DNA of 64,000 bases from Felis catus (taxonomy: Eukaryota). The notes below the pieces were generated by a model. The model searched no databases and was not told where the DNA came from. It saw nothing but the letters and a program-made list of their open reading frames with translations. A program made the translations under genes and the position numbers. Positions 1-64,000 of this stretch are shown one piece after another (position 1 is the first letter of the stretch; each line of letters begins with the position of its first letter). Location: NCBI RefSeq assembly GCF_018350175.1, contig NC_058368.1, positions 17,238,001 through 17,302,000 on the forward strand. Reading direction: 5' to 3'.

Positions 1-639
1 ATGGAGGCCTATTATTAAGAGTCAAAAAAATATGATTGCTGTAAGAAACGTACAGAAGTCCTCCCATAAAGTTATTTTTTAATTTAAATCCCAATAAGAG
101 AGAACTTTCTCTCCCTTATTTGTTCTTTGTTTAGTTCTTGTTGGTTCAGCTGAGTAGTGGTCTCTTGTTTAAACAATGTTTAAATTCCATTTCATTCTGA
201 GTTATGTTTGAAAACTTACAAGTGGAAAATCCACGGATATTAATCCCCCAGGATCATTGGCATAAAAGATGTTAACAAGGGACAAGCCAACTCTTTGAGA
301 AAACTGTTTTAAAGGGTGCCAAGTCAGGGTTTTGTGCTGACCCTCGGGCCACACTGAGTTCCTACTGCTGGCCCAGCCCCCGCCTCTGTGGCCACAGTAA
401 GCTGACCTCCCTCTTCTTCTCCTCCATGTATGACTTTCTTTAACAAGAAAGATTTTGACAACTGTGTGGCTTGAGTAGGTTCCCAAGTGTGTACATCCAG
501 GAATCCCCATTACCAAAGGCTGTCAGAAGATAAGGCTATCATGAACCACGTCCCCCACTCTGTAGTGCTCAATAACGCTTTCTCTGAGTAAGAAAAAAGT
601 AGGAAGTTTTGCTAAATATCCTTAAAAGTAGAAAATGGC

Positions 640-857
640 GGGGCATCTGGGTGGCTCAGTAGGTTAAGCATCTGATTCTTGATTTCGACTCAGGTTATGA
701 TCTCATGGTTCGTAAGTTCGAGCCCCATGTCGGGCGCTGTGCTGACTGTGTCACAGAGCCTGCTTGGTATTTTATCTCTCCCTCTCTGTCTCTGACCCTC
801 CCCTGCTCACATGCGCTCTCTCTCTCTCTTTCAAAATAAATTAAACATTAAAAAAAA
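640..857 (+). mobile_element. Carnivore tRNA-derived SINE (CAN-SINE/SINEC)
   Basis: GGGGCATCTGGGTGGCTCAGTAGGTTAAG head, B-box GTTCGAGCCC, (CT)n, AATAAA and A tail; degenerate TSD aagta(g)aaaatgg. Confidence 0.93.
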
Positions 858-3800
858 TTTTTAAGTAAAAATGGTATATTTCAGAATGTAAAAAAAAAAG
901 CAGACTAGAAGAGACTACTTATTCTTTTAATTTATTTCATCTGATTTATTTAATTCTGGTTTTGTCAATAACTGTACAAACCGGAAAAAAAAATCGCTGA
1001 ACACTGCTATGTCTCTGTGTTCTCAAACATAAAATGGTAATATTGCTACTTAACCTGTTGTGATGAGCAGGCTGTATTTGCCTCCTTCAAATATGGTCTT
1101 CTTTCTTCTAGGTGAGAAATACCCACAGTATGAATGTTGGTAGTAAGGGGGGCCACTCAAACCCAGGAGGCCAAAAAGGCCCCACATACACTCCCCATGC
1201 CTCTGGCAGCCAGGGGGTGGGCCTATGACTTAAGCTTGGATAATCCAATCCTGCCTGGACCTTTGATTTTACAGTGACAGAGAGAGAAAAATCATCGGTC
1301 ATTGGCTGCAGTGACATCTGAGTCCAAGAACAGCGGAGGATGTCAGGGCTGTTGACTCAAACATAGTGTTGGCCACAGTGTGAGTGTCACCTGCAGGCTC
1401 CAGTGTTCAGCAGTGGCTTAGTGCTGTCCCCACCAGACCATTACCAAGCAGAAGCTTTGGGTTTTGGTTCATGTTCAGTTCTCTGAGCCTTATGTTGCTG
1501 CCTTTCCAGAAATTATGGGAGCAATTCATTACCCTTTCGTTTCATTTTTGCTTAATTCAGCCAGTCAGTTTCTGTTGCTTGCTCCCAAGAAAACGGAATA
1601 ATATACCTGGCTACCTTGTAAAGCTGTTGCAAAATCTGGCTGAGTTTTTTCAAGTGACTTGGCTTGGGAAATGATAAATTGTGACCTAATTTCATATAAC
1701 GAGTATTTATTAAAATCTTTCTGGAGGTAAAGGATGAGCAAATGCAGGCTGTGAGCTCAAGATGCTTTCCAAATAGTGAAGGGCACAACAAGAACACAGA
1801 TGACTATAACACAACATACAGTAAGAGTGATCTCATAATAGAAATACAAGCAAAGGCATATGGCGCAGAGGGAAGGAGGTGGTATAGAGAGTCAAAAGAG
1901 GCATGGCTTGTACTAAATTGCATAGATGAACAAAGTTTCCATGGGGGAGTAAATACTTGACATCATCCTTAAAAGCTGAATTGGAGCTTAAGGTAGGATA
2001 TGGACACTGACTTGGCAGTCAGTTGGTAATCTCTCTTCCTTTCCAGCTCCACTCCTGGGTCTTCACCTCCTGGATTCTGTTTCCTCCCCTCATGAAATGA
2101 GGAAGTCACAGCAAGTGGTCTGCAAGGTTATTACAGATCTTCAATTCCCGACTGATTCCCACAGTCAGTTACGGAGAGTATTGCAGGGAGAAGGAGTGTG
2201 GTCAACTAAAAAGTGACACGAGGAAGCAAAATGGCAGGTCATCCATGAATATGGTCTTATGGCACCAAACGCCAAAACTAAAGGGGAGCCAAAAGGGAAT
2301 TTGTCCAAAAAAAAAATGAGCCCTTTGGTTTACAGTTATGGAGACCGTAGTTGCAAAAGAAAGAGAATGGTTGCGAGTCACATGGTGGATGTCAGAGCCA
2401 AGCCTGGAACCCAGGTCTCCGTCAATCAGCCCAGAGATGTTTACCCCTTCAGCCGAGCTCTGCAAGCAGTCAAGTTTGGTGTTTGCAGGCGAGCCATGGC
2501 TTTGAAGCTATCAAAGAATAAAATTCTATTGAGAACTATTAAACATGCTTAGCATAAAGCCCCAAACATTCATCTGTAAGTACTCTACAGGTGTCCTTGA
2601 AGCAATCTTCTTCTTTTGGAGTCTTAAAGGCCAGTAGAGGAACATTTAAAAAAAAAAAAAAGTGAAATGAACTCTGGAATGGCAATGTAACATTCAAAAT
2701 TTGACCAGATGTAAATTTAACCAGAGCCCCAGACTCGCCTTCAGTTTACACGTGAATATCTTTTTTGCATCTTGAATTCATCACACAACCTTCTTCATTT
2801 TAGGAAATAAGTTCTCTGGTGCTTAACGCTAGGTCAGAGATCATTTGAGTTTTAACAATGAATAATTTTAGCTTTAAGTTGATTCGAGGAGGTATTTGAG
2901 TGTATTTTTCATATGCTAAGCAAATTTAACAATTTATTTTGAAGGATATTTTGCCCAGAGAATGCACAGTGAGAGTTACAAGGTTTACAAAAGCGAGAAC
3001 TGAATAAACTCAGATTTAAAGAATTACAAGTTTGCCAACTTATTTTACCCCTTATGACATTAAGACTGTTGGTCATAGAATAATATTTCCTTGCTAATTT
3101 AAGTGTAGCAATCTTTTAAAACTGAGATATTTATCCTAAAGAGGGATTATCATCAATAATACTTGCTTTCAGATGAGAATTTAATATTTCATTATTTTTC
3201 AATAATCATCACTGAAAAATACACTTAAGCAACTAACAGTACCTTCTATGTGATTTAAAAAAATCAACAACAAATAAGGGATTTACCCCTCCTCCAAAAC
3301 AAGTAATTCCTAAGAATCATTCCATCACTTCAATCAAGGCAGGCTAAATTAAAAAGTCAAAAAAAGATTATAGCTTATTGATTTCCTTAGGCTACTTAAA
3401 AATAAATGTGGACCTCTATTCTTTTTACCATGAAACAACATATTGAACTCTGCCCTTCAGGCATACTACCATACTTCAAATGCTGATCTTATCATTGCTT
3501 GCAAGTCAAACAGAGTTGGACTTTAAAAGGAAGAAAGGAAAACCCTGGAGCCACTGGGAAGCATCAAGGGTCAGGGTGTTGATCCGATTCTGGTGAGAAC
3601 ACACCCAGAGTCACAATGCCTGAATAATCTCTTCCTCTAGTTGAAATTTTTCAAAGTATGGAACCAAACTTTGGAATATAATCTATAAAGAACCATATTC
3701 TGACACTGATGTTCTATTTCATTTGGCATCTTTCCCTGTGTTTGTGAACAGGACATTAATAAAACGTCCCTCTGTCACTGCAGTTTGAACTCTGTTTGCA

Positions 3801-4083
3801 ATGACGAATAATTTTATAAGAAGTTATGAAATAATAATGCCAAAGCGAATTGGAAACTGATGGATTTGGATGGGGATTTTCTCATAGGTTTAAAATTTCA
3901 GCCCTATCCCTTCTATGTTTGTGGATGCTCATTTTATACTAAATTGTGAAAAATATTCATCAGTTATAAGTGGGAGCTAAAAGCTGCCCCAAAGTGCAAA
4001 GCATTAAGAAAAAGGAATAAGTTCAATTAATGTTTAATTAACTAAATGTTGTTTGTTTGCTTGTATGAGTGGCTCCTTTAAAT

Positions 4084-4086
<3 letters not shown>

Positions 4087-4140
<54 letters not shown>

Positions 4141-4157
4141 CCTCCCTCTCTCTCTCT
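4087..4157. repeat. (CT)n microsatellite
   Basis: Direct reading. Confidence 0.95.
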
Positions 4158-5222
4158 CCCTTGCTTCTTTTTGAAAAATTTCAGAACTTTCCATCTCTGA
4201 CTCCCAGGGACAGACACTGCCCAGTGGCCTTTCTGGAACAGAATCTGACACTTCCCAGCTATACTTTGTAGAGAGGCTCAGTGCTGTGGCCTGGAAAATA
4301 GCTATGAGGGTGCCAGGCAGAGATCAAAATTCGGGACTGGAGAAACTCAGGCTAAGACCCAGAAGAGTTAATAAGACAAATACTTCCTCCTGAAATGTAC
4401 CCACATATGCATTTTATATCTTCAATCTAGGCTGAAGTTTAAAATGTCATGACAGTTTCTTGCACTCTTTTCTTCCCCAAATCTAAACTACCTTTAAACT
4501 GGAAAGGGCAGGATGACCACAGTTCCAACTCTATATTCCAACTAATAATCCGACTTGTGTTACTGAGCAGGAAAGAATATTATCTAAAATAAAACATATT
4601 GATCAGGATAAGTAAGCAAGACTGCTCAAGAAACTAATCGGGAAATGGTTGGTTTATTAACTACAAGAGTTTTTTCCATCTTCTTCTCCCCCCCCCCGCC
4701 CCCCCCCAAGACGCTGGAGAGGAGGGGTGCTGTTAGAAACTCTTTAGAAGGGGAATCCACACGCTCCTGAAACCGGACAAACACAAGGGGGCAGGAAGAG
4801 CTCAAGATCTGACTTAACAACCAGCCGACTGAAATGGGAGCTAACCTATTTTCGTTACGCCCTCCGGATATTTATCATTTCTCTTGGCATGCAAAGAAAT
4901 GTGACGCTGACAAGTAGGTTTAGTTTGCACTTGGTCTAATTACTGCGAAGAGAACAGGAACGTTTCTAACGACAACTACCTGAACAGCGGCGGCTTTGGG
5001 AGAGCCTGGGGGCTACATTCCCTAGAATCTATTTTTTGGTGCTAGTCTCGCGATTCCGATCGGACTGCATTTCTCACGCATTCCAAACGTCCCCCCTCCC
5101 CACCCCTTATTCCCCTTGTACTCAGAACTTTGGTTGCAAAGGAGGGACTTGTTTAAAACTCGCCAATCCAAGGACTGTGCCCCCTTGTAATTTACGAAGA
5201 GACAGCAGCAGGCGGGGGTGGG

Positions 5223-5224
<2 letters not shown>

Positions 5225-5266
<42 letters not shown>
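5225..5266. repeat. (GT)21 microsatellite in the upstream promoter
   Basis: Direct reading; flanked by G-rich GC boxes. Confidence 0.95.
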
Positions 5267-5267
<1 letters not shown>

Positions 5268-5429
5268 GGGGGCGGGGGCGGTGAGCAACCTGCTCTAGCC
5301 TTGGCTTTTAATTCCAGCTATCCTTCTCTTGCAAAAATGCCCCAGAGTTTCCATCCAACTGCTCTTGGGTTTCGATTCAAACACACACAACGTTGTGAAT
5401 AACTTTCCTCTCGGGTTTGCAAACGTCTG

Positions 5430-7150
5430 TGAGCAATAACCGCACACTCCTCCGCGCGAGGCTGCATCGAATTGGAAGGGGTGCGGGCGACAGTGGGTAA
5501 TCCTGGGTCCCAGGCAGCTGAAGGACTGATTCGAGCCCAGACGCGTGCCTCGGCTGCTCTGCCGGAACCCCTAGCCCGAGAGGAGCGCGAGCAAAGCTGC
5601 GCAGCGTCAGGCCGCTAGCCCCTCGCTTCCAAGACAACTTTGTAGCACCCTGCACCTCCTCCCCACCGCGCGGTTTCCCTGCCTCCGCCCCTAGGAGCTG
5701 ATTGGCAGATACCACTACCCAACCCTCAACTCGGGGCCTCCTCCCGGGACCGACGATTGGCCTCCTGGGAGGACTGGAGTCAGGGGGTGCTGGGGGAGGG
5801 ATTTCCCTCAAAGCTCTGGGTCCCGGGACCTGGGAAGCAGGAGTTGGGGGGCGGGGGACTCGGTTCTCCCAGCTCGTGAGCCGCGGGCGGCGGAGCCGGA
5901 CGTTCGGGAAGGTTCAGCCGCCTCTGCTGCGCCAGCCCGGCCCGCGCCGCGCAACTTTCCATCCCGGCCCAGACGCGGCTACCAAGTGCGGAGTTCCTGG
6001 CACTTTGCGGAGAGGTCTCTTGCTCCCTGCCCGGGGACTGACTGTGCTCTCTCAGGCTGACCTGTCCGAGCCCTAATACTGCACCATGCACGCGGCCAGG
6101 ACCCCCGGGATCGCCTCCCACGCCGGCGGGGTGGCCAGCCCCACCAGTTTTCAGCAGATCCCAACGCTGCCGCCCCGCCTGGTGTTGCTGCTGCTGCTGC
6201 TTCTCCTGTCACTGGTAAGCTGCGTCCTGGCACAGCCCGCCGCCCCTGGCCCGGCGTTGCTGTCCCCGGATCTCGCGGGGGCTGCAGGGGTCCCCGCCGA
6301 GGAGGCCATCGTGCTGGCAAACCGTGGGCTCCGGGTGCCCTTTGGCCGTGAGGTCTGGCTGGATCCGCTGCAGGACCTGGTGCTGCAGGTGCAGCCGGGG
6401 GACCGCTGCGCGGTGACCGTGCTAGACAACGACGCGCTGGCCCAGCGGCCCGGACGCTTGAGTCCCAAGCGCTTCCCGTGCGACTTCGGCCCGAGAGAGG
6501 TGCGCTACTCGCACCTGGGCGCGCGCAGCCCGTCGCGGGATCGCATTCGGCTGCAGTTGCGCTACGACGCGCCGGGAGGGGCCGCAGTGCTACCCTTGGT
6601 GCTGGAGGTGGAGGTGGTCTTCACCCAGCTGGAGGTGGTGACTCGGAACCTGCCCCTAGTCGTGGAGGAGCTGCTGGGGACCAGCAACGCCCTGGACGCG
6701 CGGAGCCTGGAGTTCGCCTACCAGCCGGAGACCGAGGAGTGTCGCGTAGGCATCCTGTCCGGCTTGAGCGCGCTGCCTCGCTATGGGGAGCTCCTCCACT
6801 ACCCACAGGCCCCGGGTCCAGCCAGCGAGGGGGGCGCCCCGGAGCCTCTCCTGATGGACTGCAAAGCTTTCCAGGAGCTGGGGGTGCGCTACCGTCACAC
6901 AGCCCCCAGTCGGTCACCGAACAGGGACTGGGTGCCCATGGTGGTTGAGCTGCGCTCTCGGGGTTCGCCTGTGGGCAGACCCCCTTTGAAACGTGAGCAC
7001 TTCCAGGTGCTGGTGAGAATCCGAGGAGGGGCGGAGAACACCGCACCCAGGCCCAGTTTCGTGGCCATGATGATGATGGAGGTGGACCAGTTTGTACTGA
7101 CGGCTCTGACCCCAGACATGCTGGCAGCCGAGGATGCCGAGTCGCCCCCT
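5430..7150. promoter_or_regulatory. CpG island covering the FREM2 promoter, 5' UTR and start of the CDS
   Basis: Very high GC (line 6241-6300 is 48/60 G+C) and dense CpG, against CpG-poor AT-rich flanks. Boundaries approximate. Confidence 0.85.
5682..5762 (+). promoter_or_regulatory. Probable FREM2 proximal promoter: GC box plus two reverse CCAAT (NF-Y-type) boxes
   Basis: CCTCCGCCCC at ~5682-5691, CTGATTGGC at 5698-5706 and CGATTGGC at 5754-5761. No TATA box seen. No + strand ATG between ~5340 and the 6086 start. The TSS cannot be determined from sequence. Confidence 0.55.
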
Positions 7151-10100
7151 GACCTGTTGATCTTCAACCTCACCTCTCCCTTCCAGCCTGGCCAGGGCTA
7201 CCTAGTGAGTACTGATGACCGCAGCCTGCCCCTCTCCTCCTTTACTCAGAGGGATCTGCGGCTCCTGAAGATTGCCTACCAGCCCCCCTCTGAGGACTCT
7301 GACCAGGAGCGTCTCTTTGAACTGGAGTTGGAAGCAGTGGACCCGGAAGGAGCAGCCTCAGACCCTTTTGCCTTCATGGTAGTGGTGAAGCCCATGAACA
7401 CACTGGCTCCCGTGGTCACCCGGAACACCGGTCTCATTCTCTATGAGGGCCAGTCTCGGCCCCTGACGGGCCCTGCAGGCAGTGGACCGCAGAACTTGGT
7501 CGTCAGCGATGAGGATGACCTAGAGGCAGTGCAGCTAGAGGTGGTGGCTGGGCTCCGCCACGGTCACCTTGTCCTTCTGGGCGCCACCGATGGCAACTCT
7601 GCCCCTAAGACCTTCACGGTGGCCGAGCTGGCCGCCGGCCAGGTGGTCTACCATCACGATGACAGAGATGGCTCACTGAGTGACAACCTTGTACTTAGAA
7701 TGGTGGACGGAGGACGCAGGCACCAGGTGCAGTTCTTGTTCCCCATCACCTTGGTGCCTGTGGATGACCAGCCGCCAGTCCTCAATGCTAACACGGGGCT
7801 GACGCTGGCGGAGGGTGAAACGGCGCCCATCCTTCCCCTGGCCCTGAGTGCAACGGACATCGACTCAGATGACCCTCTGCTGCTTTTTGTGCTGGAGTCG
7901 CCTTCTTCGACCATAGGGCATCTGCTTCTCCGCCAAACCCATCCTCCCCGCGAGGAAGAGGAGCTGAGCAGGGGCCCTTGGAGGAAACAGGGAGCGTTCT
8001 ATGAGCAAACGGTGACGGAGTGGAGGCAGCGGGACATAACAGAGGGGAGGCTGTTCTACAGGCACTCCGGGCCCCATAGTCCTGGGCCAGTGATGGACCA
8101 GTTCACATTCCGGGTCCAGGATAACCATGACCCCCCTAATCAGTCTGGACCACACAGGTTTGTGATTCGCATCCATCCTGTGGATCGCCTCCCTCCGGAG
8201 CTGGGCAGCGGCTGTCCCCTTCGGATGGTGGTGCAAGAATCCCAGCTCACGCCGCTGAGGAAAAAGTGGCTGCGCTACACTGACCTGGACACAGATGACC
8301 GAGAGCTGCGCTACACCGTGACCCAGCCCCCCACGGACACAGATGAAAACCACTCACCAGCCCCCCTGGGCACCTTGGTCCTGACCGACAACCCCTCAGT
8401 CGTGGTGGCCCATTTTACCCAAGCCCAGATCAACCACCATAAAATTGCCTACAGACCTCCGGATCGAGAACTGGGAGTGGCTGCCCGAGTGGCCCAGTTT
8501 CAATTCCAGGTGGAGGACCAAGCCGGGAATGTGGCTCCAGGCACCTTCACCCTTTACTTGCAGCCCGTGGACAACCAGCCGCCTGAGATCCTCAACACGG
8601 GTTTCACCGTTCAGGTGAAGGGCCACCACATCCTGAGTGAGACTGAGTTACGTGTGAATGATGTAGACACCGATGTAGCCCACATCTCTTTCACTCTCAC
8701 ACGGGCACCCGAACATGGCCACATGAGAGTGTCTGGACAGATACTGCATGTGGGGGAGGTCTTCCGCTTGGAAGATATAAAACAGGGTCGGATTTCCTAT
8801 GTCCATAATGGGGACGGGTCCCTGACTGACAGCTGCTCCTTGGAGGTCAGCGACAGACACCACGTGGTGCCCATCACTCTCAGAGTGAATGTCCGGCCCG
8901 CGGGTGATGAGGTGCCCATGCTGAGCCTTCCTGCTGGTACTCTGGGGTCATATCTAGACGTTTTAGAAAATGGAGCTGCTGAACTCACTGCCAGTGTTAT
9001 CAAGGGGACTGATGGGGACACTGATGATTTGATGTTGACGTTCCTCTTGGAAGACCCACCCTTGTATGGAGAAATCCTGGTCAACGGAGTTCCGGCGGAG
9101 CAGTTTACCCAAAGGGACATCTTAGAGGGCTCTGTCGTCTATGCCCACACAAGCGGTGAGATAGGCCTGTTGCCCAAAGGGGATTCTTTTAACCTGAGTC
9201 TGTCAGATATGTCTCAAGAATGGGTAATAGGTGGCAGTACTATCCAAGGGGTTACTGTGTGGGTGACCATCCTCCCTGTCGATAGCCAAGCTCCAGAAAT
9301 TTCTGTAGGTGAACGGTTTATAGTCATGGAAGGTGACAAAAGTGTTATAACCTCAACACATATAAGTGCTGAAGATATTGATTCCCTCAATGATGACATC
9401 TTGTGCACTATAGTTATTCAGCCTACCTCTGGTTATGTTGAAAACATTTCTCCAGCACCAGGCTCTGAGAAATCAAGAGCAGGAATTGCCATAAGTGCCT
9501 TTACCCTGAAAGACCTCAGGCAGAGTCATATTAACTATGTCCAGAGTGTCCACAAAGGGGTAGAACCTGTGGAAGACCGGTTTATATTTCGTTGCTCTGA
9601 TGGCATTAACTTTTCAGAGAGACATTTTTTTCCCATTATAATCATTCCCACCAATGATGAACAGCCAGAAATATTTATGAGAGAATTTATGGTGATGGAA
9701 GGCATGAGTCTGGTGATCGATACACCCATCCTCAATGCTGCTGATGCTGACATTCCCCCGGATGATCTAACTTTCACCATTACCCAATTTCCCACTCGTG
9801 GTCACATCATGAATCAGCTGATAAATGGCACAGTGTTGGTTGAAAGCTTCACCTTGGACCAGATCATAGAGAGTTCAAGCATTATTTACGAGCATGATGA
9901 TTCTGAGACCCAGGAGGACAGTTTTGTGATTAAACTAACAGACGGTAAGCACTCGGTGGAAAGGATGGTCCTCATTATGGTTATCCCAGTTGATGATGAG
10001 ACCCCCAGAATGACCATCAATAATGGTCTAGAAATAGAAATTGGGGAAACCAAAATTATCAACAACAAAATATTGATGGCAACTGATTTAGATTCTGAAG

Positions 10101-11267
10101 ACAAATCTTTGGTTTATATTATTCGTTATGGGCCGGGACATGGCTTATTACAGAGACAAAAACCCGCAGGTGCCTTTGAAAATATCACAGTGGGCATGAA
10201 TTTTACCCAGGATGAAGTGGACAGAAACTTAATTCAGTACGTCCATTTTGGACAAGAGGGCATTCGGGACCTAATTAAATTTGATGTGACTGATGGAATA
10301 AATGCGCTTATAGATCGCTACTTTTATGTTTCTGTTGGGAGCGTTGACATTGTCTTCCCGGATGTGATAAGCAAGGGAGTATCCTTGAAAGAAGGTGGTA
10401 AAGTCACCCTCACAACAGACTTATTAAGTACTAGTGACTTGAACAGTCCTGATGAAAACTTAGTTTTTACCATCACCAGGGCTCCCATGAGAGGTCACTT
10501 AGAGTGCACAGATCAACCTGGAGCATCCATCACATCGTTCTCTCAGCTCCAACTGGCTGGCAACAAAATCTACTACATCCACACAGCTGACGATGAGGTC
10601 AAGATGGACAGTTTTGAGTTTCAAGTCACTGATGGACATAACCCTGTCTTCCGGACATTCCGTATCTCCATTAGCGATGTGGACAACAAAAAGCCAGTGG
10701 TCACCATCCATAACCTGGTTGTCAGTGAGGGTGAAAACAAGCTGATCACTCCCTTTGAACTCACTGTCGAAGATCAAGATACTCCAGACAAACTCCTGAA
10801 GTTCACTGTCACGCAGGTGCCTGTTCATGGTCAACTCCTATTCAACAATACCAGACCTGCCATGGTTTTTACCAAGCAAGACCTGAACGAAAACTTAATC
10901 AGCTACAGACATGATGGCACTGAGTCAAATGAAGACAGCTTCTCCTTCACAGTGACTGATGGTTCCCATACAGAGTTCTATGTTTTCCCCGATACAATAT
11001 TTGAAACAAGGAGACCCCAAGTGATGAAAATCCAAGTCTTACCTGTTGACGATAGCGTCCCCCAAATTGCAGTGAACAAAGGGGCCTCTACACTTCGCAC
11101 TCTGGCTACTGGCCACTTGGGATTCATGATCACAAGCAAAATATTGAAAGTGGAGGACAGAGACAGCTTACGTTTTTCTCTCAGGTTTATTGTGACGGAG
11201 GCCCCTCAACACGGGTATCTCCTCAACCTGGACAGAGGCAACCACAGTGTCTCTCAGTTTACACAAG
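6086..11267 (+). CDS. FREM2: FREM2 (FRAS1-related extracellular matrix protein 2), coding part of exon 1: signal peptide, N-terminal domain and CSPG (cadherin-like) repeats
   Basis: The 1761-aa ORF is recognisable as FREM2 ([16 protein letters not shown] signal peptide, [23 protein letters not shown], repeated PVD(D/N)xxP...EG...D.D...FTQ..I...Y.H units). The ATG is in gcaccATG context with an in-frame TAA 12 nt upstream (6074-6076). The splice donor ACACAAG|GTACGG follows 11267; 5182 nt = 1727 codons + 1 (phase 1). The last 34 ORF residues are intron read-through. Confidence 0.97.
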
Positions 11268-11480
11268 GTACGGTACACTTTTCTTTCCTTATACCCAACG
11301 GAAAGTGCGGGTCTTATTTTCTGAGGATATGGCGGTCACCAAAAACGTTACAAGTAGGGGATCGGATTTGAGTCCAAGGGAAGAAAAGGGAAGGGAAATA
11401 AAGAGATGGGGAGAGTACAGGGACTCACTTTCCTGAGGAAAGAATATCCCTTTTTGCCATATGTCCCCCTGCAACGACTG

Positions 11481-11541
11481 GCATTAGTGAATATCAATGT
11501 ATTTCGACATTGCATTGAGTGAATATCAATGTATTTCGACA
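11481..11541. repeat. ~31-bp tandem duplication
   Basis: gcatt(g)agtgaatatcaatgtatttcgaca occurs twice head to tail. Confidence 0.9.
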
Positions 11542-13440
11542 GCAGCAAGGTATGCTGCCAAACCAGGGGCCAGACCTCGGTGAGTTTAAGCTGAAGAAGG
11601 CTCTTCCATTCTGTTTTGTTTGCCACACCTGCCCTCTGAGCAGACTGTGGTTTATACTGTGGTACAAACAGGTAGTTCGTGCAGCATTTTGGCACCTTCG
11701 AGAGAGATGTGCTTTCTCAAGTCTTTGTCTTCGGACTACTGTTTTCACCTACCATTCACATAGAGCCTTCAAGTTTATATTACTTTGATTAATTTGCTTG
11801 AGAGCATTGTTCTAATCCTGTCATAGTTCTTGGGAACTTTGGAACTGGAATAAAGAGATGTATTTATATTTACTTTGTAGGTTTCTAATTCTTCTATTTT
11901 ATGCCTTAGGCAAACACCAGAGACCTAAGAGGTAAGCGAGCACCTGTCTAGAGTTCTAACAGTTCTATGTACAAAGTGTGTCACGTGATACAGGCCCAAA
12001 AAGAAAGCACGCTTCATGATGTGTAAGACAACCTGTCCGTCACTGGAATATATGTTCACTTTGTTACGAACCTGAAGATATGTTAACAAGATTAATAGGA
12101 GAATAGAAGGAGGAAGTTACTTCCTTATTTCAGATCTTCTCTGCGTCCCCTTTCAACCACAGTAACGAACACCCGTTGCCTCAAGCATCTACATTCTTGA
12201 GGCTAAAGCGTTTTTCTAACCTAAATCCTCTTTGTGTATGGACACAATGTACGACAGGAAGGGCAGGTGCCCTGTGCAGTTACTCAGTGACTGACGGGAG
12301 AAGCCCGTTCAGTCTGCTGGCTTGGGACTTAGGGCTCTGTTCTCTAGAACGTGCGACCTTCACTACAAAGGGCTTTGGGTTGCTTTCATGGAAATCTCAC
12401 CGTGTCAGGATGGAAACGAGATCTACCCTCTGTGGGCTCTGTGAGCAGAGATGAGGTTTATCCTCGGGGCATCCCAGGGGGGGTGTTCTTTTCCTGCAAT
12501 AGTGTTGTGCTCTGAGACAACAGATGCTTTAATAAACGGATGTCGCGAAGTGTAGTTAGTGTTAAAGTGAACTGCTCCTCTGTTTTAGATTCTGGCAAAT
12601 GGCCCTGCACTCCAACCTCCTGATTCTTGGCTGCAAGCCTGAATATATTCTAGGGCCTGCAGGGACAGGAAAACCTCAGAGTGCCCAGTGTCATGCCAGA
12701 CCGGCAGGAAACTTTTGTGTGAAGGCTTTCTGAGGACAGAGATGCCATGCAATCTTAGACTGGTTTCTTTTCATGGAAAGTGGAAAGTGAAGAGGGTAAA
12801 AGGAATATATTACAGGATAGAAAATGTTACTTCCAATCACTCCTCTGACCTGAAAAACTAATCTGATTTTAAAGATTTTTTAAAAAGGCATTTTCGTGTG
12901 ACGACAGGCAGACGATGTGGTTTAAATTCTATGGACCAAGTCCAACAGCTCAAAAAATATTGGAATATTATTTCTTAAATATCGAACCCTAAATTATGTG
13001 ATTTCTTTATAGGCTCTTGCCCTATCTCTCACTGATGTGGACTCACCCTGATTATTCCTTAGAGATGAACTCACCATGAGTACTCTTTATGGTCATTTGT
13101 AAATATAATCAGTTTATTATAAAAAGTGAAGGTACTCTTTTAAGATTACCTTTCTAAGAGAAACGATCACATTCCAATAAGAACTCAAATACTGACTAGG
13201 GAAACTATTGGTAGTTAATCACAGAGCACTCATTTGAACAACTTGAGACTGCGGTTTGGTTCATGGCAGTTATTTCTAGAGACTAGATGGGTGAATAAAA
13301 ATGGAAAGGCTCCCATCATAGAGTTACGGTGGCTGCTCTCTTAGTAGACAAATAAAAGCAGTATCTGGAGTGAGGACAACACAAACTTCGTATTTGTTTT
13401 TGTTTTCTGTAGTCATGAAAGGATAAGCTAAACTATATAT

Positions 13441-13610
13441 TTTTTAATGTTTATTTATTTTGAGAGAGAAGGAGAGAAAAAGCACAGGCAGGGGAGGGGC
13501 AGAGAGAGAGAGAGAGAGAGTGAGTGTCAGTGCGGAGCCCGACGTGGGGCTCGAACCCACGAACCACGAGATCATGACCTGAGCTGAAATCAAGAGTGGG
13601 ATGCTTAACT
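13441..13610 (-). mobile_element. SINEC, 5'-truncated
   Basis: T-rich tail, (GA)n and GGGCTCGAAC...GAGATCATGACCTGAGC; the GGGGCGCC head is missing. Confidence 0.9.
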
Positions 13611-14830
13611 ATATTTTGATGGATTTTCAATGCACTGGGTTGAGTCAAGTGAGCAAAGGTGGGTAAAGAAGGTCATTCCCAGACCGATTCACGTAATGGT
13701 CCTTAGGAGATGAAAATCCATTTGTTTCTAAAGTTTATTCACTTTATTCTCAGGAAGAGTTAACAAGGCAGAATTAGACCAATTAGAGAAATTAATTATT
13801 TCAATTTGCCAGGGTGTCCCTGCTCGCTCTATCCCAGGTTTAAATCACTTGTGTCAAGGACCTGGACTTTTTTCTCTATGAGTAGTACCCAGTGATCTCT
13901 TGTGGGAGATAAGTTGTAGATCACTTTCAGAAATTTCCCCCAAAGAGTTCGAGCCAGGGTATGGTTGCCAGGCAAGTCAATGAACTTAGAATCAAAACGA
14001 AAACACAAAACGTGGAATGCTTGTGTAGATAAACTGAAATACATCTGATGCATGAGTAGTGGTTAGAAGAAAATCCAGTTCATTGTTAGATGTTTACTGA
14101 AAGAAGGTAACATTTTGGCAACTAGGTTTTGATCTAGCTAATACCACCGTGCCTTAAGAAGCCACTGTTTATATATTTATGATGTTTGTGATAGTTTTAG
14201 AGGTTCCTATAGAATAACAGCACTATGATCAAAGTCTTTACTTATTTGAGATTTTTTTAAAGTCCCTTTTTTGAGCTATGAATTATTAACTGAGTTATAA
14301 CAAAAATGAAAAGAATTTTGGTTTGTTCCAACTAATCAATATTGCATGCCCTAACTTGGAGGGAAAATTTGACACCTTTGTGTCATGTAATTGCATTCAT
14401 GTTCACCTTACTTAAGGGAAAAAAAGGTTTTAAAAAATCAGTTTTGAAGTGGTGATTTATTTCAGTGCAACTGTTTCGTAAATACCGTATTTTTGCAAGA
14501 AAACGTCAATACAAAACGTGGATATACTAATGAGTTTTTCCTTTTCTCATAGTAGAGCCTTTAGATTTTCTTATAAAATTAAAGAAGGAATGGGGAAGTT
14601 TGGAAAAAGGTCTTCCCCACATGACCAGAGGACTTTGTTCTAATGCTAAGGATGTGTGGTCAGAGTAGAGTTCACCTTATTTCTTCCTGATGAGTTAAAG
14701 GTTGAAAGGGTTCAGAGTTGTGGGAGTAGACAAGGAAAGAGCCTGTGGGGGCTTCACTCCTTACCTTTGTAGAAACATCATACATGCGTAGGTAGAGGTC
14801 CAAGCGTGGTCCACCAGACCTCTGGGCTCT

Positions 14831-15054
14831 TTCGTTTGATTATTTATGTTTATTTACTGATTATTTTGAGAGAGAAAGAGAGATCATGAGCAGGGGAGGG
14901 GCAGAGAGAGAGAGGGAGAGAGAGAGAATCCCAAGCAGGCTCAGCACTGTCAGCACAGAGCCTGACGTGGGGCTCGAGCCCACAAACCATGAGATCATGA
15001 CCTGAGCTGAAACCAAGAGTGGGATGCTTGACTTACTGAGGCACCCAGGTGCCC
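14831..15054 (-). mobile_element. SINEC
   Basis: Full antisense SINE ending CACCCAGGTGCCC; TSD tgggctct. Confidence 0.93.
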
Positions 15055-16529
15055 TTGGGCTCTCAGATTTTAAATTAAGAAACATTTGAGCCATTGCTGA
15101 ATATTAGACTCCGAGCAAAGGACTGTGGGAAGTTAAGATGAAAACAACAACAACAACAACAACAACAATCCCACAAGTTTTCAGTCTTCTAGGAAAGATA
15201 GCCATGCAGGAAGATACAAATGACACTAGGCAGAAATTGGGAAAGTTACAGCGGAGTTCAAAATGAAACGCTAAGGGAGAATAAAACAACTTGAATTTGC
15301 TTCACCTTCTAGTACCTCTTTTATAAGAAGTTACCATTAACTATTAAATCAGATTTTCCCCTCAGATGCCTGATTGTAAGTGAGTCACCCTTCAAATCTG
15401 TGTGAGCCAAGGGGGAGTGTCCTTTTCACGTCTGTCAAGTGGAGTCCTAAAAATTCATGGAGTAATTTGTTGATCCCAACACCTGGCATCACTCGAGTTT
15501 ATTCTTTCATAAAGTAATTTTCTCATATACAATGCTTGTGGACTTCATAGCACGAACTCAGTAGACCTCTCCGAAGATGGAAAACCCGCAGAGCGCACAC
15601 GAGACAAATACATATTACATACCATTCATTGTTGAAGCCACTTTTAGCTGCGATCTTGATTTTATGTAGCTTTGGCAATAACTACTTACTGCCCGGCCCA
15701 GATCAAATAACAATAGTGTTGCAAGCATCACAGAACAGGATGATATTTGGTTCATTATGTTGTCTGTGTGGCATCATGAAGGAGAGTAACTCGTAAAATG
15801 GGGAAATCAATTTTTGAAATTGTACCTTAGTCAATACGGAAAACAAAGTATGCCAGTGAATTTGAAAGCTGGGACAGGAAGCAACCAACCTACAGAGCGT
15901 TCCTGAGGCAGAGTAACTTTTCACTCTGAATAAAAGTTTCAGCTCTCATTAGATGCTTTCTGTTCTCATTTCTCTCTGGGGTCATGACACATTTCAATCT
16001 TGGGAGATTTAAAACGGCCTTGATTCTTTTTCTTTCAAGCTCTGGGGAACTTAAAAACAGCGTGTTGTATACCGCCAGAGGTAAGAAAAGTTAGCCAGAG
16101 GGGGGCAGGGAAGTTCTTTCTTCTTAGGGCCAGCGCTACAGGGAGGGAAAGAGTGTGATTTCAGGAGTGCCAGGAAATCTGCCATGCCTCAAAATATCTT
16201 CCTTTCCACCTGTCATGAAGTCTGACATTCCGTATTTAGAGAGTCACTTCTTTGGTGCATGAACATGCAAATACCATTGGGTGGGGCAACACCTTGCTAT
16301 TATTATAACCTAACTCTTGAACTCTATCTGGATAAGGGATCAGATTTCCATGGGACAGCTGAAATCAAGGGGCTTAGAGATAGGAGAAATAAGATAGCAC
16401 TGCCTCCCTTAGGAGAAGGAAATCTAAATATGGTTACAGAAGAGTAATAGCCAGTAGGATTTACCATGAGTAATGAGTCACCAATCTTGCCCTAGTAATG
16501 AATCATCTTGTTCTTTGGTTATTTTCTAG

Positions 16530-16619
16530 CTGACATCGAAGACATGAAAATATGCTACGTTTTAAAAGATGGGGCCAATGCCACAAGTGATATGTTCCAT
16601 TTTACAGTTGAAGATGGTG
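16530..16619 (+). CDS. FREM2: FREM2 exon 2 (90 nt, phase 1 to phase 1)
   Basis: Acceptor ttctttggttattttctAG|CTGAC and donor GATGGTG|GTAAGT. Spliced to exon 1 it reads (FTQ)[30 protein letters not shown](G), which continues the FTQ.DI....I.Y....D.F.F.V.DG CSPG-repeat pattern in frame. Confidence 0.95.
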
Positions 16620-17550
16620 GTAAGTGTTCACTCTCCTGTTAGTATAAACAAGGAGAGTGACTTTTATTGGTTGTTCTTTGATGATTTCATTACAAGGAAT
16701 CTGCCTCGAGTATCATTTTATGCTCACCTGAATTTATACCGGGTGCATTTGTTATTTGCCGATAGAAAATCTTACATTCTCAATCTGCCACAGTACTACT
16801 CTGCAATGAGTAGAGATGAATGTTCCAGTTATATTATTCTTGCCTTGGGATTAGCAAAACACTAAAAAAGAAAGATCTATGTACATAGGATCCCCATGTC
16901 CAGTTGTTCAGAATATGCCGTGCATGAAGCTGCCGACTTGAGGTGACAAGAGGATGCTGGAATCCAGCCCAGCAACACTGCCAAGCCATGTGCCTACCCG
17001 GGGGGGTGTCTGCCCAAAGCGGGTGCCCTTTGCTAGTTTGCACATGGGTGCTGTGTGGACTTATGATGATGGATAATTGCATTCACCAGGAACACAGTGC
17101 TACGTAAAGGTGTGTTTTACCTTACCAATCTCAGTATGTCTAGTGATGTCCTCAGTTCGGGGGATTTTGTGACTTAGTCTAGCTAAAATTTTTTTCTCGG
17201 TGAAGTCTGAAGAATACTCCAGAGGATAGGCTATGACTTGTGGTCCGAGTCTCCTCCACAAGGTCACCGTCACTACTCCCCCCAAAGCCCCCGCCGCTGC
17301 TCACTCTCTTTTCTGTTCTCTTCCCGATCCCACAGGCTGGGAGAAAAACTGGCCACTTCTAGATTAATCATAAAGATGTTCTGTTCTCTCATGCTCTCAG
17401 GAGAAGCGAAAGAACCTCAGGAAGTACATGTGTTGTGTGAACAGGACACAGGAAGTGGGGGTGGGAGTATGTGTGTAAGAGACGAAGGAAGGAAAAAGAA
17501 AGGATTTGGATCCAGTCATCTATTTTCTAATGATACTTTTTAAAAAACCC

Positions 17551-17755
17551 TTTTTTTTAAAATGTTTATTCATTTTTGAGAGACAGAGTGTGACTGGGGG
17601 AGGGGCAGAGAGAGAGGGAGACACAGAATCCGAAGCAGGCTCCAGGCTCCGAGCCGTCAGCCCAGAGCCCGACGCGGGGCTCGAACTCACGGACCGTGAG
17701 ATCGTGACCTGAGCCGAAGTCGGACGCTTAGCCAACTGAGCCACCCAGGCACCCC
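17551..17755 (-). mobile_element. SINEC_Fc-type SINE
   Basis: GAATCCGAAGCAGGCTCCAGGCTC...GCCACCCAGGCACCCC; TSD taatgat..tttttaaa. Confidence 0.95.
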
Positions 17756-18349
17756 TAATGATGTTTTTTTTAAAGTAATATAATTATGTCATCTATCTCA
17801 AAAAGATGACATGTTTACCCTCCATATTTTTTGAAGCGTTAAATGGCCATTTGTTTAAAATATCATTGGGCGTAACGTGATCACAGCCTTGAAAAATGAC
17901 ATCTGTCGGATACATGCCAGAGAGGCAAAAAAGTGTGTTAATTTGGGTTCAACTATGTGATTTTCCCTATAGTCCAGATGTTTAATAAATTTGATGCCTT
18001 TGTTTTTATAGTAACCAAATCATAGTTTAATATTCTTTGTATTGACAAAGGAAATCTTAGTATGAAACCAATTCTAAGAAGGACGCCAATTTATAAAAAA
18101 TAATGTGTTTATTGAATCTTGATGCTCAAATGGGAAATCCTACTGTCAGTAAACTTTGAGTGGAACTCAGAAGTAAATCTGTGTAGTAGATCAAAATTTA
18201 AAGACTAAATGATTGGTTCAAGGCCCCGTGTTTGTCACTTGGAATGACTGAAAATACCTCAATAGCAAAAGTATGATTTTCTTTAAAATTGCCAAAAATG
18301 GCTTGAAAGCAAATGGTTACAATTCTCAGATATTATAGTTTTTACTTTA

Positions 18350-18570
18350 AAATAAAAATCATTTATTTGTTTTTGAGAAAGAGCACGTGCATGCTGGGGA
18401 GGGGCAGACAGAGGGGGAGGGGCAGAGAGAGGGCGACGGCGAATCCCAAGCAGGTTCCGCACAGCTAGCACAGAGCCCAGTGCCGGGCCCGAACTCATGA
18501 ACTGTGAGATCGTGACCTGAGCCAAAATCAGGAGTTGGACGCTTAACTGACTGAGCCACCCACGTGCCCC
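18350..18570 (-). mobile_element. SINEC
   Basis: Antisense SINE ending GCCACCCACGTGCCCC; degenerate TSD tag(t/c)tttt(a/g)cttt. Confidence 0.92.
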
Positions 18571-20399
18571 TAGCTTTTGCTTTTTTAATATTTTGCTTTT
18601 TTCCCTCAGTTATTATAGTCTCGGTCTGATACGCCTGCTCTATTATTTGGCACATTTCTCTCCCTAGTTAATGGAATGGTAACATTTACTTTAAAATTTT
18701 GATTTGTATTTAAACTTTAGAAAACATTATGCTGTATCATATTTCAAGATAGTAAGCGAGGAATGGCTAGCTGAAGAAACTGAGTTTATTTTTGGATTTG
18801 CTGAAAATGTGGCTGTGCGTCTAAGGATTGTGTTTATGGAAATAGAAAATAAATCATTTCGGGGGCTTTTTTAGAGCCGGAGTTTCATGTGAGAGAGAAA
18901 AATTCCAGAGATATTGTTCTTGACCCTTCTTCTCACCGTTGACATGGCGTTACTTATGGGGCTTAGGCAGATTCTGGCAAACTATCTACGGAACAGAATT
19001 TATCTTAATTCACCTGATATAAGAAAACTTCCCTCTAGCAGAATAAACACAGAAAACCTCAGGATTAAAGAAAAAATAAAAATTCATATATATATTTCAA
19101 AATTATTTTAATATGATACTTATTTTTGTAGGGGTTTTGCACTGTCTTGTAAAATACTCTAATATTTGAATGAGAAGTTCAATACTGTTTAACTTAAAGA
19201 GTATCTTGAATGAAATTACTTCTCTGGGAAGTGTGAGGTATTTTGCCAAAGAGAAATAAAAAAAATATTTGCAGTATTTGTGGAAAGAGAGAAAATAAAG
19301 ATATCTCTCCTTTCTGTAAAAATAATATTAAACTAAGAATTTTGATTTTTTTGACTCAGTTACATGTAATATAACAGTATATTATACAGTATATTATATG
19401 TTATACGCTATATTATTGACTGTCTTACCAAGTTAATATCTTGGTAAGACAGTCAATAATTTTAATTAAAATATACTCCAAAAAAAATCTATGTTTATAG
19501 ACTGTAATATGAACCTTTATTTTCAAAATCTTCAAGTTTAACATATACGTTTCATGTAATACAATACATGTGTATGAAGACACATATATAATATGTTTTG
19601 ACACTTTTCAAAGATATGTATTCCTCGGGAATTATGGAAAGTACTTGAATCTTATGAACAAGCACTATTCTTGTTGTTTAGTTGGAGTGATCTGGGTCTC
19701 GGAAAAGATAGGTAACTTCTCCAAATGCATCCATCTGTCCAGGAAGTAACAGACCTCTCTCAAGAGTAACTTATTCTTCCCATCTAGGTGATGACATACG
19801 TTTTGGACTAGTGGGTTTGACTATCAACTTCAGCTGTAGTGATGTATTATCACCTCTTTTATACAACGATGGGAAGCATAACGATAAAGCTTCTCCACGA
19901 AATACACAAAATGCCTCCAGTATTTCACATCTGGGAGGCCATAAAATTAAGAAATGTCTACTCCAATTCTCTTTTCAGTCCACTAAATTCACCTCCTCCA
20001 AGTCCTCAAAGATTGCTTTTTAGGACAGTGACTAAGGAAATTACTGGAGCAAACATAGTCCTTGAATAACCAAAAAATAAATAAAATATAACTTTTGCTT
20101 TCAGGAGTCAAGAAGAGATTTAGGAAAGCAGAAAGCTAAAAGCCCTTGTTTCCGATTTAATTATATTATCATAAGACACTGACTAGCCACAGAAATCTTG
20201 TTATGATGTAAGAATGGATTAGGACCACCCATCACTAATGGGATGGTGCTTAGGACACAGTTACTAATTTTTAGTTTGGGGCTGTTACCAAATGACAGGG
20301 CTGAGAGGACTTTATTTGAAGAATAGATAATTTCAGGATTTTACCTCAGGGAGTTCTACTGCGTTTGGATTTAATAAATGAATGTTGGTTGTGCATGTA

Positions 20400-20401
<2 letters not shown>

Positions 20402-20444
<43 letters not shown>
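20402..20444. repeat. (CA)n microsatellite
   Basis: Direct reading. Confidence 0.95.
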
Positions 20445-20446
<2 letters not shown>

Positions 20447-22560
20447 TTCTTATATTTTAGGATTCTTTCAATCAGATCTTAAACCTTATATATGACTTAT
20501 TATGGTTTATGCAATTTTGTCTTCATAGCATTCCTGTCAGCTTCGTAAAAACAAACAAAAACATTACTATTCTTTTTTGGCGGATGAGGAAACTGAGTCA
20601 CAGAAATAGGCACTTTCCTCAAGTGTCATAACCAGGCAACTAGAGGCCAATTTGAATCCCAGGATCCTTTCTGCAAGCAGTAACTTCTATACTTACTCAG
20701 GATAAGTGAGGAGGGGTGTTCACTCAATGTTTTCCGGGTTTTCCTGACCAGGGTTTTAGGAATGCTTAGTAGATGAGAATGAAATCAGAGTAGGATGTGT
20801 CCACAGACAAAAAGTTTTGTCTCTTACGAAATGTGAATTTTTATTTTAGAATTCTTAATGGCTCTGTGTACTCAAACTTACAGTATTCTTTTTTGATATC
20901 ATACTGTAATTCTTTTTAAAAATACATGTAAAAATATATAGCCTTTCTAGAGTTCAAATAAGCACAAATCAAATCAACCTTACAGTTGATTTTTTACTTA
21001 TTTTATCTAATTTTACTTATTTATCTACTATTTTTTTACTTATTTTATCAATTAAATTGTGAAGAAATTTTAAAAATACCAAATATGTGAGTTATGATGA
21101 AACAGGTATATTTCTGTAATGTTTGTGAAGCTACAAAGTGAGAAAACACTTTGGAAAAACCTGTGAATATGTAGTTAGAGCCATACAGGGTGCAGCATTC
21201 CACTGAAGACACAGCTCGACCGAAGCAAAAACCTTACAGGCATACTAATGTCACCGTGTACTCAAATAGCAGAAATTATTCTCCATGACCAATAAACATA
21301 AAGAGCTTTTCAGTAATGGCAGTCCTTAAAATTTAATGCAGTCCTTAAAATTTTAAGTGATAGAGTCCATCATAGTGTAATTCTTAAAATGATCATTTAG
21401 TAATTAAATATGTTTTTTGGAATATTAGTGAAGAATATGAGAATAGTACATCAAAAGGCCATCCATCCAGGTACTCTGGGGCCAGGGATATCCTATGTAG
21501 TTGCAGATTGTCACTTACAGTTTATAAGGTCAAACTCGGAAGTTATGAAATGTGCTCTCCTTACGGGCTGCAGCTAAGGTGCCATGTAACAATCACATGT
21601 GGGTTTAGCTAACCCGTCTTTCATTCCTTTCTGCTTCATCCTCTCTGTCACCCTGAGGGGAGCTCAATACAATAATACTACAGACCTGGAAAAGACATCG
21701 TCCTTTGATAATCGCCTCTTTGAAGTCTAATTGGAGAGCTAGTGCTCCAGCATTTTAGCAGAAGACGAAAGCAAGTATTCTTTTATCTTGTTCCTACTGG
21801 AACATCTTCTTATCTGATTTCATCCCAGCCTTCAACGGTCTGCAAGTATTCTAACATGCAAATGCATCTGTCCCTTTTTAGTCTTTTCTCCAAAGAACTT
21901 TTCTAGCTCTTCGTTGTGATGCGAAAGCTGGTCTCACTTGCTCCTCCAGGCACGTCCTGCCCTCAACCCTAATGACCTTCCCACACTTCAATACCTGGCT
22001 AAGTGGCATTTCATCTCCAGAACTGCTCCCAAGGTCATGATGACTAAGTTAGCCGTGCCCTTCTTTGTGCTTCTACTGTTACCCTTAGGTACAACAACAA
22101 TGGTGTATTCTGATGATTTGCTAATGTAAAGACCTCCATTGTAGCGAAGGAACTCCTTCAGATCAAAATTAATGTCATTAATTAATGTCATTAATGTTTG
22201 TAGCACAGTGCCTCCCCAGGGTTGAAAACAAGGGTTAGTATTTAACAGATATTAAAATGAATAAATAGATAAATGGGAAAAAGAAGCTCCCTTTTTACAT
22301 AAAGATCAATTACATCATATTCTAAGAAAACTCCCTCTAAACAATTACCAGTGGCCCTTGGCATTCCTTTAGAGCATCCCCCATCCTAGCATTAACTTAA
22401 ATCCCTGTGGCACCAAGAAAGATTTTTAGTAAAGCTTTCACAGTTTTAAACACATGAAACCAACTGCTGTGAAAATTCCTTTGGAACCTTCAGTGAAATA
22501 TACTTAAGACGGAGGAGATTCCCAGATTCCCAAGGAACCACCAGATTGGAGCTCATGTTC

Positions 22561-22794
22561 TTCTTCTTCTTTTTTTTTTTTAATGTTTATTTATTTTTGA
22601 GAGAGAGAGACAGAGACAGAGTGTGAGTGGGGGATGGGCAGAGAGAGAGAGAGAGGGAGACACAGAATCCGAAGCAGGCTCCAGGCCCTGAGCTGTCAGC
22701 ACAGAGCCCGAGATGGGGCTCGAATCCACAAACCGCGAGATCATGACCTGAGCCGAAGACTGATGCTCAACCTACTGAGCCGCCCAGACACCCC
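22561..22794 (-). mobile_element. SINEC_Fc-type SINE
   Basis: Full antisense SINE; TSD tggagctcat. Confidence 0.95.
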
Positions 22795-24624
22795 TGGAGC
22801 TCATTGCTATTCTTAAAGAATTCTTTTCAGAAAAAAAAAAGTTGCCAGTATATTATATAAACTATGGAATGCCTTTAAAATTTAAAGGGCAGTAGACATT
22901 TTCTATAAATCAGTATAATTTTAAAGTCAGCACCACTTAACTCAGGTATTTTTAGTTACCTCAATTTTTTGCCTCATGTGATAGACATTAGGCCAGGCAG
23001 AGAAGTAGAAAGCTCTAAGAGCATAAAGTATCCTCATTCCTCACTGAAATGTCATTACATAACTTTTTATTAGTTTCTTGTTTATATGTTTGTTTTAAGT
23101 CTCAAGCCCGCCGCAGCAGATCCAAGACGTTTCTCGATGGGCATAAGAAAGCAGTGGGATATGTGATCATCTGTCTGGCTTGACATACCCCGTAGGAGGA
23201 GCCCTAGTTTTTTCTCCATTGTGAAAATTGGTTTGCTGCTTCCTCACTTGAACTCGCATGTGACTTGGGAGCACAGTCTGAGAGAGTTCCGTCTCCTGGT
23301 TTGGCAGTAAAACTGGGGCGTCGGATATGATACCCGTGTTGGCCGTTGTAACGTATCTGGTCCAGAGCCAGACATTTGTTGCCTCCGTCTTTGAGTATGT
23401 CTTTTGGTGCCCGATTTTTCGTTCGCCAAGGTCTTTAATTCATACGCTATTGAAAGACATAAATAGCATCTTGACATAATAGAGCTGCAAAGTCATTTCT
23501 TTATATGAAGTGTCAGTTAAGGACACGGCTTTCAGATTTTTATTCCATATTTGATGACTGAAAACTCAGACACAAGGAGACTGGAGCTCGTCATTCTAGT
23601 TACAAGGACCACACGTTTTTGCTTGAAAGTGACCAGTAACTCAGGGTGTGAGGCAAAGTCATTACGGACACGTAGCTGGAATTTAAAGCAAAGGCTGGAA
23701 GAATACAACTAAGTGCAGTAAGTCGGAAAAGGAGGTTTGAGTACAAGCATTAAAAGATTATACAGACACATTCAGCTTAGAGAGAAAAGCAAGCATTCTT
23801 TGGCAATAAAATTAATCGCTAGTGACGTGAGAACCAGAGGAAAGACACTGGTGCCTTAGGGAGTTATAATAAGAAGATGAAGTAACGTCAGGCACCGAGA
23901 CAAATATTTCTAATCTGCGAGAGGGCATAAGATCTACTAGGATACAGGGCCTGGCAAGGGCTGTTGGCTACTATGACTCAAAGTTTGGAAGCCTTTCTCT
24001 TTTCGACGAGCAGTTTAGAATTGTTCAGATCATCAAGGTCTTTCTATACCAGAGGCCTGCCTTTAGAAGCATGGCTGTTAGGTACCTGTACTGTGTCCAT
24101 GAAAGAAGTCATACCTTTTCGATAGAAAAATATAAACTAAATGTTATCAGTTACTATTGGTTACGTTCATTTCAAAATTATACATCATGTGGGTATGCTG
24201 TTTTACTGGCTTTAATTTAAGGGCAACTTTTCTTAAATTGTTCAATCTTTTGGTGAATATGAATCCTTATTAGTCACGTTTCTAGAGGCTTAGCGTGATT
24301 CTGTATTTACTCTCAAAAGCGATGATAGTCACCTTTTAAAACTAAGAAAATCTTTCACAGGTTATTAAAAGGTCATAATCTCACATCAAATATTTATTTG
24401 TGGTATATATTACAGAGCTCAACTCTATCTTATTCTTTCTCTTTAAGTTTGCTCTGGGTGGCTGGGAAAAATAGAAGGTAGTATTCAATGGTGTAGTACA
24501 TCGTTGTCATTGGTATGGTCCTATATTCACTTGAGCCTACGACAATACAAAGAGAATCACAATGCAGTGTAAAAAAAAGGGTCAGAGCTTCTGTGGCAAA
24601 ACCTACTTGCGAAAAAGAGGTCCC

Positions 24625-25545
24625 CTGTTCATTTATTTATTGAATTAGGCAACAAGCATTTTTGGAGCACCCATGTTTCAGACGTCTGTGGGATCCAGGG
24701 AAAACAGGGATGAGCATCACTGTCGTGATCTTTGACCGAGGTTCCAATAGGCTCAGATGATAAAATAATAGACCAATAAAACTTTATACAGTGTTTACCA
24801 CATTAAGGAGGTTATCATTTAATCCAAGGTAGAGATGCAGCTGTCAGGAATGGCTTTTGAGAGGTGATATTTAGGCTTACATTTAGGATGGAATGAAGCT
24901 GCCACTGGAAAAAGGGAGGAAGAAATGTTCCAAGCATGGGGGGGGGGGGGGGGACGGAGCATGTGCGAAGGCACTGAGCTCTCTGTGCTCAAGTGACCGG
25001 AAGAATATCAACCTGCCTGGAGCTTAGCTAACAAACAGAGTGTCACGCAAGACGATGCTGGAGAGCTAGATTGGAGCCTGATGGTGCAGAGCCTTATAAC
25101 CCAGGACAGTGATTTAGATTTTGTTCTAAGGCCAAGGGAATCCCTACTGCCCCATCGTTTTAAAGCAAGGGAGTAACTTGTTGCAATTTACGTTTTGAGA
25201 AGATGACGCTTGCAGCCCTGGAGGATCCAGAGGAAACAGCAAGGGGACAACAGGGAGACCAATATGAGGCTGATGCAGTAAGACAGATGTGAGACAGAAA
25301 AAAGAGGACGGGCTTGATATAATTGTGGATCTCAGTCTATAGGACTTGTTGACAGATTGGATTATGGGAGAAAAGGGAGAACTTAAGCACAATTCTGGGC
25401 TTCTCTGCCAGAGGACAGCAGTGGCACTACTCGTTGAGATGGAAAAGACAAGGGGGCATAGAACAGATTTCAGGGAGGAAATTAGGAGGTCATTTTGGAC
25501 ATCATAATTATGAGATGCCTTACTTTGAAATGTGCATACAGGAAG
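24625..25545 (-). mobile_element. Old L2 LINE fragment
   Basis: ttcatttatttattgaa...caagcatttttggagcacc end motif plus purine-rich L2-like segments (gaggtgatatttagg, gattttgttctaagg, ttttaaagcaagggagtaac, ttttggacat). Heavily diverged; carries a G16 run at 24938-24953. Confidence 0.6.
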
Positions 25546-25589
25546 GCAAGCCTATTGACCCTGCTTATCTTCCCTTCCATCGCAGTTAG

Positions 25590-25815
25590 GAGCTGAGCCT
25601 CCGGAGTTAGAACTGGAACAAATACTGGTTCTGCCCTTTGCAGTAACTGGTGATGTGACCCCCCGAGCCAAGTAACTGAATCTTTTGTGGCCTCGGTTTC
25701 AGTTGTAACGTGGAACAATAGCAGTAGCTGGCTAATAAGGTTCTTTTGAAGATTAAGTAAGATAATTCATGGAAATAGGACCATTCATGCGGCACACTTC
25801 CCGTTGCATAGTAAT
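25590..25815 (+). mobile_element. MIR SINE relic
   Basis: ctggttctgcc...gtgacc...caagtaactgaatc...gcctcggtttc...gaagattaagtaagataat matches the MIR core pattern. Confidence 0.65.
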
Positions 25816-26087
25816 GACCGTGCAGGTAGCCAGTGAGGCTTTTGAGGTTACATCTCTGACGGATTCCAGTGTTTTTCTTCCGATTCTTCTTTCTTTCCTT
25901 TTCTTTTATCTCTTGCTTCTTTCCTCTATTTCTTCTCCTTCTTTCCTTTTCTTTCTTTCCTCTTCCTCTCTGTTTAACATAAGACTTACTTTTTACAAAG
26001 GATGTCAGTATTGGTACTAAGAAATTAGAAGAAAAGGATGAATAGAAAATCATTATATAGCTATGTTTGGTCTTCAATTTAGAAGAC

Positions 26088-26300
26088 TTTTTTTTTTAAC
26101 ATTTATTTATGTTTGAGAGACAGAGAGAGACAGAGCACGAGCAGGGGAGGGTCAGAGACAGGGAGACACAGAATCCAAAGCAGGCTCCAGGCTCCGAGCT
26201 GTCAGCACAGAGCCCAATGCCGGGCTCGAACTCACGGACTGTGAGATCATGACCTGAGCCGAAGTCAGACGTTTGACCGATGGAGCCACCCAGACGCGCC
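26088..26300 (-). mobile_element. SINEC_Fc-type SINE inserted in a locally duplicated segment
   Basis: Full antisense SINE; TSD aatttagaa(g/c)actttt. Confidence 0.95.
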
Positions 26301-28296
26301 AATTTAGAACACTTTTTATATTCTTCATGTTAATTTTGAACTAAGCTTGAAATTTGCACCTTCGGTAGTATCTTTTGTTTTTCTCATAGCAGCTGTTTGT
26401 AAAGTTTGACTATTTGTTTTGGGTGGAGAGACGAGATAATACAGGGATGCAAGTGGAAAAGTGGTGAACACCTCCATACTGCTGAGGTTAAAGGCTAAGA
26501 AGTCTTCCAAGGTTATTTCGTTGTTAGTAAATGGTGAAACAAAAGTTTTTGTTAAACTAGTAATACAAAGTGTTCCCTATGGTGAAACAATGGAAATACA
26601 AAATACCATGTCCCTTCAGCTCAGTTTACATGTCTTTTTCCTTTTAATAACTGGAAGCTTAATTTTTATAGACTTGAAGGTTAAATATAGTAACTCGAAA
26701 AAATAGCACTCGAAAGCATCTGGATTTAGCAAATATGAGGCTTAAGTGATAGTTCTGACTGCAAGTCTAACCAGCTGATGACAGTGATAAAATAAGTATT
26801 AAAGCCATGTGTCTTTCTGTAATAATCCAGTGAGGCCAAAGGGACAAATGTGATACCTAATCCTGATTGCAAATAAGGAAAAATAAAATTTAGTGAGGCC
26901 TGGTGAAAAAGGGTGAGTGAGCCACACACACATAAAAACAGGTATCTTTTTTCTTGCTTCACAAATGTAGACTGATATAATGATGTACATTTCCTAAGAG
27001 CAAAAATGTTTGTGTAAATGAAAATAAATACTTTTCTTTAGTATTATTCTGTTTTAGGACAGTTCGCTTAAACTTACTGAAGTCACTGATTTACTAATCT
27101 GGTTCTGCCCCTAAGAATCAAAAAGTCAATGCCTAGTAGCTGTATATAAGTAATTTCTTACTGAAGGAATAAGTACCTTAAAGAAACAAGGTACCTTTGG
27201 ATGTTTACATTTAGAATTCTTACAGAGCTGTTATGGTAGAAATTCCCCAAATGAATTATTCAGTTATGGCTAGCCACTATTTAACAATAAGACTTACTTT
27301 TTGCAAAAGATGTCAGTATTATTGGTATAAGAAATTAGAAGAAAACGATGAAAGGAAAATAATTATATAAGCTATATGTGTTTTTCAATTTAAAACACTT
27401 TTTATATTCTTTATGTTAATTTTGAACTAAGCTTGAAAACAGCACCCTCGGTAGTATCTTTTGGTGAAGGAAGCCAGGACACGATTCTCTTCCTTTTTGT
27501 TTCAAGAAAGCTCTGACTACATTCTTCCAGGCGGAGACAGCAGAGTACATGCTCTCCATTTTTTTGGCTGGCTAACTCGGTGCAGAAAGGTTTAATTAGT
27601 TCATCTTGGTAAAGCCCCCACCTGCTACCTTTAACTCCACTTATATAACTGTTAGAGGCCTGAGTTGAGAACACAGAAAACAGTGTTCTCAAGCTTAGCT
27701 CAAGAGAGCCACTTCAGAAATTGAAAATAAAGTGGTCAAACTGGTCAGTAGACCTCAGAAATCCAGGAGACAGAAAAGAACCATTCTGTGTTCCCATAAT
27801 TCTTCTCTTACTTTATTGTGTGTAGAAATAGCCCAAAATTAAGTGCACTGCATCATGGCTATAAAATTAAGAAAGGGGTACATGTAACCATTTCAGAAAT
27901 TGTTATTAACCGCTAAGAAAAAAATGACCCTCGCTACCTAAAGCTCAAGAGTCATGTTGTTTCACCATGCGTGTCCATCAGGTTACTAAATCCAGTTAAT
28001 TTTACCTGCTTTCCGAATTTCTGTTGAAACAGATTCCTGCATTAACTCCATTCCCGGTGATCCCATTAGAATCATGTTGAGGTTTATCTTCAATGACTTA
28101 ATAGATGTAAACTGCTTAAAATACTGACTGGCACAGAGAAGTGCCATGTAAATGTTAGCCACTCCCCCACTAGCATAGAATCGGATATCTGTGAGAGCCA
28201 AGATTCCTAGTGTTGCTTTTCACTGACGCATCCTCATTGCTGGCACATGTAGATGTTCAATAACTGCTTAATGAGTGAATGAATACATTTTTCTAA

Positions 28297-28517
28297 ATTT
28301 TTAAAATTTTTTTTAACGTTTATTTATTTTTGAGACAGAGAGAGACAGAGCATGAACAGGGGAGGGTCAGAGAGAGAGGGAGACACAGAATCCGAAGCAG
28401 GCTCCAGGCTCTGAGCTGTCAGCACAGAGCCCGACGCGGGGCTCAAACCCATGAACCGTGAGATCATGACCTGAGCTGAAGGTGGCCGCTTAATGGTCTG
28501 AGCCACCCAGGCGCCCC
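28297..28517 (-). mobile_element. SINEC_Fc-type SINE (inserted in the tail of its neighbour)
   Basis: Full antisense SINE ending CCAGGCGCCCC, followed directly by a second SINE tail. Confidence 0.95.
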
Positions 28518-28718
28518 TAAATGTTTATTTATTTTTGAAAGAAAGAGACAGCGTGAGTGGGGGAGGGGCAGAGACAGAGGGAGACACAGAATCCGAAGCA
28601 GGCTCCAGGCTCTGAGCTGTCGGAACAGAGCCCAACGCAGGGCTAGAATTCATGAACCACAAGATCATGATCTGAGCCGAAGTTGGACGCTCAACTGACT
28701 GAGCCACCCAGGCGCTGC
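28518..28718 (-). mobile_element. SINEC_Fc-type SINE
   Basis: Second member of the tandem pair; outer TSD atgaatacatt..ttctaa brackets both elements. Confidence 0.93.
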
Positions 28719-29119
28719 ATGAATACATTCTTTCTAATGTGATTTTCCTAATGGATTTCTTTGTCTCTTGCAGCTTTCCCCTCTGATCCAGATATACCAT
28801 TTCCATAGTTACCTAAAATTACAAATGTGATTTTTGAATTGTCTTTAAAAAAATAAAAACAAAAACACACACAAAAAACTTGTCTTCCCCTCTGCTGTCA
28901 CGGCTGATTTTCTGACATGCGAATCTGATGTCATCTTTATTTTCCAGCTGTCACATGGTGTCTTGTTAAACACAGGACAAAATTCAGACCCTTTGTGATG
29001 TCCGTACTGACCAAGTGTGATCTGTCCAGCCACCCAGCCTACTCAGGAGTCCCACACATGCCATGCTACGTCCTGTGCTCTGCCTTTTCTTTCGCTTTCT
29101 TCCTGAATATCCTTCCTCC

Positions 29120-29600
29120 TGCCTCTTCAAGAGACTCAGGCCAGATATTTCTCCCTGACTTCTTCTACCCTTGTGCTTAGGGTCAGACATCACCACCTCT
29201 GTGTTTCCATAACTACTCATATTTGTATTCAGGGATGATATGATATATAATGATATATATATATCATATTATATCATATATATCATATATATATGATATT
29301 ATATGATATATAATATGATATAATATGATATGATATGATATATAATGATACATTATGTATAATGTACATATACATATACACACTCACATGTAATATATAT
29401 GTGTATTTTATATATAGCAATTGGTATGATTTAAATTATTTTATATATCAATATATGGATCTATAAATAAACACTTTGCATATCATCCCTGAATACAAAT
29501 ATGAGTAGTTATGGAAACACAGAGGTGGTGATGTCTGACCCTAAGCACAAGGGTAGAAGAAGTCAGGGAGAAATATCTGGCCTGAGTCTCTTGAAGAGGC

Positions 29601-29601
<1 letters not shown>
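29120..29601. repeat. Perfect 123-bp inverted repeat (29120-29242 / 29479-29601) with a 236-bp TA-rich spacer
   Basis: Base-by-base reverse-complement comparison shows no mismatch over 123 bp. Confidence 0.97.
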
Positions 29602-29632
<31 letters not shown>

Positions 29633-29975
29633 TATATATAAGTGATATATATATATATATATATCACTTACCAAGCGAAAGATGTGGCAGCAGAAATAAT
29701 ATATAGTATAATGTATAAGGTTGTTAATATACTATGCAATGTAAAATATTAAAGGTTCTCACAAGTGTATTGGTATAGTACCAATTACTCATCAACTCAC
29801 TAATAATTTAAATATCTTTTGTTTTTACCCCATCTTTTATTTAAAGCAGCTTTCATAAGCTAAAAGACACCCTTCCTGGGCCATGAGTTGGCATAGGATC
29901 AAACTTTTCCAATGATTTAGCCCTTAAACTGGTTGTTACCAAGTGACTTGTAGCTCCAGTTGGTAGTAACTTCTC

Positions 29976-30012
29976 TTTTTATAAAAAGTTTATTTATTTA
30001 TTTTGAGAGACA

Positions 30013-30060
<48 letters not shown>

Positions 30061-30168
30061 ACGAACTGTGCAGAGCCTGACGTGGGGATCCAACTCACTG
30101 AGAGCATGACCTGAGTCGAGATCAAGAGTCAGATGCTTACTTAACCAACTGAGCCACCTGGGTGCTCC
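29976..30168 (-). mobile_element. SINEC with expanded (GA)n and internal deletion
   Basis: T tail, long (GA)n, ATGACCTGAG...CTGAGCCACCTGGGTGCTCC. Confidence 0.88.
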
Positions 30169-31740
30169 TAGAAAATTGCTCTTAACATCAATGATATTGT
30201 CCATAGTATTAAATCTACTCTGAGATTTTCTTAAACTAATCAATGACACCCAAATTATTTCTAAGACTTACAAATTATATGAGACTCTAATATATTCAAT
30301 ATCTCCATTTATAGACAAAGTTACCAAAAAATCACTCGCCAGAAAGCAAGGTTTAATTAGGTAGAACTTAATACCTTAGGACTCGTGAGAGGCAGTGTAA
30401 TACCTTGGTGAACCATATGAGTTCTTCGAAGCATTTTGGGCTTGAATCTTGATTCTGCAAAGTTTTAAATGATCTTTCTGTCTATCTATTAATCAGCACG
30501 GAAGGCATTCTCCACCTCAGCTATCAGTATACCCACTCAGAACAGGCCACTCTGCACTGCAGTCTTTTATATATTTTTGTGTTGATAAAGCTTCTCCACT
30601 GCAGGAGCTGCTTCGTTTATATCCATGTCTCCTTGTCCAGTGCTTAGTTTCTACATGGCACTTAGTAGGAGTCCAGTAAATATTTGTAGAGTGAAGCCAT
30701 GAATAAACACTGAACATAAATAACTGATTACCACTTTCTCTTAAAGCTGTGGGTGGAGTCATTTCAGAAGTAAAGAGAGGGATCCAAAGGAATATAGAAC
30801 AGTCTTGCCAGTTTAAAAAATGCAAAATAAGTGGATGCTTGTGTTTGCTTTTAAATATCTTTCAAGCACACATAAGTGTATAGAAACATATACATTTCCA
30901 AGATTCTTTGCATAGACTTTTATGGTGACATCAGACTCTGTCTTGCTTATTATAAAATGGAGTTTCTCTTCCTATGCGTATGGATATGTTTCTACTTTAC
31001 AGATCTAGCCTTTAGACATTTCAGCTGAAGTTTCTTTAGCTTACTTACTATAATAAGCATGCTGAATCTGATTGATTTATGTTAAGACACCATCGAGAAT
31101 GGAATGAGTTTCTACCCTTATCTTAATAGACTCACTTCATTCCCCTTTTGCTACATGACTTTGACAGGAACAGAGACAACCAGTGAGCCCTTCCCCCCAC
31201 CACCCCTCCCCATGTCCACCTCAAGTGTGTATGTAGTAAAAGGCAACATTCATAAAAAAAGCACCAAGTCAATTAAATGTCAATTTCACTTAATTTGGGA
31301 GAAAAGTAACACTGTAAGAGATAAAATGGATTATCAAAGTACTTTATATTGGCGATTTTTCTAGATAAACGATGTTGCTAAATGGCGTGACAAAGTCGAA
31401 ATACTGGAAATGAGTCCCTTTTTCAAGATGTCCATCTTTGAGTCTCTATTTTCACCTGCTTGATTAAATATTCACTGTGCAAATATACGTAATGAATGTG
31501 AAGACCGTCTGTTATAGAGTCTTCAGAATGATAGACATTTGATTTTGAGAGTTCAGAGAAAGGATTGTCTTTCAAGTAGAATATTCCCAAAGTTTTCAGT
31601 GTGTTGATCCAATCACCAGTCTATTTTATTCATGTGCAGGTAGTTTAAAAAAACAGGTTGTTTTTAATTTTTGAATTTTTAATAGTTTTTTAAAATACTT
31701 TTTAAAAATTAAAAATCATCCTAGAGTTTTTTTAAAAAAA

Positions 31741-31981
31741 TTTTTTGAATGTTTATTTCAATAAACATTTTTTGAATGTTTATTTTTGAGAGAGAGAGAG
31801 AGATACACAGCATGAGTGACAGAGGCAGAGAGAAAAGAGGGAGGCGGCACAGAATCCGAAGCAGGCGCCAGGTTCTGAGCTAGCAACACAGAGCCTGACA
31901 CAGGTCTCAAACCCACGAACTGTGAGATCATGACCTGAGCTGAAGTCAGATGCTTAACCAACTGAGCCACCCAGGTGCCCC
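31741..31981 (-). mobile_element. SINEC_Fc-type SINE
   Basis: Full antisense SINE; TSD tcatc(c/t)tagagttttt. Confidence 0.93.
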
Positions 31982-32571
31982 TCATCTTAGAGTTTTTAAA
32001 GTGGTTTTTTTTTATATGAAAAAAAGAGAAGTGAATTGAATCCATGTAATTACAAAACATGAAGTAGAAAGAGCATTTGACCCTTTATTATTACTATTCA
32101 CAAATACTGACAGTAACCACAAACAGTTTTAAATACAGCAGCTACCTTGTGAATTTCTGAAACTGAATGAAAGAATTAGAAGCAGCAGGGAACACAGGGA
32201 GCATACGGTATATACATTGGCTGTGGTTAAGGGCTCTTCTGTGTTGTTCTAGAAAAACATGATTATGACTTGTTTGGTAGTTGCTTAATCCACGGTGATT
32301 GTGTTACTTGGCCCAAGTTTTTTTTTTTTTAATTTGTTTGTTTGTTTTGTTTTGTTTTTAAGTAATAGATACAACTGACTTCATGATTAAGACTTCTTTG
32401 AATCTACAAGGTAGTATAATACAGGATCTGCCATATTCTTATTTCTTCCCCAAGGATAATGTATCCATATAGACCCCCTTTTAGTATTTTAATGGTCTTT
32501 ATTTGTTAGAATTCAGAAAGCATTTTGTATACATTTCTATTTTTATCCCATCAGTTACTTAAGGCAGACAG

Positions 32572-32609
<38 letters not shown>

Positions 32610-32796
32610 ATCCACATCTTGCTTGAGTAGGATCCTAGTATATTCCTATTTGGGACCAGTTTTATACCTTAATTAGTTAGTAACATTTTCCTGTGACTAG
32701 CTCCAAAATTGGCCTCTTAAGCAATAATATAAAAAAGGCTGGAAATATTTTCTTATATTCTGAATTACCCTTAGACGGTAATTAATCGGGCATTTA

Positions 32797-33034
32797 TTTT
32801 TTGTTTTTTGTTTTTTTTTTATTTTTTTGACGTTTTTATTTATTTATTGAGACAGAGAGAGACAGCGCATGAATGGGGGAGGGGCAGAGAGAGAGGGAGA
32901 CACAGAATCGGAAACAGGCTCCAGGCTCTGAGCCATCAGCCCAGAGCCTGACGCGGGGCTCAAACTCACGGACTGCGAGATCGTGACCTGAGCTGAAGTC
33001 GGACGCTCAACTGACTGAGCCGCCCAGGCGCCCC
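32797..33034 (-). mobile_element. Young SINEC_Fc
   Basis: Near-consensus, CpG-rich body (GAATCGGAAACAGGCTCC...GAGCCATCAGCCCAG); perfect 14-bp TSD taatcgggcattta. Confidence 0.96.
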
Positions 33035-33928
33035 TAATCGGGCATTTAATTCTGACTGTAGTTATAAGGTGCTTTATCTGATGCTGCTCTTGTGTCATTC
33101 CCAATTTTTTTTCATGGTATGTCTGTCCTTGGAATCATCTAAACATCTTTTAACTTTCCTCCCCCATCCTCTAGCTAACCAGTCCCTACAACCTGCTACT
33201 TTCCTTTTGCACACTTTCACTGGATCCCTTCCATGCCTTCAGTGAAAGTCACCCGAGTACCTGGAGTTGCTGAACTATTCTAGTAGTTTCTAATCTGTCT
33301 CTCCTCTCCAGTCTCCCCAACTTCAAGTTCCTCCTGAATAAAATACTTCACAGAGGAAGCTAGGCACTTGTGATTCAATGGGGTTTGGGGTTCACCCTGG
33401 ATTTGGACTCAGAAAACTTAGGCCCAGCTCTCCCCTTTGCCACCTATTAATGGAATGAATGACAGCAGGAAAGTCCATCAACCTGTGTTACGCTTCAAGT
33501 CCCTTACGCTTCTGTTTTCCCGTCTATAAAAATGGGAACATAATTTTGATGTAGCAGTCTCTCAGCGAGATTACAAAGACTACCTGACACAAGGAAAGCA
33601 AATATATAATGGAATGAGCCTGTGATGTGTACTATTATTACTAACGTATCTTTCCTTGTTATAATACTTTTGTCACTCACGTGCTCAAAACCTTCAATTT
33701 TTTTCCTTTATCTACCGACTAGACCATGCTATAGGTTATGCAATTACAGTCTGTCACTCTGGGACCCCAACCGATGCTCGCTATTTTATTTCCCCCGGTC
33801 TACTTATATTCTCCCTCAAATGGATTTCTCACCATTACACCTACTTGTAATTTCACCAATCAACACATTTATTCCTGCCTTCCCTTTTTTAAAGTATGAT
33901 TTCATGTTTCTCTGCTTATCATGGGAAT

Positions 33929-34095
33929 AAAAAGCACAGCAGAGGGAATGCAGTCAATGGTATTGTAATCATGTTGTGTGGTGACAGACGGTAGCTACAC
34001 TTGGGGTGAGCATAGCTTGACATATAGACTTACCGAATCACTATGTTGTATACCTGAAACTAACGTAACATTGCGTGTCAACCATACTCATATTT
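33929..34095 (+). mobile_element. L1 LINE 3'-end fragment
   Basis: cagcagagggaatgcagtcaatggtattgtaat...gaatcactatgttgtatacctgaaactaacgtaacattgcgtgtcaaccatac is a typical L1 3' terminus. Confidence 0.8.
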
Positions 34096-35858
34096 TTTTA
34101 ATTACTTAGAAATAGATATACATAAGCAAAATTCTTATCAGCTTGTACCCAGCTATTCCCATACCCCCAAACCATTAGGAAACACCTTTGGGGTTCCCTA
34201 ACATCAACATAGCATATTTTCATATAGGCCTTCTTTTCTATCTTCCTTCTTTCCTTCCCCTTTCCTCACACCTATTCCCACGTCCTTGGCTCAGGAATCA
34301 TATCTGCTCTTTCTTGTTCTCCCAACACACACATTCATGCACGCGCACGTACACACACACACACACACACACAAGTTTTAACGAGATTCTCTTTATATTT
34401 GTTCCCAATGGTGTGCATCCAAGTAAAGAGAGCTTTGGTTATAAATGACTTTAAGTACCTTAAGTTTGGAACCACAGCCAAATTTTGGAAGTAGGAGAAA
34501 GATATGATTTGACTGGTGGTGATGTGCAGTCTGCAATTGAAGTGAGCTGTCATGTCATGATATCTTTCTGTCACTACAAGTATTCAAGTTGACTGGCCGT
34601 TGTCAAGAGTTAAAACTGATTATTAGATAGGGTGAGACTCGATTAGATATTGATTCTAAATTTCTGGGGTTCAAGCTTCACTTGAGGAAATGATCTTTTA
34701 AAGATGGCTAAATCTGTATCTTGATAAAAATATAGAAAATTAAGAGCTTTTTCTTACAGACATTTCCATTTTACAACCTGAAAGACTCTTATAGTGAGTT
34801 TTCATCAATAGCATGTACTTAAGGTTTTACACAAGTATACATATTCATGATAGGAGAATTCATGAATGTAGAACTAAAAATAACATGAGTCATAATCTCA
34901 CTCACCAGAGAAAATCACGATTAGCATTAGCTGTGTCTCTTTCCATATCACATGTTTTACCAAAAAAAAAAAAAAAAAAAAAAGAAGGCATCATTCCGTG
35001 TACACCAGTCTGAATCCTGGCTTCCAAATTCAGAGCATGTTTTGCACATCTTTCTAGAACAATAAATATAGATCTACAATGGTTTTTAATGATGGCTTTA
35101 TATACCACTGTATAATTATATTCTATCATTTATCTAAATACTTGCAGACATTTTTTAAAGTCCGTATTTTTAGGAGATGAGTTGTTAAATGACTTTAATG
35201 CAATTAACATGACTAATTATGGCACCCCCCCCCCTCCAGGGTGAAAAGATATTTTTGGGTCCATCTACATTTTCACTTCCACTGCTAACAGGTGGAATCA
35301 AGCTGCATTCTTGTTTCTTCGAAGAGCTGATGACACCAATACCCCCTTTAGCATTCCTTTTCCCTCTTAGTGTTAATGGAAAGAAAGTATGGTTTGTAAT
35401 GATCTTTTGAACTCTGAATTCCTGGCGTGCTTATTCAGAGCATCTACTAGCTCAGAAGTCATTTTACATCCTCCAATGATAAGCTGTGCATAAACAGAGC
35501 TTCCTAGTATTTGCTAATGGCTCTTGTAATACCAGTTTCTCTCCCTTTCCTTCAGTATAAAAAATTACACTAATACATTTAAGAGATTATTTTATAAAAC
35601 CTGTTAGACAATTATCTGTTAATTACATGCCCTCAGTATAGCGATCATTGCAAGATTTATGGTGGCAGTTCAGTCAGTCGTGGGCTAGCAGATAGAAGAG
35701 GTAAGGAACAGTATGTATTGAATGCTTTCTATGTGACAAGAAATTTCCCAAGTCAACTCACTGAGTTACTATAAAAGCAATCAGTGATTTCTATTATCCC
35801 CATTGTACTTCGGAAGAAAGTGAAACTCAAAGAATTGAAAGAAATTTCTCAAAGTTAC

Positions 35859-36362
35859 TGTATTAATATTTTATCTGTGCTATAACAAATGGCCACCAAC
35901 TTAGTGACTTAAAACAACACAAATTTATTGTCTTATACTTTGGAAGTCAGAATTGTAAAATGGACCTGATTGGGCAGAAACGAAAGCACGGGCAAGGTTG
36001 TGTTCCTCTGGAAGGTCTAGAGAAGAATCTGTTTTCTTGCCATTTCCAGTTGTTAGAGGCTACCTGCATTCCTTGGCCCATGGTCTGTCCTTTCTTCCGT
36101 CTGCAAAGCTAGAAGTGTAGCATCTTCAAAAATCTCTCTAATGCTGACCTTCTGCTCACTCTTCCACTTCAAAGGATCTTTGCGGTGATGTTGGACTCAT
36201 CCAGATATTCCAGGACAATCTCCCCATTTCACAGTTGGCTCATTAGCACCCTTAACTTAATTTGCAGTCATAATTTCCCTTAGCCACATACACTAACATA
36301 TTTACAGGTCCCAGGAATTAGGTTGTGGAATTCTTTGGAGAGCCATTATTTTGCCTGCCAAA
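35859..36362 (-). mobile_element. ERVL-MaLR solo LTR (MLT1-like)
   Basis: tgtattaat...gctataacaaat..ccaccaacttagtgacttaaaacaacacaaatttattgtctta...gagccattattttgcctgcca is the antisense MLT1 pattern. Confidence 0.8.
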
Positions 36363-38591
36363 GCCATCCTATTTGTAGGAAATAAGAGAAGTGATGAGTC
36401 AAGTACAACTTTGTCTATATGTTGGTGGAATCCAAGGGGCATAAGATAGGTCCTCTTGTGCAAAAATATCTAACCCACTGCCTTCCCTAATACTTGAATT
36501 TCTATCATTAGAATTAGTGTCTTTGAGGTTCATATGCAAAAGTCATCAAGGATTTCTAGGAGGTCCTCAAAAAAAGATTTATCAGCAGCTTGCTGAGTAC
36601 ACAGAGAACATTTTAGGGGCAGGAAGTAAGGGAAAGGGATAATAAAAAAGGTCATTAAAAGGGGAAGTGTAATGATGCTAATTTTCTTTCTAGCCTATTA
36701 CATCATTTGGCCCAGAGCTAGTTTTAGTGGTAGGATTTCCCCGTTACTTAGGGATAGGAGACATGCACAAACAGCATTGTAACTTTTCTTTGATGTATTT
36801 TCTCCATTATTAACCTTTATTTACTACTATCTTGTTGATACTTGACAGTTTAACTGTAAAGAAAATCAACTGGCCCACTATCAACCAGAATTGAGATGGA
36901 AGTTTGTCTACAGACATTGACACTAAATGCAGCCAATTCAATTGGACGATTTTTTTTTCAATTATTTGCATGTGCAAGACAGATTGCTTACAGTTATAGG
37001 GCTTACACATGCTTCAACAGATTCTACTTGTATCTAATTTGGGGTCAATATTGACATATAAAAGCTTAGGTTTAAAAATTCAGACCAGAGTGATCTGTAC
37101 AAATTAAAGAAAAAAGTTGCCTGAGTCATACCCCTGTAAAATTAGGTATCTACCCCCAGGAAGGATCTCTGATCCTGAGCTAGAATAGGGTAAGGGTAGT
37201 GTTCCAGCCCAGAGCCTACAGGGTAGAAAGCTAAAATCCCCAGTTGAACTGAATTGCCAATTGAAGATGCTGAAAAGTGTTTTGCAAATGCTTTATGAAC
37301 CAAAACGAAATATCCCGAAGGAACAAGGACAGAGAAACCATTCAAAAGGGAGGGAGAAAGGCTGAATCTGGACAACATGGGGTCTCTTGACCTCCCTGGG
37401 GAGAGGAGGGAAATGTTAGGGTACCCAGGGGTTCGGGGTCCCAAAGAAGGAGTCCTGTTTCTAAGATGCATTATTCCTCTCCTCAATATGGATCCTGTAT
37501 CATTCAGGGTATCCTTAAAAATGGAAGTAGATGGAGATATTTCTGATCACAACTTGCGATGAATACACGTGCTGTGACTAGTAAAGTAATCGTGTGTTTG
37601 GTAGGTCCAGAAGAAAAAACAATCTTGCTGGCTGACAGTATATTGAAATCAAATCCAGATGTCCCCAGACCTTGAGGAAAGTAAAATAAACTGGCAAGAC
37701 GTCAGAAGAAAGTCACAGAGAGCACAGGCAGGGGACAGAAAGGGTGAGAGAGAGCAACCCCACAAAGTCCCAGCCTTGGGTGAAGACAGCGCACTAGAAG
37801 GAGAGCAGGGATGGCCTCGGGTAGCCACCCGGGGTAGAGAGAAACGACACCAGCCAAATAGCTTCCTGGCAGGTGCTTTGCTGTGGGACAATGGCAAGCT
37901 GGTCCTTACCGCAGAACAGACCCATAACCTGTACCAAGCCAAATGAGTATATCAAAGATGACCTCTGCTGAGACTCATCCAAAAGGCAGTTTAATAACAT
38001 ATTTTATGAAAAAGAGTGGTTGGCCAGGCTCTGCATATTCAGGCATAAATTATCCACAAATTGTGAACCTGCAGGGGGAAAAATATCAACTGTTTCATTG
38101 TCTTATTTCTGAGGCAAGCCTAGCTCTTTATAATCTTTAGCGCTGATGAATCCAGTCATTCTGATGAAATTTGCCAAATCTTATTCTAAGGAATGTAAAT
38201 TAAGTAATATTTACACTTGTGTTGTAGTGGAATGAATACAGGTTCATTATCTCCTTGTGATACCAAAAGCTACCAGTGCCAGAAAGTTAAATCCTGAAAA
38301 TACAGTTTGAAGATGATGATAGTTTCCATCCTTCCTGTATATTACCTATGGCTTAGAGAGAATAAATTACCAAGTCTAGTCAGATATCACAATGGCCTGG
38401 AGAGATTTAAAAAATCCAGTCCCAGGAATCTGAATCCCTGGAGCTGGGACACAAGCATTGATGTGTCCCTCCAGCAGCCAAGATTGCAAACCACTGATTT
38501 AGAAAAAGTAGGTTTACAATCCTGCCTGAAATTGTGACTTCTTTTTTTTAATGCCTATTTAACCGACTAGGCTGAGTCTGTATTGCTTGAG

Positions 38592-38752
38592 CCATGCTTC
38601 TCACATCGTATCATGCATCAAAATAGCCTGGAGAGTTTGTTAAAAAGCAGACGAATGGACCCAACCCCCAGAGCATACGATTCAGCAGGTCTAGTGCGGG
38701 GCTCAGGCAGGTATCAATGATACTGACATTGGAAGCACATTTTGAGAAACTC
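38592..38752. mobile_element. hAT-Charlie MITE relic (MER5A-like)
   Basis: catgcttctca...catcaaaatagcctggagagtttgttaaaaagcaga...cccagag...gattcagcaggtct...ttttgagaaac. Confidence 0.6.
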
Positions 38753-39574
38753 TTTTTTTTTAAAACGATGATGTAAAGATAATTAAGCCAAGTTTATAAC
38801 TGGTAATACGTTTTCCATTCTACTGCCTGTTCAAATGACCTCAGGGATTCAATCTATGATCCAGAGTTAACATCAAACACGAGATTTCAAGTGCTTTATA
38901 TTCGTCATTTCTGACAATCTGTTGAAGAGGTTTGCAAAATTTTTAGCTGAATGTTGAAAATTTGCGCTTTGAAGTATTTCAAACCTAGCTGGAGATACCT
39001 GGGGAGGCGTGCCACAGTCAACTTGTTTATTCATCTTAAATGAATTATTATCTGTGCCTGGCACACAGTAAGCACTCTGTAGAGCTTGCTAACACAGGCA
39101 TACCTTTTTTATTTTGTCAAATATTAGAAGAAGAAATATTTGGAAATACTGAATTAAATTAGGACTGTTTGAAATCCTTCCCCTGCTCCTACTTACATAA
39201 AGAAAATGTCCATTGCTAGCTTCTGGTGAATTGGGATAAGGAATGGGGAGGAAAAACTTTTGGTTAAGAAATGTGTGGAAGGAATTTTTAGGATCCTTGC
39301 CGGGTGTGAGTTGTGATGTAATTGTACCTTCGCTATCTCCTAAATAAAATTTCAGTAATGACCACCATTTATTGGGCTCTTTCTATATCCGTCCCTTCTC
39401 ACCTGGGGTTCCAGGAAAGGATTAATCCCTAATGCCTGAAAGTATCCATTGTATGAAGTGAATTGACTTTGTTAGCAAGCATCTACAATGGTACTAGCTA
39501 TGTGCCACTCTGGGAGAATTGAGAAACGTAATCATTCACATCATTTCCTGTAGAGCTGGAATCCAGACATCGCT

Positions 39575-39770
39575 CCAAGCACTTTGTAGTTAATAGCTTA
39601 CTTAATTTTCACAACCATCCTAAGAGTAGAGTCTGCTATTTATCCCCATTTTTTACAGGTGAGGAGACTAAGGTACAACCAAGTGACTTGCCCAAGGTCA
39701 AGAGTAAGTAATAGAGGCTGTATGCACAATAAGAACGGTGGAATCCGTGTTTTTATTTGCTCTGCTAACA
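39575..39770 (-). mobile_element. MIR SINE relic
   Basis: ttaattttcacaaccatcctaagag...tatccccattttttacaggtgaggagactaagg...aagtgacttgcccaaggtca. Confidence 0.8.
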
Positions 39771-40072
39771 CTGTGTTTATTATAGTGCTGATGTTTCTGG
39801 AGTTAGGCTTGTGTTTCTTTTATATTTACTTACTTGCTGAGTCAGATGACCCAGCGCATCCAGGCTGAAAGATTGTGCCTTAGATTGTTATTTCTTATGT
39901 CCTGTGTGTTACATAGTATCGACAACTAGTTGGGGATGGTAGTGGGAGGTACAGTAAGAAGGAATGGCCATCAGATGGAAAGTCAGCCCTGCTTACAAGA
40001 AGGAACCAAACTTGGCTTAATGTTTGCTCTACGCCTTATGCATTATCTCATTTCATTTTCGTTAGGACATTC

Positions 40073-40287
40073 TTTTTGTTTTGTTTTTTTTTTTCAATGG
40101 TTGGTTATTTTTGAGAGACAGAGACAGAGCATGTGTTGGTCAGGGGCAGACAGAGAGGGAGACACAGAATCCAAAGCAGGCTCCAGGCTCTGAGCTGTCA
40201 GCACAGAGCCGGATGTGGGGCTCAAACTCACAAACCTTGAGATCATGACCTGAGCTGAAATCAGACGTTTAACCACCCAGGCACCTC
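40073..40287 (-). mobile_element. SINEC_Fc-type SINE
   Basis: Antisense SINE with a small 5' deletion; TSD ttag(g/a)acattct. Confidence 0.92.
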
Positions 40288-40511
40288 TCATTAGAACATT
40301 CTAAGATAAAATATTTTACAGTTTAAAGACACAGAGATTCAGAAAGATAAAGTAATTTAACCAAGACCCCACAGCCAGCATGTGACAGAATTCACACTAG
40401 TACTGGAATTCAGAGCCCAACTTTAGGGATGTTTATTACTATCATTTGTGAGATTAAGCAACCAATGCCAAAAAGCAATTTAGTTTAGTTTTTTCTAGTT
40501 AATTAATTTCT

Positions 40512-40698
40512 GTAATGTTTTATTTATTTTTGAGAGAGAGAGCATGAGTGGGAGTGGGGGAGGGACAGAGAGAGAAGGGAACAGAAGATCCAAAGCAGGC
40601 TCTGCACTGAAAGCAGTGAGCCTGACGCGGGGCTCGAACTCACGAACCATGATATCACGACCTGGGCTGAAGTTGGACACTCAACCGACTGAGGCACA
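40512..40698 (-). mobile_element. SINEC, head truncated
   Basis: Antisense SINE body ending ACTGAGGCAC, joined directly to an LTR fragment. Confidence 0.88.
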
Positions 40699-41002
40699 CA
40701 AGTGTCCAAGATCAGGGTGCCAAGCAGTTCAGTTCCTGGTGAGAGCTCTCTTCTTGGATTGTACATGGCCAAATTCTCACTATGTCCTCACATGGCCTTT
40801 CCTCAGTGCATGTGTATCAAGACCAAAAGAGATCTGTCTTTCTACTCTGACAAAGCCACTGATTCCAACAGGAGGGCCCAGTCTCATGACCTCATCCAAC
40901 CCCAACCTCCTCTCAAAGGCCCCATCTCCAAATGTCATCACACTAGGGCTAGGAGCTTCAACATAGGAATGGGGAGGGGGCACAAATCTTCATTCTGTAA
41001 TA
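40699..41002 (-). mobile_element. ERVL-MaLR LTR fragment (MLT1/MST-like)
   Basis: gtccaagatcagggtgcca...ctggtgagagctctctt...gtcctcacatggcc...ctcatgacctcatc...aaggccccatctccaaat...gcttcaacataggaat. Confidence 0.8.
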
Positions 41003-41387
41003 GAGAGTTCCTGCTAAACAGCTCTCCCAGAAATCTGTAACATGGCGGGTTGCTTATGGAGAATTCTGGGACTTTGGTTCCAGTCATCATTATTTCCTTC
41101 TTCAAGACCCGGCAAATACTGTGCATCCTTTTGGATACTCCTGTATACATGGCAGAGACCCAGGAAGAAGTAACTTCCAATTTCTTTTTTTTTATGTAAA
41201 ATACAAATTATCCTTATGAGAGCAGCATCATCACTCATGTCTACCGGGACCCTTTCTGTTGAAAGTGATAAAAAAAAAAAATTGAAATTTCCTTAAGCCA
41301 AAAATAAATGTATTTGTAATAAATGTATTGCACACAAATGTATGTACATTTGAATAAATGTATTCATGTAATTAAGAAACCAGGAGA

Positions 41388-41609
41388 GGGGCACCTGGGT
41401 GGCTCAGTCAGTTAAGCATCTGACTTCTGCTCAGTCAATCTCACAGTTTGTGGGTTCAAGTCCCACATCAGGCTCTGTGCTGACAGCTCAGAGCCTGGAG
41501 CCTGCTTCAGATTCTGTGTCTCCCTCTCTCTCTGCCCCTCCCCGGCTTGCACTCTGTCTCTCTCTGTGTCTGAAAAATAAATAAACATTAAATTTAAAAA
41601 AAAAAAAAA
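41388..41609 (+). mobile_element. SINEC_Fc-type SINE
   Basis: GGGGCACCTGGGTGGCTCAGTC head, A tail; TSD caggaga. Confidence 0.94.
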
Positions 41610-43914
41610 CAGGAGAGGCTGACTGCAGGGGTGATTAGATGTGACGTTATGAGAACCTGGAATCATTGTGTTTCTCAGTTTGGCTCAGCTCACCTGGTTG
41701 GTTGGTTGGTTGGTTGGTTGGTTGGGAGGGGCAGTCTCTTTCCCCATCAGCAGCAAGGCCGCAGATGCCAGAGCATCAAAAATAGAGACAGTATAGGTTT
41801 GGACGTATGAATCTGTAAGGGGTATCTGTCATGTATATAGTGGCGGGAGGGACGGGAAGGGAGCCATTAAATAAAGGTTGAGAACTATTCACTATCTCAT
41901 ATCCCCTTGGTAAATGCTTGAAAATGCATCCAAAAGAAAGGTGAGAAATATTTTTTTTCCTTTTATTGTTTTTTTTTCCCTCCACTAGTGAAGATCACGG
42001 CCACGAGGGGCTCAAAGAAATCACAGCTGCTTCTTCCTACCCCACCCTTTGCCCAAACTGTTCTTATGTGATGTTTTAGCATAGACATAGGATTGTGGGT
42101 GGAGGAAATAAAAACATTTACCCATTATGCTTATGATGGACATACAGCTGTTGCTGCACCTTAATTTTGAATCTGATAGATGTTTCTAAAAGAGTTAAGT
42201 GGTGGTTGAGTTAATCGGTAAAACGTCTGCCAAGTTGCTAGGTATTTTAATTAAAACAGTTGAAATGAAAGGTGGTAATTGTCAGGCCTGACAAAGTAAG
42301 ATTCTTTACTGACTTTAATTAAGGTGCAAAGAAGGTATTGTTTTATTTCCCCAAAGCTTATTAGAGGTAGTTTTTATGCCTTAGATATAATTTCAACTGT
42401 ACTCAACCAGAAACTTCATCTACTGCACCAAAGCACCTCTAAATCATAGGTGTTTAGGTTTTAGATTAGAGTCTAAGACAGAAATCTTTACTATATCATC
42501 AATATAAGTAAATTTAAAAGGATCTCCCTCAGTAGCGTATTGTTCTATTCATTTACTTTAAATGCTTAAAAAAAATACAGATCAACACTCTGCTCTTCAA
42601 ATGCATTTGAAAACTTTTATAGATAAAATACTGCGGGCCATCTGAGAGCAGGGACCATGGCTGTTCACCACTGTGTCTAGCACCTTGCATAGCTCTTGAC
42701 ACATGGTAAGCTATTAATAAAACGTAGTGGATACATGTATGAATGGACACCAAGTAAATTACAATGGCGGCATGTATTATGTCTGTAATAATTATTGCCA
42801 CGTCCTCATGCTTTTTGCTCCACAAAGCATCTCAATATCTTCCTTTCTTCAGACCTGTTTTGCTTCTGCTTCTGCCAATAGTATTTCATAATTTTATTAG
42901 GTAATTTTGTGATGGAAAAAAAAACAGAACAATTCACAACTATAAAATTAATGATATTCTTCTTCAATTTAATTACAAGTTAATTCAAGCTCATTATATG
43001 AGCATGGCTTAGGAATAGACAATTATACAACAATAACGTTGCCAAAACTTTCAAGTAAGCCATATTTAACCTTACAAACATATTTTGGACATATTGTTGG
43101 CCCATTTCTTGGATGAAGAAAGTGAGTTTCAGGTTATACTTAGATTCACATAAATAGTATGTTCAGGGCTAGGATCCTCTGAGAAGCTTTGCCCTGGAGA
43201 GCACATGAGACCGTAAATAATGCAGAATACTATGTATTATTTTTTTCTACCTAGTGATTTTCTGAGTCTCTGATAAGGACCAGATAAAGGCGCCTTTTGT
43301 CTTTGCCAAGACTTACACTGTTACCGTTTTCACCAAACATGATTAGTACTACAGGTGTTATACAATGAGCCTCAGTTATCATGTTCTCCATTTGGGCTCT
43401 TCAGAAGGTCACATAACAGGGAACAGAAGCTTTGTGACTTAGAAGGACCATCCACAGAGACTCCCCGCCCTATCCTTTCTATGAATATGTTCTCCAAAAT
43501 GCCCAGCTCGTGAGATACTCCCTATAGAGTTTCATAGTCAAATATAGTTTGAAAATGCTGCTTACTTTATCCCCATCCCAAAGAGTCACAGAGTTTGAAA
43601 GTCCTGAAGAAAATAAAACCTTAACTCAGAATTCCCCATCCTCATTTGATCACAGACATTTTCCTTTTCAGGTGATACCAAAGGACAAAGCTCATGATGC
43701 ACACTATGGGATCGAATGATGGATTCTTTGTGCATGTGTCACTGCCCTTCTGCTAATTTATTGATGAAATGATAACGTGATAAAAATTTATATGTCATCC
43801 TTGAAACGTATTCCCACATTGCTGTCCAAAAAGAATATGAATTTGTCATAGCCTCAAGAATATAATAGCATATAATTTCTATCACTCCAGCATCACCAGG
43901 ATTGTGATTTTTAT

Positions 43915-44512
43915 TATTTTTCTTTTTTTTACATTAACCTTCTTTTATGTTTTTTTGTATTTTTTTAACTTTTAATTTTAATTCCAGTTAGTTAACAGGC
44001 AGTGTTATATTAGTTTATATATAATATACTATATATAAATATATTATTATATTATAAATATATTATTATATATATATTATATATATATAATATATATATA
44101 TATAGTGTCCGATATAGGTAATTCAGCACTTCTGTACAACACCTGGTATTATCAGAAGTGTATATCTTAATCCCCATCACCTATTTAACCTATCCCCCCA
44201 CGCCCCTCACCTATGTAGCCATCAATTTGTTCTCTGTAGTTAAGAGTCTATTTCTTACTTTCACTCTGTCTCTCTTTTTTTCCTTTCCTTGTTTGTTTTG
44301 TTTCTCAAATTCCACATGAGTAAAATCATACGGTATTTGCCATTCTCTCACTTACCTCGCTTAGCATTATACTCCCTAGCTCCCTCCATGTTATTGCAAA
44401 CGGTAAGATTTCATTCTTTTTTTGTGGCTGAATAATATTCCATTATATATATCACATCTTCTTTATCCATTCATCAGTCCATCAATTGATGGACACTTGG
44501 GCTCTTTCCATG
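43915..44512 (-). mobile_element. Carnivore L1 3' fragment with an internal TA-rich array
   Basis: T-rich tail, ttccagttagttaaca, ttaatccccatcacctatttaacc, catgagtaaaatcatacggtatttg, gatggacacttgggctctttccat; TSD gattgtga(t/g)tttta. Confidence 0.88.
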
Positions 44513-44658
44513 AGATTGTGAGTTTTAAAATTTTATTTCAATAATCACTAAATTCTCGATCAAACTAGGAATTTGGACTACTTTTATTTCTAGCATCTTG
44601 AGTCTAATGAAAGGACTTGGATTAATTCTCAGTCAACTCTCTCTACCAAAGAGTACTT

Positions 44659-44894
44659 TTTTTTTCTTTTTTTTTTTTTTTAATTTTTTTTTCAACGTTT
44701 ATTTATTTTTGGGGCAGAGAGAGATAGAGCATGAACGGGGGAGGGGCAGAGAGAGAGGGAGACACAGAATCGGAAACAGGCTCCAGGCTCTGAGCCATCA
44801 GCCCAGAGCCCGACACGGGGCTCGAACTCACAGACCGCGAGATCGTGACCTGGCTGAAGTCGGACGCTTAACCGACTGCGCCACCCAGGCGCCC
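44659..44894 (-). mobile_element. Young SINEC_Fc
   Basis: Near-consensus feline SINE with a long T tail; perfect TSD caaagagtactt. Confidence 0.96.
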
Positions 44895-46604
44895 CCAAAG
44901 AGTACTTCTTTACAGACCCTATCCTCACTTGTGAGTGACGTGTTATTACAAATACAGTATGTGTGATACATGGGCTGAGGCTTTCTTTAGACCTCTGCAT
45001 AAGTGCTACATGTGGTCTCTATCATCCGTAGAAGCTTAGCATTCGTGGTCAAACATGGTTACATTTTTTTCAAAGGTGCATAATTATAGAGTATTTTAAA
45101 TTGTGCTTTATATAATGAATTAGCAATATCAGGAAGAATGAGAGGCCTATTTTCAATCTGGCAGTAAACATAGTGTCTTACATTGGCGAACTATGATTTT
45201 CTCCAGAGTTTTTAAATGATAAAACAGAGACAACCATCACAATAAGGTTACAAGTCTGTGAAGTAGATAAATGAAGAGAGTTAAAACATGAAGAGCAATC
45301 CCACTCCCCGCCCCCGCCCTAATTATTAGGATAGTTGTTTAGGAATGATAAAGGGAAGTGGAGTCATGATGGCCAAGAATTTAGAAAGAGTGTTAGGACC
45401 CTGCCTTTGCCTAGTGTTGAATAAACCAAGATCCCATTGCTATGCACATCTCATGGCAGCTCTGGGCTCAGTTGCAATGTAAACAAGGTTTTTGCTATTT
45501 TAAAATTTTCTGTTGTACTGTCCCAGTGTGTTTATGGTTCATTTGTCTTAAAAAAGGGGTGGATTTGTATACACTTAACTTCTTTATAAAGGATATTTCT
45601 TTTTGCTTATAAAGTGATTCTCTCTGCTAACCATTATTCAGTGGTAAAAATGCAAATGGAACCGAAGAACTTAATATTTAGAATACGTACAAGGCAGGTG
45701 ATTAATAAAGGCACTTATGTGTTTGATGGAGGGCTTTCTGTGAGCTTTGCCTTTCTATCAGTGCGAATCAGTATCTTATTCTGGGAGAAAGGAATGCTGG
45801 ATTGCTGGAGATTCTCATTAAGACTTGGCACTTTCTTGGAAAGAGTTGCAAGAAGAAACTAAAAGAATTATACTTGACCTATTCCTCAGGCAGCTCACCC
45901 TCACTCCCCACCCTCCCCCTAACCCATTATTTGCACCTATGTGTTTTGAGATGTGTTCGTAGTTTCGCTTACAAGATGAAAAAGCTTTTATGGAACTGTG
46001 ATTTGTCATCTAGATAAGGCTTCTCACCCTCATTTTATAGGTGCAGGTAAGGTGAGAGAAATAGCCAGAAATATTATTGTTTGTATGTTTTAAAAGTCTC
46101 AAAACAATTTTTCTTCAAGTTTTAAAGTGTAAAGCCTAGCTCAAATAACACTAAAATGGCTATGAAAATTTTCTTATGCAACTCAATTTTTCATAAGTTT
46201 TTCTTCTCCACAGTTCTTACCTATGTCTTTGCTGAGAAATACTAATGCCCCTATGACTATTGTCTAAACCCAAGAATCCATACTCTGCTTTCTGAATTTA
46301 AGTTCAAACACAAAACTCAAACTTAGTGTTCAATTTAAATTTTTTAACAGTGTACCATTCAAAATCTTATTAAAGTACTCTTCATAAGGGTGACAAGGAA
46401 AAAAAAAACCTCAAGAAGACTTTGAGAAGTCTATATTAACTTCTAGAAAATGTAGCCACTGAGAAAATAAAAAATTTCTGCTCAACTGATTTTATTATAC
46501 TCAACAACTATTTTAGGTATTAAGTCAAGAAAATTATGGCTAAAACATACAAAGTAAATGATTAAAGGTTATTCGTAGATAAATTGGCTTTAGGAACAAC
46601 ATAT

Positions 46605-46810
46605 GGGGCACCTGGGTGGCTCAGTCGGTTAAGTGTTCAATTTCAGCCCAGGTCATGATCTCACAGTTCGTGGGTTCGAGCCCTGCATCGGGCTCTGTGC
46701 TGACAGTTCGGAGCCTGGAGCCTGCTTCAGATTCTGTGTCTCCCTCTCTGTTCTTCCCCTGCTTGTTCTCTCTCTCTCTCTGTCTCTCAAAAATAAATAA
46801 GCATTAAAAG
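46605..46810 (+). mobile_element. SINEC_Fc-type SINE
   Basis: GGGGCACCTGGGTGGCTCAGTCGGTTAAG head to AATAAATAA tail. Confidence 0.94.
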
Positions 46811-46939
46811 AAAGAGTATATAGGTGTTCCTGGAGGGGTGGGGTGTATACCAGAAATTACAAGATGCCAATGTAAAGTAGCCAAGCAGCAGGTCCTTTGT
46901 TAGAGGCCTTCGCTCGACACACAGTCCTTCTATGTCATT

Positions 46940-47073
46940 AGCGAAGGACTGTATAATTTGTTATCTGGCCAGGATACTTTTGAAGAGAAAGAGGACACTA
47001 ACCACACTGGGCACCAAGATGACTGATACAAACCAAAATAGTCCTGGACAGGTAGAAAAGAATGGCCAGCTTA
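46940..47073. mobile_element. Possible hAT-Blackjack MITE relic (MER94-like)
   Basis: gactgtataatttgttatc..ccaggatacttttgaagag...aaacc...gtcctggaca...atggccagctta resembles MER94 as I recall it; highly diverged. Confidence 0.4.
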
Positions 47074-47235
47074 CAGATCATGAATCTCACAAGAAGAAAA
47101 GAAAATTCTTCCATAAGCACATGTCATCATTATTTTGTTGTTGTTCAAGGCTCTGGGAAGCAATTCTGAAATGAGCAGACAGGCTGCTCTCCTGGAGCTC
47201 ACCCATATTACCAGCTGCAAAACAACATAGTTGCC

Positions 47236-47455
47236 GAGGAGCGCCTGGGTGGTTCAGTCGGTGAAGCGTCCGACCTCGGCTCAGGTCATGATCTCACAGC
47301 TCGCGGGTTCAAGCCCCGCGTCGGGCTCTGTGATGACAGCTCAGAGCCTGGAGCCTATTTCAGATTTGTGTCTCCCTCTCTCTCTTCCCCTTCCCTGCTT
47401 GGGCTTTCTGTCTCTGTCTCTCTGTCTCTCTCAAAAGTAAATAAACATTTTAAAA
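47236..47455 (+). mobile_element. SINEC_Fc-type SINE
   Basis: GGAGCGCCTGGGTGGTTCAGTCGG head, (CT)n, TAAATAAACATT tail. Confidence 0.93.
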
Positions 47456-50028
47456 CATGAAAATATTTGCCCAGAGCAGAGTGACTTACAGATAGATGAC
47501 CTCAGTCCCCAGCTATTGTTCACGTCCGTGAGAATCATATATCTATCTATACACAAATATACATAATATGTATATGTTATTGTTATATATTACATATCAT
47601 ATATATTTAATATAAAGGTATATATACATACACATATATAACTTTAAGTGTGCAGGAGAAACTAAGAAAATAATTATATTGGATGTGAAAAGAGATCCAT
47701 GAATCAACAGCATTTGATACACCTGGTGTAAAGCAAATGATTCTGAATTTTCATCTTTAGATGTGTCATGTAGAGCTTTGAAATGTTAAAATAGTCCATG
47801 CCACCAGTTACTTCATATTCAGTTAAAATGGTGACTGCAAAAGAAATGTGGGATATGTACATACGCATCATCCTTTTCATTGTGAAGTATGTTAACAGTA
47901 AAGGTGCTTAAAGTCTAAGCTTCCTTAAAATCCTCTTAAAAGAATAACTAAGTTGGACAAAATGTCATGTCTTAGCAGCCCTTTAAAGCAGAAAAAATTT
48001 CATATTATTTGCTCTTAGATTTTTGATATGAAGACTCCATACAGATCAGGACTCAGCGAGTCATGTTCCCTGTCAGATTTTGCCAATTTCCTTACTACGC
48101 TTTGCCAATCCAGGGATGCTGCTAATCGAACAGAAATTGCTGTAAAGAATAAGACATCAGTACCGTGTTCATTACAACATGTGATTTATTTTCATTTAAT
48201 AAACCAATGTAGTTATCAAAGTCATTATTTTCAAAGTGCACTATCTGTCCATTGAACAAGTGTCTATTGAATTCTCGATGTGCGTGAGACCTTGTACTAG
48301 GCTCTAGGCGGTGATTCAGAGATCGCCACGACCTGGCCCCTGCTGGGATGGGTGTAGGTGTGGGGAAAGGACTGACGCTGGAGTCAGACAGACCCGGTTC
48401 AAATTCTGCAAGTTATGTGCAATGCCTCTAGCGCTGCAGACCTTCTGAAATATCACTGAAGCTCGCCAAAAAAAACTGATGAAGGTGGAAGTTCATCGAA
48501 GCAAGACTAATAATGCAGGTTAATAGGGAATTAATAATGAAAGACTTGCCAAAGTTCAGCAGAAATTCAGTACTGACTGTGTGTGTAGAGAACACTACCA
48601 AACGCGGTTTGGGGAACTTCAGTTGAGCTTAGGAGCTGGAAAGTGGGGGAAGGGTGTGCGCGCTGGCTTGGCAAATGCTGAAGACTGTTACTGTATTATT
48701 GGGATGCGGCTTCAGTAACTGAGAGTGGTTAAAGGGTTGTTGGGGTACCAGTGACACAGAATGTCTTTGACAAGGGCACTATGAGGGAGGCTTCATCGTG
48801 GAACATTTCAGTTACTTAGACAGAGGCTGGCAGCAGGTGACAGGAAAACCGTATGCCAGCTGAGACCATCATCCAGCAAAGAGCAAGGGGTCTCAAGGTT
48901 CAGACTAACATGTGGGAGCCAGAGAGGGAAGGGGTTTTCAAGGGATGGCAATAGAACCACCACCACCTTCTGTGGGGCACCGAGGAGTTCGGAATGGACC
49001 TGCACCTCCTTCTCGTATCGTGGGGAATAGATTCTGGGGACGCAGCAACCTCTGTTGCAGGGGACTGTGAGGGCAGTGGTTTTTTTCTGAGGATGGGCAG
49101 ATTCAATAAAAGCAAGACAGTGGAGGACCACAGAAAAGCTCCAGGGCACAGAAATGTGTGCCTGTACTAGAACAAGTAAAAAGAGCACAACCCATTTTAT
49201 GAAATCACACTTCTTCGCATCTACAATAAACAGACATTTTTTTACTCTATTTCTTTTGTTAAAACGTTGGTTGCAATCCACCCACTGAAATGATTTCATT
49301 AAACACTAATGGAATGTGTTAGGAAAACATTACAGTAGAGGATTTTTCTTCTAATAAAACAAAAGAGTTTTTAAGAATCTTTATCTACACCAAGCAATTG
49401 AAGCAGAGCCGCGCAATCATTCTGCAGTTCAAATTCCTTTCTTTTGTCTTACTATTTTAAAAATTATTGAATAAAATACCACTGATATTTATATTCTGGA
49501 AGCCTAAGCTACCTGCATTTGACCAAATGTCTGATATGGAACCACCTTTAATGTTCAATTAATAATAAAAAGCGAATCTTTTGGTCTCAATGCAGGAAAA
49601 GTAACATACCTAAATAAACATTTGGGTAGCCTAATAAACAGGTTGTGTTAGTTAATGCAGGAAAGAAATCATTTGAATAATGAATGAGATCACCTTATGA
49701 TTAGGCGTTTGTGGTTTTCTGAAAAAGCCATCTTCAAGTGAACAAACCAAAGCAAAACTAATCTGCCCTACAGTGGTTTTGATTTGTAAAAATAGAGTGT
49801 GTTACCCTATCGTTTTCCAATAATCACGTGTTTACATATCCAGCATTCATTTTGTAATCTGGCAAGAGGAAAAGGTAGTATGAGAAAGGAGAGGCTAGAT
49901 AAATTAGTAGGAAGAAATGAATTTCGTTTGCAACTATGAAGTCTTTTACATACATAACCTGTTAAAAGATTTTTCCTTAACCCTGGAGCTTTTTTGTGAT
50001 TAAATTGTTGTTTATACACATCGTATAA

Positions 50029-50390
50029 CAGCAGGTCTCAGATTTTTTGGATCTAGAACCTCTTTCACTCGGAAAAACTTCTCAAAGACCTCAAAGAGCT
50101 TTTGCTAGGGATATATCTATTGATAGGTACCATAGTCTGAGCTGAGAACACCTGTAAATATCCATGTGTTAAGTCATTTAAATATAACAATAATGTACCT
50201 ATAACATATTAAATTGTTATCAAAAATAGCTATGTGTTCCTAAATAAAAATCTTAGTGAGAAGAGTGGCATTGCCATGCATTTTGGGGACTCTCTTTAAT
50301 GTTTGGCTGGATTCTCATACCTGATTCTGCATTCAGTCTGTAGTGACATTGTCATTTTGGCTAAAGTACATTAAGAAAACCTAGCCTCCC
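50029..50390. mobile_element. hAT-Charlie DNA transposon fragment
   Basis: cagcaggtctcagattttttggatctagaacctctttcactc...caaagagcttttg...atatctattgata...ttagtgagaagagtggcattg resembles a Charlie-family end. Confidence 0.55.
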
Positions 50391-51223
50391 AACTTGCCCT
50401 TTTATGAAGAGTTTTAATATCTTCCCACTATATATAGTTATTAGGAACTGACACACACTCTTATGTATAAACTCCTAATCCTTATAATCCAAATTATAAA
50501 TGTGCCCCTGAGTTGAGAAATTATGTGGGCCAATTTAGATAAGCAGAGACCTACAACAGCAACATACACCCCTCCATAATGGCCACGTTTGAAAGTGAAG
50601 TTCATTAAAGGAAGGAATTACCTGCTGTCTTTGATGGTTTTCTCTGATTATATCTGTGAAAAAGGTAACCATTCCTTTGTCCGTTCATCTTCAGTTTTTA
50701 TTCTTAGTACAAAAAAAAAAAACACAAAACACAAAACACCTCATTTATCAAAATAGTAATTACTTGTCATCACAACAAGAAATTGTAGTAAGAGGTTTTA
50801 AAAAACGCTTACTGAGGAACTACTCAGGACACTTCAGTCGTTGTTGCCAAACAGCTTAACGCACAATTGCGAAGAGTCCAGAACGTTTCCGTTAGAGTTG
50901 AGTTTGTATCATCAGAAACACTGCTCGGGGCAGAGGAGCATGGGTAGAGGCGTGGGGAGGTGAGCACCTTAAGTGACACCAACTGTTTCTTCCTGCCTCC
51001 CCGTCTGGGCGGCCATCGCCACCCCTATTGCCAGCGGATGAGGAGAGGAAACGTGGGGTTTAGTTCACTTGGCCCCCTTGTAGGCACAGAGATGCCATGA
51101 CTTTGTGCAAAAACGGGAGTCCTCCTTTCTCCGGGGAACAGAGAGGAGCCGTCAGTGGCAAAACACAGGGCGTAGAATTTGGCTCCCTGTAGCTGCCTGA
51201 AACCTTGTCAGTACTCTAACGGC

Positions 51224-51265
51224 CCCCTGCCCCTGCCCCTGCCCCTGCCCCTGCCCCTGCCCCTG
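51224..51265. repeat. (CCCCTG)7 hexamer repeat
   Basis: Direct reading. Confidence 0.95.
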
Positions 51266-51984
51266 CCGTGTTTATCCAGTCCAGCTTCCCTGTGCCTCAG
51301 AGCTTCACTTAATGATACAAGAGATCTCAAACCTTGAAAGATAATTTTTAACTAGAAAGTAACCTATTTGTAAGAATGATTTTGAGCAAGTGGTTCTAAC
51401 TGGCTTAGGTTTTCTGGCCTTAGGGTGCTACAACATCGTTTCGAAAGGAAACAAATGGGCCTCACAGTAGAGAGTGGAAACGAGTTGAGGGACCCGTTTG
51501 AAGTCTCCTTGAGGGACTCCTATGAAGGGAACCTTTTTAAAAGTATGATTTTATTCACTGGTACGTCTCCCATAACTGCTCTCTGTAACCAGGGAGCGGG
51601 CATGGTTTATGAAAAGCTTAAAAAAAAAAGTACTTATAATTTATTATAATATGTTGTGTTATTTCAACACATGAAACCTCTTTGATGTTTTACAATGAAA
51701 CATTTCCATTTTTTACACCCTTTGCCCAAAGGTTTAAGACCTTAGTATGTTCTCTCTATCCACTGTTAGGTGTACAACATGATATTATATAGGAAGCCTG
51801 TTTTGAATATGTGACTTATGAGACAAACATCCACAGATTCTTGGTTAAACCTCAACCATTAGGAAGACAAAGCTTAGAATAACTAGATACTCCTAGTTTA
51901 AGTAAATAATGAAAAACCATCAGGGACAGAAATTTATATTGATTTTAAAAACCAACCTATTTCCCTTTGATGAAAATCCCAAAT

Positions 51985-52170
51985 GGGGTGCCTGGGTGGC
52001 CCAGCTGGTTAAGCGTTTGACTCTTGCTATCAGCTCAAGGCGTAACCTCATGGTTTGTGGGTTCTAACCCCACATTGGGCTCCTTGCTGACAATGCAGAG
52101 CCTGCTTGGGATTCTCTCTGCCCTCCTCTCTCCCTCATTCTCTCTCTCAAAATAAATAAAGTTAAAGAAA

Positions 52171-52222
<52 letters not shown>
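51985..52222 (+). mobile_element. SINEC with (GAAA)n tail
   Basis: GGGGTGCCTGGGTGGC head; tail expanded to (GAAA)n; TSD aaatccca. Confidence 0.92.
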
Positions 52223-52223
<1 letters not shown>

Positions 52224-52516
52224 AATCCCATTAACCAGCACATAGTGTTAACTTTTCACAGAAGACATACAGATAGGGAACTTACACTTACTTGTGCCTG
52301 CTTCCTTATTTCTTTTTTATTTGTTTTCTCTCTGACTTTTAGTGGCCTCGGTATTTGGGAGTCTCTTCCAACTCAAATGTCCTTACTCTCTTTTTTTATT
52401 TAAACTAAGTCCTCTTTGTCTTTGAAGATCTGGCTTCAGCGTAGTCTACTTTGGAAAACCATTAGTGACTTATGTGAAACAACTTCTTTGTGCTCCCTGT
52501 GCCATAAGAGTCCTGA

Positions 52517-52578
52517 GTGAGAGAGAGAGAGACAGACAGACAGACAGAGAGAGAGAGACAAAGAGAGAGAGAGAGAGA

Positions 52579-52618
<40 letters not shown>
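52517..52618. repeat. Compound (GA)n/(GACA)n/(GT)19 microsatellite
   Basis: Direct reading. Confidence 0.93.
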
Positions 52619-52620
<2 letters not shown>

Positions 52621-53239
52621 CACATGTGGGCATTTTAGTAGCTGGTGCTCCTGTCCATTTCCCCCTGGAAACTATGTTTCCTTCATCTGTTCATACTCTA
52701 CCCCTAACATAGTCCTTGCACATCATGCATTTGTTGAATACATGAATAAAATAGGGAACAGATTTAGCTTTTAAAGAATTAAGAACCCAAGAAGGTCTCT
52801 AAACAGTTGTAATTTTAATACTGAATGGATGGAATGTATATATTTTATTACTCAGATTTTTAAAAATTCAAAACAGGATCTAACACAAATCTAAAGGAAA
52901 CAATAAACCAATACCATATTTTTCTCGAATGTCTATGGCAAAGTGCAGGTTGCCAGAGATTATGTAGCGTGCATAAAACTACAGGGAAACTTTGCTTTGA
53001 CTTGTGGAGTGCATACCAGTTCTGAACTATAATTTAAAAATTGGACCTAAGAGTAAATTACAACAAAGTGACGGCCAAGAAATTTTTAAGAGAGCAGAAT
53101 AGAGCAGTGAAGGCAACAGCTTACGTCAGTGTTCGGCATGTAATTGGTGTTCACTAAATATTCATTAGTGTGGAACGCGTGATGTTTCTGGACTGCCGGT
53201 TTGGTGTGATTTAGTGAACAGTTGGTATTGAGGCACCAG

Positions 53240-53960
53240 GGAAATGAGTCTGGACTATAAGGAGGTGACAGATGATGAAAGTTCCTGCATGCCCTGCATT
53301 CTAAGGTTTTGGACTTTGTCCTCAAGGCAATAGGGAGCTAGTGAGGGATTTTCATATGGAAATGCTATGATATAGACTAGCACTTCAGGAAGATTATTGG
53401 GGAACTAAGTGGAGCTTGGACGACAGATAGAAGAGTGTGAAATGATGGACAGATACAACAGGTCAAAAGCTATTGCAGGAAGATTATGTAGGAAATTGCC
53501 ATGGCCAAAAAAAAAAAAAAAAAAAAAAGAGGATAGATTCCAGAGATGTTTAGGACTTGATGGCTGATTAATATGGAAGTGAGTGAATGAGTCGCTGGTA
53601 TGACTCCTCACATTCTGCTTTGGTAGTTGAAAGGAAGAAAGCCCTGTTTCCTACAATACAGAATACATCAGGAGAAACAGCTTTGCAGAAAAAAAAATAG
53701 AGTTCAGCTTTGGACACACATGTGAGTTCCAAGTGCTTATGGGACACGAAGGCAGACGTGCAATGGAAAATGCATGACCTTGCTCGGGAGCTGATGAACG
53801 TGGATTGGATGAGTCTGCAGATTTTAAGGGCATTGGAGTCCAGTGGGAGCTAGAGCCATGAGAATGGATCAAGATCAGCCAGACACAGAACGTTAAGACC
53901 AGCAGATTGCTGAGCATAGAACCCTGGAGAGCAACAGCTAAGGAGTCTCTTGAGAAAGAC
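53240..53960 (-). mobile_element. Old L2 LINE fragment
   Basis: ggactttgtcctcaaggcaatagggagcta..gagggatttt, ggatagattccagagatgttt, gagttcagctttggacac, gagaatggatcaagatca. Confidence 0.6.
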
Positions 53961-54029
53961 AAGCTAATGAAAAGCTTGAAACAAACGAGACATCCAGAGA
54001 GCTCAGAATAAAACCTGGAGGGTAACATC

Positions 54030-54228
54030 AGTTTTGAACTTCAGAAATATTAGCTATATCATACTAGGCAGGGATACTAACCTCTCTAAGTCCTAGCTTC
54101 TCGATTTGAAAGCAGGTATGGCTAAAGTATCGATCTCCTAGAATTTACGTGAGGATGAGGTGATATCGTATATGTGGAGAACTTGTCAATATCTAGCCCA
54201 TAGTAAGTGCACAGTAATTGCTGTTGGT
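54030..54228 (+). mobile_element. MIR SINE relic
   Basis: tactaacctctctaag...gtgaggatgaggtgata...catagtaagtgcacagtaattgct. Confidence 0.65.
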
Positions 54229-55029
54229 GGAGACAGTCTTAGTAGGAATAGAAATTATAAAGTAGTGGTAGTTGTAATAATGATCACCATCATCACTCTT
54301 TTATTGAGAGTTTCAAAAATAATTTAATACGAGTTTTTAAATTGGCAAATATTGGGAACAAAGGAAGACAAATGATAAAACCTGCCCAATGGATTTGACA
54401 ACTTAGGCTGGATTGGTGACCTTGCAAAACCCAATTTTGGTGGGTACCAGGAGACCTCCTGCAATGTGGATAAGGTGTTAATGGAAGGTAAGGAAACTGG
54501 GATTCATTATGTAAAGGCTTCTTTTTTGATTTTTATGGAAAGGAAAAAAAAATAGGGCAACAGTTAGGTGTAGCCCGTTCTGCCTAGCATTCCTGGCCTG
54601 TTTCAACCTGATGCTTCTTGAAACAAAATTGTTCCACCCATAGATGCCTTCTTCTGCTCACACTGGAAGAGTTCTTTCCAGAAGCCTGAACCCACCCAGC
54701 CCGCTCTGATCATGCCTGTCTCCAAGACTCCACCCAAGTCCCAACTGCTCCATGAAGTCTCCTGTTACCTCCCTTCCTTCACTCCTTCACAGGCTCCCTG
54801 TGTTCACTCCTTTAGTGGATAATCCCTTCACCCCAGCCCCAAAGCAATATGGATTGCCTTCATATTTTTCATCTAATTCCCAAACAGATCCTACCCAGTC
54901 ACTCTAAGGGCAGGGATTCCAGGTCGCACTAGGTGATGCAGTATATTGCTAGACCTTGTTTTATTGATAATGATAAAGTAGTTAATTTAAACCTGCTTTT
55001 TTCATTAGCTTAGAAAATGTGATATTGGT

Positions 55030-55205
55030 GGGGGTGCCTGGGCAGCTCAGTTGGTTGAGCGTCAGACTCTTGATTTCGACTGAGGTCATGATCTCACCGT
55101 CGTGAGACTGGCCCCATGTCTGGCTCCATGCTGAGTTTATAGCCTGCTTAATATTCTCTCTCTCCCTCTGCCCCTCTCCCCTCCAAAAAAAAAAATTAAA
55201 AAAAA
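55030..55205 (+). mobile_element. SINEC
   Basis: GGGGTGCCTGGGCAGCTCAG head, A tail; perfect TSD agaaaatgtgatattggt. Confidence 0.94.
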
Positions 55206-55249
55206 AGAAAATGTGATATTGGTGTCAGAAACCCAAATTTACGTATTTC

Positions 55250-55517
55250 TTTAATTTTTAATGTTTATTTTTTAGATATATATATACAGAGAGAGAGAGA
55301 GAAAGAGAGAGAGAGAAGGAGAGAGGGAGAGAGGGAGAGAGGGAGAGAGAGAGCACGAGTGGGGAAGAGGCAGAGAGAAAGAAGGAGACACAGAATCGAA
55401 AGCAGGCTCCAGGCTCCGAGCTGTCAGCACAGAGCTTGACATGGGGCTCGAACTCACAAGAGATCAAGACCTGAGCTGAAGTCGGACACTTAACCGACTG
55501 AGCCACACAGACGCCCC
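55250..55517 (-). mobile_element. SINEC_Fc-type SINE with expanded (GA)n
   Basis: Antisense SINE ending CAGACGCCCC. Confidence 0.93.
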
Positions 55518-56362
55518 TCATACATTTTTAATGTCTGAGAGCATTCAGAAGACCTCGCCCGTGGATGCCTACACAATTTTATCTTTCAGTTTAGAATGGC
55601 TTACATTTATAGCTGTTTAAATAACAAGATGAATCATAGTTCTTCAACTGTTCCTTCCACTCTTATAGTTTAACTATTTGAGTCAGCTTCATGTTATAGA
55701 AATACATAATTGTGATTTATAAACATTGAAGAATGGCAACAAAGCAAACCAAGTGAGATTTTAAACATGCGCCGTTTGAGATGGGGCTTTACCAATGCGT
55801 GCGCTGTTAGGAGCTATAGCCTCTCAAATGAACTTGAAAATCTATGAATTGATATGATTATTTGGAGCCAATCGGTACATTTAATGATCATGTTACTCTC
55901 TGTGCTATAGTCTTTGCTGCAAGAACAAAAGAGACCAGGAAAATTACAGGATCCTATTTGCAAGCTTTATTCCTCATTAGGGAACAAATGGATCATTCCA
56001 TATTCAGTTGTAATTTCGTTGCAGCACTCGTCATGATGAAAAATTTAATATAGTGTTATTGGCTCCGTAGGCACCAGTACATATGATAATTAAAATTTTA
56101 ATTGCGGATAGAGACCCAGTTGTATGTTCCCACTTAAGAAAATCAAGTTCTTGTATGTCAAGGTTTTAGGAAACTTTTATGCATGACATTAATTTGGAAG
56201 CTTGCCCCAATATTAGTGGTTTGTTTAAAGAGGATAGGAATAAGGATTAGACTTGCAACTCTTGACTCTTTGCCTGCCTTAATAGTGATGAGGAAGACAG
56301 TTCCTCCGGAAAGTGAAGAATAACTTTCATTGGTAAGCAGTGCAGCCCTCTTGTGTACATAC

Positions 56363-56363
<1 letters not shown>

Positions 56364-56400
<37 letters not shown>
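56364..56400. repeat. (AC)n microsatellite
   Basis: Direct reading. Confidence 0.93.
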
Positions 56401-56403
<3 letters not shown>

Positions 56404-59293
56404 TCCATAATAATATTTAAGAATATATATTTTTGCTTTATACACATTGACTCCACATCCTCACCCTCTAACATATGTCACAAGGTAGGAAACTGAGGCA
56501 CAGAGAATTTAATAAGATATCTCAAGCCATATGTAGTCATTGGCAGAGCCGAGATTCAAAGCTCCCCAGAGCTACCTCAGAAGCACGTGTTTCTTCCGCA
56601 AAACCATGCTGCCCGAAGCGAGGGCAGAATGGCCACAAAAGAGACATGTGAGGCTCATGCCTGATTCAGCCCTGAGAGGGGAAACAGTGCTAGATGTTCA
56701 GAAAGAAAAAATGAGAGAACGCCAGGAGTATGCTGTGCTCTTTTAACACATTTTAAAACATTGAAGAAATATTATCGATTCCAAGTTACAAATAAGCGGA
56801 ATTACTCTCGAATGAAGATCTTGTGTGCCCAAAAGCGAGTCGTGGAATGACCACAAACTTGGAGCTTAATATATTTTCCCGAAAAATCAATATACGGGGA
56901 CAGTCGAGGCAGCGTGGGTCTGTAAAACGTAGTACGTGGCAAACAACTAGAAGCGTGGACCTCTCTTGTTCCAGGGAAGTCACTGTCAGAAGTGAATTAA
57001 GGCACTGGACATACTTGCTCTTAGTTTTTCCTACGGAACACCACAAATCTGAGAAAGCTGTTACCTTAATAGCACTTCACCTAATGGGCTCCCTGACCCT
57101 TAACCTTTTGAAAGGATTGTTTTCATTTTCTCTGAAAATGAATGGAAGCAGCTGTGTTCATCAGTCATGGGAAGTAATTATCCACCTGGAAGGTTACGTA
57201 GTCACTGGTCTAGGCATGCATTTTTGTGAGGAAGTGAAAGTAGGAATCATTTCATCAAAACACCAGTGACAAATCTCCCAAAGCCAAAGTGTGTACGTCT
57301 AGGGCCAAAGTCTGATATGCTGTCTGAAGGTAAAGGAGGCTCTGAGGTTTTTCTGAATATTTTTTTCTTACTGTTCATCTAAAAAATATTGGCAATAAAA
57401 AATACATGTTGATCAGAGGCTGGAAACGTGCTGTGAGTAAACCACTAAAAATATATCTTTGAATCGGTCGACTAAAATAAGGCAAAGTAGCACTCTAATT
57501 ACAGTAAGAGCTAGACAATAATTTTCCAGTCTTGAAAATTTCTTCCTTATAGGATACCCAACTGTTCAGGTTTTAAGTATCTCTACCTGGGCTTGAGCCC
57601 ATGTTTACAGCCCCCACTCAGCCTAAGTGGTTTACAGACCCATTTAGGGCAGGTGAATAGAGGTGGATACAACTTTAAGAGTGCTGCAAAAATATGCATT
57701 TGTAAATCTGATAACGACTATTTCTGCTGTGCTCTGTGAAGCAGGATTCCCTAGTCTATAGGATATAGAATCATGAAAGTGAGAAATAGGGTCAGATGCC
57801 TCATATAGAGCAATTATGTGGACTACTAAGGGTACTGGAATGTGAATTCGGCCTGGGGGACAAAACGGGCTAGCTGTGAGGAGCTCCACGGTACCATCAC
57901 CTCATAAAGCCTTTTTAGAGTCCGTAGGCACAAATAAGGTCTTTGGGCTTTTCCCAAGGCCGATTTCATTTTTTACTTTCTCCACTCTTCCAAAGCTGTT
58001 ACACTTGTACATCTGCTTTCCAGATTTCAAATGTGATTGCTTTTGCATTCTTTCTTATTCTCTGGTTTTGGAGGGATCATGCCATTTTATTGTTTATAGG
58101 GTTATGATTTTGAGGGGCTTCCAAAGAGAGTAGAAGTATCTACGTGTAATCTGTGCATAAGCTTCTAACCATGAGCCTCAACCCTTTTTTCACTACTACA
58201 CTACAATAGTTCTTCCAATGAGTTTTGAGTTTAGGATTTAAATCAGGATTTAACTTGGTGCCCTATCTCTACATTGGCAAGAACCAACATTTGTACACTA
58301 TGGCAACTGTTCAATAATCATCAGGACAAAAGCAATCATGTTGTTGGTCAAAATGGCCCAATAGCAAGATCTGAACTAGGTTTTCTTGCAAAACTTAGAC
58401 ATTGAACTAGGACTGAAAATACTGTGATATTTTATGTGCATAAAACTTAACATACTTTACAAACTTATGTGTATAGAACATTGGAATAAAAGAACAAGTA
58501 AATAAAATGAGTCTCTGTTGAACAAAACTGATGCCACTAAATCCATGCACGATACTTACAGATATGTCCCTATGTCCAAAAGGGTCTCCTCTTGTCCAAA
58601 TCTGTTCTTAACTTACAATCCAGAGATGCTCCAGCCAAGTTGATATTTGGCATACTTGAGTAAATTTTCCACCAAAGTTTTTATCACTCTAGATGGTACG
58701 TTCTTTACCACTATGCTTTCTCCCCCAAAACTGTATGTGGCAAGGTGTCTCCCATTTGGTTCACTGAGAGCCTGCATTCATTTGTCTCATTTTTTCAGTC
58801 TCCCAGAAGATTTCAGGGATAACAGTAGGATGGGGGTAGAGAGTCTAGCAAAGGAAGTGAGCATCGATAACATAAGTGCCAGCAAACTACTTACAATAAT
58901 GGAAGGAAGAGAAATCTGTTTTCGAAAAAGCCCAGAAACTCAAATGGCACAATGGGGCCATTTAGCGTAAGCACAGAAAGTCTTATAGTCTCAGTAAGCC
59001 ACGAGGCATCACTTTATTACAGAGCAACACAGTAACAGCTGTTCATCATTATGTTCCTGTGTATTCAAGCCTGTGTGTGTCCCTCCTCTAAACCACTGTA
59101 GCACCCTTCACTCCCCAATATTTCTGTCCCTACCAAACACAACAGTAAAGATGTCTTTCTTTGTCTTTTCCCTTACCACATCATGAGCTTGCCTTTTATG
59201 TCCGTGTCCCCAGCACCTAGCACAGTGACTTATTCATGGTAACTACTCATAACTACTTATATAATAAATGGACTAATAAAATGGGTAGTAACT

Positions 59294-59506
59294 GGGGCTC
59301 CTGGGTGGCTCAGTCAGTTGGGGTCTGACTTCGGCTCAGGTCATGATCTCACGGTTCGTGGTTTGAGCCCTACATCGGGCTGTGTGCTGACAGCTCAGAG
59401 CCTGGAGCTTGCTTCGGATTCTGTGTCTGTCTCTTTCTCTCTCTCTCCCCCCCCCTCCCCTGCTCACTGTCTTTCAAAAATAAATAAATGTTAAAAAAAA
59501 TTAAAA
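59294..59506 (+). mobile_element. SINEC_Fc-type SINE
   Basis: GGGGCTCCTGGGTGGCTCAGTC head to AATAAATAAATGTTAAAAAAAA tail. Confidence 0.93.
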
Positions 59507-60420
59507 TTGGCAGTGATGAATATATATACATATGTATATGTGTATATATATATGTATGTATATGTATATGTATGTGTATATATACGTATATATATACATG
59601 TGCATATATATATATTTTTTTTTTTTTACAGAAACAGTTACAGGTAAATATTGCTGAAGATCAGTGAAATACTTTGGAAACAAACCATGAAAAGTCACAT
59701 TCCCCTAATTCTTACAAGAATAGAAGGGGAGAGATGGAAAAAAGATAAGGTGAACAGAGTCAACACAAAGATGTTTTTGAATTTAAAGAGTGTCAGCTAA
59801 GAATATAAATGATTAACACCCATGAAGTCAGAACAGAAGCATCTGAAATATGCTGTTACTGTAGTTCTAGCTAACAGATTAGTGGCAAACCTTAGCTCTT
59901 CTTTGAATGACCCCAACTTGTTACCAAATTTAAAATAATCCCAAATAATTCTATAGATGTCAACTCTTTAATTAAAAAGGAATGCCACCATCCTCCTCCA
60001 GGCGTTAGGAAGATTTGCAACAGTACTTGTCCTCACAGATGCACTGATGCAGTAACAAATCATCACAACCATTATTTATTTAGTTTTACATAAGCCAACG
60101 TGACATTGAAGTTCCCTGAATTACCTATTTCTCACTACAAGCCGAACTGTATACATTCAGATTACAGCTTGTGTTTTTCTAAAGCAAATTCATTCACGGC
60201 CAATAAAATATTAATTAGGGAGAATGGCCCAACAATCCTCATATATTAAGGTGATACCCACAAAGAAAATAGAACTATAAGGAACACAAATAGTATAAGG
60301 AATCTGCAAGATTGGGGGGGGAGGGTAAATGTTCACAAATTCACCAGGTTTTAATCTAATTCAATTATTTTAAATTCTTTTTAAAGTGTATTTTTTATTT
60401 TAAGAAGAAAAGTGTTGTTG

Positions 60421-60505
60421 GGATGAGCACTGGAACCAATATTACACTGTATGTCAACTAACTAGGACTTAAATAAAAAACTTGAAACAAGAAAAGAAAG
60501 AAAAA

Positions 60506-60550
<45 letters not shown>
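60421..60550 (+). mobile_element. Very short L1 3'-end insertion with (GAAA)n tail
   Basis: ggatgagcactgg/aaccaatattacactgtatgtcaactaactaggacttaaataaaaaacttgaaa is a carnivore L1 terminus with an internal deletion; 15-bp TSD agaaaag(t/c)gttgttg. Confidence 0.8.
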
Positions 60551-60553
<3 letters not shown>

Positions 60554-63500
60554 AAAGCGTTGTTGAACATGCTATTCATATTTTGTGATACATCTTCATA
60601 GGAAGTTCCAATCTGGGCTGCAAAGTCAATCTTGAAACATACCTCATTTAAATAAAGTTATTTGGACTTCATGCCATAGTTAAAATCTTTGGGTATATTC
60701 CCTAACATTTCATATATATATTTTTTTTTCATTCTGGCATGACTACTTATAAAGTTCTGGCTTGGTGCTTAATCAGCTCCCTGGAAACACCAGGCTCACT
60801 TCCATCGTTCCTCTGTGGTTTTCCCATTTTGTCTTTTTGTCCTATTTCCCATTTTGTCCTATTTTGTCTTTTCAAAAGGGATAAACTTGAAAATTTAAAA
60901 ATATTTGTCATAATTTGCCCCCTTCTCCTCTAGTGACCGGAGAAGTCTAGGTTGGTGCACCAATCCAGTCACTGTTATCTCAGATCCTTATATAAATCCT
61001 GTCCATAGAAAAGCTCGGTTTTTCTTTTTTTTAATCCAATATATCGGAGGCACAGATTGAAACCAGGAAAACAGACGGTCAGTGCCGGGGTATTATCCAT
61101 ATTTTTAGAACAGAGCTGGGGGCAAAAGTGGGAATTTTCTTCCTGAGTGTGCTTGCTTGCCTACCTCATTTCTCCTTCTCTTCCTGGCTCTTTACGGCTA
61201 GCCTCTGTTTGGGGCCCTGTGCCAAGTTCACATTCTGGTAATGTACACGTTCGAGTCTGCACGATCCACCTGTATGAGGAATCCAGTCCCATTTCTCACT
61301 CTCGTGATCCCTGTACCATATACATGAGGGAATCTTGTCCACTGAAGACAGCACAAATACTCATTCCCAGGTGTTCGGGGGTATCTTGTTTTGTAGAACT
61401 CTTAGAGTTTCCTTCGTCTCTACTCATCCGTCCTAACTTGGCCTTTACATAATTGATGCTAACTAGGAACCCTAAAAATAAGTTCAAATCTCTGGACTTT
61501 TTTCTTCATAACGACATCCCAGGACTGTTTGATTTTTTTGATGAGGCCTGTAAACAAGTTCCTAAGTAGAAAAAGAAACCTGGGCACTATCGAAGCTATC
61601 ATATGTCTTCAGACTTTTCCCAAAGAAAGAGCGGCAATACCGTGTAGGTATGTTGACCACAACAAGAAATAAGGCTGTGGTCCAGATTTTGCCAAAACAT
61701 ATCAGAGTGTCCACATTTATATTCACGACACTCAAAATCATTTTTCTAGCCGCAATTCTCTCTAGAAATGACAGAGGCGAAGGGTGGGGACAGGCCGGTG
61801 GGTGGTGGTGGAAAGATGAAGTAAACCAATCATGGGATTCTTCTTCCAAGGAGTAAATGCTCTAGACTCCCTGGCCGACTAACCAAGAATAATGGTCTAG
61901 AGTAGGCAACAATTAGTGGGATGTCCCTCCTTAAAAACATCTCCTCTGGCAGAAGAATAATGTCAAAAAGCCCCTTATTTAGAAGAAACGTCGCAAAGAT
62001 AAAATCATGCATATTTTAGGCCAAATAACTGAGTTAAGACAAGTTGTCCCATAGCTGACAATGTTTACGTACAGGGGTTTATAACTGAGGCTAGGAGGAA
62101 AGAAGGAAAATGCAGAGCTGAAGGGCCAACACGCAAGGAGTGAGGGCTTTAAATGGCCAGAAAGGGATCTGAGTACTCCAGAGAACGAGCGAAGGTGTGG
62201 AAGAGGAATTTACCAACACAGGAGGTGCACAAACCCTGCCTGTTTGGCAGTTGTGCCTGGGTCCTTGGTGGAAACCAGGGCAGAATTCCAAATACTGGCC
62301 AGGTGTAGCTTTCCATACGAGCTCAGATATCTTAATTCAGGCCTTGAGAGTGCAAGCTAGGGCAGTTCCGCCCATTTCCCTCGTTCAGATTCACTGAGTC
62401 CAGCTTCTGTGATGTCTATCAGGTATTTCCTGTTAGAGTCTCACCACCCACCGACCCTGACCCTCCCATACTGACACAGGGCAGTAAAAAAGGGAAGAAA
62501 TATGGTGTTCCCCACATTTCATTCACTTTGTTATCGTTAGGTGCTAACACGTATTACGAGATTTTCCTCTCTTAAGAAACCATTTTGAGACTCTTCTATA
62601 TTCCTCAAAGATCATTTTCTTCTTATTCTTTAAAGGGTTCTCATGATCTGGTTTTCTGTTTGTGTAAATTTTATCTTGTAAGGATTTTCAGTGTCAGTTT
62701 CCTGACGGCCCAAAGTGGATATATATGTATATGCGTATGTGTGTGTGTATAAAACATACACATACGCCTATACGTATATTCATTCGTTGCCCTAAATCTC
62801 CAGAGCACCTGGTATACATACAGTTCCATACATATATGACCCAGTAGTGGCGTTAATTAACATTTTCCATCTTCTTTCGGTTCTTCAGTGAATGAAAGAT
62901 ATTTTCCAGCAGAACTGGACAGCAACCAGTTGAGACGTGAGTCGTTGACTCAAAGATGTCTTTCTGCTCCCTTCTAAAATTGATGAGTGCCGAGCTACAG
63001 CATTTATCCCACTCTCATGGGAAGTAGTTACCGATCAGGGTGAGGAAGAAGTGCAGACTAGGGAACAATGTGCTTTCAGATTTTTTATCTGTTTATCAGC
63101 CTTAACGTTTTTGTTGCAGCATTATCCTCTTTCTAAAACCCGGCTTAGTCAGTTCTTCCCGTGCCGGTTGTTTTAATAGCTTCAGAAGCATTCTTTTTAG
63201 TAAGCCTTTAAATCCCTTATCAGAGCTGGGCAGATCATAGGGTTCAAATATCCACAGGGAGTAAGATCCAACTCAAAAAAATGGGAGGCTGACATGGCTC
63301 GTTGTACGTTGTTGGTGATTTCAGCTGCGTTTTTTGGAACTGGCCAAAATCCTAATCTTTGTCTCCTGTGACATCTGATCCCGCATTTGACTAATTAAAA
63401 AACATGGCTGGGACACTATCCTGTTCAACCACAAAAAAAGCAAAGCGTCTCCACCAATCCCTGTGGTCTCTCCGGAACAAGTATACCAGTAGTCCGTTGG

Positions 63501-64000
63501 GTTTATGTGAACTTAACTTTGGTTTTGTTGGTATTCTACGAGCTCATGTATTTACTTTGCCATTTAGATTAGGGAATGGAAGTGTCTTGAACCAGAATTT
63601 GTACAGCTGACAGAAAAAGGGGGAAATGACTTCATTTTATTGGTTTTGTTCCTCAAGACTATAAAATGCAATCCCAACTTTTGGTGTCAAATGTCTACAA
63701 TTGAAAATTATATTACTTGGATGCGATTGATGCTGTACAAGCCTCTCTGCTCATATGTAGATTTTAAATGGTTTGTACCCAGACCCATCTTGTCCCAACG
63801 GACATTCTATAGGACAGAGTCTCACCCAGTACCTTGAAAACTGGGTTCCCTGGTGAGATGAGATTGGGTAGTGCCACATGCTCTATCCCTCCCATACATG
63901 CTTAGAGCACATTCCCTTATCGAAGTCACGAAGACATGTGAGAGTAAAGAATTCTGTATACATAGCTTAATCCCAGGACATTTCTCTTCTAGTTGACTCA

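What the first reader, a model, noticed from the sequence alone, without database searches (positions are those of the whole stretch)
29120..29670. Perfect 123-bp inverted duplication around a TA-rich spacer in FREM2 intron 2
Seen: 29120-29242 is the exact reverse complement of 29479-29601 (0 mismatches in 123 bp of complex, non-SINEC sequence). The 236-bp spacer is (TGATA)n/(TA)n-rich. A perfect 32-bp palindrome (TAAGTGA(TA)nTCACTTA, 29639-29670) lies just past the right arm. Inference: perfect identity implies a very recent fold-back or template-switch event seeded at the TA array, or ongoing arm homogenisation. In pre-mRNA it would fold into a 123-bp perfect duplex, the longest I found in the window and a plausible ADAR or Dicer substrate. 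In DNA it is a candidate cruciform or fragile site. An assembly artefact at a TA repeat is a real alternative.
Basis: partly seen in the sequence, partly recalled or inferred. Interest (0 to 1): 0.72.

Follow-up and report, generated by a model that had tools for sequence, protein, structure and literature searches.

The report
Replication-copying scar in FREM2 intron
A perfect 123-base inverted copy in a carnivore's FREM2 intron is really in the sequence and is most likely a harmless scar left when DNA copying briefly jumped to the opposite strand at an AT-rich repeat, a known kind of mutation seen here at unusual length.

Summary
The arms (0 mismatches in 123), the 236-nt spacer and the 32-nt palindrome are exactly as described, far beyond chance, in FREM2 intron 2 of a carnivoran. 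Junction anatomy points to a chained template switch of the 'inverted repeat plus inverted spacer' type: the left arm is in place, the spacer is flipped, and the right arm is the copy. The left-arm/spacer junction has an 8-nt priming match and an 87-nt filler fully built from neighbouring sequence (0 of 300 shuffles as good). The other two candidate junctions are blunt. The direction is inferred: no ortholog or read could be obtained, so an assembly artefact stays open. Perfect identity bounds the age only at about 5.5-12 My, not 'very recent'. The long spacer argues against a cruciform. As dsRNA it is unusually perfect but no more stable than nearby inverted SINE-like pairs. A second perfect hairpin beside a TA-rich tract lies at 19412-19460. 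The scan earlier noted loosely similar inverted repeats on other DNA (unchecked notes). New, long member of a known class.

The parts
29120..29242 (+). Left arm, inferred to be in its ancestral place
   Evidence: Exact match to the reverse complement of the right arm. Its upstream junction has 0 microhomology and no filler, and composition runs on from upstream DNA (GC 0.48 vs 0.44; pyrimidine 0.63 vs 0.61).
29235..29255 (+). Inferred first switch: last 8 nt of the left arm (priming match) plus 13 nt copied; exact 21-nt direct repeat of 29330-29350
   Evidence: The 8-mer occurs 5 times in the 64-kb window on either strand, 4 of them at this locus.
29243..29329 (.). Filler F1: TA/TGATA mosaic of exact direct and inverted copies of neighbouring sequence, with 18- and 20-nt palindromes. 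Its right part (from about 29300) may be the old array itself
   Evidence: 8 templated segments, 0 untemplated bases; 0 of 300 shuffles as good under a flank rule applied to 7 tracts; 3 of 300 with hand-picked donors; palindromes.
29330..29478 (-). Old sequence (array end plus AT-rich unique DNA), inferred to be inverted relative to the parent allele
   Evidence: 29380-29478 is not templated from its flanks (257 of 300 shuffles as good). Its junction with the right arm has 0 microhomology and no filler. Orientation is inferred, not shown.
29479..29601 (-). Right arm, inferred to be the new inverted copy
   Evidence: followed by TA-rich filler.
29602..29655 (.). Filler F2: 12-nt tandem copy, 15-nt inverted copy of 29358-29372, then an inverted copy of the start of the downstream flank
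   Evidence: Exact matches. The whole-filler parse is not better than shuffles (59 of 300; 90 of 300).
29639..29670 (.). Perfect 32-nt palindrome (7-nt unique arms around a TA run); inferred last fold-back before return to the downstream flank
   Evidence: DNA hairpin -9.1 kcal/mol.
16620..64000 (+). Host: FREM2 intron 2 (continues past the window end)
   Evidence: tblastn of bear, otter and dog FREM2 finds exon 1 and exon 2 only; splice sites read.

Best explanation
[quoted passage not shown] Inferred parent allele: upstream DNA, left arm, reverse complement of 29300/29330-29478, a short TA tract, downstream DNA from about 29656. Inferred steps: (1) synthesis stalls or breaks at the end of the left arm near the TA-rich array; (2) the 3' end primes by an 8-nt match on the opposite strand in the array and copies 13 nt; (3) several slips and a fold-back build the filler; (4) one run of about 270-300 nt is copied backwards through the spacer and the arm; (5) a few more short switches in the TA tract, the last making the 32-nt palindrome, return synthesis to the forward template. 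Shown: the matches, the microhomology, the templated filler F1. Inferred: order, direction and enzyme. A stalled-fork switch or MMBIR fits the long run, and Pol-theta-like synthesis fits the fillers. The RNA duplex is a by-product.
For: Exact arms with abrupt ends. 8-nt microhomology plus 13-nt copy at the left-arm/spacer junction, against 0 nt at the spacer/right-arm and upstream/left-arm junctions. F1 fully templated: 0 of 300 shuffles as good, the only one of 7 AT-rich tracts to beat its shuffles. Filler sits at exactly the two junctions this model calls new. No target-site duplication of 2-12 nt and no third copy in the window. The type is described as 23% of 794 human-chimp events (PMC5453318, passages). 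Events reach 318 bp and can be chained (10.1101/2021.11.26.470150, part 1 of 7 and passages). From memory, untested: upstream DNA, left arm and the reversed spacer end read like one continuous old L2 3' fragment, which would fit this direction.
Against: No ortholog, second allele or read was seen, so neither the parent allele nor the reality of the junctions is shown. F2 does not parse better than its shuffles (59 of 300; 90 of 300). The 8-nt match is also expected if the array simply grew out of the arm's end (rival 1). Filler boundaries were drawn after looking at the sequence. A 270-300-nt run is near the top of reported template-switch lengths and far above Pol-theta templates (typically under 10 bp, mostly within 20 bp of the break; PMC11541566, passages). 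No related copy in the window aligns across the junctions.
Confidence: 0.62

Rival explanations
1. Simple inserted inverted copy: the parent read left arm, spacer (present orientation), downstream DNA, and only the 123-nt right arm was added by one switch and return, starting 8 nt inside a pre-existing TGATA array.
For: Fewer steps. The array starts inside the arm end (29235). This is the other common template-switch type (31% of events, PMC5453318 passages).
Against: It needs a switch with 0 microhomology and no filler at 29478/29479, and it leaves the fully templated F1 unexplained.
Confidence: 0.15
2. Assembly, polishing or amplification artefact: a fold-back chimera or mis-join at TA repeats, or a real but imperfect repeat made identical by polishing.
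For: Both arms end in low-complexity TA sequence, and perfect identity is what an artefact would give. No read evidence was obtained.
Against: The window has no N. The junction fillers are multi-segment mosaics templated from both strands, which fits in-cell or polymerase synthesis better than a graph mis-join (inference; it does not exclude an in-vitro polymerase chimera).
Confidence: 0.13
3. An older inverted repeat kept identical by recurrent arm-to-arm conversion or spacer flipping.
For: Template switching is reported to homogenise arms and invert spacers (PMC8604942, search listing only).
Against: Identity ends abruptly with no decayed extension of the arms (the 143-nt, 94% extension runs only into AT-rich spacer). 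No homogenisation is needed if the age is under 5.5-12 My.
Confidence: 0.06
4. A selected, functional dsRNA element (editing substrate, small-RNA source, or modulator of FREM2 intron processing).
For: Transcribed intron and a 123-bp perfect duplex, against at most 38 perfect bp in the 16 closest other inverted pairs. Template-switch hairpins have produced new miRNA genes (10.1101/2023.04.19.537475, part 1 of 4).
Against: None of 9 Rfam matches in 27000-32000 reaches its gathering score; 8 are TA-rich miRNA models at 22-29 bits against thresholds of 76-100. The shape is unlike the 35-bp stem with a short loop described for pri-miRNA. Many SINE-like pairs give equal or more stable duplexes. No conservation evidence. 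Incidental editing is likely but is not function.
Confidence: 0.03
5. A miniature inverted-repeat transposon with 123-bp terminal repeats.
For: Long perfect terminal inverted repeats around an AT-rich core.
Against: No target-site duplication of 2-12 nt at the arm ends; no other copy in the window; composition continues from upstream DNA into the left arm. That carnivore DNA transposons are long extinct is recalled, not tested.
Confidence: 0.01

Closest known systems
Short-range template-switch mutation, four-point model type 3-1-2-4 / 1-3-4-2 (Loytynoja and Goldman; PMC5453318, passages; 10.1101/2021.11.26.470150, part 1 and passages)
   Same: Perfect inverted repeat with an inferred inverted spacer, local templates, return to the forward strand; chained events and low-complexity context are reported.
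   Different: The copied run (about 270-300 nt) is near the reported maximum (318 bp; mean 11.56 bp and maxima 97-180 bp in unmasked human loci). About 140 nt of multi-switch filler and a net gain of roughly 225-275 bp are inferred. The parent allele was not observed.
Pol-theta-mediated / synthesis-dependent MMEJ templated insertions, and MMEJ at TA-repeat breaks (PMC9303309, PMC11541566, PMC13645644; passages)
   Same: Short direct and snap-back copies from near the junction, TA repeats as break site and primer, iterative copying.
   Different: Those templates are typically under 10 bp and within about 20-50 bp of the break; the long run here exceeds that. Those data come from cell lines, cancers and fly embryos, not germline alleles.
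MMBIR-type microinversions flanked by inverted repeats (PMC8755829, part 1 of 5)
   Same: Precise inversion primed at short inverted repeats.
   Different: Those are 17-33 nt, mostly pure inversions; this one is about ten times longer and duplicates an arm.
Palindromic AT-rich repeats and fragile Alu quasi-palindromes (PMC8053094, passages)
   Same: Perfect arms and AT-rich, hairpin-forming sequence.
   Different: A 236-nt spacer rather than under about 9-12 nt; the arms are 44% GC.
Inverted SINE pairs as intronic dsRNA (10.1101/2020.10.27.358119, passages)
   Same: Long intramolecular duplex in pre-mRNA; close, near-identical inverted pairs are depleted in dog.
   Different: The arms are not SINE-like and are 100% identical. 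The 236-nt gap lies beyond the roughly 100-bp range of the SINE depletion but within the roughly 500-bp range reported for LINE pairs.

Membership tests
Template-switch mutation, inverted repeat plus inverted spacer | Perfect reverse-complement copy of nearby sequence with sharp ends | tested here: met
   0 mismatches in 123; abrupt ends.
Template-switch mutation, inverted repeat plus inverted spacer | Short priming match at the first switch | tested here: met
   8 nt at 29235-29242 vs 29330-29337, then 13 nt copied. This feature is my inference from the mechanism, not a formal criterion of the papers.
Template-switch mutation, inverted repeat plus inverted spacer | Derived allele explained from an observed parent allele, with the spacer inverted | tested here: inconclusive
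   No parent allele obtained: no genome held, no run listed, 11 of 11 metagenome hits were chance matches.
Pol-theta templated insertion (TMEJ / SD-MMEJ) | Junction filler copied from within about 50 bp of the break | tested here: inconclusive
   F1 fully templated, 0 of 300 shuffles; F2 not significant, 90 of 300.
Pol-theta templated insertion (TMEJ / SD-MMEJ) | Short copied tracts (typically under 10 bp) | tested here: not met
   Main inferred run is 270-300 nt against PMC11541566 passages.
Pol-theta templated insertion (TMEJ / SD-MMEJ) | Dependence on POLQ | not testable with these tools
   Needs genetics.
MITE / DNA transposon | Target-site duplication | tested here: not met
   None of 2-12 nt at the arm ends.
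MITE / DNA transposon | Dispersed copies | tested here: inconclusive
   None in the 64-kb window; genome not held.
PATRR / cruciform-forming fragile palindrome | Arms with little or no spacer | tested here: not met
   Spacer 236 nt; only the 32-nt TA palindrome qualifies.
miRNA or other known structured RNA | Match to a curated family | tested here: not met
   0 of 9 Rfam matches reach the gathering score.
ADAR-edited or Dicer-processed dsRNA | A-to-G clusters or phased small RNAs on the arms | not tested
   No RNA reads were examined.

The most novel reading that the evidence does not exclude
The TA-rich tract is largely the product, not just the seed: one germline repair event of about a dozen chained switches wrote some 140 nt of new TA-rich DNA and a perfect duplex of over 100 bp at once. 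This may recur (a second perfect hairpin beside a TA-rich tract lies 10 kb upstream) and be a general birth route for TA-rich low-complexity tracts and for perfect intronic dsRNA. At this locus the allele would segregate and give edited or small RNA, or alter FREM2 processing.
Probability: 0.08. Interest if true: 0.6.

Novelty: new member of a known kind. Interest (0 to 1): 0.22.

Why it matters
If real, it is an unusually long and legible germline template-switch scar whose steps can be read from the sequence, with an exact prediction for the parent allele. Such events are near homoplasy-free phylogenetic markers and raw material for new hairpin RNAs. As a single intronic case without ortholog, read or expression support, it does not change what is known.

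Tried and rejected
No whole genome is held for this window. The one sequencing-run search (28740-29985, DNA, library word PACBIO) listed no run; that is no evidence either way, and it left no run on which to lay reads. An 18-mer from the arm scanned against metagenome contigs gave 11 loci; 11 of 11 match the locus only over the 18-22-nt seed, so they are chance. Searches for related old repeats in the window that could span the junctions found nothing significant. Rfam gave only sub-threshold TA-rich matches. Cluster look-up of 3 FREM2 representatives listed no felid among the 43 rows shown. The per-segment microhomology values, other than the first, were discarded: segment ends were set maximal and one value is circular. 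The inverted-pair list does not contain the focal repeat itself (probably dropped by my filter as one self-palindromic hit), so its duplex energy comes. A sense-strand AATAAA at 29466 was set aside: 62 occur in 47,381 nt of this intron. Paper searches for assembly-artefact precedents (2 papers) and for germline AT-rich inverted duplications (1 paper) returned nothing that I read. No search used felid or FREM2 terms, so I make no claim that this locus is unpublished. MITE and PATRR readings were rejected (see membership).

Full report
OBSERVATION. The finding is exact. 29120-29242 and 29479-29601 are reverse complements with 0 mismatches in 123, identity stops sharply at both ends, the spacer is 236 nt, and 29639-29670 is a perfect 32-nt palindrome. 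A survey of perfect inverted repeats (arm 12 or more, spacer up to 600) found 39 in the window, 8 after removing low-complexity arms. The longest arms were 123, 21 and 15 nt, while 20 shuffled windows reached at most 15. The arms are outside the 22 SINE-like intervals and have no further copy in the window.

CONTEXT. The long frame at 6077-11371 carries Frem_N and 12 cadherin-like repeats. Its best full-length mammalian relatives are FREM2 of bear, otter and dog (94-96% over the searched region). These proteins map exon 1 (to 11267) and a 90-nt exon 2 (16530-16619) and no further exon, so the repeat lies about 12.5 kb into intron 2 on the sense strand. The animal is a carnivoran. 'Felid' rests on my recall of the SINE type and was not tested.

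ANATOMY. The repeat has four junctions, and each origin model calls two of them new. I wrote the prediction down before seeking orthologs. Upstream/left arm (29119/29120): 0 microhomology, no filler, and similar composition on both sides. Spacer/right arm (29478/29479): 0 microhomology and no filler. Left arm/spacer (29242/29243): the last 8 nt of the arm and the next 13 nt are an exact repeat of 29330-29350. That 8-mer occurs 5 times in the window, 4 of them here. The following 87 nt parse into 8 exact copies of flanking or just-made sequence with no untemplated base. With the same flank rule for 7 AT-rich tracts, this was the only one to beat its shuffles (0 of 300; the other six 56 to 257 of 300). 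Right arm/downstream (29601/29602): a 12-nt tandem copy, a 15-nt inverted copy of 29358-29372, and an inverted copy of the downstream flank start that makes the 32-nt palindrome. As a whole this filler is not better than its shuffles (59 of 300; 90 of 300). Filler limits were drawn by eye.

MECHANISM. Filler and priming match sit at the two junctions that are new if the left arm is in place and the spacer plus right arm are one backward copy. [quoted passage not shown] Inferred order: stall or break at the arm end; priming by 8 nt in the array on the opposite strand; slips and a fold-back; a 270-300-nt backward run; short switches in the TA tract; return. The parent allele should be about 225-275 bp shorter (from the lengths). 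In humans such events average 11.56 bp, reach 318 bp, often touch low-complexity DNA and can be chained (10.1101/2021.11.26.470150, part 1 of 7 and passages; that study used 150 bp of context). The fillers resemble snap-back and loop-out synthesis by Pol theta (PMC9303309, passages), and TA repeats are break sites repaired by MMEJ (PMC13645644, passages). Pol-theta templates, though, are typically under 10 bp (PMC11541566, passages), so the long run fits a fork-level switch or MMBIR better (PMC8755829, part 1 of 5). The enzyme is not identified. From memory only, upstream DNA, left arm and reversed spacer end look like one old L2 3' fragment; in-window searches could not test this.

WHAT IS NOT SHOWN. 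No genome is held, the run search listed none, and all 11 metagenome hits were chance. The parent allele, polymorphism and read support are therefore unknown. I put the simple inserted copy at 0.15 and an artefact at 0.13.

AGE. With 0.86e-8 per generation at 3.8 years for cat (10.1101/2021.04.06.438608, search listing), about 2.2e-9 per year, zero differences give a 95% upper age of 5.5 My. Assumed rates of 1.5e-9 and 1e-9 give 8.1 and 12.2 My. Homogenisation is not required, and 'very recent' is not shown.

FUNCTION. The arms would pair in pre-mRNA (arm duplex -246 kcal/mol). After exon 1 the window holds 58 other inverted pairs of 80 nt or more, 3 of them within 3 kb. The 16 closest are 74-84% identical, with duplexes of -131 to -332 kcal/mol (13 of 16 more stable than the arms) and perfect runs of at most 38 bp. 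The repeat is thus special in perfection, not stability. Some editing is plausible when FREM2 is transcribed (inference); function is unsupported. None of 9 Rfam matches reaches its threshold, and the shape is unlike a pri-miRNA, although template-switch hairpins have given rise to miRNAs (10.1101/2023.04.19.537475, part 1 of 4). For DNA, breaks at yeast Alu repeats fell 80% at a 9-bp spacer, but rose regardless of spacer length (tested to 12 bp) when RPA was depleted (PMC8053094, passages). A 236-nt spacer therefore makes a cruciform unlikely, while a hairpin in single-stranded DNA remains possible. Close, near-identical inverted SINE pairs are depleted in dog within about 100 bp, and LINE pairs within about 500 bp (10.1101/2020.10.27.358119, passages), so slow loss is the likely fate.

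SECOND CASE. 19412-19460 is a perfect 21-bp hairpin with a 7-nt loop next to a TA-rich tract. Both loci with arms above shuffle range touch tracts with 13 or more TA per 40 nt, which happens for 1.7% of 49-nt and 5.4% of 482-nt placements. This is post hoc with n = 2, and the tract beside the second hairpin is not significantly templated (56 of 300).

VERDICT. A real sequence feature; most likely an unusually long, chained template-switch scar with no function; new member of a known kind. No supplementary files were read. The event tables and length distributions in the supplements of the template-switch papers could bear on how unusual the length is. Two earlier scan notes describe loosely similar repeats in other genomes and were not checked.

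Noticed in passing
window 19412-19460: Second perfect inverted repeat: 21-bp arms, 7-nt loop, DNA hairpin -20.7 kcal/mol, directly after a TA-rich tract with an exact 12-nt tandem (19374-19398). Likely another template-switch scar in the same intron.
   Followed up: partly
window 28318-28715: Two SINE-like copies head to tail (period 201, 84% match), ending about 400 nt upstream of the left arm.
   Followed up: no
window 57593-57884 and 61187-61487: Two old, 65% identical copies of an unidentified repeat in inverted orientation; the longest non-SINE self-match in the masked window.
   Followed up: partly
window 32875-32948 and 44737-44810: Two SINE-like copies share a 74-nt exact match, the longest exact direct repeat in the window, suggesting young insertions.
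   Followed up: no
window 29466-29471: A sense-strand AATAAA just before the right arm; if the spacer is inverted, the event created it. Unremarkable against 62 in this part of the intron.
   Followed up: partly
window 44016-44104, 47535-47645, 59520-59615: Other TA-rich tracts; none parses as templated from its flanks better than shuffles, unlike filler F1.
   Followed up: yes
window 25996-26042 and 27304-27352: A short direct repeat (50 columns, 88% identical) outside the SINE-like intervals, 1.3 kb apart.
   Followed up: no
window 5001-9000: GC-rich region (0.57-0.69) over the FREM2 start and early exon 1.
   Followed up: no
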